64,000 nt of DNA from Candidatus Levyibacteriota bacterium (GTDB taxonomy: Bacteria; Patescibacteriota; Microgenomatia; Levybacterales; UBA12049). How positions within the stretch are numbered: position 1 is the first letter of the stretch; the number at the start of each line of letters is the position of its first letter. The notes under the pieces are model-generated. The model did not search any database. It was given only the letters and a program-made list of their open reading frames with translations, and had not been told where the DNA came from. Of the stretch, positions 1 through 64,000 are shown piece after piece. The position numbers and the translations under genes were made by a program. The stretch is taken from positions 5,589-69,588 of the forward strand of contig JBBSGK010000002.1 of NCBI GenBank assembly GCA_038254115.1, given 5' to 3'.

Positions 1-663
1 CAATCCGGCCTTTGTAATCGTCACGGGATAATGTTGTCATAAGGATTTGAAGTGGTTTTTCCGGGTCCCCTGATGGTTCGGGGACATATTTAAGAATTGC
101 ATCAAAAATCGGGGAGATATCGGCCATTGATGCCAAATCAGGCTCAAGTCCTGCTTTACCTTCCTTTGCAGATGCATAGACAATTGGAAAATCAGCTGTC
201 TCATCATCAGCCCCCAGCTCCAAAAACAGATCAAGTGTTTTGTCGTGTACTTCATGAATCCTTGCATCCGACCTGTCAATCTTATTAACAACAACAATAA
301 TCTTCAGTTTTTTCCTCAGCGCGTGCTTGAGAACAAAACGGGTTTGGGGCATAGGACCTTCTTTTGCGTCTATCAGAAGCAAGCATCCGTCAGCCATTGT
401 CAGAACGCGCTCAACCTCACCGCCAAAATCAGCGTGTCCGGGTGTATCGATGATGTTGATTTTGGTGCCATTCCAGTCAACTGATGCGTTTTTGGAAAAA
501 ATTGTAATTCCACGCTCTTTCTCAAGCTCGTTACTATCCATGATGAGATCTGTGCCTGATACTTCTTTGTTAAGATCCGTCTTTGATTGACGAAGAAGCG
601 CATCAACAAGAGTAGTCTTTCCGTGGTCAACGTGGGCTATAATTGCAACGTTACGTATGTTCA
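1..663 (-). CDS. typA: Translational GTPase TypA/BipA, N-terminal part (gene continues past window start)
   Basis: Minus-strand translation from the ATG at 661-663 gives MNIRNVAIIAHVDHGKTTLVDALLRQSK...DTPGHADFGGEVER...VVVNKIDR. G1-G4 GTPase motifs with a TypA/BipA-type N-terminus; no stop codon before position 1. Confidence 0.8.
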
Positions 664-727
664 TAATAATAAACCTCGCACTTCGCGAGGCCCATTAATG
701 ATATCATTTTAACCCAATAATTGCAAT

Positions 728-2365
728 TTATTTCTGGGCTTTTGCCATTTCTTTGAAGGAGACTGCTTTGGTCTTGGGAATAAAAAGCGATGAGAACGCT
801 CCAGCAAGGGTGAAATAAAATGCAAGAGTAAGGGCTGCTTTTGCGCCGTCCGTTACGGCTTGCGATATATCAAGTTTTAAAGCCTTTGCGATTTCCGGAT
901 ATTGACGGGCAAATTTCGGATCTCCTTTTGCGCCGCTTTCAACATTTACATTTTTTATACTCTCAATTATTTTTGATTTGGCAAAAGCCGGGATCCGGTT
1001 ATCTGATTTAATATTTTGCGGAATGTTTGTCGTGAGAGTTCCGGCCAAAATTGTTCCCAAAATAGCAATACCAATACTTGTTCCGATCTGCCTCACTGTT
1101 GAATTAACAGCGGATGCCTCGCCCGCTAGTTTTATATTCACTTGAGAGATAACTATATTTGTAAGCTGCGCGCTCGCCATACCTATGCCTGCCCCAAAAA
1201 GAATTAGCCCGGGAGCCAGAGTCATACCTGTTGCCGTCGTACTGAATAAATTTCCTAAGAGAAAAATTCCAAAAGCTGTTACGAACATTCCGATTGTTGA
1301 TATCCATTTGGGACCAATTTTTGATGCAATAAATCCGGACAGTGGACCAAAAATAGCCACACTTACGGATGCAAACATGAATACAAGCCCGGTATTAAAT
1401 GCATCTAGTCCGAGGGCATTCTGCAGATAAATTGTAAGCACAAAGAACACCCCGATAAGTCCCATTGATAGAATTCCAAGTGTTATAAGGCCTAGTGAAA
1501 ATCCCCGGTTTTTGAACATGCTCATTCTAAGGAGCGGATCCTGTCCGTTCCGCTCAAGTTTATTCTCAACCAAAACAAAAAGTATTAGAAGAATAGCCGA
1601 CAAGCCAAAGGCATATGGAATTATTGATATACCCGTATTGTTCCATGCAAAACTACCAAGAGAAAAAAGCTCCTGAGGGGCCCACCAGCCGTATTTACGG
1701 CCTTCAATAAGTCCGAAGATTAATATAAATAATCCGGAAGCTGAAAGAAATGTTCCGGCAATATCAAACTTTTTACCCCCATCACCTTTGGATTCCTGGA
1801 TAAATATCGATCCGATTATAGCAACTAAGGCTACAGCTACGTTGATACGAAGCGACCAGCGCCATGAGTAATAAGTTGTCAAAAATCCTCCGAGAAGAGG
1901 CCCGACGCTTGCGGATCCACCTGCAACTGATCCCCAAATTCCAAAAGCCACTGCTCTTTCTTTTCCCTGAAATTCACTTGCAATAAGAGAAAGCGATGAA
2001 GTCATAAGCATCGCGGCGCCAATTGCCTCTATAAAGGCCTCACCTAAAAATAAAATGTAAACATTCGGAGCGATCGAGGCAATAAAAGAGCCTACTGCAA
2101 AAAATACCGTGCCGATTAAGAAGATTTTTTTCCGGCCGTATAGATCACCGAGCCTTCCCATAATTATTAGCAGGGTTGCGATAATCAATGCGTAGCCTGA
2201 AATCACCCACTGAATTGCATCAAAGGTTGTGTTGAGATCCCGGAGAATATAAGGTATCGCAACGTTAAGCACTGTATTATCGATGATTACAATTGCAATT
2301 GAAAGAGCGAGAACGACTAGCGCATACCATCTGTATTTATCTGTTGAGAATCTGGATAAATTCAT
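728..2365 (-). CDS. MFS transporter, DHA2 (EmrB/QacA-like) 14-TMS drug:H+ antiporter family
   Basis: 545-aa polytopic protein. The N-terminal half (LGRLGDLYGRKKIFLIGTVFFAVGS..., GPLLGGFLT...W) matches MFS signature loops. A long hydrophobic central region with 14 predicted spans is typical of DHA2. Confidence 0.75.
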   Translation of the reverse strand: MNLSRFSTDKYRWYALVVLALSIAIVIIDNTVLNVAIPYILRDLNTTFDAIQWVISGYALIIATLLIIMGRLGDLYGRKKIFLIGTVFFAVGSFIASIAPNVYILFLGEAFIEAIGAAMLMTSSLSLIASEFQGKERAVAFGIWGSVAGGSASVGPLLGGFLTTYYSWRWSLRINVAVALVAIIGSIFIQESKGDGGKKFDIAGTFLSASGLFILIFGLIEGRKYGWWAPQELFSLGSFAWNNTGISIIPYAFGLSAILLILFVLVENKLERNGQDPLLRMSMFKNRGFSLGLITLGILSMGLIGVFFVLTIYLQNALGLDAFNTGLVFMFASVSVAIFGPLSGFIASKIGPKWISTIGMFVTAFGIFLLGNLFSTTATGMTLAPGLILFGAGIGMASAQLTNIVISQVNIKLAGEASAVNSTVRQIGTSIGIAILGTILAGTLTTNIPQNIKSDNRIPAFAKSKIIESIKNVNVESGAKGDPKFARQYPEIAKALKLDISQAVTDGAKAALTLAFYFTLAGAFSSLFIPKTKAVSFKEMAKAQK

Positions 2366-2376
2366 ACAATCAGCTA

Positions 2377-3387
2377 TTATAACCCATACTCACTATCAAT
2401 GGAATCCCTGACGCTCATTGTTACTATTTTATCAGCTCCCAAAAGCTCTGAAACTTTTACAAACTCATAACCTTTCTCTTTTAAAGCTCCTATTATTTTG
2501 GGCAGAGCATTTGCAGTCTCGGGTTCGTTTGGAAAACCATTCATATGGAGGACGATTATAGAACCATTTTTTACATTGTCCAAAATATTTTTTTCAATAA
2601 GTCCGCGGTCACCATTAAATCCATCCTGGCCCGCAACATCCCAATGCACGACTTTCAGGCCCTCCTTTTTCACATTTTCCAAATCAGTCTTTGAATAACA
2701 TCCGCCCGGAAATCTAAAATATTTATTTCCACTTTTACCGTATTCACTCAGGAGCTTCTGTGTTTTATTTATTTCTTCCTTATCCTGATCGTCTTTTGAA
2801 GGAGTTAGCCCGTAACAATGTCCATCGAATGATGGATGAGAGTAGGAATGGTTGGCAAGCTCAAACAAGGAATCGCCTGCCAGGAAACTTGTCTCTGTGG
2901 GATATGATTCGATCCACATCCCGCTTAAAAAAAGCGTTGCCTTTGTATTCGTGTTTTTGAGTATCTCAATTGTCCGGTGATCATAATAACTCTGAATTCT
3001 TCCGCGAGTTAAATTATTTTTCATCCGGGGAGTCATATCCGCGTCAAATGTAAGCGCAATTTTTTTCTTATCCGTCGGGCCGTGGAAAACGACGTCATCA
3101 TTTTTTGATACGGGACGGGGAATATTATTTTCACTGATTTGAGATAGGGGACTAATATCAGATAAGAGTTTGGTGTTTTCTGTAGCATAAACCGGAATAA
3201 TAAGTTTTTCCTTAAGCGGTATGCTGCCTGCCAGTACTATTATAATAAGGAGCATAGAAAACAATAAATTTTTATTTATGTTTATTACAGGTAGAGTAGG
3301 TAAGGAGTACTTTGGAGAGTAGGATATTTTGATTTGTACTTTTAAACCGAAAAATCCAAACTTGGCTTTTTTATATTTTTTTGCCAT
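2377..3387 (-). CDS. Polysaccharide deacetylase (NodB-homology domain), N-terminal membrane anchor
   Basis: Motifs TFDADM (metal-binding Asp-Asp), HSYSHP and IIVLHMNG match the carbohydrate esterase family 4 deacetylase core. One N-terminal hydrophobic span. Confidence 0.75.
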   Translation of the reverse strand: MAKKYKKAKFGFFGLKVQIKISYSPKYSLPTLPVININKNLLFSMLLIIIVLAGSIPLKEKLIIPVYATENTKLLSDISPLSQISENNIPRPVSKNDDVVFHGPTDKKKIALTFDADMTPRMKNNLTRGRIQSYYDHRTIEILKNTNTKATLFLSGMWIESYPTETSFLAGDSLFELANHSYSHPSFDGHCYGLTPSKDDQDKEEINKTQKLLSEYGKSGNKYFRFPGGCYSKTDLENVKKEGLKVVHWDVAGQDGFNGDRGLIEKNILDNVKNGSIIVLHMNGFPNEPETANALPKIIGALKEKGYEFVKVSELLGADKIVTMSVRDSIDSEYGL

Positions 3388-3420
3388 TCAATATTATTAT
3401 ATGCAATGCACACGGGCTAA

Positions 3421-4233
3421 TCAAGCATTATTTATTATATCAGCGCTTTTAAGAAGGCCATCAAGATCTGTCTCAATCTCCATGGTAAGAAGTCCATCGT
3501 ATTTTTCAGATTTTAGTGTTTTTAGGAACTCATCAATCGGAAGTGTTCCCTTTCCCAGAGGCATATGTTTGTAGCGCATGGGTCTTAGCGAATTATTGAG
3601 ATAATGCTTTTTGTAATCGCTGAGATGTATATTAACTATTCTATCCTTGTTGTTTTTGAAAAAGTCTATAATGTCACCGTTTGATTGGCCCAAATGGCAA
3701 ACATCCAATGTAATATTAAAGTTCTTCTCCTCCATAAGTGATGCAAATTTTTTTGAATCCCAGCAATATGCGCTAAGTGCGGACACCACATGTTTTTCTT
3801 GATTTTCAAAACCGATTTTTATCTTATATTCTTCTTCCAGAAGATGCAGGGAATCGATATATTTGGTATCAAATAACTGTTTCCCGACAGAGCTCATGTG
3901 TAAGACAATTACTTTTGCGCCGAGAAGCCGGGCTGATTCAAATAAACTTTTGATCTCTGAAATCCTGGTCTTTGTCAGAAAACGAAGAGCCTGGTGCACG
4001 CTGTAGATTTTCATCTTGTTCTCTTGAGCGGATTTTTTAAGATCTTCAATATCAGTAGGTGTTACGAAGTTGGGGAGAAGCACCTCAATCCCTTCAATTC
4101 CTGATTTCTTCATTTCGGAGAAGACTTTACGAGCAGGTGTATTGCCAAAAATTCTGTTCTTTACGACCTTGTTAAGTATTCGCCGCTTTTCGGGAAGGAT
4201 GTCGGTGAGAAATAGGTGGACCGAAGTTTTCAT
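3421..4233 (-). CDS. Sugar-phosphate isomerase/epimerase, xylose-isomerase-like TIM barrel (AP endonuclease 2 fold)
   Basis: KVIVLHMSS...KIGFENQEKH...ITLDVCHLGQSNGD...VNIHLSDYKKH...MPLGKGTLPIDEF. His/Glu/Asp metal ligands placed as in this fold. Confidence 0.55.
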   Translation of the reverse strand: MKTSVHLFLTDILPEKRRILNKVVKNRIFGNTPARKVFSEMKKSGIEGIEVLLPNFVTPTDIEDLKKSAQENKMKIYSVHQALRFLTKTRISEIKSLFESARLLGAKVIVLHMSSVGKQLFDTKYIDSLHLLEEEYKIKIGFENQEKHVVSALSAYCWDSKKFASLMEEKNFNITLDVCHLGQSNGDIIDFFKNNKDRIVNIHLSDYKKHYLNNSLRPMRYKHMPLGKGTLPIDEFLKTLKSEKYDGLLTMEIETDLDGLLKSADIINNA

Positions 4234-4352
4234 TTATATGAAATTATAAACTATTATTCACGCAAATTCTATGGCAATCAAAGTGTGTTAATATTTAAAT
4301 ATATTATTATAGGTTGTAATTAGTTTCTAAGTATGATACAATAGTTATAACT

Positions 4353-4841
4353 ATGAGAGAACAACATTTGAATTCAGGCGAGCAAGATTTATTTGATAAT
4401 TTGCATTTGGTAGAACTCGCAATTAAACATTTACCAAATCCAAAGGATAAATTTTCTTACGAAGAACAAGGTGATTATAACGACAGACTTGCTACCTTGC
4501 ATCTCGCAGGTTACATGATCGCAACTCGTGCAGGACGCCCACACCTGGCATCAACATATAAAGAAGATGCTCAATTAGAAAAACCTGATAGAGTAGGAGA
4601 GTTTGACAAGTTATCACCCGATGGGCAGCTGGAATTTTTGTTCATGAATGTCAGTGTTCACAGGACAGACTTCCAGCTCCCAACACTGCTTGCATCAATG
4701 ATTTCAGACCGCACTTTATCTAAAAACTGTCTTAGCAGGATACCCGCCATACCACATGAACCACAGAGACGACGTAACGGAATTACTAAACCAGGATTAT
4801 CACCAACATCATTTCCACCAAAGTACAAATATATTTTTTAG
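4353..4841 (+). CDS. Hypothetical protein (island gene 1), no recognisable domain
   Basis: 162-aa ORF, first gene of the GC-richer block. Upstream TTGTAA-N17-TACAAT promoter. Confidence 0.45.
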   Translation: MREQHLNSGEQDLFDNLHLVELAIKHLPNPKDKFSYEEQGDYNDRLATLHLAGYMIATRAGRPHLASTYKEDAQLEKPDRVGEFDKLSPDGQLEFLFMNVSVHRTDFQLPTLLASMISDRTLSKNCLSRIPAIPHEPQRRRNGITKPGLSPTSFPPKYKYIF

Positions 4842-4896
4842 ATATTTTATTATAAGTTATATTACTTCTTGACAAATAAAATTTTAGTGATATACT

Positions 4897-5487
4897 ATGG
4901 GGAATATGGGTAGAGAACGAGATGAAATACATGTTTCACTTAGACCAGATGACCTTGTAGGGTTAATGGCCAAATACGCCGGAAGAGCCCCAGGTGATGA
5001 AAGTCCCTTGGTAGTGAGAGCGAGAACCTTGGACAACCCTCATGATGGTGATTCTGGTAATAACCCATCCCTTAGATCAAGGCGAAGAAGATATGGACTA
5101 GCTGCTATAGCATTACCAGTAGCTGCGGGTTTGATATGGGTCGGACTGGACGGTAAATCCCCTATGGGTGGAAGTGCTGAGAAAAAAGGAAACACTACTC
5201 CCACAACCCTCCCGACAACTGTTAAGACTGAAGCACCGGCATCATCTGCTCCTCCTACAACTGCCGCACGGGTCGAGGCACCTCCACCATCTGCTCCTCC
5301 TACAACTGCCGCACGGGCCGAGGCAACTGCACCATCTGCTCCTCCTGCAACTTCTGCCGCACCGGCCGAAGCACCTGCGCCCACTCCTACAGAACCACCA
5401 AAATTATCGCCAGCACTCACACAGGGTTTACAAGATACTAATAGATTTCCCGGTAAAAGTGATCATAACACTGCGGTAGGTCAATAA
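4897..5487 (+). CDS. Hypothetical single-pass membrane protein with Pro/Ala/Thr-rich repeat tail (island gene 2)
   Basis: Hydrophobic span YGLAAIALPVAAGLIWVGL, then three imperfect 45-48-bp tandem DNA repeats (5233-5373) encoding APPTTAARxEAP units. The TTGACA-N16-TATACT promoter ends directly at the ATG. Confidence 0.55.
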   Translation: MGNMGRERDEIHVSLRPDDLVGLMAKYAGRAPGDESPLVVRARTLDNPHDGDSGNNPSLRSRRRRYGLAAIALPVAAGLIWVGLDGKSPMGGSAEKKGNTTPTTLPTTVKTEAPASSAPPTTAARVEAPPPSAPPTTAARAEATAPSAPPATSAAPAEAPAPTPTEPPKLSPALTQGLQDTNRFPGKSDHNTAVGQ

Positions 5488-5511
5488 GGCCGCAGATCAT
5501 ATTAAATAATT

Positions 5512-6537
5512 ATGGCAAGACATGAACAAGGGAAAACACATGAATTTAGACAGGCCTTACGAAGGTCCCAAGATCCCGAAATAGACGGAGATACCCCCCA
5601 ATGGAGTCACAGACCGAATTTGGATGAAAGAGGATTCACCAATATAAAGACACTAAAGCGCGCGGGATGGATAGTTGGAGGTGTTGTCGTAGGAACTGCG
5701 ACACTCGCATACTGTGTGCCACAAGCCGCTAAAGAAGGTGCAAGAAAAACAGCGCAAGATGTCCGTGACGCAGCCGGAAGATTTGTTTATAGTGAACAGC
5801 AAAGAACCACAATGGAAGGTATTATAGGCGGTGAGACGAACAAAAGAGAGGATAATATCGCTACCGACAGGACATATCTTGTTAAAATAAGAAGAGATAA
5901 ATTGCGTGAAATTCTAGGAAGGGAAGTGCCGGGGTGGATGACAAAAGGCGGAGGTGAGCTAACCATGCGTTATAAAGCGTTAGTTGGGGTGGACCACGCT
6001 GGTTTGATAGGCAATAATACCCTTTCTGAAGACGGTCTAAGAGTAACAACACGATTACCATTCCCCCACGTAATTGAAGCATTCCCGGATATAAGCGATA
6101 AACACCCTCACCTAGAAATTGAGAGTGGCGTAATTGAAGATTTCGTAGGTCAACTAAAAAGAATGGGAGGACAGGATTCAAAGAATCCTGACGAGATTCT
6201 TGCAATTGCTTTTGATTTGGCCCGAGTAGGAGAGAAAGCTGTTATTACAAATTTCATACAAAACGACTTTATGTTTCAACGATTTACAACGGACTGGATC
6301 ACCGCGCAGACCAAGAAAGATCTAGAAAAAACACGTGATGCTTTTCACTTGCCATATACGAGTGAAGATGTCATTTTCGAAGACAAGCCGGAGGTGCCGG
6401 TAAAAGATCGACTACCTGCAGGCGTATTTATCGATGCTGTGGACAAACCCAATGCTCATGGAGCTCCCCCTCCTCCGGAACCCAATCCGGCAATTGCCGC
6501 ACAGCCTAACGCTCCCAGACACGCGGCGGGCGGTTAA
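5512..6537 (+). CDS. Hypothetical membrane-anchored protein (island gene 3)
   Basis: 341 aa, N-proximal hydrophobic span GWIVGGVVVGTATLAYCV, Pro-rich C-terminus. Lies 24 bp after gene 2, so probably co-transcribed. Confidence 0.5.
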   Translation: MARHEQGKTHEFRQALRRSQDPEIDGDTPQWSHRPNLDERGFTNIKTLKRAGWIVGGVVVGTATLAYCVPQAAKEGARKTAQDVRDAAGRFVYSEQQRTTMEGIIGGETNKREDNIATDRTYLVKIRRDKLREILGREVPGWMTKGGGELTMRYKALVGVDHAGLIGNNTLSEDGLRVTTRLPFPHVIEAFPDISDKHPHLEIESGVIEDFVGQLKRMGGQDSKNPDEILAIAFDLARVGEKAVITNFIQNDFMFQRFTTDWITAQTKKDLEKTRDAFHLPYTSEDVIFEDKPEVPVKDRLPAGVFIDAVDKPNAHGAPPPPEPNPAIAAQPNAPRHAAGG

Positions 6538-6553
6538 TTTGGTAAAATAAAAT

Positions 6554-7204
6554 ATGAATGAAAGAAGACGAATTACAAGAAAATGCGTAGCGGTAACATT
6601 AGGTGTAGCAACTTTAGCTGGCGCGGATGCCATGGCTCTTCAGGCAAGCAAGCATGATTGGACAACGCATAGACAACGCGAAGCAATATTAGTTGCTGCA
6701 GCCCCCCCGTTGAAAGATGCCGCATGGGCTGTCGCGCCAGGTCCTGTAAAAGTTGAAAGACATTTGGGTCTGGATTTTCCTCAAGGGGAACGCGGACGGG
6801 ATACGGAAAAGGCTGATAAAGCACTTGCTTCTACTGACGGAATATTAGGAAAAGATCCCAACACAAAAGGATCCGTAGATACGGATAAACTCCGTGGATC
6901 AGTTCACTCTGATAATGATAACACTGCTGTAATGGCAAATATTTCAGGTGCCGCAAGTATATTGGAAGATAAAGTAAAAAAATTAGATTCCCAGGCATCA
7001 AAGGAGCGAAACCATGCGCTCGGCGAAGCAGCTCCTTTTGCTCTTGCCACACTTATTGGTGCGGGATATTTAACAATTAAGGCAGGGAGTTCTGTAGCTT
7101 ACCGAATTGGCCAGCGAATAAGACGCAAGCGTATAAAAAGAGAAGCCAGAGAAAGATTAGCCGAAAATGATTCTGACCGCCAGCCTGCACAACCCAAAGT
7201 ATAA
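6554..7204 (+). CDS. Hypothetical secreted/membrane protein (island gene 4)
   Basis: 216 aa. N-terminal signal-like RRRITRKCVAVTLGVATLAGADAMA, C-terminal hydrophobic span followed by a basic tail RIRRKRIKREARER. Confidence 0.5.
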   Translation: MNERRRITRKCVAVTLGVATLAGADAMALQASKHDWTTHRQREAILVAAAPPLKDAAWAVAPGPVKVERHLGLDFPQGERGRDTEKADKALASTDGILGKDPNTKGSVDTDKLRGSVHSDNDNTAVMANISGAASILEDKVKKLDSQASKERNHALGEAAPFALATLIGAGYLTIKAGSSVAYRIGQRIRRKRIKREARERLAENDSDRQPAQPKV

Positions 7205-7322
7205 GCACATAATATGTTTCTTATAACGTATTAAATACAATATCTTCTGTTCTTATAGCTTTTGTATTTAGCCTTATTACTCCTTGACATTTGAGGTATA
7301 TATTGATATACTATGACCCATT

Positions 7323-8981
7323 ATGGGAAGTAATCCCGAAATAGGAAGACGTAAGGAAGAAATACCTCGTAAAGATTTTCGAGTTACTGCTGAATGGGCA
7401 ATGGCACTTTTGGAAAAAGCCCAAGGTCTGCCTACCGTTGCTCCCGCAACCTCAGGGGAAAGCAGACGTAATCCCGGACTAGTTGCTCCCTCCCGGCCAG
7501 GAGGATTAGGGGATCGTGATGTCCAACCCAGTGGAATAATTATTCCTGAAGCTCACGTTAGAGGAGTGAGGAAAATAGTTACCTCCACATCTCCCGATGA
7601 GAAGGAGAGGAGACCCGAAACAGAATTGGAGAGATTTCAGAAAGTGTTTGATAAAGCCTGGAAAATTTCAGGACTTCCTGTAGAAGAAAAACCAAAAACC
7701 GTTGAACCCCAACCCCTATATACAGACAAATACACATATGGTGAAAGTGCTGTATATTTTCAAACAATGGAAGGAGCCGATGTAACAGAATTAATTAGAG
7801 CTCTTATGGACAAAGAACTATATGGGGAGGGTGATAACATTCTTTCTCCTGAAGGCAAAAAATGCTTATCTTTCTTGCTTGAGCATAGCGAAGAAGACTA
7901 CGGCAAGATTGGAAACCGGGCCGAAGGTATGTTTATGCATGCGCGTATAAATCATGAAATAAACATTCTAAAAAAAGCAGGGGAAACCGCCAGTAAAGCT
8001 GATCTATACCCTCAAGTAAAGAATGAATTTGCCCACCGGCGTGAACTTGTATTGCCGGGATACGGATTTGACTATTATAAGGTAACAGAATCAAAATTGC
8101 CTTTTATTGAAGAAGGTAAGGGCATGACTGATGCAACAGGAAATACAGCCACTCTAGATACCCCCGGGGATTTAAATGGTAGTGGAAGTTCTCGCTCCGG
8201 ACGCAGACGCAGACCCAGCCAAAGAACTGCAACAGCCGCTGTTGCATCAGTGGTAGCTGCTGCTCTAGCAGCGGCTGCTGTGACAGGCGTGGTTCCGGCT
8301 GAAGCTATATCAGGAATTCCATTAGCAGGAAGACTGGTAGATGCATCAAGTAAAACACCCAATTCAGCTTCCCACATCCACAAAAAAGGGGATAGAATGA
8401 CCGCAGTAATCCCAGCTAGTACATCTACTTCAGTAGCTACTACCGAAGCACCCAAAGTTACACCCGAAACCAAACCTCAAGTAACTGCCGATATTCCTTG
8501 GCTTAAATTGGACACAATGAACTGGTGCAATGACGCTATAAATGCCTACGCTATACTTCATGGAGCCGATCCTGATCTGGTAAAAATTTACGTTATGGTA
8601 AGAACAGCAGGTAATCCATTTATAAATAAACCCGGCGGCAAAGGAGTAGTGCTCATGACTAATGACTGGGCATCTGATGTTGCAAAAGGAATGGGGAAAG
8701 CCTCCTTTAACCTTATGGATCCAAATGAAAGTTTGGATATATTCTCCACATGGCTTGCAGTCGCAATGAATTTAACAAATGGAAACGTAGGTCTTGTTGC
8801 TGGTGTTTTTGATCGCGGGGATCCTGACCCTTCAGATTTTATCCAAACTGTAGCAGATTTATATGCTCAAAGAAAAGATTCTCAAAGTCCAGCCTACCAA
8901 AAGTTCTTAAGAGATAATGCGGGAATGATTGAAAATGCCCGCGTTGCCTTAAATAGTGCTGGTCTGATAAAACCGAAATAA
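7323..8981 (+). CDS. Hypothetical 552-aa membrane protein with conserved-looking Cys-containing C-terminal domain (island gene 5)
   Basis: Central hydrophobic span AAVASVVAAALAAAAVTGVV. C-terminal ~170 aa (WLKLDTMNWCNDAINAYAILHG...GGKGVVLMTNDWA) looks globular and may be a hydrolase, but its family is unassigned. Own promoter TTGACA-N17-TATACT at 7269-7297. Confidence 0.55.
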   Translation: MGSNPEIGRRKEEIPRKDFRVTAEWAMALLEKAQGLPTVAPATSGESRRNPGLVAPSRPGGLGDRDVQPSGIIIPEAHVRGVRKIVTSTSPDEKERRPETELERFQKVFDKAWKISGLPVEEKPKTVEPQPLYTDKYTYGESAVYFQTMEGADVTELIRALMDKELYGEGDNILSPEGKKCLSFLLEHSEEDYGKIGNRAEGMFMHARINHEINILKKAGETASKADLYPQVKNEFAHRRELVLPGYGFDYYKVTESKLPFIEEGKGMTDATGNTATLDTPGDLNGSGSSRSGRRRRPSQRTATAAVASVVAAALAAAAVTGVVPAEAISGIPLAGRLVDASSKTPNSASHIHKKGDRMTAVIPASTSTSVATTEAPKVTPETKPQVTADIPWLKLDTMNWCNDAINAYAILHGADPDLVKIYVMVRTAGNPFINKPGGKGVVLMTNDWASDVAKGMGKASFNLMDPNESLDIFSTWLAVAMNLTNGNVGLVAGVFDRGDPDPSDFIQTVADLYAQRKDSQSPAYQKFLRDNAGMIENARVALNSAGLIKPK

Positions 8982-9059
8982 TATTATGTATGAAAGAAAT
9001 GCGCCAGGAAATGTAGGATTACATCTTGGTTTGAAGTAAATATATATAGAATTTAACTT

Positions 9060-11837
9060 ATGGGTACTTTAGAAAAAAGATTAGGATTACGGGAACCATC
9101 TAAACCTGACAAAAGAGGAGCTGGTCATCCATTTGGTGAAGCTTTCACATTACTGGAGAAAGGCCATACCGGAGACTTTAATGCAGAACTCGCCGAGCTT
9201 GCAGCACGCTACAGAAAACCGCTGGAAGTTATTGCAAACATGCCTCCAGGAGTAAATGTGCCAGAAGCGGAAGCAGAACTAAACCTTGTTCTAAATACAT
9301 TAGGTCACGAACTCTTAGGACTCCTTCCTCCAGGTGATTTAGAAGATGTTCCAAGTGAAGAAGTTATTATTGCTCCAGGTACAGATAATAAAAGAAGGGG
9401 ATTAAGAGGGTTATCTCAAGGTAGAAAGCTAGGCACAACTTCGGCTCCTGATAAAAGTCCTAGACTAAAAAGAAAAAGGAAAGGCAAAGCCCAACCACCA
9501 GATGCGCCGGGATTGCCTTCAAAATCTGCACCTGTTGTTGAAGATGCATCTGAAAAGCCTGGACTTTTTACTCGAATAATACCTATTGATGATGAGGATA
9601 TATTTGGAGATCCGGAATCAGATGAAGGACTTTTTGAAAACAGAAGATTTCCAACAGTAACAATAGACGGAAGACAAATTCCTATATTAGGGTCTCCGGA
9701 TGATGACCTTGATCCGGATCATGATAGAATTTTCAAACCAGACACAACTGCTCTCAAAAGGCAGAGCGTTGCGCGCAGTATGGCTGTTGCAATGGCAAGT
9801 TCATTATTGGGTATAGATGTGGATCCTGACGAATTGACTGATGCTACAGAACCAGATCCCAAATCATTATGGTCAGCAAAAGCTGATCTGCACATAGCGG
9901 CAGATGTGATAAGTCCTACTCCACTGGCTGACCGTTGGGATAGCGCTATGGAAGTTTTATCTACCGGAGATCCGGTTACTACGACCCCTGACGAGACGCT
10001 ATTTGCCGGTATAGTGCAGCGTACATATCCCCCGGCAGATACCTCATCCTTGAATCCTGCAACTCATGCCTTAATCGTAGTGAAAGATTTTGCTAGGGAT
10101 AAATCAATTGGAAAAGCTGTGGAAAGTGCAAAACAAATTCTTGAGCTCATGTTGATGAGGTATAAAGAAAAAACAGCTAAAGAACTTGCGCTGCTTATTT
10201 CGGAGCAAAAAGATCCAGCTGTAATGGCGCGAGATGAAGCAATGATAAAAACCCTTATCGCAAGCGATGAAGATTTTTTTGATAAATGGGGAGTGAGTCC
10301 AAGTCATGAAACTTTAGTAGAGTCATTAAGAATCGTCGATGACGCAACAGGATTACTCAGAACTCGACAGCCCGTTGTCCGCGTAGATATACCTGTATTA
10401 GAAACAAAAGAAATAGTACCGGGAAATATACACAGAAGCTTAGCCGCAGCGGTGGCGGCAGTTGCTGCTTTACTTCCAAGTCAAGCAGGCCACCTCTTAG
10501 ATTCAGGTACTTCAAAGCCCAAACCCTCTGCTAAAACCCAATCAGTGGCCGGAGTACCGAAAGAATCAGTGGCCCAGAAAGTTCCTGATAAAGACGTACG
10601 GGCGTTGCCTGTTAATGATCCAGGAGCTTACGGATCAGGTGATAAAACTCACTGCGAAGGTCCGCCTATATCATTTGAGGGTGTAGAAAAAAAGCTTATA
10701 CCTGTTAGCACTCCGGACTTAAAAACTGGTAGACCAGGTGATTGCGTTAAAGCGCCGAGATATATTGTCATACACACGACCGCTTCTCCTGAGCCAACAG
10801 CTGAAGGAATTTATGAATATTTTGCAAGCGGAGCCGGAGGACGCGGTGTTGCATCGCAGTTTGTTATAGGAAATGATGGTCACACGATACAGATGGGGGA
10901 AACTCTAGCTAGCCAAGCCGATAGAATGTACCACGCAGCTTACAATAACGATGGGTCTATCGGTATAGAAATTACTGCTAAAGACATTTATAATAGCAAA
11001 TCGGAGGCGCCGACAGCGCAATATAAACAAACGCTTGCCTTGGTCAGAGCCCTAATGAAATTATATAACATACCGATTGCTGATCCGCAGCATAATTCAA
11101 CCTGGAGAGCTCCATCTAATAAATTCGATGATCCTCCTCCCGGCGTTTACGGTCATTATCAATTAAACCCTGTTAACCCTGACTCAAGAACAGATCCCGG
11201 GGAAGGTTTTTTTAAAGATCTTATTAATGACTTGCAATCACCCGAATCGGTACAGCCTCCGGCAACGGGGCCAGAACACATACCCGCAATCAAAGAACAT
11301 CTGACGCCGCCGAATTTAGATAGCAACGAAAATTCACAAATTAATATACCTTGGCTTTCCAAATCTATTCTTAAATACAAAGATAAAATTATCTCTGAAT
11401 CAGAAAAAAATGATATTAGCCCTGAGTTCGTTGCAATTATTATGGCAATCGAATCTGGAGGAGATTCAAGCGAAGTAAGTACTGCCAATGCAAAGGGCGT
11501 ATTACAAATTATTCCTTCTACAGCTGCCAGTATTGCAAAAGAATTGGGTATGGTAACTTATGATCTGCATAACCCGGATGACAACATAAAAATGGGAGTA
11601 CATTACTTGGGGCAACTGAAAAAATTATTCGGTAAAGAATCTCATGGACCATCATGGGACGAAACGATAAGACTGGTGTCTGCGGGATATAACGGGGGTC
11701 CTGGTGCCGCGAACAATATGAGAGATGGAATTTATACAAATAATGCAGGTCCGTTTCAAGAAACAAAAACTTATGCCGCTATGGCAGTTGAAATGTGGCA
11801 AAACAGACATAATCCTAACTACAAATCCCCACGGTAA
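9060..11837 (+). CDS. 925-aa bifunctional peptidoglycan hydrolase: Amidase_2 (PGRP-type N-acetylmuramoyl-L-alanine amidase) domain plus SLT lytic transglycosylase domain (island gene 6)
   Basis: Amidase_2 segment: YIVIHTTAS...SQFVIGNDG...YHAAYNNDGSIGIEI...GHYQLNPVNPDSRTDPGEGF. SLT segment: FVAIIMAIESGGD (catalytic Glu-Ser)...AKGVLQIIPSTA...SAGYNGGPG. Long acidic/basic N-terminal region with one hydrophobic span. Confidence 0.7.
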   Translation: MGTLEKRLGLREPSKPDKRGAGHPFGEAFTLLEKGHTGDFNAELAELAARYRKPLEVIANMPPGVNVPEAEAELNLVLNTLGHELLGLLPPGDLEDVPSEEVIIAPGTDNKRRGLRGLSQGRKLGTTSAPDKSPRLKRKRKGKAQPPDAPGLPSKSAPVVEDASEKPGLFTRIIPIDDEDIFGDPESDEGLFENRRFPTVTIDGRQIPILGSPDDDLDPDHDRIFKPDTTALKRQSVARSMAVAMASSLLGIDVDPDELTDATEPDPKSLWSAKADLHIAADVISPTPLADRWDSAMEVLSTGDPVTTTPDETLFAGIVQRTYPPADTSSLNPATHALIVVKDFARDKSIGKAVESAKQILELMLMRYKEKTAKELALLISEQKDPAVMARDEAMIKTLIASDEDFFDKWGVSPSHETLVESLRIVDDATGLLRTRQPVVRVDIPVLETKEIVPGNIHRSLAAAVAAVAALLPSQAGHLLDSGTSKPKPSAKTQSVAGVPKESVAQKVPDKDVRALPVNDPGAYGSGDKTHCEGPPISFEGVEKKLIPVSTPDLKTGRPGDCVKAPRYIVIHTTASPEPTAEGIYEYFASGAGGRGVASQFVIGNDGHTIQMGETLASQADRMYHAAYNNDGSIGIEITAKDIYNSKSEAPTAQYKQTLALVRALMKLYNIPIADPQHNSTWRAPSNKFDDPPPGVYGHYQLNPVNPDSRTDPGEGFFKDLINDLQSPESVQPPATGPEHIPAIKEHLTPPNLDSNENSQINIPWLSKSILKYKDKIISESEKNDISPEFVAIIMAIESGGDSSEVSTANAKGVLQIIPSTAASIAKELGMVTYDLHNPDDNIKMGVHYLGQLKKLFGKESHGPSWDETIRLVSAGYNGGPGAANNMRDGIYTNNAGPFQETKTYAAMAVEMWQNRHNPNYKSPR

Positions 11838-11931
11838 GCTTGAGTAAGCCCGTTTAATTTGTATCAGATAGTTTTTAAGAAATTTTTAGATCTATCCCTT
11901 TCATAGCAGTGTTTCCAAGATTTACACATTA

Positions 11932-13464
11932 TTACTTTGAATATGTTTCCTCGTATCCGGGGAAGAAGTCTGCTTTGTATTTGACTCCTAGCTTCTGAAG
12001 CATCTCCTCGTATGCCATGACCATAGGCTGAGGGCCTGAAATATAAAACAATTGAGACGCAGGATCTGGAACGTATTTTTTAATCATTTCCTCATTTAGC
12101 CTGCCCACTTCACCCTTCCAGCCATCAGGCGGATTTTCTGAAATTACGTATACTGTCTTTACCCCATTTTTTTCTGCTTTTTCCAAAAGCTCTTTGTAAG
12201 CGAATTCTGATGGATCGCGGGCTATGTAAAACAAGACTATTGGAAAAGTGAGTTTTTTATCCAGCATGTATCTGATAATGCTTACAAAAGGCGTTATACC
12301 GATTCCGCCGGCGACAAAAACATATTTCGTATCTGTCTCTTTGTCCAGTACAAATTCTCCCTCAAGATTTGTTGCATAAATTGAGTCTCCTGGATTTAAT
12401 TTGTTTAGCGCGCTCTTGAAACTGCTTGCCTTCTCAGGAATTTTAACTGCCAGTTTTACAGTGCTTTCAGTAGGGCTTGAACTGATTGTAAAATATCTTC
12501 TATTTCCGCGTGAGTCTGCATGCGGGTGGGGGAGAGTCCACTCCAAGAATTGGCCGGGTAAAAATGCAAATGACTTAACCGGCTCAAATACAAATTCCCA
12601 GATAGATTTGGCAATTTCTTTTTTGCTCTGCAGGACCAAATCATATTTTTCACTAAATCTGATGATTCTGAAAACCAGATTGGATACAAGCAGGGAAAGT
12701 TCCAGGGTATAAGAAACATTTAAATAATTTGCCAGGAATGTATAGACAAACCCGCAGAATATCCCAAAATATAGCCTTAATTTCCTATCAGCAGGACTTG
12801 TAATCGGCTCAGTGAGCATAACAAAAGTGAAGAAAAGAATTGGAGGAGATAGAAAAGCGCTTTTCAACAAATCCGGCAAACCCGCAATACCTACTGACTG
12901 GAAACTAAATACAGATAGAAAAAATGCGTAACTCAATACAAAACCGACGATCATATTAAACCTTTTCAGCTTGCGGATCATAAGCAATCCTCCAATAGCA
13001 ATAAACGGAAGCATGGTCTTGTCTCCTATCCACCAGCTCGCTCCCTGCCCGATCGCTACGGCTGTCACGGTAACCGCAATAGCTGCGGGATTAAAAATAT
13101 GCTGCTTTTTATACGCGATAAGGTACTTGGATGCCATGGAGATTACTCCGAGTATTGTTAGGAAAACAAGATTTTTGAGTAAAGGAAGAGGGCCTACTAT
13201 CAATGCCAGAATCGTTCCCGTGATAAGCTGTGACTCATAATTGGGTCGTACTTTAAATAGATAAGCAAAGACCTGATTCACAAGATATGAAATAAAAATC
13301 AGATAAAGCCCGGAGGTAAGCAGATCAATATAACTGTAGGGAATGATCTTTATAAAACTAAAAATTATTGCAAGAGAGTAAAGAGCTGTGAGGTAATAAA
13401 GCATCAGACGGTACATCGTTACTTTATTGAGGAGATTATCAAGTGGATTTAAAAACCGGTTCAC
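11932..13464 (-). CDS. Membrane-anchored FNR-type oxidoreductase: N-terminal polytopic domain fused to FAD-binding and NAD(P)-binding domains
   Basis: C-terminal RRYFTISSSP (RxYS FAD motif), GGIGITP (NAD(P)-binding), and a YISGP-type end. N-terminal ~290 aa very hydrophobic (several spans, FNPAAIAV). Confidence 0.6.
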   Translation of the reverse strand: MNRFLNPLDNLLNKVTMYRLMLYYLTALYSLAIIFSFIKIIPYSYIDLLTSGLYLIFISYLVNQVFAYLFKVRPNYESQLITGTILALIVGPLPLLKNLVFLTILGVISMASKYLIAYKKQHIFNPAAIAVTVTAVAIGQGASWWIGDKTMLPFIAIGGLLMIRKLKRFNMIVGFVLSYAFFLSVFSFQSVGIAGLPDLLKSAFLSPPILFFTFVMLTEPITSPADRKLRLYFGIFCGFVYTFLANYLNVSYTLELSLLVSNLVFRIIRFSEKYDLVLQSKKEIAKSIWEFVFEPVKSFAFLPGQFLEWTLPHPHADSRGNRRYFTISSSPTESTVKLAVKIPEKASSFKSALNKLNPGDSIYATNLEGEFVLDKETDTKYVFVAGGIGITPFVSIIRYMLDKKLTFPIVLFYIARDPSEFAYKELLEKAEKNGVKTVYVISENPPDGWKGEVGRLNEEMIKKYVPDPASQLFYISGPQPMVMAYEEMLQKLGVKYKADFFPGYEETYSK

Positions 13465-13471
13465 AACTAAA

Positions 13472-14464
13472 TTATATCACGTTTTTTGCTTCGTAATAAA
13501 CACCTTTTGTCGTACCGAGTTTTTTTACAAACCCCGCATCAGTTAATTTTTTTAGATCATATCGCAGTGTACGCTCATTTACAGCCATAAAACGTCTGCG
13601 TATTTGATCAAAATTGATAATTCTATGATCTTTTATAATATTTAGTATTTCTGTTCTTCTTGGAAGTAAATAATCCTCGTGCACAATTTCTTTCTTATTT
13701 AAAACCAGCTGCTTAGCATTGTCCGCCGTAAAAGCTATTGCCTCAAGCATAAATTCCAAATAACCGGTAACATCTTTTTCAGAATTTTCAAGTACCTGAT
13801 AATAGGTTGACCTATGATTATCCAAATATTCTTCAACTGAGATTAATCCCTTCATCCAATATCCGCCCTGTTTTAAAACAGATTGGATCAGCAATCTACC
13901 GACTCTTCCGTTTCCATCCAAAAAGGGATGTATTTTTTCAAAAGAATAATGAGAAAGGCAAGCGCGGATTGGTATAAATTGCTCCGAAGAACTATTTATG
14001 TATTCGAGAAGAGAATCAATAAGCTTTGGAATAATTGAAGGTGGAGGTGGCATATATATTGCAATACCTGCTGAATTAAAAATGGCGCTCATTTCTTTTC
14101 TGAACACTCCTGAATTAGAACTATTGTCCAAATTGCTCATAATAACTTTATGCCATTTTTTAATATCATTTTTTGTTATTTCTTTTTTATCTGCAATAGA
14201 GAGGGCATTAATTGCTTTGAGAATATTAAAGATCTCAATTTTTTTTATGTCATTTGAAGGTCTTGAATTTAATTCCTCAAGAGTAGTGGGGTTTCCTTCA
14301 ATTCTTGCGGAAAAGAGAGAACTTTTAAGTGAGGATTGACGGCGGATATTAATCTCAACATCCAATGGAATTTCAATTGATTCAATTACTGCCTTGCTTG
14401 CTTCTATTGAGGAAAGGTGTTGAGAAATAATGTTCGTTAATGAATATTTAGTAGGAATAAGCAT
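13472..14464 (-). CDS. Fic family protein (class II, with intramolecular inhibitory motif) plus C-terminal winged-helix
   Basis: Fic active-site motif HPFLDGNGRVGR. Upstream inhibitory SxxxEG motif SARIEGN. C-terminal ERTLRYDLKKLTDAGFVKKLG resembles a wHTH. Confidence 0.8.
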   Translation of the reverse strand: MLIPTKYSLTNIISQHLSSIEASKAVIESIEIPLDVEINIRRQSSLKSSLFSARIEGNPTTLEELNSRPSNDIKKIEIFNILKAINALSIADKKEITKNDIKKWHKVIMSNLDNSSNSGVFRKEMSAIFNSAGIAIYMPPPPSIIPKLIDSLLEYINSSSEQFIPIRACLSHYSFEKIHPFLDGNGRVGRLLIQSVLKQGGYWMKGLISVEEYLDNHRSTYYQVLENSEKDVTGYLEFMLEAIAFTADNAKQLVLNKKEIVHEDYLLPRRTEILNIIKDHRIINFDQIRRRFMAVNERTLRYDLKKLTDAGFVKKLGTTKGVYYEAKNVI

Positions 14465-14517
14465 ATCCTTATATTACCAGATATTGCCTAATGTTGCCAA
14501 ATCTTGCAAGATAGGGC

Positions 14518-15735
14518 TTATTCAACAAACGTAACTGCTGATCCGACTTTTCCGGCGCGTCCAGTTCTTCCAATTCTGTGGACATAATCATCATATGTTG
14601 CAGGTACGTCATAATTTATAACATGGGATACATCGTCAATATCCAGTCCGCGGGAGGCAACATCTGTTGCCAGAAGGACTTGGACTGCGCCTTGTTTGAA
14701 GTCCATTAGTGCACGCTGTCTCTGTCCCTGGGATTTATTGCCATGAATTGCCGTTGCGCGGAATCCACGCTCGAGCAGCATCTTGGTGAGCTTTTCAATA
14801 CCGTATTTGGTGCGTCCAAAAATCATAACCTTGTCATATCCATCCTGCGCCAATAAATCATGCAGCTGATCTACTTTCTGACCGGACTTTACTTTGATAA
14901 TATCCTGATCGATGTTTTCAGACGTTTCAGCTGTTTTGACAGAAACAGTAACAGGATCCTTAACAAACGCAGCTAGAATTTCACGGGTTGATTGATCGAC
15001 AGTTGCTGAGAAAAATAATGATTGCCTGGGGGAGGGAAGAAGAGACACCATGAATTTAATGTCTTTTATAAAACCTATATCAACCATCCGGTCAACTTCA
15101 TCAAGCACTACGTTTCTGAAATTCTGAAGATTTAGGCTTTTTCGCTGAATGAGATCTTTAAGTCTTCCTGGAGTCCCGATCACAAATTGCGGATTCTGAC
15201 GAAGCCTCTGGATCTGGCGGAACATAGATGACCCGCCAATTGAGAGAACAGATGAAATATTCATACCTCTTGAGAAAGCTATCAACTCTTCATTGATTTG
15301 AAAAGCCAGCTCGCGCGTTGGTGTGACGATCAGGAAATGTTCATTTCTATTTTGAATTGCTTTTTCAATAAGCGGAATTAGAAAAGCTGCAGTTTTGCCG
15401 GTACCAGTGTTGGCAATACCAATAACGTCACGTCCTTCGAGAATTGGAAGGATCGTCTGATCCTGAATTTGCGTCGGAATTGTGTAACCCTTATCTATAA
15501 TGTTTTTCTTGAGTGACTCTGAAATTTTGAAATCAACAAATGAGTTAACAGCTACATATGGCACTACCATTCCGGGCTCAGTTGCCTTGCTGACAAAGCG
15601 GTTGATGTCAATTTTCTGGGCATTCTGGTTGTTACGTCCTCCACCTGAAAATCTGTTTCTGAAATTTCCACGCGAATTATTATTGAATTTAGAACGTCCG
15701 TTGGAAGAACGTGAATTTTGAAATTTTCTATACAT
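14518..15735 (-). CDS. DEAD-box ATP-dependent RNA helicase with N-terminal RGG/Asn-rich tail
   Basis: Q-motif region, GTGKTAAF (motif I), PTRELA, DEVD (DEAD variant), SAT, HRIGRTGRAG (motif VI). N-terminus NSRGNFRNRFSGGGRN. Confidence 0.85.
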   Translation of the reverse strand: MYRKFQNSRSSNGRSKFNNNSRGNFRNRFSGGGRNNQNAQKIDINRFVSKATEPGMVVPYVAVNSFVDFKISESLKKNIIDKGYTIPTQIQDQTILPILEGRDVIGIANTGTGKTAAFLIPLIEKAIQNRNEHFLIVTPTRELAFQINEELIAFSRGMNISSVLSIGGSSMFRQIQRLRQNPQFVIGTPGRLKDLIQRKSLNLQNFRNVVLDEVDRMVDIGFIKDIKFMVSLLPSPRQSLFFSATVDQSTREILAAFVKDPVTVSVKTAETSENIDQDIIKVKSGQKVDQLHDLLAQDGYDKVMIFGRTKYGIEKLTKMLLERGFRATAIHGNKSQGQRQRALMDFKQGAVQVLLATDVASRGLDIDDVSHVINYDVPATYDDYVHRIGRTGRAGKVGSAVTFVE

Positions 15736-15892
15736 ATTTATAAATTGAATGTGATGAGTTAAGGCAGAGTGTGTATTTAAGCAATTAGCTCTAACTTGAG
15801 CAATCTAATCTGCTTAAACCTGTGAGGGTTTTGAGTAGGATGCTCTAATCTATTTCAACTGAATGTATTATAGCACAAAGGTACAGGGAATG

Positions 15893-17062
15893 CTACTTTA
15901 GTGAGTGGAATATTTGTTTAGCAGCGCGCTTCACCTCATCATTGCAAACAAAAACTGCAAAAAGCGTCACTATTGGCACTACCAAAATTAGCCCAATGCT
16001 TCCTGAAAGTGTCCTGACAATCTCATCACTTATATCCTCACTGTTTATCATTACCCACAAAGGAAGCTTGAGTGGATTAAGAATGATAAAGAGAAAAAGG
16101 GCAAGAGCCGATCCTGCGTATGCAAGAACCAGGGTGTTAACCATGGATACTACATGTTCGCGCCCGATAGAAAAGCTTTTTCTGAAAAGCTCTCTAAACT
16201 TCAATTTGGTATCAGTCGCTGAGAGCTCAAATACGGCAGCTGCCTGCGTTGTTGTAATATCGTTCAGCGCTCCGAGTGTCCCGATAATTATTCCTCCCAA
16301 GAGCAATCCCTTGACGCTTATATTGCTTGTTGCTCCGAATTGAAGAGAGGATGTTTCTTCGGTAAATCCGCTCAGATGGGTTACATTGACAAACAGAGAT
16401 GATAACCACGCTGTCAACATAAGTGAAATAAAGGTTGCGATAAGAGCAACCGTAGTCTGCTTTGATACCCCATGAGCAAGGTAAGTTGTCAGGAGAAGTA
16501 TTGCAATAGATCCGTAAATACTGATGAGAAGGGGATCGGCTCCATGTAATATAGATGGAATAATATAAAGAAATATTACACTCAAACTTATCGCAAGACC
16601 GATGACAGATCCCAATCCTTTCCATCCGGCAACAGCAATCACAACGAACAAAAACGCCAAAAATATGTATATGATTTCATTAATTCTGTACGAATCATAA
16701 ACTTGATACTGACTTTTTTGCCCGGGAGGCGCGATCTTGGTTAGTACCACCGTTTGACCTTCTTTTACAATTTGTGAGGGGGAGAGAGTTGTGTTTTTCC
16801 CGCTTTCGATTTCAACCGTTTTTCCTTTGTCAGCTCCATCTGATATCTCAACTTTTATTTTTTGATAAACATTTTTTACCCCTTCAACGAGCTTTACATT
16901 TTCATCCTCAACTTTTATTACTTTTGCTTTGACAAACGTTTGCTTTGGGGGAGCTGTGTTTTGCTGAGCGTGAGCGGGGCTTACCGGAATCAGAAAAATT
17001 AGCGACAACAGCATGGCGCAAAGTCCACGGACAATCATTTTCATTTTTAGATTATACCTCAA
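15893..17062 (-). CDS. YibE/F-like polytopic membrane protein with N-terminal signal peptide and extracytoplasmic domain
   Basis: Signal peptide MKMIVRGLCAMLLSLIFLIPVSPAHA, ~130-aa soluble domain, then about 8 hydrophobic spans with Gly-rich loops as in the YibE/F family. Confidence 0.45.
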   Translation of the reverse strand: MRYNLKMKMIVRGLCAMLLSLIFLIPVSPAHAQQNTAPPKQTFVKAKVIKVEDENVKLVEGVKNVYQKIKVEISDGADKGKTVEIESGKNTTLSPSQIVKEGQTVVLTKIAPPGQKSQYQVYDSYRINEIIYIFLAFLFVVIAVAGWKGLGSVIGLAISLSVIFLYIIPSILHGADPLLISIYGSIAILLLTTYLAHGVSKQTTVALIATFISLMLTAWLSSLFVNVTHLSGFTEETSSLQFGATSNISVKGLLLGGIIIGTLGALNDITTTQAAAVFELSATDTKLKFRELFRKSFSIGREHVVSMVNTLVLAYAGSALALFLFIILNPLKLPLWVMINSEDISDEIVRTLSGSIGLILVVPIVTLFAVFVCNDEVKRAAKQIFHSLK

Positions 17063-17072
17063 GAAATGCGTA

Positions 17073-17102
17073 TTGACAAATGCAATTGAGTTGCATTATA
17101 CT
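17073..17102 (+). promoter_or_regulatory. Promoter of zur-zupT (TTGACA-N17/18-TATACT) overlapped by a 7-5-7 inverted repeat AATGCAA-TTGAG-TTGCATT (candidate Zur box)
   Basis: Read directly: ttgacaaatgcaattgagttgcattatact, ending 6 nt before the ATG at 17109. Confidence 0.5.
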
Positions 17103-17108
17103 TGTGCC

Positions 17109-17522
17109 ATGGCAAATCAAAATTTTACAATGTTGTTAAACAAACATGACCTAAAAACAACTCAAGCTCGCGTTTCGCTTCTTAGGTTAATTGAAAAAGA
17201 GAAGAGCCCTGTTGACTCGCAATTTTTGATTGATAAATTGCAAAGCGCATTCAGCGTGGATAAGGTTACTGTTTTTAGAATTCTGAATGTATTGACTGAA
17301 CATGGTATTTTGAGAAAACTGGAATTCGGGGAAAATAAAGCGCGTTATGAATTAAATAACGAAGACCATCACCATCTGATTTGTCAGAACTGTGGAAAAA
17401 TTGAAGATATATCTGATTGCAACATAAGCGCTCTTGAGAAAGAAATCAAAACCAAAAAAAACTTTCTAGTTAAGCTTCACACTTTAGAATTTTACGGATT
17501 ATGCGCTGACTGCCAAAAATAA
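17109..17522 (+). CDS. zur: Fur-family metalloregulator, probably Zur
   Basis: MANQNFTMLLNKHDLKTTQARVSLLRLIE... DNA-binding helix. HHHLICQNCGKIEDI...GLCADCQK metal sites (HHH, CxxC...CxxC). Followed with a 1-nt overlap by a ZIP transporter. I prefer the second ATG of the ORF because the upstream ORF ends at 17062 and a promoter lies at 17073-17102. Confidence 0.75.
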   Translation: MANQNFTMLLNKHDLKTTQARVSLLRLIEKEKSPVDSQFLIDKLQSAFSVDKVTVFRILNVLTEHGILRKLEFGENKARYELNNEDHHHLICQNCGKIEDISDCNISALEKEIKTKKNFLVKLHTLEFYGLCADCQK

Positions 17523-18253
17523 TGGAAGCTTTAATTTTATCTTTTTTTGCATTTATCTCGACAACTCTTGGCGGGTTTGTCGGCCTTCGTAATAAATCAC
17601 GTCTTCACCTCATTATGAGTTTCACAGCAGGAGTGTTACTGGCAGTTTGTTTCTTTGATATTCTCCCTGAGATGTTCAACATTACTACAAAAAATAATTT
17701 AGATATAACTTTCGGTCTTGTGGCAATTGTCACAGGTTTTTTACTTATTCATGTCCTCGAAAAGTCTGCTCTAATTCATCACTCACATGAACACGAATAC
17801 GCGACTCACACCCACAAACACCCAACTGTTGGGCGAATTGGAGCAGGGGGTCTTGCATTCCACAGCTTGCTTGATGGAGTGGGAATTGGGCTTGGATACC
17901 ATGTAAATCCGCACGTAGGACTTCTAATCGCTATTGCCGTGATAGCTCATGATTTTTCAGATGGACTCAATACTGTGACTATAATGCTTACTCACAAAAA
18001 CACCCAGAAAAAAGCTATTATTTTCCTCTTAATTGATGCTGTTACTCCAATTATTGGAGTTCTTTCGACGTATTTATTTACAATTCCTACAAGTATTCTG
18101 CAACTATACCTGGGCTTTTTTGCAGGATTTCTTCTCTATATAGGAGCAAGCGATTTACTGCCCGAGGCGCACAGCGAACACAGCTCATATAGGATGATTG
18201 GACTTACAATTGTGGGAGTAGTATTTATTTTTGTGGTGACGCGTTTTACCTAG
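17522..18253 (+). CDS. zupT: ZIP-family divalent metal (zinc) transporter ZupT-like
   Basis: HSLLDGVGIGLGY, AIAVIAHDFSDGLNT and GASDLLPEAH are ZIP signature helices with His/Asp ligands. 8 predicted spans. Confidence 0.8.
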   Translation: MEALILSFFAFISTTLGGFVGLRNKSRLHLIMSFTAGVLLAVCFFDILPEMFNITTKNNLDITFGLVAIVTGFLLIHVLEKSALIHHSHEHEYATHTHKHPTVGRIGAGGLAFHSLLDGVGIGLGYHVNPHVGLLIAIAVIAHDFSDGLNTVTIMLTHKNTQKKAIIFLLIDAVTPIIGVLSTYLFTIPTSILQLYLGFFAGFLLYIGASDLLPEAHSEHSSYRMIGLTIVGVVFIFVVTRFT

Positions 18254-19209
18254 AGGAATTTTCCGATTTCTTTTTTAAGTCTTATTAAGCTTTCTTCGTC
18301 AACGAAAGAATAGGCAATAACTTTTTTCCCCATTTTTTCAAATACTTTTATATTTTTAATTACAAATTTTTCATCAAACAAATCTGTTTTTGTAAGAAGT
18401 ATAATTTCAGGTTTTTCAAGAAGCAGGGGATTGAATTTCTCAAATTCGGATCTTACTGTTTTGTATCTTTTCTTTGCATCATCATCAGATAGCTCGATGC
18501 AGTGAATTATCAATTTCGTTTTCTCAATGTGTTTTAAGAAAGTTATTCCAAGACCCTTACCGGTTGACGCGCCTTCTATAAGTCCTGGTATATCAGCAAT
18601 AGGACGTGATCCCATCATACCGATATTGGGCTCAAGAGTTGTGAAAGGGTAATCAGCGATTTTTGGTGTTGCATTAGTAAGGGCGGTGAGTAGGGTACTT
18701 TTCCCGGCATTTGGCAGTCCGATCAGACCAATCTCAGCAATGAGTCTCAGCTCAAGAAAAAGAATTTTTTTCTGCCCTGGTGTACCTGATTCCGCATACG
18801 TCGGCGCCTGGGTAACTGATGTTTTAAACTCCGTATTTCCACGTCCGCCTTTTCCTCCTTTGGCAAGAAGTACAGGGGTTGTTATGTCTGTAATTTCATA
18901 AATCTTATCTGTATCAACATCTGTGATTTTTGTTCCGCGGGGGACGTAGATTGTCATGTCCTCTGCATTTTTCCCAAAAAGATTTTTGGATTTACCGTCA
19001 ACTCCTGATTCGGCAGTTAATTTCTTTTTGAAGCGGAAGAGACGAAGATCATTTATATTGTTGGATCCCTGAAAGTATATATCGCCCCCATTACCGCCAT
19101 TGCCGCCATTTGGTCCGCCCCGCACATGCTGTCCGTCTCTTAGAAATGTAGATGCGCCATTGCCCCCACCCCCGGCCTTAATAGTGATTGTTACATTATC
19201 AACAAGCAT
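18250..19209 (-). CDS. obg: GTPase Obg (short form lacking a C-terminal extension)
   Basis: Gly-rich Obg fold MLVDNVTITIKAGGGGNGASTFLR...GGPNGGNGGNGGDIYF, then G-domain GLIGLPNAGKSTLL...DIPGLIEGAS. Confidence 0.85.
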   Translation of the reverse strand: MLVDNVTITIKAGGGGNGASTFLRDGQHVRGGPNGGNGGNGGDIYFQGSNNINDLRLFRFKKKLTAESGVDGKSKNLFGKNAEDMTIYVPRGTKITDVDTDKIYEITDITTPVLLAKGGKGGRGNTEFKTSVTQAPTYAESGTPGQKKILFLELRLIAEIGLIGLPNAGKSTLLTALTNATPKIADYPFTTLEPNIGMMGSRPIADIPGLIEGASTGKGLGITFLKHIEKTKLIIHCIELSDDDAKKRYKTVRSEFEKFNPLLLEKPEIILLTKTDLFDEKFVIKNIKVFEKMGKKVIAYSFVDEESLIRLKKEIGKFL

Positions 19210-19305
19210 CCTTGCATTGTAGCACTTATGGAATGGTTATAAAATCTGTTCAGCTCGTACCCTTGATTCACATTTTTAACCAAAACATGCTATAATCCTT
19301 TCAAT

Positions 19306-19800
19306 ATGGCTACTAAAGGGGAATATTTGTCTCCAGTCGATGCTAGCAGGTACCAAGGCAGGTCACTTCTTGATACTACTATGAGATCGCTTTTAGGATT
19401 TGAAGGAGTAAAACCGCCCGTAGTTTTAGGTGATATAAGAGCCCAAGGTTCAATGGGCACTATTAACGTCGCTGTGTTGGTAAATGCTTTCGGTTTTACA
19501 ACTAGCAAACTTGCAACAAGAGATAGGGTTACAGAAATTTTTAAGAGTATAAATGCTCAAGCTAGTATCGTACCCACAGAAGGAATTCCCCCTTTTCCTG
19601 AATTAGAGCGCCAAAGATGGTTTTCCGATACCAGTGTAATTGGATTTAATGAAACAATTGATGGAGTGGATGGAGTAGTATTTGTATGTATATCTCCCGA
19701 TAAACTAGAAGCTGACCGAATGCTTGAAGTGGTTATTAATGAATCAAGAGAAATCCAATTAGGAAAAAAAGAGACATTTACTTTGGGACGACTGCTTTAA
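19306..19800 (+). CDS. Hypothetical protein, no recognisable domain (GC-richer orphan)
   Basis: 164-aa ORF divergent from obg. Composition differs from its neighbours. Confidence 0.4.
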   Translation: MATKGEYLSPVDASRYQGRSLLDTTMRSLLGFEGVKPPVVLGDIRAQGSMGTINVAVLVNAFGFTTSKLATRDRVTEIFKSINAQASIVPTEGIPPFPELERQRWFSDTSVIGFNETIDGVDGVVFVCISPDKLEADRMLEVVINESREIQLGKKETFTLGRLL

Positions 19801-21567
19801 CTACCAACTTCCGCCGCCGCCGCCGCCGAAACCTCCTCCCGATGATCCTCCTCCTGAGAACCCACCGCTACTACTAGGCGTTGATGCAATTGCTGAAGAC
19901 ATGGAACTTGAAAAATCATTCATGTTTGATCCGAAATAAACCATGTTAAAGGGATGTGTTCCCGAATACCATCCCACTGCTGTAGATTTGACTCCTATGG
20001 AGTCCATTGCTTGAGCAAATTTTCCGGTTAAACCAAAGACAATTGCGTACGGCAAAACTTCATTGAACAAATTCTTTTTTTCAAAGAATTTTTGTCTGTA
20101 TGTTTCAGATTTATCGATAAACATACGGTATCCCTTGATCCTTCTATAAAGGTCACGTCCATAAGCAGTGCGTCTGGGCATGAATTTGGCGAACAATATA
20201 AATAGCAACCCGCTGATTATTGCTCCAACGCATAAATCAGTAAGAAAGACATTGCTGAAAGATATCATGTACCCGATGAGAAATGCGCCTATGAAGGCCA
20301 GGATAAATCCAGCGGCAAAATATTTACTGCGGACTTTCTCAGGATCTTCTGCAAATAACTTTTTCTCAACAACTTCCCGGTAAAGCTCGTCCTTGATTTT
20401 TTTTAAATCGTCGTAAAAAGTTGTCTTAAGCGTTGAGACATTTATTTCTTCTCCACTTGAAAATAACCCATTCAATAGCATTTTCTCGTAATTCATCAAT
20501 CCGTCTGTGTTGTTTTGTTTTTTTGTTAAAGTATAATCGGTCTTTCCAAAAACCCATTTCTTATCTACCTCTGTGATAGTCAAAAATCCACGTGACGCAA
20601 GATCTATTATCGTCGCGACCACATCCAGAGTGTCCGCTTTCTCATCCATGAGGACACCAATTTCGGCTGGCCTTAGCTCCTCAGGAGGAGTAAATTCTAT
20701 GACAGATGTCTCGTGTGTTCCGATTGGTTTGACCGAACCCGGATCTGAAACTTTTCCAAATGCTGAATCGCCAAACCAATAATCACGTCCGTTTTTGATC
20801 CATAAGTAAATAATTCCACCCATTCCAAAAGCCAGAATTATACCAAGCATAATAAGCGACGGTGTATCTATAAATTTCTCCCAAAACGTTTTAGGATTGA
20901 CTACCGTTAGTAGAGGCACTAAGCCTTTTTTATAACCTACTACAGCAGTCAATCCCTTTGCTTCCATCAGCTGCTCAGTTGCTTCAAACTTTGCTACTTG
21001 AGGTGACTGAATAGCGCTATGGCACTCTCCCTGTGAACCCGCATAACCCTGAAAACAGGCTACTTTAGTAATTCCGTCCGTAGGTAAAGTTATTGTGGCT
21101 TTTGCATTATTTATTCCGACGGGCCAATTATTACCGGTTACATTCCAATAAAGCTCGTCATGATCACTAAATCCTCTTAATACTCCTTTTGCTAAATATG
21201 TAATTTTGTAAGTATTTTTCCCTGAAATTGTTCTATTCTTATCACCAATTTTAATTCTAACGTACCCATCAGTGAGTGTTACTGAGTATTTTGCCTTATT
21301 CTCATTTTGCATAACTCCCTCTACGTTAATTTCTGTGTACGTTTTCTTGCCATCCTGCTCATAAACATACGGAATATCCCGGTATATCCCATGCTTTGAG
21401 AGCGTGCCAAAATCAACATCTATAGTTTCGTCGACCTTAACAATTCCTGTTTTCTGAATTTCAATATTGGAATTAAAATTGTCAATTACCCAACCTTCAT
21501 CAGCAAAAACGTAATGGGGGAGTAGTAAGAAGAAAAAAGCAAATACGAAAAATATTAAGCGCTTCAT
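19801..21567 (-). CDS. DUF2207-type membrane protein: signal peptide, extracytoplasmic domain, transmembrane segments, Gly-rich C-terminal tail
   Basis: N-terminal signal peptide, ~230-aa soluble domain, TM spans around LIMLGIILAFGMGGIIYLWI and FAAGFILAFIGAFLIGYMISF...LCVGAIISGLLFILFA. C-terminus GGFSGGGSSGGGFGGGGGGSW, an architecture characteristic of DUF2207. Confidence 0.6.
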   Translation of the reverse strand: MKRLIFFVFAFFFLLLPHYVFADEGWVIDNFNSNIEIQKTGIVKVDETIDVDFGTLSKHGIYRDIPYVYEQDGKKTYTEINVEGVMQNENKAKYSVTLTDGYVRIKIGDKNRTISGKNTYKITYLAKGVLRGFSDHDELYWNVTGNNWPVGINNAKATITLPTDGITKVACFQGYAGSQGECHSAIQSPQVAKFEATEQLMEAKGLTAVVGYKKGLVPLLTVVNPKTFWEKFIDTPSLIMLGIILAFGMGGIIYLWIKNGRDYWFGDSAFGKVSDPGSVKPIGTHETSVIEFTPPEELRPAEIGVLMDEKADTLDVVATIIDLASRGFLTITEVDKKWVFGKTDYTLTKKQNNTDGLMNYEKMLLNGLFSSGEEINVSTLKTTFYDDLKKIKDELYREVVEKKLFAEDPEKVRSKYFAAGFILAFIGAFLIGYMISFSNVFLTDLCVGAIISGLLFILFAKFMPRRTAYGRDLYRRIKGYRMFIDKSETYRQKFFEKKNLFNEVLPYAIVFGLTGKFAQAMDSIGVKSTAVGWYSGTHPFNMVYFGSNMNDFSSSMSSAIASTPSSSGGFSGGGSSGGGFGGGGGGSW

Positions 21568-21640
21568 TATTTTGCCCGGCCATTTGGCTTTGGATATCCA
21601 AATTATAGCAAATTAGATTAGTGTTTTGTATAATTGATTT

Positions 21641-22561
21641 ATGAAAAAACTCATTTTTTTAATCATTGCGGTTGTATCTATAATAATGGGGTATGTTTAT
21701 AAAACTCCTCTCGTGACCTATGCGGACAGTATTTTGTACGCATCCCCCTGTGACATACCAAGAACTTACCGCATTGGAAGCATTGATCCCAAATACAATA
21801 TGACTCGGGATAATTTTATAGCGAGTATCAATCAAGCAGGTAGCATTTGGAGCAGCTCTACTGGTAAAAATTTATTTGCTTATGACCCAAAAGGGAACAT
21901 TGAAATTAATCTTGTCTATGATCAAAGATCACTTCTGAACACTCAGATCAATGATCTGAATTCAAAAGTAAAAGAGCAGCAGAGTGAATTGGACCCTAAA
22001 ATAGCAGATTATAAAAGAAGGGCTGGCGAATTCAGGGCAAAAATTAACAAACTAAATAGTGACATCGAATATTGGAATACAAAAGGAGGAGCTCCGAGCG
22101 AAGAATATAATGCTTTAAAAAACCGTCAAAATAGTCTTGAGCAGGAATCAATTTCATTAAAAAATGAAGCATCATCCCTTAATCAATCAACAGATCTATA
22201 TAATCAGCAGGTGGGACAGCTTCACCAAACAGTAAACACCTTTAACGCGGCTTTGCAGTACAAACCTGAAGAAGGGGAATATATTTATGACAACGGACAT
22301 GAACTAATTAATATTTATTTTGATAATTCATCAGCCGAGCTTAAGCACACGCTTGCGCATGAGCTGGGACACTCAATCGGAATACCTCACAACAATAACA
22401 ACCTCTCAATCATGTTTCCCAGGACGACCGAGGCCACAGCACTCTCCGCTGATGATAATGCAGCGCTTGCAAACGTATGCGCAAAAAAAAGCGTAATAAT
22501 AGAAAATATAAAAAAACTTTCTTTACTTATCTCTAGACTGGGGCTAAAATTAAAACCCTAA
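21641..22561 (+). CDS. Metzincin (matrixin/MMP-like) zinc metalloprotease with internal coiled-coil insertion
   Basis: HELGHSIGIPH (HExxHxxGxxH) followed by the Met-turn SIMFP. N-terminal signal/anchor. About 100 aa of heptad-like sequence (KVKEQQSELDPKIADYKRRAGEFRAKINKLNSDIEYWN...) inserted before the zinc site. Confidence 0.7.
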   Translation: MKKLIFLIIAVVSIIMGYVYKTPLVTYADSILYASPCDIPRTYRIGSIDPKYNMTRDNFIASINQAGSIWSSSTGKNLFAYDPKGNIEINLVYDQRSLLNTQINDLNSKVKEQQSELDPKIADYKRRAGEFRAKINKLNSDIEYWNTKGGAPSEEYNALKNRQNSLEQESISLKNEASSLNQSTDLYNQQVGQLHQTVNTFNAALQYKPEEGEYIYDNGHELINIYFDNSSAELKHTLAHELGHSIGIPHNNNNLSIMFPRTTEATALSADDNAALANVCAKKSVIIENIKKLSLLISRLGLKLKP

Positions 22562-22637
22562 TTTGTAAAATATTGCTATTACATGTTATTAGGCTCATTC
22601 TTACATAATTCTTACATTTATATCTTATAGTTAAAGC

Positions 22638-24077
22638 ATGAAACCAAAGAAAAAAGTTATTATATTGCATATTGACGGCTTGGGCTTTGATGACGCTCAA
22701 AGAGCCATAAAAGAAGGACATATGCCTTTTTTGAAGAAACTTCTGACTGAGGAGGAGTATGAGATTTTAAGATACAGATCAGGAATTCCATCAACTACAC
22801 CATATGTTCAGGCAGGCATACTATATGGAGAAAATCAGGAAATCCCCGCTTTCAGATGGTGGGACCGCAAAAACAGTGAAATAATACGCGTGGCGGGAGA
22901 CAAGTCCTTTTATGATGTGGAGCACAGGTATTTCAATAACAAAAAACCGCTTCTGGAAAAGGGGGCAGCAATAGCATCATTATACGCAGGTGGTTCAAAA
23001 GATGTATTCGCTGTTTCATATATTGAAAAAGGGAATCGGAAATATTTCAATTCCTTGTTCCGCGAGACAGCTCTTCATTTGCTTCTCAATCCCATAAACA
23101 CTATTAAATGGAATTGGCATACATTCAGGAGAAGTATTAAAATTGGACGTGAATTAATTAAAAATATTTTAAAACGAAAATATATCGATTGGGTGCACTT
23201 TCCGATTTATCTTCTCGAGCAATTTCTTCTTGTATTTCCGACGACTATTGCGATTAAAAAAGCTCTAAATGCAAATTATCCTGTTACCTTTGCTGGTTTT
23301 TATTCTTATGACGTTATTGCTCATCTCTTCGGTACCAATTCGTCTCATTGCAACAGTGCCTTAAAAGATATAGACGGAAAACTTAGGAATATATCCGACA
23401 CGATCAATGAGGGAAAAGAATGTGATTTAATTATTTTGTCAGATCATGGGGAAACAGAGTTTTCATTCATAGAGACTATTACCGGAAAAACATTTGCTGA
23501 GCATATTTCAGATGTACTTCCGGACTATGAAATATTAGAGAATCCCGGGAAACATATTTTGACACCGGGAAAATCAAAAGGAAAGATTGTACTTGCGTAC
23601 TCTGGGGGACTTGCGCATCTATATGACGCTGAAAATGAATCCCGGATGAGTTACTCACAAGTTAAGCGAAAATTTCCAGATTTGATAAGAAAAATTTTGG
23701 CACTTCCTGAAATCAACGGTGCTATTGTCAGAGAAGCGGAAGATCATATATTTATAACGAATAGAGGCGAATTCTATCTAAATAGCCCACTTGGAAAAGT
23801 GGCCAAGGAAGTTTTGGGTAAGTATGACTTACCGGAAATAGTTGCAAAACAACTAATTGATCTAAATTCTTTCAAAAACTCTGGGGAGATTATATTTCTT
23901 GGCCAGCATGTAAAAAACCGTCAGATAAGTTTTGAAGCGCCTGTGTTTGGACATGGATCTATCGGCGGTTCACAAGCGCATCCATTTATTCTTCTCAAGA
24001 AGTCGCACAAATTAGACACAAAAAATATCACTGATGCTAGGCATCTTTACCCATTTCTAAGCTCCCTCGTTTCCTAA
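22638..24077 (+). CDS. Alkaline-phosphatase-superfamily enzyme, type I phosphodiesterase/nucleotide pyrophosphatase-like
   Basis: N-terminal VIILHIDGLGFDD metal-binding Asp cluster and later DLIILSDHGET (His ligand) are typical of the AlkP core. Confidence 0.55.
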   Translation: MKPKKKVIILHIDGLGFDDAQRAIKEGHMPFLKKLLTEEEYEILRYRSGIPSTTPYVQAGILYGENQEIPAFRWWDRKNSEIIRVAGDKSFYDVEHRYFNNKKPLLEKGAAIASLYAGGSKDVFAVSYIEKGNRKYFNSLFRETALHLLLNPINTIKWNWHTFRRSIKIGRELIKNILKRKYIDWVHFPIYLLEQFLLVFPTTIAIKKALNANYPVTFAGFYSYDVIAHLFGTNSSHCNSALKDIDGKLRNISDTINEGKECDLIILSDHGETEFSFIETITGKTFAEHISDVLPDYEILENPGKHILTPGKSKGKIVLAYSGGLAHLYDAENESRMSYSQVKRKFPDLIRKILALPEINGAIVREAEDHIFITNRGEFYLNSPLGKVAKEVLGKYDLPEIVAKQLIDLNSFKNSGEIIFLGQHVKNRQISFEAPVFGHGSIGGSQAHPFILLKKSHKLDTKNITDARHLYPFLSSLVS

Positions 24078-24078
24078 G

Positions 24079-24846
24079 CTATTTGATATTTATATCGCAG
24101 AAAACAGGTATGTGATCCGATCCCTTTATGTCAAGGCTCCAGGATTTATATGGATAGTTAAATGGTTTTATAAATATAGAATCCAATTTCTGCTTAAACC
24201 GTACCCCGGGACGCACAAAAGTCCATACTATTTCCGTTGTCAGGTCAAGAAATCCGGCTTCTTTTGCGTCTACCGAAAGATTTTTCCATCGGGGTCTGGA
24301 CGCAACTTTAAATGTATTGAAATCACCAATTATACAAGTTAGATCAACGGGCTTTTGTGATTCTGAATGTGTGAAGATTGCTTTCAGCTGCGCCCGCTTA
24401 TGATAATAACCGAACACATCCAGATGAGTAACATATACCCTTATAGATTTTTTTCCGAATTTTCCCTCAACCACAATGCAATTACGTTCCTGTTTTGGAA
24501 CAAGCCGAAATAGCATTTTTTCCCATTTTGGTAAATGTAGGCCGTAGACATCCGGTAGAAAAAAACTATTTTTTTTCGTTATTTTTATCTTATTTGAGTT
24601 CCAAATAAACGCATTTCCCTGGAACATATTCTTTTTTATTTCAATATTCTCCTGGAAGTATTTATATTGCGGACCCAATATTTCGGCAATTTCCGAAGCA
24701 TCTTCGACATTATCATGTATAAGCGATTCCTGAATTCCAACAAAGTCCAGTCCTGAAAACACATCATTTGAGGCAACCTCCCTCAATAGGATAGGCAAAT
24801 ATTGGCCCCGCTTAATATTCCATGTACAAATTCTTAAATTATCCAT
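24079..24846 (-). CDS. Endonuclease/exonuclease/phosphatase (EEP) family protein
   Basis: CTWNIKRG...VGIQE...HLDVFG...IGDFNTF...GSDHIPV: conserved Asn/Glu/Asp/His catalytic residues of the EEP fold. Confidence 0.65.
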   Translation of the reverse strand: MDNLRICTWNIKRGQYLPILLREVASNDVFSGLDFVGIQESLIHDNVEDASEIAEILGPQYKYFQENIEIKKNMFQGNAFIWNSNKIKITKKNSFFLPDVYGLHLPKWEKMLFRLVPKQERNCIVVEGKFGKKSIRVYVTHLDVFGYYHKRAQLKAIFTHSESQKPVDLTCIIGDFNTFKVASRPRWKNLSVDAKEAGFLDLTTEIVWTFVRPGVRFKQKLDSIFIKPFNYPYKSWSLDIKGSDHIPVFCDINIK

Positions 24847-24905
24847 TTAGATCAGAATATTATAATACCCATTTGTAAGAAATAAAGAAGAATAAACCTC
24901 TTGAC

Positions 24906-26195
24906 CTACTTATTTTTAATAGAAGAAACAAGAATCTTATCAACTCTATTCCCATCCATATCCATTACTTCAATCTTCAAATTATCTACCTCCAATTTAT
25001 CTCCCGTCACAGGGATACGCTCAATTCTATCCATTACAAATCCTCCAATCGTATGAAAGTGCCCGGACTTTTCGGCAGGAAGTTTTTTAATACCAAAATG
25101 ATCTTTAAATTCATCAATTGGTACCGTTCCGTCAACAAGAAATGATCCGTCATCCCGTTTTATAAATTCCTTTTCCTCAAGCTGATTAAGATTTGGAAGA
25201 TCTCCGACTATAGCCTCCAATATATCATTTAGAGATACCAATCCCTGAACATTTCCATACTCGTCAATTACAAGCGCAACATGAATTCCGGATTTCTTAA
25301 ATAGCTCAAGAACTTTTAATCCGGTTGTTCCCTCTGGAACAAATAGAGGCTTGTGCAGATGTTTTCTTAAATCTATTTCGCCCTCTATGAGAAAATTGGT
25401 TAAAATATCCTCTGTTCTTATTACTCCAAGTATTTTATCAAGACTGTCCTCAACAACCGGAAAATACGAATGCGGATTTTGAGATATTCTTTTTTTTAGA
25501 GTAGCAAACTTGCTGTCAACGTCAAGATAAACTATCTCAGCCCTGTGAATCATAAGGGATTGCACTTTCTTATCACTCATCCTAAAAGTCCGCTCTACTA
25601 TATCCTTCTCAGCAATTTGAAATACCCCCGCGCGCGTTCCCTCCCGAATAAGCATCCTTATCTCTTCTTCACTTACAGGCGGATCTTCTTTTGAAGTGAT
25701 CCTGAACAACCTTAGGATAAAATCAGTTGACGCACTAAGAATGACTATGAGGGGAGAAGCAATAATTGATATGTAATTCATGGGAAGAGCTAGTAGCTTG
25801 GCAAATTTTTCAGGATTGTTAAGACCTATTCTTTTGGGAACAAGTTCTCCAATTATTAATGATAGATATGTAATCGCTGCAACTACCAATATAAGCGCCA
25901 AAGTTTCGCTATACGGAGCAAAGAATGGATAAGCTCTAAGATAATTGGCGACATTTGCCGTAATTGTCTTTTCCCCAAAAGCGCCTGCAAAAATTCCGAT
26001 AAATGTCATACCGATCTGCGTCGTTGAGAGGAATCTGTTGGGGGACTGAGACAGATCAAGCGCCGCCTGCGCATTTATATTTCCATCATGAGCAAGCTGC
26101 TTGAGACGGGATTTGCGCGCTGAGATTATGGCAATCTCTGCCATGGCAAAAAATCCATTCAGAACAATCAGCAAAAGAACGATTAAAATCTCCAT
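24906..26195 (-). CDS. Hemolysin-family membrane protein CorC/HlyC (DUF21 + CBS pair + CorC_HlyC transporter-associated domain)
   Basis: N-terminal 4-TM DUF21 (AMAEIAIISARKSRL), tandem CBS region, C-terminal PVTGDKLEVDNLKIEVMDMDGNRVDKILV. Confidence 0.8.
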   Translation of the reverse strand: MEILIVLLLIVLNGFFAMAEIAIISARKSRLKQLAHDGNINAQAALDLSQSPNRFLSTTQIGMTFIGIFAGAFGEKTITANVANYLRAYPFFAPYSETLALILVVAAITYLSLIIGELVPKRIGLNNPEKFAKLLALPMNYISIIASPLIVILSASTDFILRLFRITSKEDPPVSEEEIRMLIREGTRAGVFQIAEKDIVERTFRMSDKKVQSLMIHRAEIVYLDVDSKFATLKKRISQNPHSYFPVVEDSLDKILGVIRTEDILTNFLIEGEIDLRKHLHKPLFVPEGTTGLKVLELFKKSGIHVALVIDEYGNVQGLVSLNDILEAIVGDLPNLNQLEEKEFIKRDDGSFLVDGTVPIDEFKDHFGIKKLPAEKSGHFHTIGGFVMDRIERIPVTGDKLEVDNLKIEVMDMDGNRVDKILVSSIKNK

Positions 26196-26266
26196 ATGTA
26201 TATTATAGCAAGTCCAGCTCAGGAAGTTAAATTTTAAACTTGCTTGCTAAATAGTATAATATATTT

Positions 26267-26575
26267 GTGATTGAGTTAAGAGTAAAACTATTAAATGGAA
26301 GGAGCAAAATAAGAGGTTTATTGGGTTCAAAAAAAGCTTACCCCGTGCTTTTAAAAACCCGTTTCGGAATTCACACGTTGGGGATGAAATTTCCGATTGA
26401 TGTAATTATTTTAGACAAAAATAATTTTGTAGTAAAGCTTGCAAAAAACCTAAAGCCAAACCATATTTTCCTTTGGAATCCTTTATATGAGACTTGCATT
26501 GAACTCCCGACCGGAGAAATTGCAAAACGAAAGATTGTAGTAGGAGAAAAAACAAAGATAATTATCTTAAGTTAA
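26267..26575 (+). CDS. Small DUF192-like protein (COG1430 family), tentative
   Basis: 102 aa. GLLGSKK...GIHTLGMKFPIDVIILDKNNFVV resembles the conserved Gly/Met-Asp core of DUF192. Confidence 0.35.
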   Translation: MIELRVKLLNGRSKIRGLLGSKKAYPVLLKTRFGIHTLGMKFPIDVIILDKNNFVVKLAKNLKPNHIFLWNPLYETCIELPTGEIAKRKIVVGEKTKIIILS

Positions 26576-26634
26576 TAGCTTTTTAAGCTTGGTTTTAGTA
26601 AAATATGCATTGTGGCATACTCAGTCACAAATAA

Positions 26635-26705
26635 TGGGAAGTCGTCTAATGGTAGGACAACAGCCTTTGGAGCTGTTTATTCTGGTTCGAATCCAGGCTT
26701 CCCAG
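26635..26705 (+). tRNA. tRNA-Gln (anticodon TTG)
   Basis: Cloverleaf read by hand. Acceptor TGGGAAG/CTTCCCA (U1-A72) with discriminator G73, anticodon loop CTTTGGA, T-loop TTCGAAT. Confidence 0.8.
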
Positions 26706-26769
26706 CATTGTTTTGAATCTTAATAATCCAATGATTTCAATGAATTAACGGTATTGTAGAATTGTTTAA

Positions 26770-27366
26770 ATGAGAAAAATTTTTGTGCTCGAATTTATTA
26801 CTATGGATGGCGTCATACAGGCACCTGGCGACTCCAAAGAAGATGCAGCCGAAGGCTTCAAATATGGTGGTTGGATGGGGCCATATTTTGGAAAAGATGA
26901 GATTGCGGGTCTGGAGATGGAGAAACAAATGAAGAAGACAGCTGGCCTGCTCCTCGGACGCAATACATATGACATCTTTGCGGGATTTTGGCCTAAAAAT
27001 ACCGAGTCTTGGCCACAAGTAAACAAAATCACTAAATATGTTGTCTCAAAAACCCTCCAAAAACCCACATGGGAAAATACTATCGTTATAAAAGACATTG
27101 AAGCATTAAAAAAACTCAAAGACTCGGACGGTCCAAACCTCCAAGTCTATGGAAGTGCAAATCTAATTCAGTCACTAATGGAGCAAGATTTGGTTGATGA
27201 ATTTTGGCTGAAAATATTTCCTGTTACTCTCGGGACAGGAAAACGGTTGTTTGACAAAGGCACTATCCCTGTATCTTTCAAGCTCTTCGACTCTAAAATT
27301 TCCCAAAATGGTATCATTTTTGCATACTACAAGCGTGCAGGAGATGTCAAAACGTCTGAAGTGTAG
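26770..27366 (+). CDS. Dihydrofolate-reductase-family protein (RibD C-terminal/YwjB-like reductase domain), paralog 1
   Basis: FITMDGVIQAPG, LLLGRNTYDIF, VYGSANLIQSLM, FPVTLGTGKRLF. 198 aa, typical size for the family. Confidence 0.7.
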   Translation: MRKIFVLEFITMDGVIQAPGDSKEDAAEGFKYGGWMGPYFGKDEIAGLEMEKQMKKTAGLLLGRNTYDIFAGFWPKNTESWPQVNKITKYVVSKTLQKPTWENTIVIKDIEALKKLKDSDGPNLQVYGSANLIQSLMEQDLVDEFWLKIFPVTLGTGKRLFDKGTIPVSFKLFDSKISQNGIIFAYYKRAGDVKTSEV

Positions 27367-27387
27367 CTTTGATAATAAGTTCCCACA

Positions 27388-27407
27388 CCTGCCTGCCGGC
27401 AGGCAGG
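27388..27407. repeat. Perfect 20-bp palindrome CCTGCCTGCCGGCAGGCAGG (copy A of dispersed palindromic element)
   Basis: Read directly. Identical 20-mer at 54716-54735. Imperfect copy at 32501-32519. Confidence 0.9.
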
Positions 27408-27482
27408 TAGTCAACCAATGCCAGGTTTTAGCCTTAAAATCCAAGGTTTTCAATGAATTAACGGTGTGGTAGAATTGATTAA

Positions 27483-28094
27483 ATGAGGAAAATCATCACT
27501 ACTACATTTATAACTCTTGATGGCGTTATGCAAGCTCCTGGAGGACCGGATGAAGATACCTCAAACGGCTTCAAGTACGGAGGTTGGCAGCTTCTGGGCT
27601 GGAATCAAGAGGATGAAGTGGCAGACAAGATTCTGGACAGCTTTATGAAGACTCCTTTTGAGCTGCTCTTGGGAAAACGCACCTACGAAATCTTTGCAGC
27701 ATACTGGCCAAACGACAAAAAAGAGCCAAGTGTGGCAAATCCGTTCAACAGTACGAAGAAGCATGTGGTCGCACATAAACCTTTTAAACTTTCATGGAAC
27801 AATTCTGCGCTTATTACGGGAGACGTGATTTCGGAAATAAAAAAGCTTAAAGATTTAGACGGTCCCGACCTGTGGGTGTGGGGTAGCGGCAACCTCATAC
27901 AAACGCTTCTAAAACATAATCTGATAGATCAAATGCATATCTTGACATACCCCATTACTATTGGCAGCGGTAAAAAATTATTCGCCGAAGGAACTCGTCC
28001 TGAAAAATTCACTCCGGTAGACACAAAAATCACCTCAACAGGCGTAATATTTGCAACCTACGAACCCTCAGAACAACTCAAAATAGGATCTTAA
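27483..28094 (+). CDS. Dihydrofolate-reductase-family protein, paralog 2 (tandem duplicate)
   Basis: FITLDGVMQAPGGPDED, LLLGKRTYEIFAAYWP, VWGSGNLIQTLL. The upstream ~40 bp (TTCAATGAATTAACGGTnTnGTAGAATTGnTTAAATGAG) duplicates that of paralog 1. Confidence 0.7.
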   Translation: MRKIITTTFITLDGVMQAPGGPDEDTSNGFKYGGWQLLGWNQEDEVADKILDSFMKTPFELLLGKRTYEIFAAYWPNDKKEPSVANPFNSTKKHVVAHKPFKLSWNNSALITGDVISEIKKLKDLDGPDLWVWGSGNLIQTLLKHNLIDQMHILTYPITIGSGKKLFAEGTRPEKFTPVDTKITSTGVIFATYEPSEQLKIGS

Positions 28095-28299
28095 TGAACT
28101 TTTACACATGCCCGATGCATCTGGAGATTAAGGGGGGATAAGCCGGGCAGGGTAGCTCATGCTATTGGGGTATAAAAAAAATTCAGTTCGCCTACTTTGA
28201 CATTTCTCAAAGTGCCTCTGACAAAAGTGAATCTCATTTAAGGCTTCGGACTGATTATCTTGACATCATTTCTGATTATTCAGAGCGCTAACTCAACTT

Positions 28300-28755
28300 T
28301 TAAGAACCGATAAGTTCTTTTCGCCTCAATTCCAATCTTCGCATTTTTTCTGCATAATTTTTAATATTTCTAATTGCTGTTTGCTGTCTTCTTCTCGCAT
28401 TCCTATCGGGAGCTTTTATTGTTTCCATTGCTCTAGCAAAAGCATTAGCATCCTCGGAAGAAGTTGCCTCTTTATTATATGGCTTCCATACTCTTTGATG
28501 TCGTGCGTCGGTTCCAGCATAATATAAATGCGTTTCAGGTCTTCTATGTTGCGGATTATATGCAACAACTGTTTCAATACCGGTATCCATATTAAATCTT
28601 GCAGCATATGCAAAAATGTCTCCATCAAATGAAAGTCTCTCAGGAGTTTTAAAATTCATAAATTCAGAGGTAGTATTAACTGTTACAAAACCAAAAGCCC
28701 TACTTGCCGGGTCTTGATCTACTCTCCCTCTTCTTGTTTCTGAAAGGTCTGCCAT
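28300..28755 (-). CDS. Hypothetical protein, no recognisable domain
   Basis: 151-aa ORF, GC-richer than its surroundings, basic C-terminus (RNARRRQQTAIRNIKNYAEKMRRLELRRK). Adjacent to tRNA-Gly. Confidence 0.4.
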   Translation of the reverse strand: MADLSETRRGRVDQDPASRAFGFVTVNTTSEFMNFKTPERLSFDGDIFAYAARFNMDTGIETVVAYNPQHRRPETHLYYAGTDARHQRVWKPYNKEATSSEDANAFARAMETIKAPDRNARRRQQTAIRNIKNYAEKMRRLELRRKELIGS

Positions 28756-29032
28756 ATTGACGTATTTTTATCATAAATTATACAAAAATGCAAATGCACG
28801 TATTTATGGTTAAATGCAAAAACAATTTTTTTCATTTAATTTACTTCTCCTACTAATCTGCTAACACCTTTTAACACAATCAAAGGCCCCCACAAAACTG
28901 TATTGGCAGCTACTACATAAATATCTACAGCTAATGAAGTATTCTTAATGCAGTTATCTGAGGATTTATAATTTCCAATAGTTGGGCGATTATATTGAAG
29001 GATATTGAGGACAAGTCCAAACGTTACTTGTG

Positions 29033-29103
29033 AGCGGGTAAGGGGAATCGGACCCCTGTAACCTGATTGGCAACCAGGTGTACTACCATTGTACTATACC
29101 CGC
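29033..29103 (-). tRNA. tRNA-Gly (anticodon GCC)
   Basis: Reverse complement GCGGGTATAGTACAATGGTAGTACACCTGGTTGCCAATCAGGTTACAGGGGTCCGATTCCCCTTACCCGC folds as a cloverleaf. Anticodon loop TTGCCAA. Confidence 0.8.
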
Positions 29104-29229
29104 AGTACATGGAGTATAACAAAATATTTATCTATCCTCAAGGCTTAATAATCAAATATTGACAAATGATTTGTTGAAGGAGTATCATCGTCCGAGTGCG
29201 CAAAAACTTTTCAGTTAAGCACAAAATTT

Positions 29230-29586
29230 ATGTCATTAGAAAACCCTTGGAGAAGACTTTCCAAATTATTTGGATATAATAGAACTAATGATCCGGAGTC
29301 CAGTGATTTGCTTTCAGTAAGAGAATTAACGGGAGCAATCGCTGCAACTGTTTGCGGATGCGGAAGTTGTCGGGTGAATGCCGAACCTGCACTCCGAAAT
29401 AACCCAGCATTGAAAAGGTTGAATTCCCATACTGCAAGTAAATTATGGGGTACTTTGCGATCTCAAAGCAGAGAATCTGCAAGACATTTTCAGGGGGAAA
29501 ACACTACCCACCTTTTAGGTACGGGTGTAGAAGTCACACACGGTCTATTTGATATCTCAATTAAAGCTAGAAAAAGCCAACTTTAA
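29230..29586 (+). CDS. Hypothetical protein, no recognisable domain
   Basis: 118-aa ORF, GC-richer, contains a CGCGSC motif. No known family. Confidence 0.3.
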   Translation: MSLENPWRRLSKLFGYNRTNDPESSDLLSVRELTGAIAATVCGCGSCRVNAEPALRNNPALKRLNSHTASKLWGTLRSQSRESARHFQGENTTHLLGTGVEVTHGLFDISIKARKSQL

Positions 29587-29621
29587 AAGCAGGTACTTGT
29601 TTTTTATTTTTCTGTGATACT

Positions 29622-30842
29622 TTAGCAAAGTGAGATAAATTTGATGGCAACATTCTCCCAACTAAGATCCTGCACATTGCGGTAAACTTCCCAGCTGACT
29701 TTTTTGTGAGATTTTTCATCTCCCAATAAACCCTGCATTTTCTCAGCCAGAAGAAGAGGATTGTTAGCAGAAGTTACAAGTGCCTCATGCGCTTTATCAA
29801 ATATACCTGACACTCCTGCAGCGTCCGTTGTTATGACGGGCGTTCCGCAGGCCATCGCCTCAAGAGCTGTCATTCCAAAAGCTTCATAGTGCGATGGCAT
29901 CACAACAACTTCACTTGCATTGTAATAATACGACAATTCGTCCTGTTCCTTACGACCAACAAATTTTACAGAAGTTGATATATGGAGTAACTTCCTGAGA
30001 CGTTCGAGCTTTTGAAGCTCGTTGGACCACTTGCTAGTGTGACCTGAAACATCTCCGCCTACGATCCAAAGACATAGCTTAAGATCCGGTTGCTTCTCAA
30101 GTAAAATTTTTGTAGCATAGACAAGTACATCTAGCCCTTTAAGCGGCTGGATTCTACCTACGAATAATATTATTTTGTGATCTAGATCTGCTTTGATAAA
30201 ATTCTTTGCTTTTTTCTTGTCCATCGGCTGAAATAATTTAAAGTTAATTCCCGGTATCAGAACTGATATTTTTTCTCTGGGACAATTATATAAAGTGTGC
30301 AAATATTCGGAGTCATTTGGACTTGTGGCTATTACCATCTCGGACTTTCTGACAAGCCTCAGCTCAGTCTGGACTCTTTGCATAGTTTCTTTTTCCTCAC
30401 TATTTCGTGCTACAAGATTTTTCATAAATGCTAGCGTGTGAAAAGTCATAAGCATAGGTAGATCATATTTTTTCTTTATTTCAAGTCCAGCAATGCCTGA
30501 TAAATAATAGTGACAGCTTAATATATCGTATTTGATATTTTCATCCTTCACAAATTTATAAAAATTTGCCAAAAATTCCGGGATGTGGCTTTTAAGTTTT
30601 TTAGGAGGCAAATAACCCTGAACACCCGCCGGTAAATGAATAACTCTTAGGTTCTCAGACACGTTTACAATTTGCTGACTTTCTTTGCTTTGAGATCTTG
30701 TAAAGATGTCAACCCTATAACCCTTAACTGCAAGTGCTTTTGATATCTCCAGAACATATACATTCATTCCTCCTATTTCCGAACCCTCATCTGAGAGGGG
30801 ACATGTGTGATACGAAATAACCGCGAGACGTTTCTTTTGCAT
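29622..30842 (-). CDS. GT4-family retaining glycosyltransferase, MshA/BshA-like (UDP-GlcNAc-type donor)
   Basis: N-terminal ISYHTCPLSDEGSEIGGMNVYV is the MshA-like acceptor-domain signature. C-terminal EAFGMTALEAMACGTPVITTDAAG is the GT4 E-x7-E region. Confidence 0.7.
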   Translation of the reverse strand: MQKKRLAVISYHTCPLSDEGSEIGGMNVYVLEISKALAVKGYRVDIFTRSQSKESQQIVNVSENLRVIHLPAGVQGYLPPKKLKSHIPEFLANFYKFVKDENIKYDILSCHYYLSGIAGLEIKKKYDLPMLMTFHTLAFMKNLVARNSEEKETMQRVQTELRLVRKSEMVIATSPNDSEYLHTLYNCPREKISVLIPGINFKLFQPMDKKKAKNFIKADLDHKIILFVGRIQPLKGLDVLVYATKILLEKQPDLKLCLWIVGGDVSGHTSKWSNELQKLERLRKLLHISTSVKFVGRKEQDELSYYYNASEVVVMPSHYEAFGMTALEAMACGTPVITTDAAGVSGIFDKAHEALVTSANNPLLLAEKMQGLLGDEKSHKKVSWEVYRNVQDLSWENVAIKFISLC

Positions 30843-30876
30843 TAGATCATTATACTATATAATATCCATAAGATTT

Positions 30877-31485
30877 ATGACTACAAATATCTATCTAGTC
30901 CGTCATGGAGAGGTTCACAATCCAAAAAAAATCGTTTATGGACGATTGCCAGGATTCCGTCTTTCGACAAAGGGTGTTCTAGAGGTTGAACAAACAGCAA
31001 ATTTTTTGATAGACAAAAATATCAGCACGATATATTCCAGTCCTCTTCTAAGAGCTAGGCAAACAGCCAAAATAATTCAAAAAAAATTATATTTGCCAAA
31101 TGTTTTTTTAACAAAAGACTTATTAGAAGTTAAATCATCAGCTCAAGGAGAATTAAGTTCCAAGCTGGATCTTATTCATCACAATTATTACGCGGCGCCC
31201 GTTTGGCAAAAAAACGATGACACAATGCACAGTATCAGAGATCGAATGAGTAAAGTATTTAAAAGACTGGCAAATAAACACCATGGTCAATCAGTTGCCG
31301 TAGTATCCCACGGAGACCCGATTTTAATCCTGAAAGCATATATAAATAATTTGCCCATGGAACTCGCAACGATCAGAAAAGAAAAATATGAACTGGGTCA
31401 CGCCGAAATATTAAAAATAGAACAAATCGACAATAAATTACCTACCATAAAGAGCGTTTTTTGCCAAAAATATGAAACTTTATAA
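30877..31485 (+). CDS. Histidine phosphatase family protein (phosphoglycerate-mutase-like)
   Basis: IYLVRHGEVHN (RHG catalytic His), RARQTA, VSHGD. Confidence 0.75.
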   Translation: MTTNIYLVRHGEVHNPKKIVYGRLPGFRLSTKGVLEVEQTANFLIDKNISTIYSSPLLRARQTAKIIQKKLYLPNVFLTKDLLEVKSSAQGELSSKLDLIHHNYYAAPVWQKNDDTMHSIRDRMSKVFKRLANKHHGQSVAVVSHGDPILILKAYINNLPMELATIRKEKYELGHAEILKIEQIDNKLPTIKSVFCQKYETL

Positions 31486-32671
31486 TACTTTGTCCCGCAA
31501 ACTGGAAGAATTTACTCCAATTGATGGCAAAACTGTCAAAATGTATGTTTGTGGAATAACTCCCTATGACACCACGCATCTGGGGCATGCATTCACATAT
31601 ATTTTTTTTGATGCACTGCAGCGTTTTTTAAAGTACAAGGGATTTAGCGTGGAATATACCCAAAACGTCACAGATATTAATGACCGTGACAACGATATCC
31701 TCAAACGGGCACAAGAACAAAGCGTCACGTGGCAAAATCTTGCAAAGTTCTGGACAGATAAATTCCTCTCTGATATGGAAGAGCTGAATTGGATAAAACC
31801 TGACAATTATCTATTTGCCAGCGAAAAAATACCCGCAATGATTGATCTGATTGAAAAACTAATTAAGAACAAAAAAGCATATCAAGTAAATGGGGGAGTG
31901 TACCTGGATATTTCTAAGATCAATGATTTTGGTAAACTATCCCGATTGCCGCAGGAAAAAATGCTAAGTATTGCAAAAGAATTTGAAGAAGATCTGAGCA
32001 ATCCTGACAAGTATCATCCGCTTGATATAACATTGTGGAAACCAACAGCTAATAATCAGGCTGAACATGTTCCGTCATTCGAAAGTCCGTTCGGCCCGGG
32101 ACGCCCTGGTTGGCATATGGAATGCTCAGCAATGGCAATTAAATCTCTTGGCGAGCAGATAGATATTCATGGCGGAGGAGTGGACTTGATATATCCTCAT
32201 CACGAGTCTGAGATAGCCCAATCAGAGGGAGGGACTGGTAAAATCCCTTTCGCGAGGTTTTGGCTTCACAATCAGATTGTAAGCTTTAAAGGAAAAAAAA
32301 TGTCTAAATCTCTTGGAAATTTGGTGATGGTCTCTAATCTTTTGAAAAAATATTCACCAAATGCAATACGATATCTACTGCTTTCCCATCATTATAGAAA
32401 AGAGTGGGAATTTCATGAAGCGGAATTGGAAGAGGCGGAGAAAAAAATAAACGTGATTAAATCGGCGCTAGATGGTTATTCTTCGAACGGAGAGTTCGAT
32501 CTGCCTGCCGGCAGACAGGGAACAAACAATGAAACAATTAAGCAGTTTAATAATTTTTTGGATGATGACATGAACACTCCTAAGGCACTGGAAGTATTGG
32601 TAAAATCTGCTGAAAAAGGAAATTATGAGGAATTAAAGAAAATGTTATATATTTTAGGTTTTAAGTTTTAA
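31472..32671 (+). CDS. cysS: Cysteinyl-tRNA synthetase (compact form)
   Basis: HIGH-type motif TTHLGHA, KMSKS motif, C-terminal DDDMNTPKAL anticodon-binding helix. Carries an in-frame copy of the palindromic element (DLPAGRQG). Confidence 0.85.
   Translation: MKLYNTLSRKLEEFTPIDGKTVKMYVCGITPYDTTHLGHAFTYIFFDALQRFLKYKGFSVEYTQNVTDINDRDNDILKRAQEQSVTWQNLAKFWTDKFLSDMEELNWIKPDNYLFASEKIPAMIDLIEKLIKNKKAYQVNGGVYLDISKINDFGKLSRLPQEKMLSIAKEFEEDLSNPDKYHPLDITLWKPTANNQAEHVPSFESPFGPGRPGWHMECSAMAIKSLGEQIDIHGGGVDLIYPHHESEIAQSEGGTGKIPFARFWLHNQIVSFKGKKMSKSLGNLVMVSNLLKKYSPNAIRYLLLSHHYRKEWEFHEAELEEAEKKINVIKSALDGYSSNGEFDLPAGRQGTNNETIKQFNNFLDDDMNTPKALEVLVKSAEKGNYEELKKMLYILGFKF
32501..32519. repeat. Imperfect copy B of the palindromic element (CTGCCTGCCGGCAGACAGG) inside cysS coding sequence
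   Basis: Read directly. Core TCTGCCGGCAGA is perfectly palindromic. In frame, encoding LPAGRQ. Confidence 0.7.
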
Positions 32672-32676
32672 ATTTT

Positions 32677-33408
32677 TTATATCTGTCCCGCGCTTTGCAT
32701 TCTTCTGGCGCATCCGGGAAACTGTGTATGTATACTTGACCTCGCAACAAGTCTTTGAACTGCTGCTTTCTGTACGTCAATTGGCGCAAGATCAGCCCTT
32801 GCATATCCGGTATTCATGCTATTCCAAGTTCCCGCTGAGAACTGAAAAGCTCCATAATATCCGTTTCCGGTATTTTTGGCAGGATCCATTCCTGCCTCGC
32901 AGCTTCCCAAAGCATTAATCTGCTCATCAGTTAATGTTTTCGGCGCGTTTGCAACTATATTTGCCGCAGGAACCTGACGCGCGGCAACTGCAGCTTGGTA
33001 ATGAGCTATTGGAGCGTAAGCATAAGTGTTAAGAGGTACTTCGGGTGCCAAACGGTCAGCAAGCTCTGTCTTTAAAATCTCAGGCTGTTCCGTTTTTGTC
33101 TTGCGGATTTTCAAAACTGTTCCAGGCTCTAATTGCGCAGCATTTTGAATCTGAGGATTCTCATTCCAAATATTTGTCCAGTAGTCCTCATTTCCATAGT
33201 ACTCTTGTGCCAGCTTTGATAAATAATCCCCCTCTTGGACAACATAAGTAGAAGAGTCAGTTTGCTCCAAGACTTGGCTGAACTTATAATGCACCGTTGG
33301 CGTTGGAGTTGGCGGCAAGGATGTCGTCAAAACGGATGATGCCAAGAATCCTGCGAGTAAAGTAATAATCATATTAAAAATCAAAACCAACTGCTTTATT
33401 AAAAGCAA
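32677..33408 (-). CDS. Secreted LysM-domain protein with C-terminal Rpf-like (resuscitation-promoting-factor-type) transglycosylase domain
   Basis: N-terminal hydrophobic anchor. LysM: YVVQEGDYLSKLAQEYYGNEDYWTNIWNENPQI...GTVLKI. Rpf-like: CEAGMDPAKNTGNGYYGAFQFSAGTW...VQRLVARSS. Confidence 0.7.
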   Translation of the reverse strand: MLLIKQLVLIFNMIITLLAGFLASSVLTTSLPPTPTPTVHYKFSQVLEQTDSSTYVVQEGDYLSKLAQEYYGNEDYWTNIWNENPQIQNAAQLEPGTVLKIRKTKTEQPEILKTELADRLAPEVPLNTYAYAPIAHYQAAVAARQVPAANIVANAPKTLTDEQINALGSCEAGMDPAKNTGNGYYGAFQFSAGTWNSMNTGYARADLAPIDVQKAAVQRLVARSSIHTQFPGCARRMQSAGQI

Positions 33409-33667
33409 TTGGTTTGAATTGGATATTCTATCACATTAAAATTGCTTTGTCAAGGGGTATAGTGTCACCAATCTAGCCTCATATTCAAGGATATTAATTA
33501 TCCTATAATAGTTAATGCAGCAAATTAACTTCTTACCCTCTTGGCAACCTGAGGAGAAAAAATATAATACGAAAAAATTAAAGTACTTCAGATAAAACTA
33601 TATTCCGGGGTGTTGTAGTTATGAGTACTAAAAAAGCTTGTACTAGCGGGCTAAGCAAGCGAGTGGG

Positions 33668-33740
33668 TGCTGAGGGTCAGAGTCGAACTGACATAGCCTG
33701 TTCTTCAGACAGGTGCCTTGACCACCTTGGCTACCTCAGC
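33668..33740 (-). tRNA. tRNA-Phe (anticodon GAA)
   Basis: Reverse complement GCTGAGGTAGCCAAGGTGGTCAAGGCACCTGTCTGAAGAACAGGCTATGTCAGTTCGACTCTGACCCTCAGCA. Anticodon loop CTGAAGA. Confidence 0.8.
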
Positions 33741-33764
33741 TTTGCGTGGTCGCATTTGACGCGG

Positions 33765-33837
33765 TGGACGATGCAGGATTCGAACCCGCGACATCTTCAG
33801 TGTAAATGAAGCGCTCTACCAACTGAGCTAATCGTCC
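33765..33837 (-). tRNA. tRNA-Val (anticodon TAC)
   Basis: Reverse complement GGACGATTAGCTCAGTTGGTAGAGCGCTTCATTTACACTGAAGATGTCGCGGGTTCGAATCCTGCATCGTCCA. Anticodon loop TTTACAC. Confidence 0.8.
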
Positions 33838-33915
33838 TGATACATGATTATATCTGAATTTGTAGTCACTATCAAGAAGCTTGGTCTGAGTGCCTGTCCG
33901 TGATATAATATAGGC

Positions 33916-34182
33916 ATGAATTCCGCTCAAGCACCCTACGTAATCACCAAGTTTGACGCGCTGAGTATTATACTTGAAGAATCTCCGCGGGCAGCCGAGC
34001 TTTTGGCAGAATATGGCCTTCACTGTGTCAATTGCTTTGCCAATCAATACGATTCCCTGGAAACAGGAGCAAGCATGCACAACATGACGGAGGTTGAAAT
34101 GCAGGATATGATTGATGAGATCAATACCCAGCTTGAGAAAGAATGGCGCGAGCAACACGCAGAAGCAAGAATTACGAAGTAA
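33916..34182 (+). CDS. Small DUF1858-type redox-disulfide protein (hybrid-cluster-protein-associated family) heading the suf operon
   Basis: 88 aa with the LHCVNC CxxC pair in the characteristic N-terminal helix. A TTGGTC-N17-TGATATAAT promoter ends 6 nt before the ATG (leaderless). Confidence 0.5.
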   Translation: MNSAQAPYVITKFDALSIILEESPRAAELLAEYGLHCVNCFANQYDSLETGASMHNMTEVEMQDMIDEINTQLEKEWREQHAEARITK

Positions 34183-34201
34183 GAAATAAGAATTAAGAAG
34201 T

Positions 34202-34948
34202 ATGAAAAATCAATTAGTCATCACTGATTTGCATGTCCAAACACTAGACGGGATAAAGATCTTAAATGGAATATCTCTGACAGTTAAGGAGGGAGAAATT
34301 CATGCAATCATGGGTCCCAATGGAGGGGGGAAATCAACTTTTGCGCAGGCTCTGATGGGTCACCCCGGATATGTAATTACGGAGGGGAAAATAATGCTAA
34401 ACAATATAGATATAACGCGATTAACCCCTGACTTGCGCGCAAAACATGGCCTATTTTTAGGATTTCAGTATCCCGTTGAAATTGCGGGTGTAAATTTTGG
34501 AAGTTTTCTGAGGCAAGCAATGAATGAAAATATCGAAAAAGGCGGAAAAAAGGTCTCTCCGATTGCCTTCCGCAATCTCCTTACACCTGCAGCAAAACAA
34601 CTGGGATTTTCTGATGAAATTACAAAGAGATTTCTAAACCAGGGTTTCTCGGGCGGTGAAAAGAAAAAAGCGGAGATTCTCCAGCTTGAACTTCTTAAGC
34701 CCTCATTTGCAGTACTTGATGAGCCTGACTCAGGACTAGATGTTGACGCGCTGAGATATATTGGCAAAAGTATTAACGGACTTGATCATAAAACAGGTCT
34801 AATTCTTATTACTCACTATCAGAGAATTCTTCATTATATAAAACCTCAGTTTGTTCACATCGTTGTAAAGGGAAAGATTGTTAAATCCGGAGATGAATCA
34901 CTAGCAAAAACAATAGAGGAAAAAGGGTACGAAGGATTTTCGTCTTAA
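34202..34948 (+). CDS. sufC: Fe-S cluster assembly ATPase SufC
   Basis: Walker A GPNGGGKST, ABC signature FSGGEKKK, Walker B LAVLDEPDSGLD, H-loop ITHY. Confidence 0.9.
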   Translation: MKNQLVITDLHVQTLDGIKILNGISLTVKEGEIHAIMGPNGGGKSTFAQALMGHPGYVITEGKIMLNNIDITRLTPDLRAKHGLFLGFQYPVEIAGVNFGSFLRQAMNENIEKGGKKVSPIAFRNLLTPAAKQLGFSDEITKRFLNQGFSGGEKKKAEILQLELLKPSFAVLDEPDSGLDVDALRYIGKSINGLDHKTGLILITHYQRILHYIKPQFVHIVVKGKIVKSGDESLAKTIEEKGYEGFSS

Positions 34949-34976
34949 AATTTCTAATTTCTAATTTCTAAACATT

Positions 34977-36374
34977 ATGAAGTCTCAACCGGTAGTCAAA
35001 ACATCTTACAAATACGGTTTTCACAAACCCGAAGCATCATTTTTCAAAACACCCATGGGTCTTAACCGTCAGGTTGTTGAGGCAATTTCGCATTTTAAAA
35101 ATGAGCCTGAATGGATGCTGCAATTCCGCCTGCAAGCTCTTATGATGTTTGAGCAGAAAATGCTTCCCACTTGGGGTGCGGATTTATCGGGAATTGATTT
35201 TGATGCTATGTACTATTACATCAGTCCAAGTGAGAAAAAATTTACAGATTGGGGCGATGTACCGGCTGATATTAAAGACACTTATGACAAAATTGGAATT
35301 CCACAAGCTGAGCAAAAATATCTGGCAGGAGTTGGTGCTCAATACGACTCGGAGGTTGTCTATCACAATTTGAAAAAGAAATGGGAAGATCTGGGTGTTA
35401 TATTTGTTGATACTGACACGGCGCTTACCAAATACCCTGATCTCTTCAGACAATATTTCGGAACAGTTATTCCTGTGTCCGATAATAAGCTTGCGGCACT
35501 CAACTCAGCTGTGTGGAGCGGGGGAAGCTTTATTTACATTCCAAAAGGTGTCCATGTAGACATTCCGCTTCAGGCGTATTTTAGAATTAATGCTGCTAAT
35601 ATGGGACAATTTGAACGGACACTTATCATTGCTGATGAGGGGAGTTACGTACATTACGTTGAGGGTTGCACTGCTCCTATTTACACAACAGATTCACTCC
35701 ACGCGGCAGTCGTAGAAATCATAGTCAAAAAGGGAGCTAGAGTCAGGTACACAACTATTCAGAATTGGAGCAATAATGTCTATAACCTTGTTACAAAGCG
35801 GATGCTGGTTGAGGAGGAGGGATTTGGTGAGTGGATAGATGGGAATCTCGGGGCAAAAGTTACTATGAAATATCCATCGGTTATTCTGAATGGCAAAGGT
35901 GCCAAGGGAGAAGTGTTGTCTCTTGCGTTTGCCGGAAAAGGGCAGCATCAGGACGCAGGTGGAAAAGCTATTCATCTGGCGCCTTACACAACTAGCACTA
36001 TTACTTCAAAATCTGTAAGCGTCGGGGGAGGCCGGTCCAGTTACCGGGGTATGGTAAAAATCATAAACGGCGCAAAAGGAAGCAAGTCTTTTGTCAGATG
36101 TGACGCGCTTCTTCTTGATGAATTATCACGGTCCGATACTTATCCGACAAATATCGTGAATGAGGAAGACGTAACACTTGGGCATGAGGCATCAGTCAGC
36201 AAAATAGGTGAGGAGCAGCTTTTTTATCTTATGTCCAGAGGCCTGTCTGAAGCCGCAGCAACCGGACTAATCGTTAACGGGTTTATTGAGCCGATTGTCA
36301 AAGAATTGCCACTTGAATACGCAGTAGAGCTGAACCGGTTAATAAATCTCTCAATGGAAGGCTCAGTCGGATAA
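34977..36374 (+). CDS. sufB: Fe-S cluster assembly scaffold SufB
   Basis: 465 aa. Conserved SufB C-terminal beta-helix region (...[18 protein letters not shown]...[27 protein letters not shown]). Confidence 0.85.
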
Positions 36375-36377
36375 TAG

Positions 36378-36935
36378 ATGAAAAGCATAGTTGTAAAAAA
36401 AAACGAAGAAAAAGTTATAACTGTTTTGTGGATAGGAAAAGAAACTGAATTATCTTACGATATCAAACTCGCCGGCATTGGTTCTTCCATAAAATTTTTG
36501 GGGCTTATCATCGGCAAAGGAATGCAAACTTTAACTTTGAATGTAAAAGTAACTCATGCTGCTCCTCAGACTACAAGTAAAATTATCATAAAAAGTGTTC
36601 TTACTGAATCGGCAAAGGTTGATATAGAAGGTCTTGTAAAAATAGATCCCGGAGCAAAGGGAACAAATGCATGGCTCGCAGCACATTTACTTTTATTGTC
36701 TGAAAGGGCAAAAGGAAGAGCTGTTCCAAGTCTTGAAATCCTTGAAAATGATATTAAAGCAGGGCACGCGACAACTGTTGGAAGAATCAATGATATGGAA
36801 GTTTTTTATCTGATGTCCAGGGGCTTATCAAGAAAAACTGCAAAAAATCTTATTGTGGAGGGATTCTTACGGGAAATGATTGAGCAGTTTCCCAAAAATC
36901 TAAGTCAAACTGCTGAAAGGGAATTGAGATTATGA
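36378..36935 (+). CDS. sufD: SufD-like protein (short, C-terminal SufBD domain only)
   Basis: 185 aa ending [34 protein letters not shown], paralogous to the SufB C-terminus. Sits between sufB and sufS. Confidence 0.7.
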   Translation: MKSIVVKKNEEKVITVLWIGKETELSYDIKLAGIGSSIKFLGLIIGKGMQTLTLNVKVTHAAPQTTSKIIIKSVLTESAKVDIEGLVKIDPGAKGTNAWLAAHLLLLSERAKGRAVPSLEILENDIKAGHATTVGRINDMEVFYLMSRGLSRKTAKNLIVEGFLREMIEQFPKNLSQTAERELRL

Positions 36936-38146
36936 AAGACGCAAGCTGGAATGATTTTCCAATCTTTAAAAATAACCCCGGTTTGGTCTATCTAGACAGC
37001 GCAGCTACCTCGCAAAAACCTCAAGCCGTGATTAATGCTGTTTCTAATTTCTGTGAAACCCATAACTCCAATATTCACCGCGGAATTTACACACTTAGTC
37101 ATAATGCAACAGATCTTTTTGAGAAAACAAGAGAAAAAGTAGCAAAGTTTATAGGCACTAAAACAGCAAGCGAAATAATTTTTACTAGCGGAACAACTGA
37201 ATCAATAAATCTTGTTGCAAGAGGCTACGGGAATAAACATTTGGAAAAAGGTGATATCGTAGTACTCTCTGAGATGGAACATCATTCCAACATCGTCCCA
37301 TGGTTAAGACTGAAGGAGGAAAAGGGGATTGAGGTAACATTTATTCCGGTTGATGATGAAGGAATTCTGGATTATAAAAACTTTGATGTAAATTATTCCA
37401 AAGTAAAACTATTAGCCATTACTCATGTCTCAAATGTACTGGGAACAATTAATCCAATTTCTGATATTGTTAATCATTTTAGAAAAAATGGGGCAGTAGC
37501 AAAAGTCTTAGTGGACGCTGCGCAATCAATTCCACATCTTGAAATCAATGTAAAAGATTTGGATTGTGACTTTTTGGCATTCTCGTCACACAAAATGCTC
37601 GGACCAAGCGGAGTTGGAGTTTTATGGACAAAAAAGGAAATTTTGGAGTCTATGGATCCTCTCATTTTTGGAAGTCATATGATAAAAAAAGTGACGAAGG
37701 ATAAAGCAACGTGGGCAGATATCCCTGATAAATTTGAAGCCGGAACGAGAAATATAGAGGGAGTGATCGGCCTAGGAGCAGCAATTGACTATCTACAAAG
37801 TACGGGATTGGCAAATATTCTAAAATATGAACAATTACTCACAGAATATGCTTTGGATAAATTTAAAACTTTGAAAGATGTCAAACTTTTCGGATCAAAA
37901 CTATCAAAAAATAGACTTGGCGTATTCTCATTTGCAGTTGGTAGGATACATCCTCATGATGTTTCGGAAATTCTTAATAGGGAAAATATTTGCATAAGAT
38001 CAGGCCATCACTGTACTCAACCCCTCATGAGCTGTCTAGGAGTAATGGGAACAGCCCGGGCTTCCCTCTACCTATACAACACAAAAAATGACATTGATAA
38101 ACTGGTTGATGGAATAGAGCTTGTTGAAAAAACATTTAAAATATAA
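36932..38146 (+). CDS. sufS: Cysteine desulfurase SufS (class V aminotransferase fold)
   Basis: PLP-lysine region FSSHKMLGPSGVGVLW, active-site Cys loop RSGHHCTQPLM, SufS-type N-terminus. Confidence 0.85.
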   Translation: MKDASWNDFPIFKNNPGLVYLDSAATSQKPQAVINAVSNFCETHNSNIHRGIYTLSHNATDLFEKTREKVAKFIGTKTASEIIFTSGTTESINLVARGYGNKHLEKGDIVVLSEMEHHSNIVPWLRLKEEKGIEVTFIPVDDEGILDYKNFDVNYSKVKLLAITHVSNVLGTINPISDIVNHFRKNGAVAKVLVDAAQSIPHLEINVKDLDCDFLAFSSHKMLGPSGVGVLWTKKEILESMDPLIFGSHMIKKVTKDKATWADIPDKFEAGTRNIEGVIGLGAAIDYLQSTGLANILKYEQLLTEYALDKFKTLKDVKLFGSKLSKNRLGVFSFAVGRIHPHDVSEILNRENICIRSGHHCTQPLMSCLGVMGTARASLYLYNTKNDIDKLVDGIELVEKTFKI

Positions 38147-38147
38147 C

Positions 38148-38516
38148 ATGCAGGATCCAATTTACCGCGAAATTATTCTGGAACACTGGCAAGACCCTCA
38201 AAATTACGGGGTAGTGGATAATGCTGATTTTGATGTAACTGATCTCAATCCGCTTTGCGGAGATGAGATACGCATTACCGGAAAAATAAAAAATGGCAAG
38301 TTGATAGATATCGGCTTTGTAAGTGAGGGCTGCGCAATATCCAAGGCATCAGCATCACTTTTTACGGAAAAAATAAAAGGAGAATCGCTTTCGGATATTA
38401 AAAAACTCGGCCCGGATGATGTCCTGGAAGAGTTGGGCATAGAACTTACACCGGCACGTACAAAATGCGCCCTCCTGATTTATTCTGCTACCAAACAAAC
38501 TCTTAAATCTTTTTAG
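38148..38516 (+). CDS. sufU: SufU/IscU-like zinc-dependent sulfur transfer protein
   Basis: YREIILEHWQDPQNYG...NPLCGDEIRITGKI...GCAISKASASLFTE. ATG at 38148 immediately follows the sufS stop at 38144-38146. The ORF-track TTG at 38121 is less likely. Confidence 0.8.
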   Translation: MQDPIYREIILEHWQDPQNYGVVDNADFDVTDLNPLCGDEIRITGKIKNGKLIDIGFVSEGCAISKASASLFTEKIKGESLSDIKKLGPDDVLEELGIELTPARTKCALLIYSATKQTLKSF

Positions 38517-39423
38517 CATGGAAATCAGTAAAAAGCTTAAGTATGCCGGGAGAGGAGCTCCAGGGAATCTCAGATAGTACCATGAAGAGTGCTATTCTAG
38601 GACTAAAGAACGCGACAGCAATCCCAATTGCCAAGGCGTTATTCATGTATGTTTTTGATACAGCTACTGCGATTCTATCCGTCTTTTTTCTCCAAAATAC
38701 TGCAAAATAGGTAATTATAAATGTTGCAATAAATAATAAATGAAGCCATAGAATGTCAACAAACGTACTAAATGGATTTGCCATAATTTGATTGGCTTGA
38801 GTCGAAACCACAATGTAATTTATTACGCAGCATGCAAGAATATTGATAAAGCTATAATATTTTGTGGTTTTGAGTACAGCATTCTTTCCAATTTTTCGAA
38901 CAATTTGAGAAGCAATTAGAGGAATAAAGTTAACAATATGCAAAGTTTTGAATAAATTTCCTAAATCCAGGTGAATTATTTTTTGTGCTAATACAAAGAG
39001 CAAAAATAAAACAGTAAAAGGGGACACAAGATAAGCAGCAACTGCAATAGCGATACTTAAAGAGGTATTTCCCTTAAAGATATCTGTCACAGCAGGGGAG
39101 GCAGATCCAGGGGGGATAGCTGAAAGCAGTAACATGCCAATTGCAATTTCAGGATTTATAAATTTAAACAGCGCATAGAATAGGACTGGAATAATAATAA
39201 GATAGAGTATGAGAATATAGAGAAGGAATAGAGGTTTTTTGAAATGAGCAACTACATTGAGAAAATCAATTTTGAGGCAAGCTAGGAAAAACATCAACAT
39301 CAACAGAGGGATAACAAGAAAACTAAAATTACGGCCAAAAGATGGAAAAAATAAACCGAGCAGCAAAGACAAAGTTAGAGGAATCCAAAACCTTTCTTCA
39401 AAAAGCTTAATGACTGTAATCAT
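38503..39423 (-). CDS. Polytopic membrane transporter, possibly bile-acid:sodium-symporter (BASS)/ACR3-like fold
   Basis: 306 aa, about 9 hydrophobic spans, Pro/Gly/Ser-containing re-entrant-looking segment LLSAIPPGSASPAV. Family assignment is tentative. Confidence 0.35.
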   Translation of the reverse strand: MITVIKLFEERFWIPLTLSLLLGLFFPSFGRNFSFLVIPLLMLMFFLACLKIDFLNVVAHFKKPLFLLYILILYLIIIPVLFYALFKFINPEIAIGMLLLSAIPPGSASPAVTDIFKGNTSLSIAIAVAAYLVSPFTVLFLLFVLAQKIIHLDLGNLFKTLHIVNFIPLIASQIVRKIGKNAVLKTTKYYSFINILACCVINYIVVSTQANQIMANPFSTFVDILWLHLLFIATFIITYFAVFWRKKTDRIAVAVSKTYMNNALAIGIAVAFFSPRIALFMVLSEIPWSSSPGILKLFTDFHAKKI

Positions 39424-40475
39424 ATTGCTTGTGTAATTTTATCTCCCAGCTCTTTTGTTCCGAGGATTTTGTCCGTCGTAATATCTTTTGTTCCGTATCC
39501 TTCTTCAAGCACTTTCTCAACCGCTAAATAGATTGCTTTTGATTCTTCGGTCATGCCAAAACTCCGCTCAAGCATCATTGCTGCTGATAATATAGTTCCG
39601 ATGGGATTGGCCGTGTTCAGCCCTGTAGCTTTTGGATAGCTGCCATGAATCGGTTCGTACAGCGCAGTTTTGTCACCAATTGACGCCGATGGCAACATGC
39701 CAAGTGACCCTGTTATAACGGATGCCTCATCGGACAGAATATCCCCAAACATATTGTCTGTTAATAGAACGTCAAAGCTTGATGGCCTTTTTATAATCTG
39801 CATTGCAGCATTATCTACAAACATATATTCAGTTTCAATTTGAGGATAGCTTTTTGCAATATCCTGCACCACCTCTCTCCACAATCTTGATGTTTCTTCA
39901 ACATTGGCCTTATCTACTAACGTCACCTTACTTTTTCTTTGGCCTGCAAGCTTAAATGCCACGTGCGATATACGGGTTACTTGTTTTTTTGTGTAGACGC
40001 TAGTATCATAAGCGCTATTTCCATTTTTAGTACGCCCCTTTTTGCCGAAGTAAATACCTCCGGTCAATTCTCTGACAACTACAAAATCAACGTCTTTAAC
40101 AATTTCCGGTTTAAGCGGAGATTTGTCGATAAGACTTTTAAATATATGAATCGGTCTTAAGTTGGTATAAAGATCCAGCGCAAGCCGCAGGCCTAAGATT
40201 CCCTGTTCAGGGCGCACTTTGGAAAGTGGGTCGTTGTCGTATTTCGGATCACCAATTGCACCGAAAAGAATTGCGTTAGTCTTCTTACACAAATCAAGAG
40301 TTTCATCCGGCAATGCAGTTCCTATCTTATCAATTGCAGCCCCACCAATTAAGCCGTATTCATACTCAAACTTATAATTATAGACTTGAGCTATTTTATT
40401 GAGGATTTTTACAGCCTCTGCAATAATCTCTGGGCCAATCCCATCACCAGGCAACACAGCAATTGTTTTTTTCAT
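39420..40475 (-). CDS. leuB: 3-isopropylmalate dehydrogenase
   Basis: MKKTIAVLPGDGIGPEI, ...NMFGDILSDEASVITGSLGMLPSASIG..., typical LeuB length. Sits within a leuA-C-D-B run. Confidence 0.9.
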   Translation of the reverse strand: MKKTIAVLPGDGIGPEIIAEAVKILNKIAQVYNYKFEYEYGLIGGAAIDKIGTALPDETLDLCKKTNAILFGAIGDPKYDNDPLSKVRPEQGILGLRLALDLYTNLRPIHIFKSLIDKSPLKPEIVKDVDFVVVRELTGGIYFGKKGRTKNGNSAYDTSVYTKKQVTRISHVAFKLAGQRKSKVTLVDKANVEETSRLWREVVQDIAKSYPQIETEYMFVDNAAMQIIKRPSSFDVLLTDNMFGDILSDEASVITGSLGMLPSASIGDKTALYEPIHGSYPKATGLNTANPIGTILSAAMMLERSFGMTEESKAIYLAVEKVLEEGYGTKDITTDKILGTKELGDKITQAI

Positions 40476-40476
40476 A

Positions 40477-41091
40477 CTAAGATTTTAATGAAAAGTCGTT
40501 TTTGCGCTTTTTTTCAAACTCTTCGGTTTCTTTCTTCACGCTTAGCAGATAATCCACATCATCATATCCATTGATAACGCAGATTTTTTTGTATGGATTT
40601 ATGTCAAAAGGCTCGCTCAATTTTTTTGCAGGAATACTGATGGTTTGGTTTTCAACATCAACTTCAATAACCATATTATGATCTTTTGTTACTTCAGCAA
40701 ACAATTTTCTCAAGAATGGCTTTGTGACTTGTACGGGCAGGAGGGTGTTGTTGAGGGCGTTATTCTTGAAAATATCTGCAAAAAAGCTCGACACAACGAC
40801 AGTGAACCCATAATCAGACAAAGCCCATGCAGCGTGCTCCCTGCTTGATCCTGAGCCGAAATTATTTCCGGCAATTAAAATCTCCCCTTTATAATTTGGG
40901 TGATTTAGAACAAAATGAGGTTTGGGATTTCCTTCGGGATCAAACCTCCAATCCCGGAATACATTTGCGCCAAACCCCTCCCGTGTGATTGCCTTCAAAA
41001 AACGAGCCGGAATAATCTGGTCTGTATCAACATCCTCCATATCGAGTGGAATTGCTGTTGATATGATTCTTTTAAGTAATTTTTTCTTCAT
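40477..41091 (-). CDS. leuD: 3-isopropylmalate dehydratase small subunit
   Basis: Aconitase swivel-domain signature [17 protein letters not shown]. About 200 aa. Confidence 0.85.
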
Positions 41092-42497
41092 ATAAACTCC
41101 CTTACATCGCTTACTCTTCCGGTAATTGCAGCAGCGGCTGCTGTCATCGGGCTTGCAAGAAATGTCCGCGCCCCCGGGCCTTGTCTTCCCTGAAAATTGC
41201 GGTTGGATGTAGAAACACAGTACTTACCGGCAGGTATCTTATCCTCATTCATTCCAAGGCAAGCTGAGCACCCTGCTCCACGCATCTGAAATCCTGCCGC
41301 CATAAAAATGTCATCCAGTCCCTCTTCCTGAATTTGCTTAACCACTTGCGCAGATCCCGGAACAACAAATACAGTCAGCCAATCAGGCTTCTTCTTTCCC
41401 TTAACAATTTGTGCGATTTTCCGGTAGTCCTCCATACGTGAATTTGTGCAGGATCCGAGAAATACATAATCTACTTTTTTGCCAAGAAGTTGTTTCCCCT
41501 GATCGGATACCATTCCCATGTATTCCATTGCTCTCAGAAAATTATCTTTTAAATTTTTCTCCTCAAACATACTCTCATCAGGAATCGTTCCTGTAATTTT
41601 CATACCCATCCCTGGATTGGTTCCATATGTAATCATCGGATCAATGTCCGCTGCGTCAAAAGAAATTTCTTTATCATACTTAGCCCCTTTGTCTGTCGGC
41701 AAAGTTTTCCAATACTCAACGGCGCTGTCCCACTTTTCACCTATGGGCACAAATTTACGTCCTTTCATGTATTCATATGTCGTTTCATCAGGCGCAATCA
41801 ATCCGCCACGAGCACCCATCTCAATGCTCATATTACAAATCGTCATACGCGCTTCCATGGAAAGTGATTCTATTGCAGATCCGGAATATTCAACAAAGTA
41901 TCCTGTTCCACCGGAAGTTGAAATCTTGGAAATTATATAAAGGATAATATCTTTTGAGCTGACTCCTTTTCCCAGTTTTCCGTCAATTCTGATATTCATT
42001 GTCTTTGGCTTATATTGCAAAATAGTCTGGGTTGCCAATACCTGCTCAACCTCACTTGTCCCGATGCCAAAAGCGATTGTCCCGAAAGCCCCATGTGTTG
42101 ATGTATGACTATCTCCGCAAACGATCGTCATTCCTGGCTTGGTAATTCCAAGCTCGGGCCCGATTATGTGGACTATTCCCTGAAATGGGTGGCCCAGTCC
42201 GTACAAACGAACTCCAAAATCGCGGCAATTTGTATCAAGCATCTCAATTTGCTTTCGGGACATTTCCTCTTTGATAGGTTTGTCCTGGTCTTTGGTAGGT
42301 ACATTGTGATCCATAGTTGCCCAAGTTCTATCAGGCCGGAAAACAGGAACTCCGCGTTTCCTTAATCCGTTAAATGCCTGTGGACTGGTAACCTCATGAA
42401 TCAGGTGCGCATCTATATAAAACACAGCCGGATAATTATCCTGCTGATGGACAATGTGCTGATCCCAGATCTTTTCAAAAAGTGTTTTGGGTTTCAT
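41088..42497 (-). CDS. leuC: 3-isopropylmalate dehydratase large subunit
   Basis: Aconitase-family Fe-S ligand regions ...[14 protein letters not shown]..., ...[10 protein letters not shown]..., [19 protein letters not shown]. Confidence 0.9.
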
Positions 42498-43984
42498 ATT
42501 ATTTTATTCAGAGCGTCCAGATATGCTTTAACTGATGCGACGATGACATCCGTATCCGCGCCAAAACCATAATACATTATTTTTTTATACTCAACTTGGA
42601 CATGCACCTTGCCCAGATCATCACTTCCTCCGGTTACAGCTTGGACAAGATATTCCTCAAGCTTAACCTTTTTCTTTAAAATCTTATCGACTGCCGAAAA
42701 AGCTGCATCCACAGGTCCGTCTCCTGTTGCCTGAGCTTTCATCTCTTGACCATTTATTTTTATAGTAACATTTGCGCTCGGTGTAACTGAGGTTCCGCAG
42801 ACAACTTCCAAAAGATCCAATGTTGCGTTATCTCCATTTACCTGGTCTCCCATAAGAATCCGCAAGTCATCATCATTGATATCTTTTTTCTTATCGGCAA
42901 CTGTCAGGAAATTTTTATAAATCTCATCCAGTTTTTCAGGTGTCACTTTATAATTAAGTCTTTCCAGGTGATATTTAAGCGCAGCTCTGCCCGATCTGGC
43001 TGTCAGAGCTAGGGAGGATTCTTTGATTCCCACATCCTGAGGACTTATGATTTCATAAGTTAAACGGTGTTTGAGAACTCCGTTTTGATGGATTCCTGAA
43101 GAGTGCGCAAAAGCATTGCGCCCGACGATTGCTTTATTTGCCTGAACAGGCATTCGCATAAGGCGCGATACCATGCGCGATGCAGGATAGATTTTTTTGG
43201 TATCAATTTGAGTTATTGCGTTAAGATCTTTTCTGGTTGAGAGGATCATCACTGCTTCTTCAAGGGAAGTATTTCCCGCCCTCTCGCCAACTCCGTTAAT
43301 TGTTACCTCAATTTGCCTCGCGCCGTTTTGGACAGCAGCAATTGAATTGGCAGTCGCCATGCCCAAGTCATTATGACAGTGAACGGCAACGATTACATCT
43401 TCAATCCCATCGACATGATCAAACAAGTATTTTATTTTCTCCCCAAATTCACTAGGAAGACAATAGCCGGTTGTATCGGGAATATTTACAGTTGTAGCAC
43501 CTGCTTTTATAGCTTTCTCTATAAACTCTGCCAGAAATTCATTATCAGTCCGTCCCGCATCCATGGCCGAAAACTCAACGTCCTCGGCAAATTTCTTGGC
43601 GTATTTTACAGCTTCCACGGCTTGTTCTGTTATTTTCTCACGTGTTGAGCGGAACTGATGGATGATGTGAACATCCGAACTGCTGATAAAGGTATGAATG
43701 CGCTTGTGTTTGGCGAACTTCAACGATTCGTTTGCTGCGTCTATGTCTCCTTTTATTGCGCGGGACAAAGCAGTAATGATTGGCTTTTTAACAACTTTGC
43801 TAATTTCCTGGACTGATTTCAGATCCCCGGGGCTTGAAATAGGAAAGCCTGCCTCTATGATATCGACTCCAAGCGACTCAAGCATTTCTGCAACTTCAAT
43901 TTTTTCAACAGTATTTAACTGACAGCCGGGGGATTGCTCACCGTCTCTTAATGTTGTGTCAAAGATAAAAATTTTATTTTTCAT
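42494..43984 (-). CDS. leuA: 2-isopropylmalate synthase
   Basis: [14 protein letters not shown] (DRE-TIM metallolyase N-terminus), [18 protein letters not shown]-terminal LeuA regulatory domain. Confidence 0.9.
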
Positions 43985-44798
43985 ATTTTTTATTTTTTCC
44001 CAGGAATAATAAATAGATAACCCCTATATATCCCGCCATTATAGAAAGTCTGGCCAAACTAAATTCAGAATCTATTCCTGTAAAGCTACGTACTGCGTGA
44101 CCAATCAGGCTACGCTCGTCAGGCATAAATCTCATTTGAAATGAAACAATGTCAGACAAGCGAAAATTAAATTGATGAGCGAGCAGCTCTGTTGTTCCCA
44201 CCTGGACCATTGATGCCCCAAGCAGCATAATCATATATTCCGTAATGCGGAACACTTTCTGTATGGGAAATTTGGTGTATGTAAAAAATGCCGCTATCCC
44301 AACAAGCGATGCTGATCCAAGTCCAATAAAAAGCCCCATCATATTCTGAAAGAAAACAGCAAAGAGCGAAGTGCTCGCTGTGAATAGAGCAATTTCAAAT
44401 CCTTCTCTTATTACTAATAATATAATAGTTGCAAACAATGTAAAATCAAAAGCTCTGTTCTCCAATTTTGTTTTAGCTGTTTTAATTATAGCTTTTTTAT
44501 TCTCACTTATCCGCCTGTGAAGGGAAAAAATAACATAAGCTATGAAGAATCCGGAAAACAGCATAAGATAGTTTCCCAATAATTCTGCCCGCTTTTCAGT
44601 TAGTATAACTCGGGCCGCGTCCCCAAAGGTGTAAGTTGCAGTTGACAAAATAACAGAAATTAAAATTCCCAGTGCTGCAGCAATCCCTATCTCTGTTTCT
44701 TTTTTCAAACGAAGCTTTCGTGATACTCCCAGAAAAACACCTATGATTAGGAATATTTCCAAAAACTCTCTGAATGCAATTATCGCTATACTGAACAT
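43974..44798 (-). CDS. FTR1/EfeU-family putative iron permease, first gene after the leu attenuator
   Basis: Two RExxE motifs in hydrophobic spans ([13 protein letters not shown] and [13 protein letters not shown]). Seven predicted TMS. I prefer the ATG at 44798 (MFSIAII...) over the TTG at 44855, which lies in the terminator U-tract. Confidence 0.5.
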
Positions 44799-44853
44799 AA
44801 TTTTAATTATACACCCGCCGTTGTTTTCTTTTCGTCTAACATCCTGAACCCAC

Positions 44854-44877
44854 AAAAAAAACCCCGCTGAGCGGGGG
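44854..44877 (-). terminator. Intrinsic terminator of the leu attenuator (CCCCGC-UCA-GCGGGG + U8 on minus strand)
   Basis: Plus strand reads aaaaaaaaccccgctgagcggggg. The reverse strand gives a GC hairpin followed by eight U. Confidence 0.75.
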
Positions 44878-44910
44878 TGTATTTGTTACTAACCAAACAA
44901 ATCTCCCCGC

Positions 44911-44955
44911 CTAAACGGTAAGAAGTGTAAGGTTAAGAAGTTGTCTTTTATTCAT
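44911..44955 (-). CDS. leuL: Leu-rich leader peptide MNKRQLLNLTLLTV (leu operon attenuator)
   Basis: 14 codons, 5 Leu. The stop is immediately followed by GCGGGGAG, which can pair with the 5' arm of the terminator (antiterminator). TTGACG-N17-TATTAT promoter at 44965-44993 (minus). Confidence 0.6.
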   Translation of the reverse strand: MNKRQLLNLTLLTV

Positions 44956-45057
44956 GTTGATTTGATAATATCAGAAGAATCACAATCCGTCAATAGTTTT
45001 GTTACGCCTGATCCTGTTTGAGATATTGACTGGAAAGTATAGCGAGGTGGTATACTA

Positions 45058-45435
45058 TTGTTCATGGATAAATCTCAACCCGCAACAAAAGAAGACTTAT
45101 TAGATCTTGAAAAAAGGCAGGATAAGAAGTTTGCTGCAAAAACAGATATAAAAGACCTCAAATTAGAAACTAAATCTATACGGGGAGAGCTTTTGAGGGT
45201 TGAGGAAAAAGTAGAATATATACAAGATGAAATAAAAGAAATTGGCGCAGATAACAAAAGCATGGATACCAAACTTGATAGACTCCAGAATACGTTGGAC
45301 AGTTTAGTCGGGGGAATTGATGAGTTAAGAGTTGAAAATACAGTTGGAACGCATCAGACCCGAGAGCTTCAGGTCAAAGTTGAAGATCATGAGAAGAGAT
45401 TAAGGCAAGTTGAGTCTTCAAAACAAGCAGCGTAA
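45058..45435 (+). CDS. Hypothetical coiled-coil protein
   Basis: 125 aa, heptad-rich (LKLETKSIRGELLRVEEKVEYIQDEIKEI...LDRLQNTLDSLVGGIDELRVEN). TTGACT-N17-TATACT promoter just upstream. Confidence 0.5.
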   Translation: MFMDKSQPATKEDLLDLEKRQDKKFAAKTDIKDLKLETKSIRGELLRVEEKVEYIQDEIKEIGADNKSMDTKLDRLQNTLDSLVGGIDELRVENTVGTHQTRELQVKVEDHEKRLRQVESSKQAA

Positions 45436-45511
45436 ATTAAATTTATCCCATAAAAAATTTAAGTGCGAAAAAGCTTGCATTCTCAGGCTTTTATGATAAA
45501 ATATCGATATT

Positions 45512-46018
45512 ATGACAGAAGCCAGAGATAATAGAGGCGCAGGAGAAGGAGCAGCTGCTGTAGATTCTCCTAGTAAACAACTGACAGTTCTTTGGGATGA
45601 AATGCGAGGAATTCAAAATGGATGGGGACATGGACTTGGTAGTGGTGGAGAAAAAGTTGGTTTTGGGTTTACTACAAGAACTGAGCCATCTGGAGATGGT
45701 GGTATACATGCGTCATTAGGCAAAGAAGCTGACGGATCTTTTAGAATAAGATTTTCATCTGTAAAGCGTGTGAGTTTAAAAACGTGGAGATGGGGAGAGG
45801 AGTACGAGATCACAGGGGATGTAATTGCAGACAGAAAAGTTCACGAAGACTTTAGGCTTGACGGTGTTGATATGAATGACAGAAATCCAAACCCACATAG
45901 TATGGGAATTGATGGATCTACTCCTGCTGGCCCAATAGGTTTCCTGAGAACATTATGGCAAGAGAGAAGAGATGAATTTAATGCTTCCAATCGGAGCGTT
46001 GGTCTCCCTAATGTTTAA
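45512..46018 (+). CDS. Hypothetical protein, no recognisable domain (GC-richer)
   Basis: 168-aa ORF, Gly-rich N-terminal half (WGHGLGSGGEKVGFGFTT). No known family. Confidence 0.4.
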   Translation: MTEARDNRGAGEGAAAVDSPSKQLTVLWDEMRGIQNGWGHGLGSGGEKVGFGFTTRTEPSGDGGIHASLGKEADGSFRIRFSSVKRVSLKTWRWGEEYEITGDVIADRKVHEDFRLDGVDMNDRNPNPHSMGIDGSTPAGPIGFLRTLWQERRDEFNASNRSVGLPNV

Positions 46019-46051
46019 AAGTTTTAAAATCGAACGAAACTATTTTAGATT

Positions 46052-46972
46052 TTAAATCTTCGTTGTCCAGGCTTTGTAATCTTTATCTTTCCCACGAACA
46101 ATACTGAAGAACTTTTCCTGAAGTTTTTTGGTGACAGATCCTATACCGGCTTTTCCAATTTGTCTATTATCTATTTTTGCAACCCACGCAACTTGACAAC
46201 CAGTTCCTGAAAGAAAAACTTCATCCGAAACATACAATTCGCTTCGTTCAATAGAACGCTCAATTGTATCAATGCCCATGTCTTTTGCAATTTGAATAAC
46301 AGACCTCCTCGTAATTCCCTCAAGGGCTCCTTCAGAAAGACCGGGTGTGATAAGTTTTCCGTCGCGGACGATAAATAGATTTTCTGCAGATCCTTCAGAT
46401 ACATGCCCTGAACTATTTAGTAAAATCGCTTCATCAAATCCACCATCAGTTGCTTCCTTTCTTGCGAGGGCTGAATTTACATATCCTCCTGAAAGCTTTG
46501 CACGGGTAGGAATTGCATTATCGCTGATTCTTTGCCAGGTCGAGACAATCATGGATAAGCCTTTATCAACCGGCATATATTCCTCAAGCGGAATCATGTA
46601 GAGAGCAAAATCAAGTTTTATATTTGCAAAATTAGGACCAAGCTCGGTATTACCGACATATGCAAACGGGCGAAGGTAAATATTTGTTTTAGGCTCATTC
46701 TTTGCAATAAGATCAAGTGTAATTTTTTTTAACTCCTCGTGCGAATAGGGAAGCGGACATCCTACAATTCTACCCGAAGACAAAAATCTCTTGTAATGAT
46801 CATCGATTCTAAAAAGAGAAACAAATCCTTCTTCTTTATTGTAGTAACCCCTGATGCCACCAAAAAAAGCTGTGCCGTACTGCAGAGCATTGGTCATAAT
46901 AGAGACCTTTGCATCCTCAATCTTTACGATTTCTCCTTGAAAAAATGCGTATGGAAATGCTTGAGTTTTCAT
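46052..46972 (-). CDS. ilvE: Branched-chain amino acid aminotransferase (fold type IV PLP)
   Basis: MKTQAFPYAFFQGEIVKIEDAKVSIMTNALQYGTAFFGGIRGY... Conserved E..GSAENLF and LSGTGCQV(T)...V motifs. Confidence 0.85.
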   Translation of the reverse strand: MKTQAFPYAFFQGEIVKIEDAKVSIMTNALQYGTAFFGGIRGYYNKEEGFVSLFRIDDHYKRFLSSGRIVGCPLPYSHEELKKITLDLIAKNEPKTNIYLRPFAYVGNTELGPNFANIKLDFALYMIPLEEYMPVDKGLSMIVSTWQRISDNAIPTRAKLSGGYVNSALARKEATDGGFDEAILLNSSGHVSEGSAENLFIVRDGKLITPGLSEGALEGITRRSVIQIAKDMGIDTIERSIERSELYVSDEVFLSGTGCQVAWVAKIDNRQIGKAGIGSVTKKLQEKFFSIVRGKDKDYKAWTTKI

Positions 46973-46991
46973 AAATTGATTTTAGCAAATC

Positions 46992-48824
46992 TTATACCTC
47001 TTGACCAGCGCCTTCTATTGCCGGTCTTGCTGTTGCCCTCATCCGGTTTAATAATCGGTTGTCAACAGGTTTTACAAGGGGATGAATACCTTTATTATCC
47101 GCTGCAACTTTCTGCCAAGCCTTTTTCCGCTGATCAAAAACTTTACTGTCTAATAACTCCTGACAATCAATAGTGCATTTGTTGATATCAACGATTATTG
47201 TGTCTCCATTCTCAATTAGCGCTATGGGCCCGCCAAGGTACGCTTCTGGCCCTACATGACCAATCACAAGTCCCACAGATCCTCCTGAAAAACGCCCATC
47301 TGTCATAAGGGCGATCGTTATTCTTTTTTCACGGCAAAGTGTTGTGATGCGGGACGTCGGATCAAGTAATTCAGGCATTCCGGGGGCTCCCCGTGGACCT
47401 AGATAGCGGATCACAACCATATCGCGGTCTTGAAAAATATCTGGTGAGTCCTCAAGAGCTTGAATCAATTCTTCTTCGCTATTAAATACGCGGGCAACGC
47501 CTTTGAATATTCCATTTTCCAAGCCACCCTCAACTCCTGCGACTTTGATAATTGCGCCGTTTTTCGGCGCAAGATTGCCCTTAAGTAAACGGAGACCCCC
47601 CGTTTTCTTGAAAGGTTTGGTTACCGAATAAATGACTTTGTGATCAGGCGAGGGAGGGGAAAGACGTTTGATTTGCTCGGCAAGTGTTTCGCCGGTACAA
47701 GTCACACAACTGCCATCAAGCAATCCTGCATCCAGAAGTTCTTTGACAATAACCTGCAAACCTCCGCTTTCATCAATATCAATCATTGAATACAATCCAA
47801 ATGGTCTGGCATTAACGAGGACCGACACATTTTTTGAAAGTTCGTTAAATTCTTCGGGCGTTATCACATCTTTCCATAGGTTGATTCCTCCGGCTCTTGC
47901 AATTTCAACACTGTGAAGCGCTACATTGGTCGATCCGCCCATTGCAATCGCGATGGTAAGGGCGTTTTTTAAAGAAGCGGGTGTCACGATGTCACGGGGT
48001 TTTATTTTTTTCTGTGTCATTTTTAAAAGACAATCAATTAGTTGATCCGGAAATTCCTCAACACGCCTCTTATCATCCGATGCGGGAGACACCATGTGCA
48101 GAGGTTCCATCCCAAGAACTGCAATAAACGATTGCATGGTGTTGTATGTGAACATCCCACCGCAGCTTCCTTGTCCGCAGCATGCGTTCAAAGCAACACG
48201 CTTTTTTTCCTCTTCATCATCGCTTCCAGCGGCTTGAAAAGCGCTGACGATATCAATCGGCTCATGAGTTTTTGGGTCGACTCCTGGTCTTATAGAACCA
48301 TCAGAAAGTATAATTGCCGGCTCATTGTGCTCCAAAATCGCTGCAAGTGTCCCGACTGGGGGCTTGTCACATGCAACAACAGAGATTAGTCCTTTGATGT
48401 CACTTCCGCTGAGGTGCAAAGTCATAGAATCGTGAGTAACTTCACGCCCGATTAGGGAGTAACGCATCCTGCCTGTTCCGTTAAGTTGCCCATCGGAAAC
48501 CCCGATTGTATATGCCTGAGGTATTAATCTAATTGGCAAATCATCCTTATTTATTCTTTGAGAAAGCGCTTTTTGGATTGCTGCAACTTTTTGAGTTACG
48601 CCGAGATAGCATTGGCTGTCACCCAAACTTCCTGTCACACCCCAAACATCTTTGTGAATTTTGCTTGGGTCTTGCTCCAAGAATCTGGCAGTACCTACTT
48701 TTTGGACATCGCGGCCGGGATTATCCGTTACGAAATTTGAATCATCAAAATTATCGTCACCACAATCACAATTCTCACATTTCTTATTAGTCGAATTTTT
48801 CATATTCTTAACTATACTCTGCAA
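46992..48824 (-). CDS. ilvD: Dihydroxy-acid dehydratase (IlvD/EDD family) with Cys-rich N-terminal extension
   Basis: CDKPPVG (CDK motif), NACCGQGSCGGMFTYNTM (Fe-S cysteines), TDGRFSGGS. Extra N-terminal KKCENCDCGDDNFDD. Confidence 0.85.
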   Translation of the reverse strand: MQSIVKNMKNSTNKKCENCDCGDDNFDDSNFVTDNPGRDVQKVGTARFLEQDPSKIHKDVWGVTGSLGDSQCYLGVTQKVAAIQKALSQRINKDDLPIRLIPQAYTIGVSDGQLNGTGRMRYSLIGREVTHDSMTLHLSGSDIKGLISVVACDKPPVGTLAAILEHNEPAIILSDGSIRPGVDPKTHEPIDIVSAFQAAGSDDEEEKKRVALNACCGQGSCGGMFTYNTMQSFIAVLGMEPLHMVSPASDDKRRVEEFPDQLIDCLLKMTQKKIKPRDIVTPASLKNALTIAIAMGGSTNVALHSVEIARAGGINLWKDVITPEEFNELSKNVSVLVNARPFGLYSMIDIDESGGLQVIVKELLDAGLLDGSCVTCTGETLAEQIKRLSPPSPDHKVIYSVTKPFKKTGGLRLLKGNLAPKNGAIIKVAGVEGGLENGIFKGVARVFNSEEELIQALEDSPDIFQDRDMVVIRYLGPRGAPGMPELLDPTSRITTLCREKRITIALMTDGRFSGGSVGLVIGHVGPEAYLGGPIALIENGDTIIVDINKCTIDCQELLDSKVFDQRKKAWQKVAADNKGIHPLVKPVDNRLLNRMRATARPAIEGAGQEV

Positions 48825-49257
48825 GTTCCAAAATTATCCCTTCCGGCCCTTCAAAGTAACACAATTTTTTATTTGATTCTTTATATTCCTGGATTCCGCT
48901 AAAAAATTTAATCCCTTTACTACCTAAATCTGCGACAACTTTTTCAATATCTTCAACCGCAAAAGCAACATGACGGTATCCAACTTGATTAAGAGAATTT
49001 ATCTTGGGATCTGTAGATCCAACAGGATTTAAAAATTGTAATAACTCTAAGTTAGTTTCTGTTCCTGGCAAATTTAACGCAGCAAATATTCCTTTTACGT
49101 CTTTCATCCTTGAAAGAGTATCGATCCACTCTCCAGTAAGGGTTCCTTCTCTTTGCACAATAAAACCAAAATTCAGAAAAAAATTCTTAGTCTCCTCTAA
49201 ATTACTTACCACAATATTAATATGGTCAATTTTTTTTATCATATTCATCCACTCCAC
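48808..49257 (-). CDS. VOC-family (glyoxalase/bleomycin-resistance/dioxygenase fold) protein
   Basis: KKIDHINIVVSNLEETKNFF...GYRHVAFAVEDIEKV... paired βαβββ modules with His/Glu ligands. Confidence 0.65.
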   Translation of the reverse strand: MEWMNMIKKIDHINIVVSNLEETKNFFLNFGFIVQREGTLTGEWIDTLSRMKDVKGIFAALNLPGTETNLELLQFLNPVGSTDPKINSLNQVGYRHVAFAVEDIEKVVADLGSKGIKFFSGIQEYKESNKKLCYFEGPEGIILELAEYS

Positions 49258-49288
49258 AGGGCGGTTTTTGATAACCGCCCTAAAACAT

Positions 49289-50341
49289 TTATTTCTGGTT
49301 CTCAGGCCTTAATTCCCTTACTTTTTTGCCTGTTCGCCACATTTCGCTGTTTTTTATAGTATCCAGCTCTACCTCAAGCTTCTTGCGGTAATCGGACTCA
49401 CTATTTTTCTTAATAGTCCGCGCTGCTTCTTTTCCTGATTTAACACTTTTATATAATTCTGAAAAAACAGGTTCTGTTGCCTTTCTGAACTTTTCTTTCC
49501 AATCGAGTGCACCGCGCTGCGCTGTTGTTGAACAATTTGCAAACATCCAGTCCATACCATTTTCTCCAATCAATGGAATAAGACTTTGGGTTGCTTCCTC
49601 AACTGTTTCGTTAAATGCCTCAGAGGGGGAGTGACCCATTTTGCGAAGCAAATTATACTGGGCTTCCATAAGTCCTGCAATTGCTCCCATCAATACACCA
49701 CGTTCACCTGTCAGATCGCTGTAAACCTCTTTTTCGAATGTTGTTTTAAATAGAAATCCTGATCCGATAGCAATTCCCAAAGCTTTCACTGTGTCCTGTG
49801 CGTGGCCGCTTGCGTCCTGAAAAACGGCATAACTTGAATTAATTCCCCGTCCCTCCAAAAATATTTTCCTGACCGTTTTTCCTGATCCTTTTGGAGCAAC
49901 AAGAACAACATCAACATCTTTTGGTGGTACAATTCCAGTTTGTTTTAAGAAAGTTATCCCAAAACCATGTGAGAAGTATAATGTTTTTCCTTTAGACAAA
50001 TGCTTCTTGACAGTTGGCCAGAGTTTGATCTGTGCTGCATCTGACAACAAATAGGAAATAATAGTGCCCTTTTCAAGGGCATCTTCAATTTCAAACAAAG
50101 TTTTGCCTGGCTTCCAGCCATCAACAATTGCTTTTTTCCAAGATGGGGAGTTTTTGCGCTGTCCGATAATTATATTTGCAATTCCATTGTCGCGCATATT
50201 TAACGATTGGGCCGGTGCTTGCACCCCGTAACCAATAACTGCAATTGTTTCGTTTATTAATACTTTTTTTGCTTTTTCAAGTGGAAATTCTTTCCGGGTT
50301 GTTACCTCTTCAAGAACTCCACCAAAATTTAATTTTGCCAT
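49289..50341 (-). CDS. ilvC: Ketol-acid reductoisomerase
   Basis: N-terminal Rossmann region IAVIGYGVQAPAQSLNMRDNG..., C-terminal knotted domain, typical length. Confidence 0.9.
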   Translation of the reverse strand: MAKLNFGGVLEEVTTRKEFPLEKAKKVLINETIAVIGYGVQAPAQSLNMRDNGIANIIIGQRKNSPSWKKAIVDGWKPGKTLFEIEDALEKGTIISYLLSDAAQIKLWPTVKKHLSKGKTLYFSHGFGITFLKQTGIVPPKDVDVVLVAPKGSGKTVRKIFLEGRGINSSYAVFQDASGHAQDTVKALGIAIGSGFLFKTTFEKEVYSDLTGERGVLMGAIAGLMEAQYNLLRKMGHSPSEAFNETVEEATQSLIPLIGENGMDWMFANCSTTAQRGALDWKEKFRKATEPVFSELYKSVKSGKEAARTIKKNSESDYRKKLEVELDTIKNSEMWRTGKKVRELRPENQK

Positions 50342-50380
50342 AATATTTCACCCCCTTTCAACGGAATTTTATCAGTTTTG

Positions 50381-50656
50381 TTAAATTCTACCAACCGGCT
50401 CTTTGTTTTCGCCTTCAAAAGCATCAATTATCTCAATAATTTTATTTAGCTGCTTGATAGTTTTTTGTGTGGTCTTCTTATCTTGATTAACAACTATTTT
50501 AAATTTAGAAATTCCATGGGTCTTAGTCTCTGAGACATCTAGACTTTCAATGTTTACTTTTCTCCGCAAAAAAAGATCAGAAATGCGGTAAAGCACTCCG
50601 GGTTTGTTTTCAGCAAAAATAGTTATAATACTGTTTTTAGGATCCATATTATTCAA
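50381..50656 (-). CDS. ilvN: Acetolactate synthase small (regulatory, ACT-domain) subunit
   Basis: ACT fold IITIFAENKPGVLYRISDLFLRRKVNIESLDVSETKTHGISKFKIV. Directly downstream of ilvB with an overlap. Confidence 0.8.
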   Translation of the reverse strand: MNNMDPKNSIITIFAENKPGVLYRISDLFLRRKVNIESLDVSETKTHGISKFKIVVNQDKKTTQKTIKQLNKIIEIIDAFEGENKEPVGRI

Positions 50657-52337
50657 GCCTTACATCTGAAACGGACATTCCCGACGGAACCATCGGAAAT
50701 ACATTTTCTTCTTTCCGGACTGTCACCTCCAAAAGCATGGGTTTTTTTGATGCCAATAGCTTCTCAAGTCCGCTTCCAAGCTCCTCTCTTTTATCGACAC
50801 GTACTGCATCAATAAAAAATCCCTTGGCAACCGCAACAAAATCCGGATTTACCAGATCAACAAAAGAATATCGCTTGCCATGAAATAATTGCTGCCATTG
50901 CCTTACCATTCCAAGGAAGTTATTGTTAAGAACAATAATTTTGACGGGGATTTGCTCCTGAAACAGTGTTGCCAGTTCCTGGATATTCATTTGAAAACTC
51001 CCATCCCCTATAATCGCAACAACTTGCCTGTTGGGTGCAGCAACTTTAGCGCCAAGTGCTGCGGGCAAGGCAAATCCCATTGTTCCCAACCCTCCTGATG
51101 TTATAAAACTATCCGGCTTTGCCAACTTGGAATATCTAGCAGCAACCATCTGATGTTGTCCAACATCTGCAACGATAACTGCGTCACCTTTTGTCTTTTC
51201 AGAAAGCATATTTATGGTTTCGGCCATTGTAATCATTCCGGTTGTGGGGTGCATTTCTGCATCTTTGACTATTTTTTGCTCTTTTACATCACACTTCTTG
51301 AATTCTTCAATCCATGAAGAGTGCTTGGATTTTTTCACATGGACTGTAAGAGCGGCAAGCGCCTCTTTTGCATCTGCAATAATCGGAACAGCAACTTCAA
51401 CGTTTTTATTCAATTCTGCAGGGTCAATATCAATATGAATTATTTTAGCCTGCTTGGCATAATTGTCCAGATTGCCCGTAACACGGTCGTCAAACCGCAT
51501 GCCAACTGCAAGTATGACATCCGCTTGGTTGGTTAGGAGATTTGTTCCGTAATTTCCATGCATGCCAAGCATACCAACATATTGCGGATGGTTTGAAGGA
51601 AGCGCTGACAGCCCGTGAAGAGTTGATGCTGCCGGAATATCTGTTTTCTCCAGAAACTTTTTAAGTACCTCTTCAGCCTTTGCAATAAGCACTCCATGAC
51701 CAACTAGCATAAACGGACGCTTTGCTGAGTTAAGAAGTTCTGCTGCTTGTATAATCTGCTTTTCATCGGGTATTATTTGTGGCTTGTAACCCAAAATAGT
51801 AGGAGATTTTTGATAAGTGAAATCCAGTAACTCATTTTGAGCGTTTTTTGTGATTTCAATCATTACCGGTCCCGGCCTTCCGGTTCTGCTTATGTGAAAT
51901 GCTTTTGCAAAGACTTCAGGAATCTCAGAGGCAGTGGTAATCTGATAATTCCATTTTGTAATAGGGGTTGTAACTCCGATGATGTCTGCTTCCTGAAACG
52001 CATCAGTCCCCAGAAGTTTGGCGGGAACCTGTCCGCAAATGCAAACAATAGGCACCGAATCAAGCATTGCGTCAGTTATAGCTGTGATCAGATTGGTCGC
52101 GCCCGGACCCGATGTAACGAGCGCAACCCCGGGCTTACCGGTAATACGCGCATAACCCTCAGCAGCATGTCCTGCGCCTTGTTCATGACGCACAAGGATG
52201 TGACGGATTTTTTCTTTGTAATCATACAAAGCGTCATAAACAGGCATGATTGCCCCTCCGGGGTAACCGAATATTACATCTACTCCTTCTTTCAAAAGAG
52301 ATTCCATTACTGCTTGTGATCCAGTTATTTGTTTCAT
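50649..52337 (-). CDS. ilvB: Acetolactate synthase large subunit (ThDP-dependent)
   Basis: GYPGGAIMPVYDAL..., ThDP motif GDGSFQMNIQELATL...NNNFLGMVRQWQ. I prefer the ATG at 52337 (MKQITGSQ...). The ORF-track GTG at 52349 would sit directly against the attenuator U-tract. Confidence 0.9.
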   Translation of the reverse strand: MKQITGSQAVMESLLKEGVDVIFGYPGGAIMPVYDALYDYKEKIRHILVRHEQGAGHAAEGYARITGKPGVALVTSGPGATNLITAITDAMLDSVPIVCICGQVPAKLLGTDAFQEADIIGVTTPITKWNYQITTASEIPEVFAKAFHISRTGRPGPVMIEITKNAQNELLDFTYQKSPTILGYKPQIIPDEKQIIQAAELLNSAKRPFMLVGHGVLIAKAEEVLKKFLEKTDIPAASTLHGLSALPSNHPQYVGMLGMHGNYGTNLLTNQADVILAVGMRFDDRVTGNLDNYAKQAKIIHIDIDPAELNKNVEVAVPIIADAKEALAALTVHVKKSKHSSWIEEFKKCDVKEQKIVKDAEMHPTTGMITMAETINMLSEKTKGDAVIVADVGQHQMVAARYSKLAKPDSFITSGGLGTMGFALPAALGAKVAAPNRQVVAIIGDGSFQMNIQELATLFQEQIPVKIIVLNNNFLGMVRQWQQLFHGKRYSFVDLVNPDFVAVAKGFFIDAVRVDKREELGSGLEKLLASKKPMLLEVTVRKEENVFPMVPSGMSVSDVRLE

Positions 52338-52349
52338 AAATTTAATCAC

Positions 52350-52372
52350 AAAAAAACCGCCTATTTGGCGGG
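52350..52372 (-). terminator. Intrinsic terminator of the ilvB attenuator (CCCGCC-AAAUA-GGCGG + U7 on minus strand)
   Basis: Plus strand reads aaaaaaaccgcctatttggcggg. On the reverse strand the hairpin is followed by seven U, 12 nt before the ilvB ATG. Confidence 0.75.
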
Positions 52373-52401
52373 ATTTTTATTACTTCGTTCTCCTCCCGCC
52401 A

Positions 52402-52446
52402 TTAGTGGGCCACGAGAAGGACGACTGTAATTAATATTTTTTTCAT
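52402..52446 (-). CDS. ilvL: Ile/Leu/Val-rich leader peptide MKKILITVVLLVAH (ilvBNC attenuator)
   Basis: 14 codons, 8 branched-chain residues. The stop is followed at once by GGCGGGA, complementary to UCCCGCC of the terminator 5' arm. TTGACT-N17-TACAAT promoter at 52459-52487 (minus). Confidence 0.65.
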   Translation of the reverse strand: MKKILITVVLLVAH

Positions 52447-52523
52447 ATACCAAAAGTGATTGTATCAGATGAAATTTATAGAGTCAAGAAGTACGGCAGT
52501 TGCAAAAAGATTTAGGAATTTAG

Positions 52524-53099
52524 TTATTTATCTCTTCTTACAAAAAAACCTTCATCCCCGTAGTTATCAGGGACGTTGTCAATCGAATGATCAAACACGT
52601 GTCCCTTACCAAACTTTGATCTTACTTTTCCATCCCCCAGATATACCCCAAAATGTACTGCATGAGCTAATTCAAGATTGAACTCTTTAGCAACTAATTC
52701 AAGCATTGTGGCCGCAAGCTCTTTCGGTCTTAAAGAGGTATATACAACAACATCATTAACTAAAGGGTCTTCATCAACCGCCAAGGTTTGATAGTTGCAA
52801 TGAGCTAAATATGCCCGTGGAGCAAGAAAAAGATTACGCTTACTGGTTAGAGGTATAGGATCTCCTAATTTTTTATCAAAGCAAAACTCTGCACACCCAA
52901 CCGTGGGCAAAAAATAAGTTTTAGGTGTATGAAGTACTATGCCTGACTGTCCGGTAAGAAGATCATTAATGGCATTTCTTTCGGAAATCCTCTCCATGTA
53001 CATTACAAGAGTTTTAAGTTCTGCTCGAGCTTGATTATGTGGAAGTACAATAGTTTTAAACCCTCTACCTTTTTCATCCTCTTTAGCCATAAAACGCAT
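52524..53099 (-). CDS. Hypothetical protein, no confidently assigned domain
   Basis: 191-aa ORF with conserved-looking Cys/His positions (TVGCAEFCF...YLAHCNY...HAVHFGVY). Family unknown. Confidence 0.4.
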   Translation of the reverse strand: MRFMAKEDEKGRGFKTIVLPHNQARAELKTLVMYMERISERNAINDLLTGQSGIVLHTPKTYFLPTVGCAEFCFDKKLGDPIPLTSKRNLFLAPRAYLAHCNYQTLAVDEDPLVNDVVVYTSLRPKELAATMLELVAKEFNLELAHAVHFGVYLGDGKVRSKFGKGHVFDHSIDNVPDNYGDEGFFVRRDK

Positions 53100-53764
53100 T
53101 CTAGCAGAAGATCTTATTTTTACAAGGTCAAAGTGAGTATCTCATTCAGTGCACCAGAAGCGATGACTCTTGAACTCCTGACTGACGCCATCTTAACACA
53201 CTGGGAACCGCTTGAACTGAATCTAAAAAGATCAGTCTTAACGATTTGTGGGCTACACAAGCGCAAGATGATAAGGGACACTCCTATTTGTATTGATAAG
53301 ATCTGATACATTTAACAATTGCCTTAGCATAATAGAAATTCGGCGCATAATACACATTTTGAAATGTTGAAACTCGCACTTACCTAGCAGAATTAGAATC
53401 TTCACCATATTGATCGAGAAGATGCTGGTTGCAATTAAAATTTGACAAAACAACTCATAGTATGATACTATCCCAAACCTATGGCAATGGAAAGATGGGA
53501 ATTAATCCAAAGACAAACAGGAAATGTCGCAGGAGCAGAAATGGCTCGCACTCTCCGTGAGCAATTTGGTGATATCCCCTTTCCCATTAGAGAAAGAGCC
53601 CTATAGAGATTAAAAGATTTGCTCCTGAGGCAAGAGAAGCTCTAGAAAGTCAGGGATTTGTAGTATATGGCTTAACAGGGCAATCAATAGCAACCCTTAG
53701 AGCATGTGGTGGACCATTTTGGTCAGCCTGGCACAACGGATTTGATTTTGAAACACACAGCTCA

Positions 53765-54154
53765 ATGCAATCAGAAGTCGCAATAAACCCAAGTAAGCTG
53801 TATTTAACAAGAAGTAATGGTAAAGATCTCTCCCAACAGGAAGCAATGGTAGGTAAGTATTCTGAAAAACTTGGCAAAACAATTAAAGGAGTTAAAGCGG
53901 TTATTGGTGAAGCGCCTGATTATGTAGAACTAGCATTTGCCCACCTAGACGCCACAAGAGGAAATGGACAACCGGATTACTTATTTGGCGAAAAATATGG
54001 TTCTAACTATGCAAGGACAAAAACCAAAACGGGTGGCTCTAGTGTCGCTTGTGTTGGTACCTTTCACCCCGCTAGTGGTTTGAATGTCTTCCGCTGGAAT
54101 GCCGGTGATGGTTATGACGTTGTTCATGTCGCTCCACTGGTAGTGCCTGCTTAA
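53765..54154 (+). CDS. Hypothetical protein; probably the 3' part of a frameshifted gene starting at 53481
   Basis: The ORF is open from 53591 in this frame. An upstream 41-codon ORF (53481-53606, MAMERWELIQRQTG...) in another frame overlaps it and has a good TTGACA-N16-TATGAT promoter. The 53765 ATG lacks a promoter or RBS of its own. Confidence 0.35.
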   Translation: MQSEVAINPSKLYLTRSNGKDLSQQEAMVGKYSEKLGKTIKGVKAVIGEAPDYVELAFAHLDATRGNGQPDYLFGEKYGSNYARTKTKTGGSSVACVGTFHPASGLNVFRWNAGDGYDVVHVAPLVVPA

Positions 54155-54363
54155 GATTTGGCATTTGTCCTCTTGGTAATCTTATCAATTAGTAAAAGCA
54201 ATTTCTGCTAGAGTAGTTGGGGTTAATGTCGTACAAAACTTATTAGCACTTTGTCCTAATGGTTACAAAATGTTAGAATTTGTAGCGATGATAATCCTTA
54301 CTTATAAAAAGATTTAAATTTATGGACAAATAGCTAATTATATTGATTTAACAACCTAATTAG

Positions 54364-54446
54364 TGCGGACGAGAGGAGTTGAACCTCCACACCCTTTCGG
54401 GCACTACCACCTCAAGGTAGCGTGTATACCATTTCACCACGTCCGC
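54364..54446 (-). tRNA. tRNA-Leu (anticodon GAG), long variable arm
   Basis: Reverse complement GCGGACGTGGTGAAATGGTATACACGCTACCTTGAGGTGGTAGTGCCCGAAAGGGTGTGGAGGTTCAACTCCTCTCGTCCGCA. Anticodon loop TTGAGGT. Confidence 0.8.
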
Positions 54447-54686
54447 TTATTGAATTTCTGCAATTTCCTTAATTATTTCTCTTCCGTAACCCGACTTAAA
54501 AAATAATTCTAATTTCCTAGCATCACCTCTGGTTGAACAAATTTCTACGTGAATTAATTCCGCAGGTAACATATGTCTCGTTGCGCTCATTTTACCCGAA
54601 AAGTGTTCAATCAATCTTTTGTCTAATGTTACCAGTTTGTCCTTTATAAAATTTATTATTCTTAATGCTTTTGAGAATATAAACAT
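54447..54686 (-). CDS. Small GIY-YIG-superfamily nuclease (COG2827/UPF0213-like)
   Basis: 79 aa. LDKRLIEHFSGK...ARKLELFFKSGYGREIIKEI aligns with the conserved RRLxEHNSG...ARxxExFLKSGxGRxF core of the family. The N-terminal GIY-YIG strands are degenerate. Confidence 0.55.
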   Translation of the reverse strand: MFIFSKALRIINFIKDKLVTLDKRLIEHFSGKMSATRHMLPAELIHVEICSTRGDARKLELFFKSGYGREIIKEIAEIQ

Positions 54687-54715
54687 AAAACATGTATTCG
54701 GTTAGCTTGTATACC

Positions 54716-54735
54716 CCTGCCTGCCGGCAGGCAGG
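54716..54735. repeat. Perfect 20-bp palindrome CCTGCCTGCCGGCAGGCAGG (copy C), 30 bp upstream of the GIY-YIG gene
   Basis: Read directly. Identical to 27388-27407. Confidence 0.9.
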
Positions 54736-54751
54736 ATTTCACCACGTCCGC
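54736..54751. repeat. 16-bp direct repeat ATTTCACCACGTCCGC duplicating the 5' end of the tRNA-Leu(GAG) gene (54431-54446)
   Basis: Identical 16-mers at 54431-54446 and 54736-54751 bracket the GIY-YIG gene and the palindrome. Confidence 0.85.
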
Positions 54752-54769
54752 AGTCCTATTGTTTACTTG

Positions 54770-54852
54770 TGCCCAGGAGAGGAGTTGAACCTCCACGCCC
54801 TTGCGAGCACTGGCACCTGAAGCCAGCGTGTATACCATTTCACCACCTGGGC
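54770..54852 (-). tRNA. tRNA-Leu (anticodon CAG), long variable arm
   Basis: Reverse complement GCCCAGGTGGTGAAATGGTATACACGCTGGCTTCAGGTGCCAGTGCTCGCAAGGGCGTGGAGGTTCAACTCCTCTCCTGGGCA. Confidence 0.8.
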
Positions 54853-54943
54853 AAAGATTTCTTGACAAGCGCCAATCGTAATTTTATCAGATGAGGATGG
54901 ACTTGACAACGGAGCTAAATTTTGCAAATATAAGAAAGCCCAC

Positions 54944-55510
54944 ATGAGGAAATTACTGCTTACATCAACTCTCATTGTTTTCGCTCCTTTTGCATTTATT
55001 TTTGGCCTAATCATGATACTGGTGGTACATAGTCAGGGCTCCCACGCCTCCATTACGGGCCAAACAGTTGCGTACGCCGCTCTTCCAAGTACTCAAAATG
55101 TGCTTGCTGCGACCATTATGGAAAGCGATGGTGGAACTGCCGAGAAAATACGTCAATTTTTAGCTGCTTATAATTCGCCCCTTGAGCCATATGCTGTGGA
55201 CATTGTGAATGCTGCCGATGAATATGGGCTTGATCACAGACTAATAGTCGGAATTGCTATGCAGGAATCAACGCTATGTAAAAAAATCCCTGATAATTCA
55301 TTCAATTGCTGGGGTTTTGGAATATATACGGGACATGTAACACGCTTTGCTGACTATAAGGAAGGCATATATACAGTAAGTAAAGCCCTTGCAACAAGAT
55401 ACAAAACCCGGGGACTGGTAACTCCTGATCAAATAATGACTATGTATACTCCTAGCAGCAATGGCAGCTGGGCACGCGGGGTCAATAGCACCATGAATAG
55501 ACTTCAATAA
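54944..55510 (+). CDS. Membrane-anchored cell-wall glycoside hydrolase, lytic-transglycosylase/glucosaminidase-like
   Basis: N-terminal TM anchor, then LIVGIAMQESTLCKK (Glu-Ser catalytic dyad context)...NCWGFGIYTG...YTPSSNGSWA. Family assignment is approximate. Confidence 0.45.
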   Translation: MRKLLLTSTLIVFAPFAFIFGLIMILVVHSQGSHASITGQTVAYAALPSTQNVLAATIMESDGGTAEKIRQFLAAYNSPLEPYAVDIVNAADEYGLDHRLIVGIAMQESTLCKKIPDNSFNCWGFGIYTGHVTRFADYKEGIYTVSKALATRYKTRGLVTPDQIMTMYTPSSNGSWARGVNSTMNRLQ

Positions 55511-55711
55511 CCTCTTAATTTTTTCCTATATAAATGGGCTAATCTCCATTTGAGACTTATAGTTTGCTACTTGACAAACCTATAGTTATATGATATTATC
55601 CATCCTAGATCCTAAGGCATGTGCCCAAAACACATGCGTTAGGATTTTTTTTGAGATACATTGAGATACCTCTCTTCCCATTTCCCTATAAATAATTTAT
55701 AATATGAGCAT

Positions 55712-55794
55712 GCGGATGTGGTGAAATGGCAGACACGCAAGGTTTAGGACCTTGTGCCCGCAAGGGTGTGGAGGTTCGACTCCTCTCATCCGCA
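55712..55794 (+). tRNA. tRNA-Leu (anticodon TAG), long variable arm
   Basis: GCGGATGTGGTGAAATGGCAGACACGCAAGGTTTAGGACCTTGTGCCCGCAAGGGTGTGGAGGTTCGACTCCTCTCATCCGCA. Confidence 0.8.
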
Positions 55795-55810
55795 CTTAAA
55801 TAATTAAACT

Positions 55811-56641
55811 ATGACAAAATCACTTATCGAAAGACAACCGGATGGAACAATAAAGCTAACAATAACAATTCCCCAAGAATTGATTGGCAAAATGCGGGAA
55901 AAAGCTATAATAGCCGCAAGCAGACAGGCAAGTGTTCCCGGGTTTAGAAAAGGAAAAGCTCCGGAAAAATTGGTTGAGGAAAAACTCAATAAAGAACAGA
56001 TAAAAGAAGACGTTCTGAAAGAGCTGATTCCCATGCATTACCAGCAAGCGGTTATGGAACATCAACTTAGACCAATTATGAACCCTAAAATTCATATAGA
56101 TAAGATCGAAGAGGACAAGGATTGGGTATTTGAAGCAATAACCTGCGAGGCGCCGAGCGTTGAAACAGGGGATTACAAAAAAAATGTCCAAAAGATAACG
56201 GCCAAAAGCAAAATTATTATTCCCGGAAAAGAAGTCCAAAAACCTTCTTTTGAAGAGATTGCCAAGGCTGTTCTTGAGACCTCGACTGTCAAAGTCCCCG
56301 GAATATTGCTTGAGCAGGAGACAGACAGACTCCTGGCGCAATTATTGAATGACATTAAAAAACTTGGGCTCAATCTGGAGCAATATCTTGCCTCAACCAA
56401 GCGGACTCCCGATGATCTTAGAGCTGAGTATGCCAAAAGAGCAGAAGATGATATGAAACTGGAATTTGTACTGCAAAAAATTGCAGAACTGGAAAAAATA
56501 ACAGTTGAAGAAAAAGAAATTGAAGAGGCAATCCAGAAAGCAAAATCACCGGAGGAAAAACAGAATTTGGAGAATAATAAATATCTATTGGCAGCCATTC
56601 TCCGTCAACAGAAAACGCTTGATTTTTTGATGGGTTTGTGA
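55811..56641 (+). CDS. tig: Trigger factor, minimal form (ribosome-binding N-domain + C-domain, no PPIase domain)
   Basis: Ribosome-docking signature GFRKGKAP in the N-domain. 276 aa against about 430 for full-length. No FKBP-like segment. Confidence 0.7.
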   Translation: MTKSLIERQPDGTIKLTITIPQELIGKMREKAIIAASRQASVPGFRKGKAPEKLVEEKLNKEQIKEDVLKELIPMHYQQAVMEHQLRPIMNPKIHIDKIEEDKDWVFEAITCEAPSVETGDYKKNVQKITAKSKIIIPGKEVQKPSFEEIAKAVLETSTVKVPGILLEQETDRLLAQLLNDIKKLGLNLEQYLASTKRTPDDLRAEYAKRAEDDMKLEFVLQKIAELEKITVEEKEIEEAIQKAKSPEEKQNLENNKYLLAAILRQQKTLDFLMGL

Positions 56642-56656
56642 TAGAATCACGTTGCT

Positions 56657-57322
56657 ATGGCAGGCAAAGTATCAAAAAAGGGTTTAATAAGAAATTCGCT
56701 TGAAGCAGTAACCAATATTGGCGATGCATCCGGCGTTGTGAGAGGTGCCGCGTCTTCCCTGGTAAATGACTTAGCGCTTGACGGCGGCAAAGACTTTTTA
56801 AGTTTTTTAGGAATGGATGTGGCATCAAAAGATAAGAAAGATTCTGATAAATCCTCACAGGAATCCCCCAACACTGAAACAGGCTCAATAGACATTGTCA
56901 ACTTCCAGGAAAAAGCCAAAAAAGTTGAGCAGCACGTTGAAGCAGCTATTGATTATCACCGCGATATCCTAAGATCTAGTGAGCGGATCTCCAAGCAGGA
57001 AATTCAATCCCTCAGCAATCAAGTAGAACAAATAAAAATGGAGATTCAGTCGCTTATTGCATCAACTAAAGAGATTCAAATGGAATTCTCCCAAGTAACT
57101 ATGGAACAACACGCTGAAAATGTGGGAACTTATCACACTAACTTCTTTGAGTGGATGATCATCATGATACGTGATGCCCGAAAAAAAGTTGAAGAATCAT
57201 CCAACTGGCTAAATGCGCAAAAAGGTAAAGGACAGAAAAAAGGTTATTGGGGAATGTTCAAGAAGCACGGTACCAGTTTTGCATTATCAAACGAACGTGG
57301 AGTTGCAACCCAAGTTGGATAA
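56657..57322 (+). CDS. Hypothetical coiled-coil protein
   Basis: 221 aa, central heptad region (ISKQEIQSLSNQVEQIKMEIQSLIASTKEIQMEF). No known family. Confidence 0.45.
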   Translation: MAGKVSKKGLIRNSLEAVTNIGDASGVVRGAASSLVNDLALDGGKDFLSFLGMDVASKDKKDSDKSSQESPNTETGSIDIVNFQEKAKKVEQHVEAAIDYHRDILRSSERISKQEIQSLSNQVEQIKMEIQSLIASTKEIQMEFSQVTMEQHAENVGTYHTNFFEWMIIMIRDARKKVEESSNWLNAQKGKGQKKGYWGMFKKHGTSFALSNERGVATQVG

Positions 57323-57330
57323 TTCTTCCG

Positions 57331-57457
57331 TTGACATACCTTAAGTGCATTGATATGATCTATTTAATGACTATAAAAAATATCAGTATTAAAATTATAA
57401 CTTCATAACGGAGAGGTCATTGCATAGCCTTTGAACCTCCCGGACGGGAGTTTTTTT
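57331..57457 (+). promoter_or_regulatory. ilvA control region: TTGACA-N17-TGATATGAT promoter, leaderless Ile-rich leader peptide MTIKNISIKIITS (57367-57408), CUCCC-GGAC-GGGAG hairpin + U7 whose 3' arm is the ilvA Shine-Dalgarno sequence
   Basis: Read directly. Leader has 5 Ile in 13 codons. The hairpin at 57437-57450 is followed by ttttttt and the ATG at 57458. Confidence 0.55.
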
Positions 57458-58705
57458 ATGGATAAAATCACAGTAAACACAATAGAGGAAGCTGCAAAAA
57501 CGCTTGACGGTGTTGTCAGCAATACGCCTCTGCAGTACAATCCTAGACTTTCAGCGGAGTTTAATTGCGATTTATACATCAAACGCGAAGATCTTCAAGA
57601 CGTACGGTCCTTTAAAATAAGAGGCGCATACAACAAGATTAATTCCCTAAAACAAACGGAGCGGAAACGGGGAATCGTAGCGGCCAGTACAGGCAATCAT
57701 GCGCAAGGCGTTGCTTACAGCTGCTTTCTTCTCAAAATAAAGGGAGTAATCTTCATGCCAACGGTAATATCCAATCAAAAAATTGATAAAGTAAAGCACT
57801 TCGGAGGTAAATATGTTGAGATCAAATTAATTGGCAAAACATTTGATGAGGCAGTGGACGCAGCGCGCAAATATTGTAAGGCTCACAATGCTGTTTTTAT
57901 TCACCCTTTTGATGATCCTTTGACAATATCCGGTCAAGGAACAGTGGGAAAAGAGATTTACGATAATTTGAAAGGTAAAGTTGATGTAGTAATCTCCCCG
58001 ATTGGCGGAGGAGGCCTTATCTCAGGTGTTGCCACTTATGTCAAAGGCAAGAAAAAAGAAGTAAAAGTTTTTGGAGTCGAGGCAAAGGGCGCTGCGAGCA
58101 TGGCAGAATCTTTAAAGCAGGACAAAATTGTTTCACTTGGAACATTTGATACTTTTGTCGATGGCGCTGCTGTCAATAAGGTGGGTCATTTGCCTTATCA
58201 AATTTGCTCTGAATTGGTGGAAAATGTACATATTGCCGAGGTTGGAAAAGTCTGCACTACAATGATTGACTTGTATCAAAATGAAGGGATAATCACGGAG
58301 CCGGCAGGCGCTTTGTCTCTGTCTGTTCTTGACGAACTAAGAGCCGAAATCAAAGGTAAAACGGTAGTATGCATACTTAGTGGCGGGAATAATGATATCT
58401 TGCGGTATCCTGAAATAATGGAAAAAAGTTTGGTGTACAAAGGGTTAAAGCACTATTTTCTGGTAGAATTCGCGCAGAAACCGGGACAATTGAAGCAATT
58501 TCTTAATAATGCGCTTGGGCCTCGGGATGACATCGTGCTTTTTGAATACATAAAAAGAAATTCACGGGAAAAAGGCCCCGCTCTAATTGGAGTAGAGCTA
58601 AGTAAAAAAGAAGATCTTGCCACACTTCTTGACAATATGGATAAATTGCAGATATTATATACAAAGATTACGAGCGATGACCCGCTATATGGTTTTATAT
58701 TATGA
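57458..58705 (+). CDS. ilvA: Threonine ammonia-lyase (biosynthetic threonine dehydratase) with C-terminal regulatory domain
   Basis: PLP-lysine motif SFKIRGAYNKI, GGGGLISG glycine loop, C-terminal ACT-like domain. Followed by ridA. Confidence 0.85.
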   Translation: MDKITVNTIEEAAKTLDGVVSNTPLQYNPRLSAEFNCDLYIKREDLQDVRSFKIRGAYNKINSLKQTERKRGIVAASTGNHAQGVAYSCFLLKIKGVIFMPTVISNQKIDKVKHFGGKYVEIKLIGKTFDEAVDAARKYCKAHNAVFIHPFDDPLTISGQGTVGKEIYDNLKGKVDVVISPIGGGGLISGVATYVKGKKKEVKVFGVEAKGAASMAESLKQDKIVSLGTFDTFVDGAAVNKVGHLPYQICSELVENVHIAEVGKVCTTMIDLYQNEGIITEPAGALSLSVLDELRAEIKGKTVVCILSGGNNDILRYPEIMEKSLVYKGLKHYFLVEFAQKPGQLKQFLNNALGPRDDIVLFEYIKRNSREKGPALIGVELSKKEDLATLLDNMDKLQILYTKITSDDPLYGFIL

Positions 58706-59079
58706 AAGATGTATTTACAAATGCTGCTCCCGCTTCGGTAGGCCCATATGCACAAGCTATTATAAGTAATGGCCTAGTCTTCTGCTCCGGTCAAATTGGC
58801 CTTGACCCAAAATCAGGTGAATTAAAAGGCGCAGACATAATCTCTCAAACATCCCAGGCAATCTTTAATCTAAAAGCTGTTATTGAAGCAGGAGGAAGCA
58901 ATCTTCAATACGTAGTCAAAACAACCTGCTATCTAACCGATTTGGCAGACTATCAAAAATTTAATGAGATTTATAACAAATATTTTGTTGAGCAGCCCGC
59001 CCGTGCAACTGTACAGGTCGCTAAGCTCCCCAAAGACGCGCTTGTTGAGATAGAAGCCATTGCTGAAGTCATTGTATGA
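58702..59079 (+). CDS. ridA: RidA/YjgF-family reactive enamine/imine deaminase
   Basis: 125 aa. APASVGPYAQAI...VFCSGQIGLDP...ARATVQVAKLP...VEIEAIA. ATGA overlap with ilvA. Confidence 0.8.
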   Translation: MKDVFTNAAPASVGPYAQAIISNGLVFCSGQIGLDPKSGELKGADIISQTSQAIFNLKAVIEAGGSNLQYVVKTTCYLTDLADYQKFNEIYNKYFVEQPARATVQVAKLPKDALVEIEAIAEVIV

Positions 59080-60158
59080 TACAGAAGAATAGGCTGGTTG
59101 AAACTTTCCTCGAACTTGTACAAATTGATAGCCCCTCAGGAGAAGAAAAAGAAATTTCAAAACTGATCGCGGCAAAACTTAATAAGCTGGGTGGAGCTAC
59201 GGAATTTGATAGTTATGGCAATATAATTGCCAGATTCGATGGAGTAGGTATTCCATGTATGCTCAACGCTCATTTGGACACAGTAGATCCGGGGCGGGGG
59301 ATCAAACCACACGTAACCGGGGAGAAAATTACCTCAGATGGAACAACAATTTTAGGCGCAGACGATAAAGCGGGACTTGCAATAATTATTGAAACATTAG
59401 CCTCACTAGTTGAAGAAAATAAGTCTCACGTTCCCCTTGAAATCGTACTGACACTTGGTGAAGAGGTGGGACTATTGGGAGCTGTAAATTTGGATTATTC
59501 CAAAGTAAAAGCAAAAATAGGCGTCACTTTTGATATGGCCGGAGGTGTGGAAAATATTACAACAGCTGCGCCGGGATATGCAAGAGTTGATGTGACTGTC
59601 ACCGGGCGCTCGGCCCACGCAGGCTTTGAACCCGAAAAAGGAATATCCGCCATAAAGATCATTTCAGAAATCATATCACAGCTTGAAGTTGGGAGGATTG
59701 ATGATGAAACAACAGCCAATGTGGGACTTATTGAAGGCGGGTCAGCAAGAAATGCAGTACCTGAAACTGCGCATTTTAAAGCAGAAATCAGAAGCCGCAA
59801 TCTAAAAAAACTGGAAGGACATAAGTTACATTTCGAAAAAGTTTTAAAAGATGTTCTCCTAAAGCATCCAGATGCAAAAATTGACTTGAATTCTCATACC
59901 GAATTTGACCCATATTTATTTAAAGAATCATACCATGTCATACAACGCGTTGTTAAAACACTTAAAAAAATGGGGCTGGAACCACATCTCGTGCCCTCAG
60001 GAGGAGGCGCGGACGTAAATATTTTTCATAAACATGGAATTGAGACATTATGCATTGGCGCCGGCTTTTACAATCCACATACAACACGTGAATATGTGCT
60101 TATCCATGAACTAGTAAATGGAGCAAAATTTTGCGAAAAATTTGTTCTAACTGATTAA
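59076..60158 (+). CDS. M20-family metallopeptidase, peptidase T (PepT)-like
   Basis: HLDTVDPG, GADDKAGLA and GEEVGLLGA metal-ligand motifs. About 360 aa. Confidence 0.65.
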   Translation: MIQKNRLVETFLELVQIDSPSGEEKEISKLIAAKLNKLGGATEFDSYGNIIARFDGVGIPCMLNAHLDTVDPGRGIKPHVTGEKITSDGTTILGADDKAGLAIIIETLASLVEENKSHVPLEIVLTLGEEVGLLGAVNLDYSKVKAKIGVTFDMAGGVENITTAAPGYARVDVTVTGRSAHAGFEPEKGISAIKIISEIISQLEVGRIDDETTANVGLIEGGSARNAVPETAHFKAEIRSRNLKKLEGHKLHFEKVLKDVLLKHPDAKIDLNSHTEFDPYLFKESYHVIQRVVKTLKKMGLEPHLVPSGGGADVNIFHKHGIETLCIGAGFYNPHTTREYVLIHELVNGAKFCEKFVLTD

Positions 60159-60202
60159 TTAAGCTGCTCTATATCAGTTGTGCTATAATTTGTTTTAGGT
60201 TC

Positions 60203-60276
60203 GGGCTCATAGCTCAGTTGGTTAGAGCGTTACATTGACATTGTAAAGGTCAGAGGTTCGACTCCTCTTGGGCCCA
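60203..60276 (+). tRNA. tRNA-Val (anticodon GAC)
   Basis: GGGCTCATAGCTCAGTTGGTTAGAGCGTTACATTGACATTGTAAAGGTCAGAGGTTCGACTCCTCTTGGGCCCA. Extended -10 TGCTATAAT upstream. Confidence 0.8.
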
Positions 60277-60307
60277 CAAATATTTAAATAAATGGTATAC
60301 TAAACAC

Positions 60308-60538
60308 ATGAATCAGCCATACGAAAAATCAAGTCTCAGGCTTTCAAAAAAAGAGATTATATTCAATAACATATTGGGTGGGATCAGCTGGGCTTTTGGC
60401 GCAACGATTGGACTTGGTCTTATATTTACACTTTTGGGAATAATTGGAAAAAATGTTAATCTTGTGCCGTATGTTGGTTCGTTTGTGTCAAAGATTATTG
60501 ACTTCGTACTCGCTACAAATCCTCACCTCCAAAGATAA
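60308..60538 (+). CDS. Small hypothetical membrane protein
   Basis: 76 aa with one or two hydrophobic spans (ILGGISWAFGATIGLGLIFTLLGIIG). Confidence 0.4.
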   Translation: MNQPYEKSSLRLSKKEIIFNNILGGISWAFGATIGLGLIFTLLGIIGKNVNLVPYVGSFVSKIIDFVLATNPHLQR

Positions 60539-60582
60539 CTCCTCTCTTTATAATTAGTCACAATTAAGATATAATCCAGAGT

Positions 60583-62316
60583 ATGGATAAACAAAATTTG
60601 GAACATCTCAGACATTCTACAGCTCATCTTTTGGCCGCAGCGGTGCTGGGCCTTTATCCTGAAACGAAGCGGGCAATTGGTCCGGCAATTGAATCCGGAT
60701 TTTACTATGATTTTGACTTCAAAGAACCACTAAGCGAAGAAGATTTACCAAAGATAGAAAAGAAAATGGAAGAGATTCTTAAGAGTTGGAATAGTTTTGA
60801 AAAAAAAGAAATAAGCGTTGAGGAAGCAAATAAGGAGTTTAAAAACGAACCATATAAATTGGAACTTATAGAAGAATTTTCAAAAGAAGGAAAGCTTTTA
60901 ACAATTTATAAAAGCGGCGATTATGATGATCTATGCAAAGGGGGACACTCTAAAAATCCGCAAAAGGAAATAGGCGCTTTTAAGTTATTGTCAATTGCGG
61001 GCGCATATTGGAAAGGTTCTGAAAAAAACAAAATGCTCACAAGAATTTATGGAACAGCATTCGCGACAAAAAAAGAGCTGGATGAATATCTTGCGATGCT
61101 TGAGGAGGCTAAAAAGCGGGACCATAGAAAAATTGGAAGAGAGCTGGATCTTTTCGTGATATCTAATTTAGTAGGTGCAGGATTGCCTCTTTTTACACCC
61201 AAGGGGACACTACTTCGTGACTTATTAGCTGAGTTTTCTGAATCGCTTCAAAAAAAGTATGGATATCAAAAAGTTTGGATTCCCCATATTGCCAAAACAG
61301 ATCTCTACAAAAAATCAGGCCACTGGGATAAATTTGGTGATGAATTATTCCTTGTTAAAAGCCAGGAAACAGATGATCAATTTGTTATGAAGCCTATGAA
61401 CTGCCCTCATCATATTCAGATTTATGAATCCCGCCCTCGAAGCTATCGTGAGCTACCTATTCGATATATGGAAACAACTACAGTTTACCGTGACGAAAAA
61501 GCAGGAGAATTATCTGGAATCTCACGCGTGCGCTCCCTTACGCAAGACGACGCACATGCTTTCTGCAAGATGGATCAAATTGAGCAAGAATTTGAAAATA
61601 TAATGACCATGATTAAAACACTGTACGGATCGCTTAACATGAAGTTTAAAGCTCGTTTATCGTTTAGGGATGATTCAGACAAATATCTCGGAGATAAAAA
61701 AAATTGGGATGTTTCGGAAAAAATTATTGAAGACGTTGCAAAAAAACTAGACATAAACTATGTAGCAGTAAAAGGTGAAGCTGCATTTTATGGACCAAAG
61801 ATTGATATCATGGTAGTTGATGCGTTGGGACGCGAATGGCAATGTGCAACTGAACAGCTCGATTTTGTACAGCCAGAGCGGTTTGGAATAAAATATATTG
61901 ATGCAGACGGACAGGAAAAAAATCCGGTTATGATTCACAAAGCCTTGCTCGGATCCATCGAAAGATTTCTGTCTGTTTATATTGAGCATACGAGCGGATC
62001 ATTTCCTACTTGGCTTTCACCTGTGCAAGTTTCAATTCTTGCAATTGCTGACAGACACAATGAATATGCCCAAAAGGTTAATCAACAGTTAAAGGACGCT
62101 GGAATCCGTTCAGAAGTTGATACGAGGTCTGAACGGCTCCAGGCCAAGATAAGAGATGCTGCTTTACAAAAAGTACCATTTATGGGTATAATAGGGGATA
62201 AAGAAACAGACACCAAAGAGGTATCTGTCAGAATTCGTGGCGGAGAAGACTTGGGATCGCTCACTGTTGACTCCTTAATTAATAAGTTACAAGAAAAAAT
62301 TGATAAGAAAATATAA
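60583..62316 (+). CDS. thrS: Threonyl-tRNA synthetase, form lacking the N-terminal TGS domain
   Basis: Starts at the HxxxH editing-domain motif (HSTAHLLAAAV). Class II motifs 2 and 3 (...YRDE..GELSGISRVRSLTQDDAH..., ...GPKIDIMV...). C-terminal anticodon-binding domain. A TATAAT lies 7 nt before the ATG (leaderless). Confidence 0.85.
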   Translation: MDKQNLEHLRHSTAHLLAAAVLGLYPETKRAIGPAIESGFYYDFDFKEPLSEEDLPKIEKKMEEILKSWNSFEKKEISVEEANKEFKNEPYKLELIEEFSKEGKLLTIYKSGDYDDLCKGGHSKNPQKEIGAFKLLSIAGAYWKGSEKNKMLTRIYGTAFATKKELDEYLAMLEEAKKRDHRKIGRELDLFVISNLVGAGLPLFTPKGTLLRDLLAEFSESLQKKYGYQKVWIPHIAKTDLYKKSGHWDKFGDELFLVKSQETDDQFVMKPMNCPHHIQIYESRPRSYRELPIRYMETTTVYRDEKAGELSGISRVRSLTQDDAHAFCKMDQIEQEFENIMTMIKTLYGSLNMKFKARLSFRDDSDKYLGDKKNWDVSEKIIEDVAKKLDINYVAVKGEAAFYGPKIDIMVVDALGREWQCATEQLDFVQPERFGIKYIDADGQEKNPVMIHKALLGSIERFLSVYIEHTSGSFPTWLSPVQVSILAIADRHNEYAQKVNQQLKDAGIRSEVDTRSERLQAKIRDAALQKVPFMGIIGDKETDTKEVSVRIRGGEDLGSLTVDSLINKLQEKIDKKI

Positions 62317-62884
62317 ACCAACTCTCAGGAAAACGTATAGACTCAATCAACGTATTTTTGCGTCACCACTAAGAGTACTGGACGTAGAAGGAAAATTGAT
62401 TGGTGTTCTTTCAAAATTTGAAGCACTAAAACTTGCCCAAGAGCAGGAATTGGATTTGGTCGAGATCGCGCCAAAGGCAAATCCTCCTGTTGCAAAGATA
62501 GTTGATTTTAATAAATTTCTCTATCAACAGGAAAAAAAGAAAAAAGAAGAAAAGAAAAAGGCAAAAGTAAGTGAAACCAAAGAAATAAGACTTGGCCCTT
62601 TTATGTCTGACAATGACTTGCAGGTCATGATAAGACGCGGGAAAGGATTTTTGGAAGAAGGACATAAATTACGGATGGTTGTAAAATTTAGGGGGCGCCA
62701 AATTGTACATCCTGAATTCGGACGGGAGATTGTAAATAAGGTAATAAAATCGCTTGGAAGTCTTTCAAAAGTGGACCGGGAACCGCACTTTGAAGGGAAA
62801 CAATTAGTCACTCTGCTATCAGCAGATAAAGGAAAAAAACATGATGACACCGGATCTCAACAAACTGTAGCAAGTACGGAATAA
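62300..62884 (+). CDS. infC: Translation initiation factor IF-3 (start uncertain; probable internal AUU start near 62354)
   Basis: LIGVLSKFEALKLAQEQELDLVEIAP...IRLGPFMSDNDLQVMIRRGKGFLEEGHKLRMVVKFRGRQIVHPEFG. The first in-frame TTG overlaps the thrS end. IF-3 genes classically use AUU, and an ATT at 62354 would give about 176 aa. Confidence 0.75.
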   Translation: MIRKYKPTLRKTYRLNQRIFASPLRVLDVEGKLIGVLSKFEALKLAQEQELDLVEIAPKANPPVAKIVDFNKFLYQQEKKKKEEKKKAKVSETKEIRLGPFMSDNDLQVMIRRGKGFLEEGHKLRMVVKFRGRQIVHPEFGREIVNKVIKSLGSLSKVDREPHFEGKQLVTLLSADKGKKHDDTGSQQTVASTE

Positions 62885-62902
62885 AATTTATTAAAAATAA
62901 TT

Positions 62903-63115
62903 ATGAAGAAGGCAATGAAAACAAAGCAAAAAGCAAAAGGGTCTGTCAGCAAAAGATTTAAAGTGACCAAAACCGGTAAAGTAAAATTTGCCCATCAATA
63001 TGGCAGTCACAAAAAGCTGCACAAATCAAAAAGCAGAATAAGACGTCAAAAAGAACCGGGTGAGTTGACGGGTGCATTTGCAAAAAAAGTCAAACAAATG
63101 CTGGGAGTGGCGTAG
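62903..63115 (+). CDS. rpmI: Ribosomal protein L35
   Basis: MKTKQKAKGSVSKRFKVTKTGKVKFAHQYGSHKK matches the basic L35 family signature. Confidence 0.85.
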   Translation: MKKAMKTKQKAKGSVSKRFKVTKTGKVKFAHQYGSHKKLHKSKSRIRRQKEPGELTGAFAKKVKQMLGVA

Positions 63116-63195
63116 GAGAAGCTTTTAGCTTATAGCAGCTAGCATCTAGTTTTATCTAGACGCTAGACGCTAATATACTAGATGCTAATAAAATT

Positions 63196-63546
63196 ATGGC
63201 AAGAATTAAAAGAGGAACTGTATCAAAAAGAAGACACAACAAATTGTTGGATCTGACAAAGGGCTTCAGGGGAACAAAAAGTACCCTTGTGAGAGAAGCA
63301 AAAGCAGCCAGTCTTCATGCCGGCCAATACGCGTACAACGGCCGGAAAGAGCGGAAAAGTGATTTCCGGTCTCTCTGGATCATCCGGATTGGAGAAGCTG
63401 CCAAACAACAGGGCATATCATACAGCGTTTTTATTAACAAACTTAAAAAAGCCAATATCGAGCTTGACCGGAAAATCCTAAGCAGCTTAGTTGCGGAAGA
63501 TCCCGCAGCTTTTAAGCAAGTTGTTGACTTAGCCAAAAAAGTGTAG
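63196..63546 (+). CDS. rplT: Ribosomal protein L20
   Basis: MARIKRGTVSKRRHNKLLDLTKGFRG... matches the canonical L20 N-terminus. Confidence 0.9.
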   Translation: MARIKRGTVSKRRHNKLLDLTKGFRGTKSTLVREAKAASLHAGQYAYNGRKERKSDFRSLWIIRIGEAAKQQGISYSVFINKLKKANIELDRKILSSLVAEDPAAFKQVVDLAKKV

Positions 63547-63559
63547 TATAAATAAGCCT

Positions 63560-63637
63560 ATGAGCTCGTCAGAACAGAAAAATTGGTTTTACTTTTACTT
63601 TACTTCCCAATCCGGGAGGTTGAGTCGCGGTTTATAA
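63560..63637 (+). CDS. Aromatic-rich leader peptide MSSSEQKNWFYFYFTSQSGRLSRGL (aroB attenuator)
   Basis: 25 codons with six consecutive aromatic residues (WFYFYF). A TTGACT-N17-TATAAA promoter (63524-63552) ends 7 nt before the ATG. Codons 19-21 (GGGAGGTT) are complementary to ACCUCCC of the downstream terminator. Confidence 0.6.
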   Translation: MSSSEQKNWFYFYFTSQSGRLSRGL

Positions 63638-63664
63638 CTAAAAGTAAATAAACCAAAACACAAC

Positions 63665-63688
63665 ACCTCCCACAAGGGAGGTTTTTTT
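63665..63688 (+). terminator. Intrinsic terminator ACCUCCC-ACAA-GGGAGGU + U7 (aroB attenuator; also terminates rplT)
   Basis: Read directly: acacctcccacaagggaggttttttt. Confidence 0.75.
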
Positions 63689-63778
63689 ATGCAAAAATCA
63701 TTAACACAGGAAGAATTTGATATACTGATGAAAGAAACGAAGTTGATTTCCAAAGATCCTGCATATATACAAATATGA
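63689..63778 (+). CDS. 29-codon upstream ORF (MQKSLTQEEFDILMKETKLISKDPAYIQI) translationally coupled to aroB by an ATGA overlap
   Basis: Starts directly after the terminator U-tract. Its TGA stop overlaps the aroB ATG. No SD precedes aroB. Confidence 0.4.
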   Translation: MQKSLTQEEFDILMKETKLISKDPAYIQI

Positions 63779-64000
63779 AAACTATAAATGTCACATTTCA
63801 AGAAGCTGAAAATAAAAAATATTCTATCATTATTGGGAATGGTCTTATTGAAAAAATCTCGACAGTTTTTGATTTTGCAGGATACTCTAAAGCGTTGATA
63901 GTCACCGACGATAATATCAAACCTCTTTTGCTTGAAAAGCTTTCGAAAGCTTTAAAGATTGACTCAGTCTCTTTCATCTTGCCACCGGGAGAGAATGAAA
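63775..64000 (+). CDS. aroB: 3-dehydroquinate synthase, N-terminal part (continues beyond window end)
   Basis: MKTINVTFQEAENKKYSIIIGNGLIEKI...ALIVTDDNIKPLLLEKL is the AroB N-terminal Rossmann region. No stop before 64000. Confidence 0.7.
   Translation, partial: MKTINVTFQEAENKKYSIIIGNGLIEKISTVFDFAGYSKALIVTDDNIKPLLLEKLSKALKIDSVSFILPPGENE

Follow-up and report, generated by a model that had tools for sequence, protein, structure and literature searches.

The six genes g1 to g6 form a conserved cassette that recurs in a few uncultivated, Saccharibacteria-like bacteria. The set is best read as a lineage-specific chromosomal cell-envelope cassette whose membrane-anchored products would punch holes in peptidoglycan, rather than as a horizontally acquired island; this reading is tentative, and we would give it somewhat less than an even chance. 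As judged from its residues, the product of the last gene, g6, was shown to combine an intact MurNAc-L-Ala amidase domain with an intact lytic transglycosylase domain.

Gene organisation and hydrolase domains

An earlier sequence-only reading had proposed six open reading frames in this part of the window (the whole stretch of DNA analysed, 64 kb in length), and all of them were recovered on the + strand at exactly the coordinates claimed. The features are as follows.

4314..4342, + strand: promoter-like site before g1, TTGTAA-N17-TG-TACAAT, its -10 box ending 10 nt before the ATG
4353..4841, + strand: g1, 162 aa, no hydrophobic span, predicted cytoplasmic; the first cassette gene, conserved
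4869..4896, + strand: promoter-like site before g2, TTGACA-N16-TGATATACT, abutting the g2 start codon, leaderless-type
4897..5487, + strand: g2, 196 aa, ~65 charged N-terminal residues, RRRR, a transmembrane (TM) span at residues 66-84 and an external stalk
5512..6537, + strand: g3, 341 aa, N-in TM span at residues 51-69, ~270 aa external
6554..7204, + strand: g4, 216 aa, N-terminal signal/anchor span (RRR, hydrophobic stretch, AMA)
7284..7312, + strand: promoter-like site before g5, TTGACA-N17-TGATATACT, ending 10 nt before the g5 ATG
7323..8981, + strand: g5, 552 aa, N-terminal domain of ~295 aa, TM span, Thr/Pro linker and a predicted dead SLT domain
9060..11837, + strand: g6, 925 aa, N-terminal region, hydrophobic span, linker, amidase and lytic transglycosylase
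10752..11201, + strand: Amidase_2 domain of g6, residues 565-714, Pfam 66.4 bits (cut-off 26)
11388..11720, + strand: SLT domain of g6, residues 777-887, Pfam 73.2 bits (cut-off 21.3)

Two internal promoters had been proposed. The shared motif, TTGACA-N16/17-TGATATACT, and the site at 4869-4896 are correct, but the second site lies at 7284-7312 and not at 7269-7297. About half of the 52 window genes checked have such a gene-proximal -10 box and no Shine-Dalgarno sequence; thus, the cassette promoters are not special to this region.

The hydrophobic spans previously noticed in g2 (66-84), g3 (51-69) and g5 (306-324, nt 8238-8294, preceded by RRRR) were borne out, as was the signal-like N terminus of g4. 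Further spans were found at the C terminus of g4, where a ~135-aa external region is followed by a TM anchor with a basic tail, and in g6, where a weak Ala-rich span occupies residues 460-472 (nt 10437-10475). Basic residues precede each hydrophobic span, a topology cue for the preferred reading. The external stalk of g2 is rich in Pro, Thr and Ala and contains a 15-aa repeat (45 nt x 3.2, 5233-5378). The products of g2, g3 and g4 are predicted to be small bitopic membrane proteins and that of g1 a small soluble protein; structure prediction yielded no usable model (pLDDT 33-35), which counts against the preferred reading. The claim that five of the proteins belong to no recognisable family stands as far as Pfam, NCBIfam, PHROGs and PADLOC are concerned, where neither g1-g4 nor g5 found a match, but fails for g5 in that pairwise comparison with g6 revealed an SLT-like C terminus (E 3e-6).

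The dual-hydrolase assignment made for g6 is correct, both domains being backed by Pfam. The amidase aligns to PlyG/PlyL and retains the motif residues His572, Glu637, His699 and Asp712. In the SLT domain, the catalytic Glu798-Ser, GVLQ and GYNGG motifs are intact, and lytic transglycosylase structures were matched at 1.5e-10. The N-terminal region is acidic and variable, with a conserved juxtamembrane segment (392-475). Counting against the preferred reading, the hydrophobic span is short (~13 residues), with a Ser-Gln-Ala site after it; therefore, cleavage could set the catalytic part free instead of leaving it anchored.

The build of g5 is that of g6, except that its transglycosylase domain (residues 390-552, nt 8490-8978) is without catalytic residues. 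Arg427 replaces the catalytic Glu in the window, and the equivalent residues are Arg in a second contig (L088) and Lys in a related genome (L002). Judging by these substitutions, the g5 SLT domain is catalytically dead in every known copy (three of three).

Composition and occurrence in other genomes

The higher G+C content claimed for the cassette was confirmed: the value for 4340-11840 is 0.435, against 0.399 in the left flank and 0.394 in the right, and no other 7.5-kb stretch of the window has a higher one. The individual examples also hold (8161-8260, 0.58, and 10441-10540, 0.53, compared with 0.35 for 2401-2500), and the first two overlap Arg/Ala-rich hydrophobic segments of g5 and g6. 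Owing to the high Ala, Pro, Gly and Arg content of the proteins, the excess is confined to codon positions 1 and 2 (GC1 0.573 against a background of 0.491; GC2 0.472 against 0.356); GC3 is lower in the cassette (0.305 against 0.342). Synonymous codon usage differs from that of every same-sized background block (distance 0.583, compared with a background mean of 0.369, sd 0.063 and maximum 0.515), an observation that counts against the preferred reading and for an acquired island. No mobility genes, adjacent tRNA or flanking repeats were found around the cassette. All six proteins are singletons at 90% identity, as are the housekeeping proteins of the same contig except for a 56-aa fragment clustering with SufB.

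In contig L088, all six genes recur in unchanged order and at comparable sizes (158, 199, 390, 247, 434 and 728 aa, against 162, 196, 341, 216, 552 and 925 aa in the window). Homology is clear for g1 (34% identity over 122 aa, E 4e-15, Smith-Waterman z 23.5), g4 (38-40% identity, E 6e-35), g5 (shuffle z 7.6) and g6 (41% identity in the SLT region), and g2 is alike in architecture (z 5.7). A shorter cassette was found in three genomes (L002, L085 and L086), flanked by secE-nusG-rplKA and by envelope-sugar genes (NTP-transferase, glycosyltransferase and PAP2), a neighbourhood of envelope biogenesis. In L002, a 522-aa protein is homologous to g5 (N-terminal z 8.2, C-terminal z 23), and a 233-aa protein has the motif DWTT.H in common with g4. 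The positional counterpart of g3 in the shorter cassettes is a DUF4230-like gene, whose L002 copy matches DUF4230 at 1.2e-9. By contrast, g3 itself has no Pfam match, reaches only E 0.035 by hhalign and shows no detectable similarity to its positional counterparts, which counts against the preferred reading. On the preferred reading, the cassette is specific to one lineage of uncultivated, low-GC relatives of Saccharibacteria (Patescibacteria). Of the phrase "undescribed system" used previously, the first word is apt for the cassette; the data do not establish a system. A complete new machine is likewise unsupported: the region is a conserved chromosomal cassette, full in one other contig and shorter in three genomes.

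These data bear directly on two alternatives. It is very unlikely that the cassette is a horizontally acquired island for a new, self-contained envelope-spanning or cell-attacking machine, as the sequence-only reading had proposed. Its top-ranking G+C content, its distinct codon usage, the four of six proteins (g1-g4) without any library family match, together with an SLT-like g5 that also matches no library entry, and the six singletons would fit such an origin. However, amino-acid composition explains the G+C excess, the contig's housekeeping proteins are also mostly singletons, ATPase, channel and pilin genes are absent, and the chromosomal position is conserved in three related genomes. 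Given that GC3 is below background and that integrase, tRNA and repeat boundary are all absent, these data lend no support to horizontal acquisition, and this alternative is largely refuted by composition and synteny. The cassette encodes hydrolases and small bitopic proteins only, none of its products being an energising or channel component, and the claim that ATPase, relaxase, integrase and phage structural genes are absent from the region was upheld for ORFs of at least 150 aa throughout the 64-kb window. That the region is what remains of a prophage lysis cassette or of a virion-associated lysin is hardly credible at all. PHROG profiles of endolysins and lytic tail proteins match both catalytic domains, but only at the level of the domains; when the amidase-SLT part of g6 was compared by tblastn with 50,697 phage records, nothing was found, a viral-contig scan gave three weak SLT matches, and no phage gene was found among window ORFs of at least 150 aa. 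On these results, a prophage origin is effectively refuted. For this part of g6, plasmids and viral contigs yielded only remote SLT matches.

Relation to secretion-associated and epibiont hydrolases

The link to envelope-spanning machines drawn previously was borne out, in that examined relatives with a g6-like amidase, or with an LAS peptidase module of the kind seen in g6 homologues, lie in Patescibacteria type IV secretion loci. Four such loci were found among the relatives examined, three with the module directly after virB4, and the g6 amidase is 47-55% identical to hydrolases encoded in type IV secretion loci. Like g6, the hydrolases after virB4 consist of a long N-terminal region that has no signal peptide, then a hydrophobic span and one or more hydrolase domains, and the secretion loci also contain the LAS (M74-like) module of the g6-like family. 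Common ancestry of the two sets of hydrolase modules would best explain this likeness. Unlike the cassette genes, those of the secretion loci are translationally coupled to virB4, lie near dnaA and adjoin pilin, PrgI, TraC-like and PEGA genes; the cassette is without these neighbours, ends in a Saccharibacteria-type SLT and has a dead-SLT partner. The g5 and g6 SLT domains fall in the subfamily of a short membrane-anchored Saccharibacteria SLT (~230 aa; "slt 2" in one record), with an IPW motif at the start, an SPT..RW tail and 36-44% identity. The short protein consists only of a TM span and SLT and has unrelated gene neighbourhoods; g6 adds ~540 N-terminal residues and the amidase, and g5 appears inactive.

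Multidomain wall hydrolases of Gram-positive conjugation systems, PrgK (pCF10), TraG (pIP501) and CwlT (ICEBs1), resemble g6 in being membrane-associated and in opening the wall locally with glycan-cutting and peptide-cutting domains (cited in PMC12102498). They differ in pairing SLT/muramidase with CHAP, NlpC/P60 or LytM, not Amidase_2, and their genes, unlike the cassette, sit on mobile elements that also encode a relaxase and ATPases. Beyond the SLT fold, g6 and these proteins showed no sequence similarity.

Given that the nearest amidase relatives lie in type IV secretion loci, the cassette might serve a secretion system encoded elsewhere. As a trans-acting wall-opening module for such a system or for a type IV pilus, it would supply g6 and g5 in a VirB1/PrgK-like role, with their cytoplasmic domains docking onto the secretion ATPase. 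This is rather unlikely, but has points in its favour: similarly built proteins with amidases 47-52% identical to that of g6 directly follow virB4 in L090, L091 and L092; the closest single amidase match (P0007, 55%) lies in a type IV secretion locus and carries an LAS module of the g6-like family; in L084, virB4 is followed by amidase, LAS and SLT genes; and peptidase and lysozyme homologues downstream of virB4 are reported to be essential in Southlakia epibionticum (PMC12102498). Set against these, type IV secretion genes, including virB4, PrgI, pilin and VirB6 genes, are absent from all five cassette loci, g1-g4 are without similarity to secretion-locus genes, and the shorter cassettes sit in an envelope-polysaccharide neighbourhood. 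A host-directed epibiont weapon, with g6 released or presented at the contact zone to digest the host wall for nutrients, is more doubtful. The nearest SLT relatives come mostly from Saccharibacteria (64 of 79 loci), whose cultivated members are obligate epibionts (PMC10633639), candidate signal-peptidase sites occur after the hydrophobic spans (AEA in g5, SQA in g6), and the fast-evolving N-terminal regions and shuffled hydrolase modules (amidase, LAS and SLT) recall arms-race proteins. Yet the cassette has no immunity-like gene or toxin-delivery domain, the g6 SLT is closest to the short membrane-anchored SLT of most Saccharibacteria, and genes for the complete synthesis of branched-chain amino acids lie in the window, which is unusual in an obligate epibiont.

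Proposed wall-opening mechanism

Of the readings considered, the likeliest is that the cassette serves the producer cell itself as a controlled device for opening its wall, and that it is neither a foreign island nor a new secretion machine. Its parts are best read as a membrane-anchored complex in which an active amidase plus lytic transglycosylase would work with a catalytically dead partner and with accessory bitopic proteins. Here, g5 and g6 would be held in the producer membrane by their hydrophobic segments, with the N-terminal domains in the cytoplasm and the C-terminal domains facing the producer's own wall. The g6 amidase would remove stem peptides first and the transglycosylase would next cut the denuded glycan, the two activities together producing a local hole. 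By analogy, this is the two-step chemistry of SpoIID-SpoIIP-SpoIIM in Bacillus engulfment, where the membrane-anchored amidase SpoIIP and the lytic transglycosylase SpoIID, which acts on peptide-stripped glycan, work with a membrane scaffold; those proteins are of unrelated families, carry the activities on separate polypeptides and belong to a sporulation complex.

The dead domain of g5 may bind glycan and position or gate g6, as dead LytM proteins control amidases. EnvC and NlpD are catalytically dead LytM proteins that activate cell-separation amidases, EnvC under cytoplasmic control via FtsEX. The analogy would lie in a degenerate hydrolase domain retained as the regulator of an active hydrolase, although the fold is LytM in EnvC and NlpD and SLT in g5. 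The cytoplasmic domains of g5 and g6 would permit control from inside the cell, and g2-g4 may be accessory scaffold or wall-spanning proteins. The likely purpose of such a device would be local opening or remodelling of the wall for growth, division or the insertion of surface structures.

Architecture and catalytic domains of the cassette

The cassette encodes a putatively membrane-anchored multidomain wall hydrolase together with accessory proteins. The start and end coordinates assigned to its six ORFs by the sequence-only reading are all exact, and the hydrophobic spans quoted there were reproduced by a hydropathy scan.

Features of the cassette
4353-4841, + strand: ORF, g1
4897-5487, + strand: ORF, g2
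5512-6537, + strand: ORF, g3
6554-7204, + strand: ORF, g4
7323-8981, + strand: ORF, g5
9060-11837, + strand: ORF, g6
5233-5378: 45-nt tandem repeat in g2, 3.2 copies; the encoded 15-aa unit (Pro/Thr/Ala) is part of the external stalk
4869-4896 and 7284-7312, + strand: promoter motif TTGACA-N16/17-TGATATACT

The last protein, g6, has a long N-terminal region and then a hydrophobic span, followed by amidase and lytic transglycosylase (SLT) domains that are, as judged from conserved residues, intact. Both domain calls had been made by eye and are borne out by Pfam searches, in which Amidase_2 (PF01510, residues 565-714) scored 66.4 bits against a cut-off of 26 and SLT (PF01464, GH23, residues 777-887) scored 73.2 bits against a cut-off of 21.3. 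In the amidase, His572 and Glu637 align to the equivalent residues of PlyG and PlyL; His699 and Asp712, which sit in a GHYQL...TDPG motif, were assigned by inspection only. The SLT domain keeps Glu798-Ser799, the Gln of GVLQ and the Tyr of GYNGG, and is matched by lytic transglycosylase structures at 1.5e-10.

The C-terminus of g5 aligns to the SLT domain of g6 (E 3e-6). Here, Arg427 occupies the site of the catalytic Glu, and neither the GLMQ Gln nor the YNGG Tyr is retained. The same Glu is replaced in homologues of g5, by Arg in the copy on a second contig with the full six-gene cassette (L088) and by Lys in the copy from a genome with a shorter cassette (L002); both copies have likewise lost the Gln and Tyr motifs. 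Thus, g5 is a member of the SLT fold family and, on the predicted loss of its active site, no enzyme; this conserved, putatively dead transglycosylase is the most interesting feature of the cassette.

Of the four proteins encoded beside g5 and g6, three are bitopic and one is soluble. The hydropathy scan located two additional features: an anchor at the C-terminus of g4 and, at residues 460-472 of g6, a weak hydrophobic span rich in Ala. It had been proposed that five of the proteins match no family. This stands insofar as g1-g5 gave no Pfam match and nothing against PADLOC, PHROGs and NCBIfam except low-complexity noise for g2; it fails for the C-terminus of g5, given its alignment with the g6 SLT domain. 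Searches with g3 and g5 against the sequences of solved structures gave no match, and single-sequence AlphaFold models of the two were unusable (mean pLDDT 33.3 and 34.6, respectively). The 45-nt repeat of g2 is the sole repeat detected in the cassette, and length variation is likely there.

Twin-arginine-like motifs (RRRR or RRR) stand ahead of the hydrophobic spans of g2, g4 and g5, lying 265-295 residues into the g5-like proteins (265 in the L002 copy). Two L002 proteins (8915-10483 and 7260-8099) have the canonical form RRRFLG in this position, and an internal Met directly before RRRFLG may point to an alternative start or to insertion of the Tat type.

The promoter motif reported for the cassette is indeed present twice; its first site had been placed correctly and its second 15 nt off. 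In approximately half of the 52 window genes checked, typically those after an intergenic gap, a TATAAT-like -10 box ends about 5-11 nt ahead of the start codon, and a Shine-Dalgarno-like word lies within 20 nt of the start in only 5 of the 52.

Examples of -10 boxes in the window
728-2365, 2377-3387, 11932-13464, 18250-19209 and 24906-26195, all - strand: box upstream of the gene
21641, 22638, 26770, 27483 and 60583: box upstream of the position

A leaderless-type arrangement thus appears widespread in the window, and leaderless mRNAs may be common in the organism. Given that -10 boxes are so widespread, the single promoters of g1, g2, g5 and g6 are not special.

Conservation of the cassette and relatives of g6

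The gene order of the cassette is conserved. Contig L088 (15.7 kb, G+C 0.40) carries six + strand genes whose products were compared individually with those of the window, and two of the four unannotated protein families (g1 and g4) have clear homologues there.

Cassette proteins and their L088 counterparts
g1 (162 aa; L088, 158 aa): 34% identity, E 4e-15
g2 (196 aa; L088, 199 aa): shuffle z 5.7, architecture alike
g3 (341 aa; L088, 390 aa): z 0.2, no detectable similarity, position and topology alike
g4 (216 aa; L088, 247 aa): 38-40% identity, E 6e-35
g5 (552 aa; L088, 434 aa): shuffle z 7.6, Arg for the catalytic Glu here too
g6 (925 aa; L088, 728 aa): SLT region 41% identity, juxtamembrane segment (g6 residues 392-475) 36% identity

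A shorter cassette in three genomes (L002, L085 and L086) always has (secE-)nusG-rplK-rplA on one side and an NTP-transferase gene on the other, which in L085 and L086 is followed by glycosyltransferase and PAP2 genes. It contains a DUF4230-like gene, a gene for a doubly anchored protein of ~250 aa and a g6-like gene, with a g5-like gene in L002 only. The L002 g5-like protein is related to g5 in both its N-terminal part (z 8.2) and its C-terminal part (z 23). Profile-profile comparison of the full and shorter forms gave weak matches at the g3 (E 0.035) and g4 (E 0.0085) positions. DUF4230 (PF14014) was detected in the L002 counterpart of g3 (38.9 bits against a cut-off of 27, 1.2e-9) and faintly in that of L086; a profile search against g3 itself gave no match, even at E 1. 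With this result and the profile-profile value at the g3 position, no firm assignment of g3 to DUF4230 was obtained. The cassette loci have a G+C content of ~0.40-0.43, and the cassette contains no mobility or phage features.

The L002 contig (DATLNW010000101.1) is labelled as a Lysobacterales metagenome-assembled genome, yet has a G+C content of 0.43 and a Saccharibacteria-type gene content, with a 1-kb block of G+C 0.62 at 1001-2000. Mis-binning is probable, and the contig may be a chimera.

An exhaustive phmmer search with g6 over 1.84 billion representative proteins returned 5010 matches, which reach either the amidase alone (47-55% identity) or the SLT domain alone (about 40-45%), except that P0009 additionally matches the juxtamembrane segment (shuffle z 17.6). 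Together with three other large proteins, P0023, P0035 and P0041, it has the layout of g6 with an LAS-type (M74-like) peptidase in place of the amidase. Among the best 150 of the 5010 matches, g6 is the sole amidase-SLT fusion. Word-indexed protein searches with g6 and with the full-length alignment recovered little but the query, owing to low-complexity words; with the SLT alignment, only short SLT proteins were recovered.

A scan of species-representative genomes identified 79 loci with the g6-type SLT subfamily, 64 of them titled Saccharibacteria or Saccharimonadales, and a genome scan with g6 alone gave no match. L002 aside, the SLT loci examined in detail encode a short protein (~180-260 aa) in unrelated neighbourhoods, with a transmembrane span plus SLT in all but one of the short proteins examined. 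Iterative profile searches with g1-g4 across the 79 loci gave no match. Housekeeping proteins of the window are only 36-51% identical to those of the Saccharibacteria loci compared.

Base composition and genomic setting

The elevated G+C content reported for the cassette was confirmed: 4340-11840 has a G+C content of 0.435, compared with 0.399 and 0.394 for the left and right flanks, and is the top 7.5-kb stretch of the window. The excess over the 46 other window genes is found at codon positions 1 (0.573 versus 0.491) and 2 (0.472 versus 0.356), whereas position 3 is lower, not higher (0.305 versus 0.342). The share of Ala, Pro, Gly and Arg is 0.336 in the cassette proteins and 0.219 for the 46 other genes, and the two G+C-rich examples originally singled out overlap those hydrophobic segments of g5 and g6 that are rich in Arg and Ala. 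The synonymous codon distance of the cassette is 0.583, against a mean of 0.369 (sd 0.063, maximum 0.515) for background blocks of the same size. This shift runs towards A-ending codons, the opposite of what a G+C-rich donor would give.

Given that the G+C excess is confined to codon positions 1 and 2, it provides no evidence of foreign origin. Direct repeats were not found at the cassette boundaries, no tRNA gene lies beside the cassette (the closest is at 26635), and no integrase, transposase or recombinase domain is present among the annotated ORFs of the window. All six cassette proteins are singletons at 90% identity; the contig's housekeeping proteins are likewise singletons, so that orphan status reflects an unsampled lineage rather than an island. 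The proposal of horizontal acquisition is therefore not upheld, and we regard an acquired new machine as highly improbable. A phage remnant is scarcely credible: the amidase-SLT part of g6 had no match in 50,697 phage records, viral contigs yielded only three weak SLT matches, and no phage gene was found among window ORFs of 150 aa or more. Prophage and plasmid origins were rejected after the phage-record, viral-contig and plasmid searches.

Several other genes of the window are also of note. A further wall enzyme, a polysaccharide deacetylase, is encoded one gene (about 1 kb) to the left of the cassette (2377-3387, -). On the right, 11932-13464 (-) encodes an unusual 510-aa fusion of an NQR2/RnfD-like membrane domain and an NAD-binding reductase domain, 36% identical over its full length to a protein of the Saccharibacteria locus L006, and the gene two places from the cassette (13472-14464, -) encodes a protein with a Fic/DOC domain and, at its C-terminus, a winged-helix motif. 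Tandem RibD_C paralogues (26770-27366 and 27483-28094, +) are 45% identical and have near-identical upstream regions, promoter-like box included. Another wall enzyme, a LysM plus Rpf-type transglycosylase-like protein, is encoded at 32677-33408 (-). Three tRNA-Leu genes flank 54944-55510 (+), whose 188-aa product begins with a signal-like segment and contains an 'IAMQES' motif recalling lysozyme-like or SLT enzymes; this protein matched neither Pfam nor any solved structure. A full branched-chain amino-acid pathway (leuA/B/C/D, ilvB-like, ilvC, ilvD, ilvE and threonine dehydratase) occupies 38503-52349 and 57431-58705. Saccharibacteria are said to lack amino-acid synthesis; the pathway is unusual for that group, yet the wall hydrolases of the window are closest to it.

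Type IV secretion and the role of the cassette

The suggested kinship of g6 with hydrolases of envelope machines is well founded. Five of the closest amidase relatives were looked up, and four of these (P0025, P0022, P0027 and P0007; 47-55% identical to the g6 amidase) are encoded in type IV secretion loci of Patescibacteria, adjoining dnaN and dnaA; for the fifth, P0014, the contig ends just upstream. P0025, P0022 and P0027 consist of a long N-terminal region, a transmembrane span and a C-terminal amidase, and each is encoded directly after virB4, with a PrgI or PrgI-position gene and a TraC-like gene before and a PEGA protein gene after; T4SS pilin genes are also present in two of these three loci. 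The best amidase match, P0007 (55%), carries an LAS module and is encoded four genes downstream of virB4. Locus L084, found via the LAS domain, encodes VirB6-like, PrgI and VirB4 proteins, after which come amidase, LAS and SLT genes. In secretion loci L090-L093, which adjoin dnaN/dnaA, several small bitopic proteins are interleaved with wall hydrolases; a CHAP-like gene in L093 was identified by eye only. Homologues of peptidases and lysozymes encoded downstream of virB4 are reported to be essential in Southlakia epibionticum (published survey; PMC12102498, PMC10633639).

Like the wall hydrolases of type IV secretion (VirB1/PrgK-like, and those encoded after virB4 in Patescibacteria), g6 has the build of a membrane-associated protein with two wall-cutting domains. 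By contrast, neither g6 nor its counterparts in the other four cassette loci are encoded next to virB4. Among the ORFs of at least 150 aa in the 64-kb window, none carries a VirB4, VirD4, VirB6, PrgI or pilin domain, nor was any type IV secretion gene found in the L088, L002, L085 and L086 cassette loci. The analysis also shows an exchange of wall-hydrolase modules, within Patescibacteria, between type IV secretion loci and cassettes that stand alone.

Our tentative preference is for stand-alone remodelling of the cell's own wall. Given that basic residues stand ahead of every hydrophobic span, g5 and g6 would be anchored in the membrane of the producer, their N-termini facing the cytoplasm. 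The predicted g6 amidase would strip peptides and the transglycosylase would cut the bared glycan, producing a local wall opening; g5 may bind glycan and position or gate g6, and the cytoplasmic domains of both proteins would permit control from inside the cell. That the cassette instead serves a secretion system or pilus encoded elsewhere in the genome would accord with the kinship of the g6 amidase, but is unlikely given that all five cassette loci are free of type IV secretion genes and that g1-g4 showed no similarity to genes of secretion loci in iterative profile searches. Attack directed at a host is less likely again. Improbable to a slightly greater degree is that the cassette serves an ultrasmall bacterium, epibiotic or predatory, as a self-contained device for breaching walls, in which g6 would be cleaved after its hydrophobic span and delivered to the host surface with a glycan-binding dead g5 and stalk-like g2-g4, opening the host wall without a secretion ATPase; this span is short and followed by Ser-Gln-Ala, which would allow release by cleavage.

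To our knowledge, the remodelling by ultrasmall Patescibacteria of their own wall, and possibly of a host wall, is largely unknown, and most of their envelope genes are unannotated. The cassette provides a compact, testable unit for this process, uniting a rare amidase-lytic transglycosylase fusion, a long-kept inactive partner with a basic residue in place of the catalytic acid, and four unannotated families. If the dead domain of g5 controls the active enzyme, the dead-LytM activator principle would have a counterpart among transglycosylases.

Follow-up and report, generated by a model that had tools for sequence, protein, structure and literature searches.

The window analysed here, a 64-kb stretch of DNA taken at its full length, holds three copies of a 20-nucleotide palindrome, CCTGCCTGCCGGCAGGCAGG, which we call PAL (Table 1). 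A sequence scan places exact copies at 27388-27407 and 54716-54735, just as the first-pass annotation had reported. The third copy, TCTGCCTGCCGGCAGACAGG, has two mismatches to CCTGCCTGCCGGCAGGCAGG and lies inside cysS; the same annotation had recognised this imperfect copy and its in-frame reading LPAGRQG, but its 19-mer covers only positions 2-20 of a copy that spans 32500-32519. No more copies occur in the 64 kb, even when up to six mismatches are tolerated, and 100 dinucleotide-preserving shuffles of the window returned no match.

Table 1. Features at and around the three PAL copies of the window
Feature	Position	Strand	Remarks
RibD_C paralog (PF01872)	26770-27366		on one side of the copy 1 spacer
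PAL copy 1	27388-27407	none	exact, solo; in the spacer between two RibD_C paralogs
RibD_C paralog (PF01872)	27483-28094		on the other side of the copy 1 spacer
cysS, CysRS gene (PF01406)	31472-32671		LPAGRQG in frame ahead of DDDMNTPKAL
PAL copy 3	32500-32519	+	degenerate (C1>T, G16>A); in-frame (D)LPAGRQ(G); hypervariable CysRS loop
Promoter-like site	54909-54881	-	could drive the whole unit
tRNA-Leu(CAG)	54769-54852	-	18 nt upstream of the remnant
Remnant, left part GCGGACGTGGTGAAAT	54736-54751	-	identical to positions 1-16 of the intact tRNA-Leu(GAG)
PAL copy 2	54716-54735	-	exact; D-loop of a tRNA-Leu(GAG) 5'-half remnant
Remnant, right part GGTATACAAGCTAACC	54700-54715	-	remainder of the D-arm plus the 5' strand of the anticodon stem; departs from the intact gene in two places
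Small GIY-YIG (UPF0213/SLX1-like) ORF	54447-54693	-	apparent frameshift
Intact tRNA-Leu(GAG)	54363-54446	-	begins GCGGACGTGGTGAAATGGTATACACGCTACC; 5' half duplicated upstream of the nuclease ORF

PAL stands out from its surroundings by composition, with 75% GC against about 40% for the window, and apart from PAL the 64 kb contain just five perfect hairpins that are GC-rich and have a stem of 7 or more. The sequence is of low complexity, (CCTG)2CC followed by its complement. It contains no stop codon in any frame, and as RNA it is predicted to fold into a hairpin of -17.5 kcal/mol.

Copy 1 lies in a 116-nt spacer with a RibD_C paralog on either side and, together with a flanking A and T, forms a 22-bp palindrome. 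Once PAL is removed, the flanks of copies 1 and 3 show no similarity to tRNA. The window belongs to a Microgenomates-like bacterium of the Candidate Phyla Radiation, and the best named relatives of its CysRS come from Levybacteria and Daviesbacteria. No record of the exact CysRS protein was found; the nearest genome has 72% CysRS identity and a single RibD_C gene, and is too distant for an empty-site comparison at either copy.

On the evidence of protein alignment, the cysS copy is an insertion in a variable loop. The LPAGRQ segment is gapped in nearly all of 30 aligned CysRS orthologs, where it falls in a hypervariable loop, and the nearest ortholog (72% identity) is 7 residues (21 nt) shorter at this point. 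The first-pass annotation had proposed this alignment, and had argued that a coincidental sequence would show itself as a segment conserved in the CysRS of unrelated species and a palindrome limited to these copies; what we found is an inserted segment and a palindrome that recurs widely. Two orthologs have hairpins of their own in this region: one (P0007) carries, at a distance of three codons, the 21-nt sequence CCTGCCTGCCGGCA-A-GGCAGG, in which PAL is longer by one base, and another (P0003) has an unrelated hairpin, TCGAGAAGCGAGAGTTCTCGA, in the same loop. Most of the likely coding copies of PAL that we found elsewhere are read in the LPAGRQ frame as well.

Copy 2 has the most informative surroundings. 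Read along the minus strand, the locus consists of tRNA-Leu(CAG), an 18-nt spacer, GCGGACGTGGTGAAAT, PAL, GGTATACAAGCTAACC, 6 nt, a GIY-YIG ORF and tRNA-Leu(GAG). The ATG of the ORF is at 54693, which puts copy 2 22 nt upstream; an in-frame TGA follows at 54609-54607, the C-terminal 54 residues are in another frame, and the final TAA (54449-54447) directly adjoins tRNA-Leu(GAG). When PAL is taken out, the joined flanks of copy 2 match the 5' end of the intact tRNA-Leu(GAG) at 28 of 29 positions, with a score of 27 against a shuffle maximum of 15. Copy 2 is therefore an exact 20-nt insertion into a D-loop, with neither duplication nor loss of target sequence. The analysis bears out the earlier proposal of a palindromic element that recurs and is inserted, as opposed to a chance sequence. 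The position of copy 2 within a tRNA-gene remnant and the sharing of the 20-mer across phyla were both absent from the first-pass annotation.

With its one frameshift repaired, the window ORF matches the GIY-YIG domain PF01541 at E = 4.5e-14, and an HMM of the family matches the window at 54449-54701 (E = 5e-18). We built a profile, A2, from the alignment of four GIY-YIG proteins encoded next to PAL. Compared with the PDB, it retrieves the UPF0213 structures 1ywl (EF2693; 3.4e-13) and 1zg2 (BH0048; 1.4e-10) and, more weakly, the SLX1 nuclease domain (6seh; 3.8e-4) and I-TevI (8e-4). In a protein search the profile reaches more than 7,350 proteins at E <=1e-8, the named matches coming from WWE3, Omnitrophica, Chitinophagales, Cytophagales, Dokdonia, Leeuwenhoekiella and Ekhidna lutea. 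The proteins encoded in the arrangement described below have 77-101 residues and consist of the catalytic domain with no separate DNA-binding domain. To our knowledge, the UPF0213/YhbQ family has solved structures and no known function, and we know of no activity for proteins of about 80 residues. SLX1 is a structure-specific endonuclease that cuts branched and stem-loop DNA; given the match to both UPF0213 and the SLX1 nuclease domain, a substrate of this type would suit the partner of a hairpin. Unlike SLX1, the small protein has no SLX4-like partner, and its role looks selfish rather than one in repair.

How general is the arrangement seen at copy 2? We fetched metagenome loci by protein similarity alone, with A2 as the query, and retained 45 non-redundant loci, of which 42 have enough upstream sequence to be judged. 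Within 130 nt upstream of the ORF start, PAL with up to three mismatches is present in 24 of these 42 protein-selected loci, and 13 of the copies are exact. This is our key result, and it settles in the affirmative the co-occurrence with GIY-YIG genes that the first-pass annotation had suggested looking for. An intact tRNA follows within 120 nt downstream of the ORF in 29 of the 45 loci, and in 27 loci a remnant of at least 18 nt from the 5' part of this downstream tRNA lies upstream of the ORF. The resulting unit, which we call the cassette, has a regular order: a tRNA 5' remnant, an ORF of about 80 residues for a stand-alone GIY-YIG protein of the UPF0213/SLX1 clade, and then the same tRNA in intact form, which starts 0-12 nt after the end of the ORF or overlaps it. 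The tRNAs involved are those for Leu (several anticodons), Lys, His, Phe, Asn, Gly, Gln, Ile, Arg and Val.

In at least 14 independent cassettes, alignment of the remnant with its intact tRNA reveals a clean insertion of 20 nt and leaves the tRNA side ungapped. The insertion point, compared in 19 remnant/intact pairs, falls between tRNA positions 10 and 23, in the D-arm, with one case at position 30; in the same pairs, the left piece of the remnant is 97.5% and the right piece 93.9% identical to the intact tRNA. When all GC-rich perfect hairpins in the 3-kb cassette loci are considered, 33 of 74 lie within 150 nt upstream of the ORF. PAL is not the only hairpin found there. Cassettes that lack it mostly carry other GC-rich hairpins, often of the TCCGCC...GGCGGA type (L376, L391 and L418 have other hairpins or none), four loci have two hairpins in one remnant (L392, L395, L402 and L384), and in L406 another hairpin is nested in the centre of PAL. 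In two loci, L397 and L380, the remnant is downstream of the ORF, and it is in this remnant that the hairpins are found; what the hairpin accompanies is therefore the dead piece of tRNA rather than the 5' untranslated region. Some cassettes have decayed, such as L083, which keeps only seven ORF codons, and L015, where only the remnant and PAL are left.

The same layout occurs in organisms that are only remotely related. In Dokdonia an exact PAL in the D-loop of a tRNA remnant is followed by the ORF and then by the intact tRNA, in the cultured Ekhidna lutea a tRNA-Leu remnant holds two PAL-like hairpins, an exact PAL occupies a tRNA-Asn remnant in two Omnitrophica MAGs, and a Chitinophagales locus (L118) has PAL in a tRNA-Leu remnant; the cassette is also present in WWE3 (L037) and in a viral contig (L153). 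Conversely, genome loci selected for PAL contain 8 UPF0213-like genes in 0.85 Mb (9.5 per Mb), 4 of them within 15 nt of PAL, against 0 such genes in 1.87 Mb of viral loci without exact PAL. PAL is a hallmark of this unit of remnant, UPF0213 gene and intact tRNA in several phyla and in viral contigs. A scan of the window and of 11 cassette loci at Rfam gathering thresholds returned tRNAs only. Neither PAL nor the cassette turned up in full-text literature searches, in which the sequence itself was among the queries; subscription journals may contain earlier work. Seen against this survey, the window contains one decayed cassette, made of copy 2 and a frameshifted nuclease gene, and two solo copies, 1 and 3. 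With its nuclease gene frameshifted, the window would depend on a further copy located elsewhere for any activity in recent times.

Does the hairpin serve the cassette, where selection would keep it in cis? It would then be functional there and nowhere else, blocking deletion between remnant and tRNA, preventing mis-pairing in the precursor or controlling nuclease expression, and the solo copies would be debris of cassette decay or products of gene conversion rather than of transposition. PAL does split a direct repeat of 35-45 nt into pieces of about 10-23 and 8-30 nt, and both the tracking of the remnant rather than the ORF in L397 and L380 and the existence of decayed cassettes (L083, L015) agree with such a role. 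The sequence of PAL variants gives a hint in the same direction, and only a hint since the loci are not independent: 8 stem substitutions leave the sense strand paired by way of G-U, and 2 disrupt its pairing (A-C). Over the 90 nt upstream of the ORF, the sense strand folds better than the antisense strand in 34 loci and worse in 7, a comparison confounded by the tRNA-derived sequence, for which reason we place no weight on it. However, many solo copies are bare 20-mers in continuous sequence, as in L085, in L146, in the centre of PAL itself and in the CysRS loops of two orthologs, and cassette decay cannot produce these. Moreover, PAL occupies different points in different tRNA species, so that many independent gains are implied. 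We regard a purely cis-acting hairpin as improbable.

An exact-match scan with one genome per species recovered PAL in at least 120 genome stretches. Among the Patescibacteria it occurs in Parcubacteria, Saccharibacteria, WWE3, Uhrbacteria, Daviesbacteria, Doudnabacteria and Peregrinibacteria; among the Bacteroidota its hosts include the cultured Winogradskyella, Flagellimonas, Longitalea and Flavivirga; and it is further found in Omnitrophota, Planctomycetota, Bdellovibrionales, Thermodesulfovibrionales, Chloroflexi, uncultured Gammaproteobacteria and a MAG deposited as a complete chromosome. Viral contigs contribute 35 stretches, and some of these contigs have three to six copies. The flanks of PAL in the different taxa are unrelated to one another, and the taxa with PAL coincide with those in which we found the nuclease family. 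The genome loci were examined as 8-kb pieces; loci L001-L121 (0.93 Mb) and the window together contain 7 additional exact copies and 10 with one to three mismatches, or about one extra copy per 55 kb in PAL loci, compared with three copies in the 64 kb studied here. A second palindrome shared across taxa, TCCGCCAGCTGGCGGA, is present in 7 of 120 PAL loci.

The low complexity of PAL might be taken to favour chance, convergent slippage of CCTG/CAGG units, or even a sequencing or assembly artefact. Other observations go against this. A control palindrome of matched composition is absent from viral contigs, among which PAL is present in 35 stretches, and shuffling of the window yields no match. 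The PAL stem carries a CCGG loop in 40 of 140 cases, whereas on a control stem matched in composition the commonest loop accounts for no more than 5 of 94; the CCGG fraction is inflated because the PAL set includes loci fetched for exact PAL, which leaves the absolute contrast unaffected. PAL also keeps a fixed architectural position, and its presence in cultured isolates (Winogradskyella, Flagellimonas, Longitalea, Flavivirga and Ekhidna) and in the complete-chromosome MAG is hard to ascribe to assembly. An origin by coincidence or artefact is scarcely credible.

For a general picture of where PAL sits, we used 162 non-redundant copies. They are depleted in coding sequence: open frames of 150 codons or more contain 40% of the copies and 81% of random positions, and in low-GC loci 14% lie within called ORFs, against 70%. 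The orientation of the neighbouring genes and the frequency of PAL at gene 3' ends or in convergent spacers show no bias beyond that of random intergenic positions. The flanks have a single preference: across 324 half-sites, T is found at +1 in 41% and A is avoided there (9%), so that A is favoured just 5' of PAL. Exact 7-nt direct repeats surround 5 of the 162 copies, compared with 0.06% in controls, an enriched and rare configuration. In 6 of 162 copies the palindrome continues into the flanks for 4 nt or more (controls, 0.5%), and looser direct or inverted repeats are enriched about threefold. PAL is nested at the centre of another PAL in L018 and L042, and lies in the loops of other hairpins in L079, L113, L019, L067 and L049. 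It is often found within tandem heptamer arrays (L101, L082, L122 and L143), which we considered as possible footprints of repeated insertion and excision.

This distribution can be set against the idea of a host regulatory hairpin, that is, a terminator, mRNA stabiliser or protein-binding site kept genome by genome, as has been proposed for REPs. A mostly intergenic location and a stable predicted fold (about -17.5 kcal/mol) are what one would expect of such a signal. An intrinsic terminator is excluded, as PAL has no T tract (its flanks are tagtcaac and atttcacc) and was not called by a terminator scan. The lack of preference for gene 3' ends or convergent spacers tells against regulation more generally, as does the presence of PAL in coding loops, dead tRNA halves and other hairpins, and identity in unrelated phyla is unexpected of a host-specific signal. 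This reading is very improbable, if a little less so than coincidence.

About one in ten copies lies in tRNA-like DNA, at sites that include remnant D-loops, a T-loop (L029) and a variable loop (L146). The latter belongs to a viral tRNA-Met of 92 nt, which ARAGORN continues to recognise as a tRNA, and in L085 a bare 20-mer occupies the D-loop of a complete tRNA. A search with an nhmmer tRNA profile for matches that span the junction gave 8 of 162 copies against 2 of 1610 controls, and is too insensitive a measure, having missed copy 2. Conversely, about 90% of the sampled copies are not beside a tRNA remnant or a GIY-YIG gene, and their flanks have little in common. All-against-all clustering of the ORFs within 2.5 kb of PAL in 155 loci revealed no recurrent transposase; the recurrent gene families are GIY-YIG and PF05635.

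These solo copies raise the question of whether the nuclease has anything to do with the spread of PAL. PAL might be an independent stem-loop parasite, moved by other machinery, for which dead tRNA halves are a safe haven: insertions into working tRNA genes would be lethal and purged, the GIY-YIG cassette would create the dead halves in which PAL accumulates, and the nuclease would merely be a neighbour. That most copies are far from any GIY-YIG gene is readily explained in this way, and so is the occurrence of PAL in unrelated hairpin loops and in the T and variable loops of tRNA-like DNA. The remnants with other GC-rich hairpins, or with two, and the second cross-taxon palindrome in 7 of 120 PAL loci point in the same direction. 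However, the remnants are still 94-97% identical to the intact tRNA, and nearly all of them hold a hairpin; with remnants so young, insertion of PAL must be either very fast or coupled to the formation of the cassette. No other gene family recurs near PAL. Its identity across phyla requires a vehicle, and the cassette, which also occurs in a viral contig, is the only one found; the match between PAL taxa and nuclease-family taxa is a further argument against a mere neighbour. We think it unlikely that the nuclease is a bystander, while giving this possibility more weight than the other alternatives considered above.

We favour the reading that PAL is the non-autonomous hairpin partner of a tRNA-gene-invading cassette with a UPF0213/SLX1-like nuclease, and that copies elsewhere are solo descendants; we would give it a probability of roughly 55%. 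Part of it can be stated plainly. PAL is a discrete module of exactly 20 nt, inserted precisely and without target-site duplication, and it was gained many times, at varied D-arm points of different tRNA remnants, in hairpin loops and in coding loops. The cassette is the home of PAL and probably its vehicle between genomes. The association in the sequences examined may reflect a link between the nuclease and the movement of PAL.

How might such a partnership work? PAL may be carried between phyla by the cassette, whose presumed targets, tRNA genes, are universal, and within a genome the PAL of the cassette would give rise to solo copies. A structure-specific nuclease would probably make breaks at DNA stem-loops. 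A GIY-YIG nuclease by itself cannot join DNA, and the hairpin may be installed at the break by host repair or ligation. Once in place, it would disable the dead tRNA half, for which we see three candidate roles: it could split the 35-45-nt direct repeat, so that recombination would no longer delete the cassette; it could destroy the target site of the nuclease; or, as a competing RNA fold, it could keep the dead half from interfering with the folding of the tRNA precursor. A simple model in which PAL confers immunity to the nuclease is incomplete, because the adjoining intact tRNA keeps an unbroken D-arm.

The closest parallel is offered by REP sequences and their RAYT genes. The RAYT gene is flanked by its own dispersed hairpins, most copies of which are far from the enzyme gene, and REPs insert without target duplication (PMC2817692). 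REPs were connected with RAYTs through a pattern that PAL shares, the hairpin being present at most of the genes and the majority of hairpins lying at a distance from them (PMC2817692). PAL resembles REPs as a short GC-rich palindrome within the 20-40 bp range, mostly extragenic and inserted without target duplication. The first-pass annotation had indeed considered a REP-like element, a classification that we do not retain: PAL starts with CCTG and has no GTAG/CGTC tag at its end, no RAYT gene was found by ORF clustering within 2.5 kb of PAL in 155 loci, and PAL is identical in many phyla and not species-specific, whereas REPs, which exceed 100 copies per genome, are lineage-specific. PAL is, moreover, a single perfect 20-mer as opposed to a doublet of imperfect 20-40-mers, and its partner is a GIY-YIG nuclease inside a tRNA-gene duplication instead of a Y1/HUH transposase. 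A MITE, mobilised by a transposase and marked by terminal inverted repeats and a target-site duplication, is rejected on other grounds, as at least 14 insertions in tRNA remnants lack a target-site duplication and exact 7-nt repeats accompany only 5 of 162 copies.

The cassette itself has a counterpart in phage T4, where SegB is a GIY-YIG homing enzyme that recognises a conserved tRNA-gene motif (PMC2330249). Both have a GIY-YIG gene among tRNA genes and, if our reading of the cassette is right, tRNA genes as targets; an ORF of this kind in or beside a conserved target gene is what characterises a homing cassette, along with a separate DNA-binding domain and site-specific double-strand cleavage of the empty allele. 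Unlike SegB, the cassette protein has about 80 residues, is limited to the catalytic domain and belongs to the UPF0213/SLX1 clade, and the cassette duplicates part of the tRNA, carries a hairpin in the leftover half and resides in cellular genomes of several phyla.

Two further families of palindromes invite comparison. Rickettsia palindromic elements (RPEs) have 100-150 bp and are known only from Rickettsia. The likeness noted in the first-pass annotation is real in one respect, since PAL also occurs in frame in coding genes, at tolerant surface loops, and leaves the protein intact (the window's cysS and P0007). It does not extend to membership of that family: the unit has exactly 20 nt, not 100-150, is spread across phyla, and needs a compensating 1-nt change to stay in frame, as in the 21-nt form of P0007. 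The GC clusters of yeast mitochondria are likewise short and GC-rich palindromes of an AT-rich DNA; spacers, a coding gene and the clusters themselves all serve as their insertion sites, and the genome that harbours them also holds mobile endonuclease genes. They are longer and more variable than PAL, differ from it in hosts and sequences, and have no known enzyme in common with it.

A bolder formulation would join PAL and the UPF0213-type nuclease, with its roughly 80 residues, in a mobile system not recognised before, in which stem-loops (the D-arms of tRNA genes and other hairpins) would be nicked, a 20-nt hairpin installed without duplication, and phyla and phages crossed by way of universal tRNA genes. 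We put this forward tentatively, as a possibility that is somewhat doubtful at present. The mechanism of insertion stands a real chance of being of a new kind. If the mobile-system reading is true, no smaller mobile DNA element would be known, and PAL would provide the first case of hairpin repeats driven by an enzyme of the GIY-YIG type.

Non-coding DNA very rarely keeps 20 nt unchanged over a range that extends from CPR bacteria through Bacteroidota, Omnitrophota and Planctomycetota to phage contigs; such identity points to a selfish element with an exceptionally broad host range. PAL explains the recurrent PAGRQ or LPAGRQ peptides and the split or odd tRNA calls in metagenome annotations, and the cassette provides GIY-YIG proteins of the UPF0213/YhbQ type with a genomic context as well as a role that can be tested. 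Should the nuclease indeed move the hairpin, the system would add a new example to the cases in which hairpin repeats and enzymes coexist, and would represent a new route of DNA insertion, targeted to stem-loops and free of duplication. For the biology of small-genome bacteria, the consequence is that their tRNA genes are routinely invaded and partly duplicated.

Two layouts of the cassette (a tRNA 5' remnant, a small GIY-YIG nuclease ORF and an intact copy of the same tRNA) bear on how it reaches its sites. At positions 1440-1820 of L371, a cassette locus, a tRNA-Leu(UAG) remnant lies 5' of the ORF and the intact tRNA-Leu(UAG) lies 3'. The acceptor stems are unlike, GCCGGGG in the remnant versus ACCAGAG in the intact gene, so that one copy derives from another lineage; we take this mismatch as an indication that the cassette arrived horizontally. 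At L395/L396 and L400, the nuclease ORF is followed by a second tRNA remnant, carrying the 20-bp palindrome PAL, and then by the intact tRNA. These tandem remnants suggest repeated rounds of insertion at one tRNA gene.

The targets of the cassette are not limited to tRNA genes, since an HsdS gene (PF01420, type I restriction specificity) in a Thermodesulfobacteriota MAG (L060, 3780-4330) contains both PAL and an in-frame GIY-YIG domain of the cassette nuclease family. The domain is inserted at the conserved LVPQDPND motif; PAL is present at the junction, and the motif is partly repeated.

In the window, the first base of tRNA-Leu(GAG) adjoins the stop codon of the GIY-YIG ORF (54449-54447). 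The apparent frameshift in this ORF (see table) falls in an A-rich run at about 54610-54625, and a TGA stands in frame at 54609-54607; the ORF is either a decaying pseudogene or the product of an assembly error.

PAL also occurs within the variable loop of a tRNA-Met gene on a viral contig (L146, 2239-2330). ARAGORN continues to recognise this gene, as a tRNA of 92 nt whose extra arm is long. The related contig L123 (8570-8660) shares this insertion, and there a T-arm deletion follows it. In CysRS, at least three orthologs, including the window cysS product, carry hairpin inserts in one hypervariable loop; this points to a site where insertions recur and are tolerated.

In many cases PAL lies between the units of short tandem heptamer arrays (those tabulated, among others), with units such as aattacg, tctaaaa, ggtgaga and tatttcg. 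As a result, PAL is sometimes flanked by exact direct repeats of 7 nt. Genes of the PF05635 four-helix-bundle family ('23S rRNA intervening sequence protein') recur near PAL, at five loci. At L050, tandem heptamer repeats with PAL inside them precede such a gene and, in an Omnitrophica MAG, a GIY-YIG cassette lies directly 3' of one.

Positions of features associated with PAL and the cassette nuclease
Feature	Locus	Position	Remark
Heptamer array holding PAL	L101	1800-1860
Heptamer array holding PAL	L082	330-390
Heptamer array holding PAL	L122	10560-10680
Heptamer array holding PAL	L143	6600-6670
CysRS loop insert	window	32490-32530 region	degenerate PAL
CysRS loop insert	L419 (P0007)		PAL+1, 21 nt
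CysRS loop insert	L420 (P0003)		hairpin unrelated to PAL, TCGAGAAGCGAGAGTTCTCGA
GIY-YIG ORF	window	54447-54693, minus strand	broken by apparent 1-nt frameshift
PF05635 gene near PAL	L050	3330-3480
PF05635 gene near PAL	L424	498-872
PF05635 gene near PAL	L126
PF05635 gene near PAL	L121	14376-14733

Other hairpins also recur. A second perfect palindrome, TCCGCCAGCTGGCGGA, or its loop variants (TCCGCC...GGCGGA), was found in unrelated taxa at 7 of 120 PAL loci (L011, L016 and five more among L001-L120), and this type is also present 5' of GIY-YIG ORFs (L382, L385, L394). CCCGATAGCTATCGGG likewise recurs, at three loci. PAL may be one of a set of cross-phylum hairpins.

Follow-up and report, generated by a model that had tools for sequence, protein, structure and literature searches.

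Organisation of the leu operon and its leader

The window, meaning the whole stretch of 64,000 nucleotides (64 kb) analysed here, from a contig present in SRR24807095, harbours on its minus strand the genes leuA, leuC, leuD and leuB, preceded by a gene for an FTR1-family permease and followed by a gene for an SBF-family transporter (Table 1). The FTR1-family gene overlaps leuA by 11 nt, and both REXXE motifs of its product are invariant in 28 homologues. Upstream of this gene we found a leader with a sigma-70-type promoter, a 14-codon ORF and an intrinsic terminator. The promoter has 10 out of 12 consensus matches, with a TG ahead of the -10 hexamer (consensus scan). The ORF, MNKRQLLNLTLLTV, contains five leucine codons, all CUU, at codons 6, 7, 9, 11 and 12. 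Its ATG lies 9 nt past the -10 hexamer, a distance that would leave a 5' UTR of about 0-3 nt, and no Shine-Dalgarno sequence precedes it. All six pairs of the terminator stem are G-C (terminator scan), and the FTR1 ATG lies 55 nt past its U-run. A TATAAT hexamer 7 nt before this ATG could provide basal transcription independent of the attenuator.

A preliminary description of this DNA had named the TTGACG-N17-TATTAT promoter, the 14-codon ORF with five leucines (giving no start coordinate for it), a post-stop segment able to pair with CCCCGC, and the CCCCGC-UCA-GCGGGG terminator; each of these elements is present. It had also placed the terminator 55 bp before an FTR1-like gene leading into leuA-leuC-leuD-leuB, with which the ORF map and Pfam agree, and had extended the control to the permease gene. 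As the first gene past the terminator, and with its overlap with leuA, the FTR1-family gene is indeed predicted to belong to the regulated unit.

Table 1. Features of the leu operon and its leader in the window
Feature	Position	Strand	Remarks
Sigma-70-type promoter	44965..44993	-	-35 TTGACG 44993-44988; 17-nt spacer; -10 TATTAT 44970-44965
Extended -10 (TG)	44973-44972	-	part of the leader promoter
Leader ORF MNKRQLLNLTLLTV	44955..44911	-	14 codons; ATG 44955-44953; stop UAG 44913-44911
Leucine codons	44940-44920	-	within the leader ORF
Region 1	44915..44936	-	5' strand of the 1:2 protector hairpin; overlaps Leu codons 7-12; MFE fold
Region 2	44889..44910	-	3' strand of the protector hairpin
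Post-stop GCGGGG	44910-44905	-	adjoins the stop codon; first 6 nt of region 2; also predicted antiterminator 5' strand
Antiterminator inner hairpin	44881..44902	-	AUUUGUU-8 nt-AACAAAU
Intrinsic terminator hairpin	44862..44876	-	CCCCGC-UCA-GCGGGG; terminator scan
Terminator 5' arm CCCCGC (region 3)	44876-44871	-	common to terminator and predicted antiterminator
Terminator loop UCA	44870-44868	-	
Terminator 3' arm GCGGGG (region 4)	44867-44862	-	
U8 tract	44854..44861	-	directly 3' of the hairpin
TATAAT hexamer	44811-44806	-	
FTR1-family permease gene	43974..44798	-	Pfam PF03239, E = 4e-17; ATG at 44798; first gene past the predicted attenuator
leuA	43984-42494	-	Pfam, ORF map
leuC	42497-41088	-	Pfam, ORF map
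leuD	41091-40477	-	Pfam, ORF map
leuB	40475-39420	-	Pfam, ORF map
SBF-family transporter gene	39423-38503	-	next after leuB

Folding and ribosome-position models

The 111-nt leu leader has an MFE of -33.1 kcal/mol (z = -3.5), a stability not reached by any of 200 dinucleotide shuffles. In the MFE structure of the full-length untranslated leader, the 1:2 protector hairpin is combined with the terminator. In the energy comparison suggested by the preliminary description, the antiterminator (2:3) reaches -17.1 kcal/mol when its inner hairpin is added (-10.6 kcal/mol before), against a predicted -11.3 kcal/mol for the terminator.

In a footprint model of the window leader, the antiterminator forms with 6/6 pairs and the terminator is absent when the ribosomal A-site is at codons 5-11. 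The terminator forms when the A-site is at codons 2-4 or from codon 13 to the stop, and likewise when the ribosome is absent. The footprint of a ribosome at leucine codon 12 just touches GCGGGG, which makes this codon borderline. Equilibrium folding of full-length leaders showed switching in seven out of eleven, and the terminator was kept at any ribosome position in L002, L034, L085 and L087. A co-transcriptional model of truncated transcripts (kinetic model) was substituted for the equilibrium model in the eleven leaders, and these four switch only in it. With a ribosome stalled at the leucine codons, the terminator 5' arm is 80-90% paired to the post-stop segment in 11/11 leaders (-12.5 to -21.9 kcal/mol), and with a ribosome at the stop this pairing falls to 0-30%. 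As modelled, the geometry is right for attenuation: a ribosome at the stop would mask the antiterminator strand, and a stall at the leucine codons would free it.

Conservation and co-variation in related leu operons

The preliminary description had proposed looking for a conserved Leu-rich mini-ORF in relatives, and the search found one upstream of leu operons in 12 of them (L002, L013, L034, L083, L084, L085 (=L091), L086, L087, L089, L092, L162 and L163). The mini-ORFs have 4-7 Leu in 14-18 codons and stand, together with a terminator, before the first gene of the operon. The layout of promoter, Leu-rich mini-ORF, post-stop complement of the terminator 5' arm, and terminator is kept in all 12, with or without an FTR1 gene. 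They comprise six leuA-first loci and all six FTR1-leuA loci of relatives with intact upstream sequence (L002, L013, L034, L083, L162 and L163), where the same gene order follows the same kind of leader. Among the roughly 70 FTR1 loci that lack leu genes, not one had the combination of Leu mini-ORF and terminator. In two FTR1 loci, L010 and L071, an upstream terminator is conserved and leuC lies downstream at a distance of about 3.5 kb; they were rejected as not being one operon, with a minus-strand ORF in between, and their leader has no Leu ORF.

TTGAC and the N17 spacing show no variation among the 13 leu leaders. All 13 possess a G-C-rich stem of 5-7 bp followed by 6-8 U, and the spacer from stop to terminator measures 34-39 nt. 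The antiterminator strand starts between -1 and +6 nt from the stop. Three types of arm sequence were found (post-stop segment/5' arm/3' arm): GCGGGG/CCCCGC/GCGGGG, (C)GGCGG/CCGCC(G)/GGCGG, and GGUUUGGGAGA/UCUCCCAAAC/GGGAGA. Across the three types, the post-stop segment and both predicted terminator arms change together.

The terminator core of the 13 leaders is 100% paired, with double changes in four out of five columns. For the antiterminator, a register-anchored count in the 13 leaders gave 76% paired versus 36-47% when slid; this count, made in Python, chose the register of each sequence by best pairing and so leans towards structure. The inner antiterminator hairpin is also found in relatives with sequence changes (77.8% paired). 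On a sequence-only MAFFT alignment of nine leaders, the outer antiterminator helix was not column-consistent (55.9% paired, not above shuffles), and RNAalifold on the MAFFT alignment of the stop-to-terminator segments gave no consensus structure. We regard the RNAalifold result as an alignment failure and not as evidence against pairing, because MAFFT places the arms of the three types out of register. The 1:2 hairpin has 89.6% of its cells paired versus 35-52% when slid (nine leaders), with two compensatory columns; its co-variation is modest, the score being reached by 10 out of 500 shuffles.

The leader ORFs vary as coding sequences. Indels across relatives are of 3 or 6 nt, and synonymous changes (GUU/GUC/GUG and CUU/CUC) as well as UAG/UAA swaps were detected. 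CUU or CUC make up 59 out of 68 leader Leu codons, versus 42% in genes, and the window itself carries the gene for the corresponding tRNA-Leu(GAG).

The leader arrangement is not a chance pattern, and as a whole it comes back in 12 independent relatives. At the genome Leu frequency of 8.9%, at least five Leu in 13 codons have a binomial probability of 0.004, and only 2.8% of the 10-20-codon ATG mini-ORFs of the window reach five. The complementarity of the post-stop segment to the terminator arm in the window was equalled by 22 out of 1000 spacer shuffles. It was better than spacer shuffles in every leu leader (n=13; 0-36 per 1000), the leaders being mutually related and these per-leader tests so not independent.

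Predicted sister attenuators in the window

The window also contains two predicted sister attenuators of the same design as the leu leader, with peptides matched to their operons. The leader MKKILITVVLLVAH, rich in Ile, Leu and Val, precedes ilvB-ilvN-ilvC-glyoxalase-ilvD-ilvE, and the Ile-rich leader MTIKNISIKIITS stands before ilvA-ridA. The ribosome-position model applied to the leu leader predicts switching for the two sister leaders as well, and L167 and L168 also have the Ile-rich leader of ilvA. Similar to the window leu leader, all leaders of the leu set (13/13) and both sister leaders have their start ATG only 7-13 nt past the -10 hexamer and lack a Shine-Dalgarno sequence. Because of this short distance the leu mini-ORF is probably leaderless, with the transcription start placed by the promoter-to-ATG spacing.

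Proposed mechanism and alternative explanations

Among the features that define an attenuator, the leu leader shows an ORF between promoter and first gene, cognate-codon enrichment, a terminator, an antiterminator, the geometry and a 1:2 protector. We consider it highly likely that this leader is a ribosome-mediated transcription attenuator, which would adjust read-through into FTR1-leuA-leuC-leuD-leuB to the amount of charged tRNA-Leu available. Sequence analysis establishes the elements with their conservation and coupled changes, as well as switching at the thermodynamic level; where transcription starts, that the ORF is translated and that leucine is sensed are what we infer.

Judging from promoter spacing, transcription would start at the AUG of the 14-codon ORF or a few nucleotides before it, and therefore the ribosome would load on the nascent 5' end and trail the polymerase. 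With ample leucyl-tRNA the ribosome would reach the UAG and its footprint would hide the post-stop GCGGGG. CCCCGC would then pair with the downstream GCGGGG, and the hairpin with U8 would terminate transcription, leaving the operon off. When leucyl-tRNA is scarce, the ribosome would stall at the CUU codons (6, 7, 9 and 11) and hide region 1, leaving GCGGGG free. The pairing of GCGGGG with CCCCGC, helped by the inner AUUUGUU/AACAAAU hairpin, would precede the terminator 3' arm and permit read-through. In the absence of translation, the Leu-codon segment would pair with region 2 as the 1:2 protector and the terminator would form, so that the default state would be off.

The leader-peptide attenuation design proposed in the preliminary description is strongly supported by sequence comparison, namely by the conserved mini-ORF, the coupled arm changes, the geometry and the two operon-matched sister attenuators. 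That description missed the CPR host, the probably leaderless start, the 1:2 protector hairpin and the two sister attenuators. Its term "low-GC genome" undersells a host that belongs to the Patescibacteria/CPR (Microgenomates), as judged from the names of FTR1 and ThrRS homologues. Regarding its parallel to the enterobacterial leu design, the mechanism is alike, but the leader does not belong to the enterobacterial Leu_leader RNA family.

The leader could also be a small gene in its own right, with a promoter and a terminator to itself and with an sRNA of ~100 nt or a hydrophobic micropeptide of 14 aa (...LLNLxLLTV) as its product. The leu operon would then be expressed separately, e.g. from the TATAAT hexamer before FTR1 or by constitutive read-through. 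A strong promoter and a strong terminator do bound a discrete unit of this size, the C-terminal peptide motif LLNL(A/T/S)LLTV is kept in nine leaders, and the TATAAT resembles a -10 hexamer. In addition, other bacteria provide cases of attenuator products, both RNAs and peptides, with activity in trans (PMC6614838, PMC7298713). Nevertheless, we regard a small gene as very unlikely. The unit is always directly ahead of the first leu-operon gene, whose ATG adjoins the U-tract in L034, L083 and L162 and leaves no space for a second promoter. The TATAAT hexamer lacks a usable -35 (2/6 matches; not called by the promoter scan), and L163 does not conserve it. Leu richness and antiterminator geometry persist in the divergent leaders (L034, L085-L087) although the rest of the peptide is not conserved there, and the sister units turn Ile- or Ile/Leu/Val-rich in step with their operons. 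A trans role of the leu leader on top of cis attenuation is possible.

Alternative terminator and antiterminator structures are likewise common to ribosome-independent RNA switches, whether they sense tRNA in the manner of a T-box, respond to a metabolite as riboswitches do or attenuate through a bound protein, and the ilv-leu operon of B. subtilis is under a tRNA-Leu T-box (PMC5794164). The mini-ORF, whose translation is predicted, would then be incidental. However, T-box (RF00230) and riboswitch models gave no match at E <= 10 in positions 44000-46000, nor at the gathering threshold in the window and 16 related loci. The leader measures only ~100 nt, and a conserved core resembling a ligand pocket is absent. 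The reading frame, the length of 14-18 codons, the stop 0-6 nt before the antiterminator strand, the 3-nt indels and the Leu enrichment are conserved, all of which would be needless for a non-coding sensor, and in three separate leaders the amino-acid make-up follows the function of the operon. A switch of this type is likewise very unlikely.

It is just as improbable that a leucine-sensing mini-ORF has a mainly translational or Rho-dependent output, e.g. through a hairpin hiding the ribosome-binding region of the first gene. Such an output would suit several relatives and the ilvA leader of the window, where the first-gene ATG adjoins the U-tract and the 3' arm of the terminator resembles a Shine-Dalgarno sequence (AAGGAGG in L034, GGGAG before ilvA). 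Moreover, classical terminators are dispensable, or have been proposed to be so, for mycobacterial leaderless Cys uORFs (10.1101/834739) and actinobacterial leader peptides "without obvious terminators" (PMC1262725). Against it, the hairpin of the window leader is too far from the FTR1 ATG to occlude it, and the G-C-rich stem and U-run kept in all leaders of the set are the signature of intrinsic termination. A dual effect on transcription and translation in some relatives is compatible with transcription attenuation as the main reading.

Implications for Patescibacteria

The usual picture of CPR/Patescibacteria is one of symbionts with a reduced metabolism, in which there is little biosynthesis and not much regulation is known. 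In this Microgenomates window, a complete ilv-leu gene set is predicted to be under three amino-acid-specific attenuators, and the FTR1-family permease is flagged as putatively co-regulated by leucine. Attenuation works only with ribosomes close behind RNA polymerase, and these leaders would therefore allow transcription-translation coupling and leaderless initiation to be approached in unculturable organisms.

We give an even chance to a broader proposal, namely that the leu leader is the founding example of an undescribed, clade-wide Microgenomates RNA family in which leaderless mini-ORFs of 13-18 codons decide attenuation for three BCAA operons. If true, this would be the first evidence that these reduced uncultivated bacteria keep translation in tight coupling with transcription and adjust the production of their amino acids to the charging of tRNA. 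An FTR1-type permease with both REXXE motifs intact would then moreover belong to the leucine regulon, e.g. for iron supply to the Fe-S enzyme LeuCD. The 13 leu and three ilvA leaders are material for covariance models to annotate CPR genomes.

Comparison with known systems

E. coli has separate operon-matched leaders for leu, ilvGMEDA and ilvBN, and the window similarly has separate leaders for leu, the ilvB operon and ilvA with operon-matched peptides. The four-segment logic of the enterobacterial leu (RF00512), trp, ilvGMEDA and ilvBN attenuators, with a cognate-codon ORF, 1:2, 2:3 and 3:4 pairings and a U-tract, is also present here. Like the leader ORF here with its 14 codons, the E. coli trp leader peptide has 14 residues (PMC4007540), and BCAA-rich leader peptides are cited for E. 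coli and Salmonella (PMC5794164). However, the Leu codons here are interspersed CUU/CUC codons (LLNLxLL) and not a run of four as in the enterobacterial leu leader. E. coli leader peptides generally possess a Shine-Dalgarno leader (PMC4007540), whereas the ORFs described here begin close to the -10 hexamer without one. The CPR host, the FTR1-family permease as first regulated gene and the lack of sequence or structure homology further separate this leader from the enterobacterial attenuators.

In agreement with this, neither Rfam Leu_leader (RF00512) nor the Lactococcus-type leu/phe-leader matched positions 44000-46000 in permissive scans (E <= 10 for RF00512), or the window and 16 related loci at gathering threshold, where only tRNAs were detected. 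The permissive scan of 44000-46000 gave sub-threshold noise, the best being the Actinobacillus sRNA Arrc14 (26 bits versus a gathering score of 99, E = 0.31). In the library searched, we found no report of leader-peptide or other transcription attenuation in Patescibacteria/CPR, nor of leucine biosynthesis in Microgenomates.

Leaderless attenuator peptides are described in other phyla, with 14 predicted in Deinococcus deserti (PMC4007540) and poly-Cys leaderless uORFs in mycobacteria (10.1101/834739). As predicted here, these cognate-rich mini-ORFs lie at or near the 5' end of the transcript; their starts were mapped experimentally, whereas leaderlessness here is deduced from promoter-to-ATG spacing. 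Actinobacterial cys leader peptides lack obvious terminators (PMC1262725), in contrast to the leu leader, which has a canonical terminator/antiterminator pair.

BCAA leaders are also predicted in Lactococcus, Corynebacterium and Streptococcus. The Leu/Ile-rich attenuator peptide of the S. aureus ilv-leu operon (PMC5794164) is similar in providing BCAA control in a non-proteobacterial low-GC host, with peptide and terminator conserved across relatives. It differs in its length of 26 aa and its ribosome-binding site 9 nt upstream, the peptide here having 14 aa and no such site. In S. aureus the terminator is 52 nt past the stop and the antiterminator sequesters the poly-U (PMC5794164), while here the antiterminator strand starts at the stop.

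The next-closest LeuA lineage (61-65% identity, many gut metagenomes), whose TAnnTTTG-type promoters suggest Bacteroidota, also possesses leader peptides upstream of leuA, likewise absent from Rfam. Their layout resembles the one here, in that an Ile/Leu-rich mini-ORF is followed by a complement of the terminator 5' arm and then by a terminator with a U-tract, which in that lineage lies 30-70 nt from leuA. However, these peptides are longer (21-27 aa, IIILL-type motifs), their ORFs are not leaderless, the promoter type is another, and the arms GGAAGUGAG/CUCACUUCC and GAGAAUGG/CCAUUCUC are unrelated to those of the leu leaders described here. Leu-rich attenuator peptides outside enterobacteria and leaderless leader peptides already have precedents, and the mechanism itself is a textbook one.

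Leader of the leu operon

The minus-strand region upstream of the leu operon very probably encodes a leucine-sensing, leader-peptide transcription attenuator, a reading supported by conservation, coupled arm changes, modelled switching with ribosome position, and sister leaders. The elements that the preliminary description had placed here were found: the TTGACG-N17-TATTAT promoter, a 14-codon ORF with five Leu, a segment directly after its stop able to pair with CCCCGC, and a perfect hairpin followed by a U-tract. The position of the terminator before an FTR1-like gene leading into leuA-leuC-leuD-leuB was confirmed by Pfam and ORF overlap, the FTR1-family gene overlapping leuA by 11 nt; leuB is followed by a SBF-family transporter. 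In the leader ORF, CUU encodes 5/5 Leu. At the Leu frequency of this genome, P = 0.004 for five Leu among 13 codons; of the comparable mini-ORFs in the window, only 2.8% have as many. Folding of the leader gave -33.1 kcal/mol (z = -3.5), with 0/200 equally good shuffles. The pattern is more than chance. In Rfam, the best match to 44848-44976 (minus) was Arrc14, an Actinobacillus sRNA, which was sub-threshold (26 vs 99-bit gathering score, E = 0.31) and scored mainly from the terminator.

A perfect TATAAT is located downstream of the terminator, 7 nt before the FTR1 ATG, without an acceptable -35. It could act as a weak promoter inside the unit, from which leaderless FTR1-leu transcripts would arise independently of the attenuator, and is not kept in the closest relative, L163.

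Features of the leaders in the window and in related loci (L-numbers)
Feature	Position or locus	Strand	Sequence or detail	Basis
leu promoter -35	44993-44988	minus	TTGACG	read from sequence
leu promoter -10	44970-44965	minus	17-nt spacer, then TATTAT with preceding TG-n (extended -10)	consensus scan, 10/12
leu leader ORF	ATG at 44955; stop UAG 44913-44911	minus	MNKRQLLNLTLLTV	read from sequence
Post-stop segment	44910-44905	minus	GCGGGG, directly 3' of stop	
AUUUGUU/AACAAAU hairpin	44902-44881	minus		
leu terminator	44876-44862	minus	CCCCGC-UCA-GCGGGG, perfect stem	terminator scan
Terminator U-tract	44861-44854	minus	U8	
TATAAT	44806-44811	minus		
FTR1-family gene	43974-44798, ATG at 44798	minus	PF03239; next ATG with long ORF, 55 nt past U-tract	Pfam
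Two ORFs of unknown function	45058-46018	plus	125 aa, coiled-coil-like; 168 aa	
ilvB leader	52487-52350	minus	TTGACT-N17-TACAAT, 12 nt, then mini-ORF	
ilvB leader mini-ORF	52446-52402	minus	MKKILITVVLLVAH, Ile/Leu/Val-rich	
ilvB leader, after ORF		minus	UAA-U-GGCGGGAGG, then CCGCC-AAAUA-GGCGG-U7	
ilvB	52337-50649	minus	12 nt beyond leader terminator	
tRNA-Leu(GAG)	54363-54446	minus		
tRNA-Leu(CAG)	54769-54852	minus		
tRNA-Leu(UAG)	55712-55795	plus		
ilvA leader	57331-57457	plus	TTGACA-N17-TATGAT, 7 nt, then mini-ORF	
ilvA leader mini-ORF	57367-57408	plus	MTIKNISIKIITS, 5 Ile	
ilvA leader, after ORF		plus	UAA-CGGAGAGG, then CUCCC-GGAC-GGGAG-U7	
ilvA	57461-58705	plus	ATG 3 nt beyond leader terminator	
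Peptide, FTR1-leuA locus	L002		MNKYFALLNLALLTV	
Peptide, FTR1-leuA locus	L013		MNSQNILLNLALLTV	
Peptide, FTR1-leuA locus	L034		MSKFCVTSPNLLLLNF	
Peptide, FTR1-leuA locus	L083		MKMTFIKILNLTLLTV	
Peptide, FTR1-leuA locus	L162		MKITFVKILNLALLTV	
Peptide, FTR1-leuA locus	L163		MNKRNLLNLSLLTV	
Peptide before leuA, no FTR1	L084		MKNNNLNLLTLALLTV	
Peptide before leuA, no FTR1	L092		MKIHSLNLLNLALLTV	
Peptide before leuA, no FTR1	L089		MKINFTNLLNLALLTV	
Peptide before leuA, no FTR1	L086		MITKNLLLLDLLLA	
Peptide before leuA, no FTR1	L085 (=L091)		MQRTDLLLTTNLLIQKV	
Peptide before leuA, no FTR1	L087		MTKRSLLLLTADLLILEA	
Leaders of next-closest LeuA lineage	L096, L103, L107, L113, L120, L128, L134, L142, L147, L159		~40-200 nt upstream of leuA	

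Conservation in relatives

Relatives were gathered without regard to the leader, with the FTR1 protein as query for a genome set holding a single member of each GTDB species and LeuA as query for metagenomes; a few further loci came from exact-protein look-ups. The Leu-rich mini-ORF, looked for in relatives as the preliminary description had proposed, is kept before the leu operons of 12 of them. All six relatives having an FTR1-leuA locus with intact upstream sequence possess it, with a U-tract terminator between it and the adjoining FTR1 gene, and in six CPR leu operons without FTR1 the same leader is present directly 5' of leuA. The leader is lacking only at L088 and L090, where leuA lies inside a longer operon, and at L082, where the contig is cut. 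The combination of Leu-rich mini-ORF and terminator was found in none of ~70 FTR1 loci that have no leu genes nearby (including L164 and L165). Therefore, the leader travels with the leu operon and not with the permease. It is an uncurated, clade-wide family in Microgenomates, with a mechanism of known kind.

In all 13 leu leaders, including that of the window, TTGAC is invariant and separated by N17 from a TAnnnT -10 box, the ATG lies 7-13 nt past this box, and 4-7 of the 14-18 codons of the ORF are Leu. Complementarity to the terminator 5' arm begins at -1 to +6 nt relative to the stop, the distance from stop to 5' arm is 34-39 nt, and a G-C-rich stem of 5-7 bp is followed by 6-8 U. Among the nine closest leaders, ORF length differs by 3 or 6 nt, with GUU/GUC/GUG, CUU/CUC, and UAG/UAA changes, as would be expected of a translated frame. 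The Leu codons of the leu leaders are CUU or CUC in 59/68 cases (87%), compared with 42% in genes, and the tRNA-Leu(GAG) that reads both is encoded in the window. Three tRNA-Leu genes for CUN codons are located between the ilv and ilvA attenuators (54363-55795).

Coupled changes of the arms

Three arm types were found, in which the post-stop segment, terminator 5' arm, and 3' arm change together: GCGGGG/CCCCGC/GCGGGG, (C)GGCGG/CCGCC(G)/GGCGG, and GGUUUGGGAGA/UCUCCCAAAC/GGGAGA. For the co-variation count, the alignment was anchored on the terminator loop and the post-stop block was shifted rigidly. The terminator core is 100% paired, with double changes in 4/5 columns. The antiterminator is 76% paired, compared with 36-47% when the partner is slid, with double changes in 7/8 columns, its register being picked by best pairing, which favours structure. 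When the ORF and terminator of each leader were kept and the spacer was dinucleotide-shuffled, the post-stop complementarity was matched by only 0-36/1000 shuffles in each of the 13 leaders, which are related, so that the tests are not independent.

A pair count was also made on the nine closest leaders, aligned with MAFFT. Pairing in the protector hairpin (1:2) is 89.6%, vs 35-52% for slid partners, and two compensations, both C-G to U-A, are present. The result for the outer antiterminator helix is poor there (55.9% paired), because MAFFT loses its register across arm types, and RNAalifold found no structure on a MAFFT alignment. These MAFFT-based results are limitations of the formal co-variation evidence.

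Predicted switching with ribosome position

The comparison of folding energies suggested in the preliminary description gave -17.1 kcal/mol for the antiterminator (2:3) with its inner hairpin and -11.3 kcal/mol for the terminator (3:4) of the window, with alternative states depending on ribosome position. In the minimum free energy fold of the untranslated full-length leader, the Leu-codon segment (44936-44915) pairs with the post-stop region (44910-44889) and the terminator is formed, which in this model is the classical 1:2 plus 3:4 'off' state; the 1:2 hairpin was absent from the preliminary description.

Ribosome position was modelled codon by codon by blocking a footprint of -12 to +15 around the P site. 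With the A-site on codons 5-11, including Leu codons 6, 7, 9, and 11, the antiterminator of the window forms 6/6 pairs and the terminator is absent; with the A-site anywhere from codon 13 to the stop, it is the terminator that forms, and Leu codon 12 is a borderline position. Among the relatives, the equilibrium version predicted switching in 7/11 leaders. In a co-transcriptional version, leaving out the terminator 3' arm as yet unmade, 11/11 switch, pairing of the 5' arm being 80-90% when the ribosome stalls on Leu codons and 0-30% when it has reached the stop.

At L034 (2950-3003), at L083 and L162 just 5' of FTR1, and at window 57437-57463, the ATG of the first gene lies immediately 3' of the U-tract. 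The terminator loop or 3' arm is Shine-Dalgarno-like in L034 (AAGGAGG) and before ilvA (GGGAG). By the same hairpin, translation initiation could be blocked as well, so that control would be both transcriptional and translational in several leaders.

Probable sister attenuators before ilvB and ilvA

A search of the window for the promoter-plus-ATG spacing located two further leaders. One precedes ilvB, which is followed by ilvN, ilvC, a glyoxalase-family gene, ilvD, and ilvE; the other precedes ilvA, ridA, and an M20 peptidase gene. Both switch in the ribosome-position model. An Ile-rich leader is also present before ilvA in the relatives L167 (MKRQGSIISIIINS) and L168 (MKSLRQNSIKIIINR), and absent where ilvA is operon-internal.

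The peptides of the three window leaders are rich in Leu, Ile/Leu/Val, and Ile, matching the product of each operon, a match not easily accounted for by anything other than codon-specific ribosome stalling. The small probability not taken by leader-peptide attenuation is split among an ORF that is an independent small gene, a switch that works independently of the ribosome, and an output that is mainly translational.

FTR1-family permease and host

The permease keeps both REXXE motifs, REFLE and REGFE being invariant in 28 homologues, and therefore looks like a true iron permease. FTR1 is repeatedly linked to branched-chain amino acid (BCAA) genes in Microgenomates, where it either opens the leu operon or comes right behind ilvE (window, L002, L013, L034, L057, L064, L067, L078, L079, L083, L162, and L163). 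A speculative reason for this linkage is that the permease provides iron to LeuCD and IlvD, which are Fe-S enzymes. At L010 and L071, where FTR1 is not in a leu operon, a conserved TTGACA-N17-TATAGT promoter, a ~130 nt leader, and a strong terminator (CGACCA-UAGUACA-UGGUCG-U7) were found ~60-170 nt upstream of FTR1. This leader has no Leu-rich ORF, only MKRFFI, and may be a different cis-regulator of the permease.

Two opposite-strand ORFs lie between ilvE and the leu leader of the window; the 168-aa ORF has no Pfam match. Since ilvE abuts the leader promoter directly in L013, L034, L083, and L162, they look like an insertion splitting an ilv-leu supercluster.

The 'low-GC genome' of the preliminary description agrees with the ~40% GC of the window and omits the class of the host, a Microgenomates CPR bacterium. 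The 645 named homologues of the FTR1-like protein belong to Roizman-, Curtiss-, Levy-, and Microgenomates/Patescibacteria-group bacteria, and named homologues of the housekeeping marker ThrRS (60583-62316, outside the cluster) to Daviesbacteria and Patescibacteria. Many GTDB-representative contigs (L002, L003, L005, L008, and others) whose gene content is clearly that of Microgenomates bear the title 'uncultured Gammaproteobacteria bacterium' (TPA assemblies), and other such contigs Saccharimonadales, Acidiferrales, or Sulfotelmatobacter; source labels are unreliable for taxonomy.

Comparison with known systems

Leu_leader, leu/phe-leader, and T-box models gave no match to the leu leader even at permissive thresholds, and no curated RNA family fits. 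The presence of an attenuator outside enterobacteria is not new: S. aureus, Lactococcus, Corynebacterium, and Streptococcus (PMC5794164) and Actinobacteria (PMC1262725) have BCAA leader peptides, either documented or predicted. In a literature search of incomplete coverage, no publication came up that connects CPR/Patescibacteria with attenuation or leader peptides.

A separate family of leader-peptide attenuators, with longer peptides, is present in the next-closest LeuA lineage (61-65% identity), many members of which come from human-gut metagenomes. The peptides of this family have 21-27 aa and are Ile- and Leu-rich, e.g. MIQNFTYILLCGIIILLAKFSGSECCA and MKVLNNISSLTLIIGIILLIPKR; after each comes a segment able to pair with a conserved terminator arm. 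TAnnTTTG-type promoter motifs suggest that this lineage is Bacteroidota. L107 and L147 had no match in Rfam.

E. coli leader peptides generally have a Shine-Dalgarno sequence, whereas the ATG of the leu leaders lies 7-13 nt past the -10 box without one, and initiation of the leader ORF is probably leaderless. Three full-length genes of the window (at least 137 aa; 4869, 7284, and 17073, plus) likewise combine TTGACA-N16-18-TAnnnT with an ATG 6-10 nt past the -10, which is only a hint of wider use of leaderless mRNAs in this genome, ~3 such pattern matches being expected by chance from base composition. Fourteen leaderless leader peptides are predicted in Deinococcus deserti (PMC4007540), and the mycobacterial poly-Cys uORFs (10.1101/834739) are a further leaderless precedent.

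The novelty of the leu leader is limited, since its mechanism is already established, as are non-proteobacterial and leaderless variants of it. The CPR host and the set of three attenuators lift the case above routine, and the probable leaderless initiation and a putatively leucine-co-regulated FTR1-type permease add local interest. The predicted mechanism is that of the classical Yanofsky-type attenuator, and the three-leader set of the window parallels leu, ilvGMEDA, and ilvBN of E. coli.
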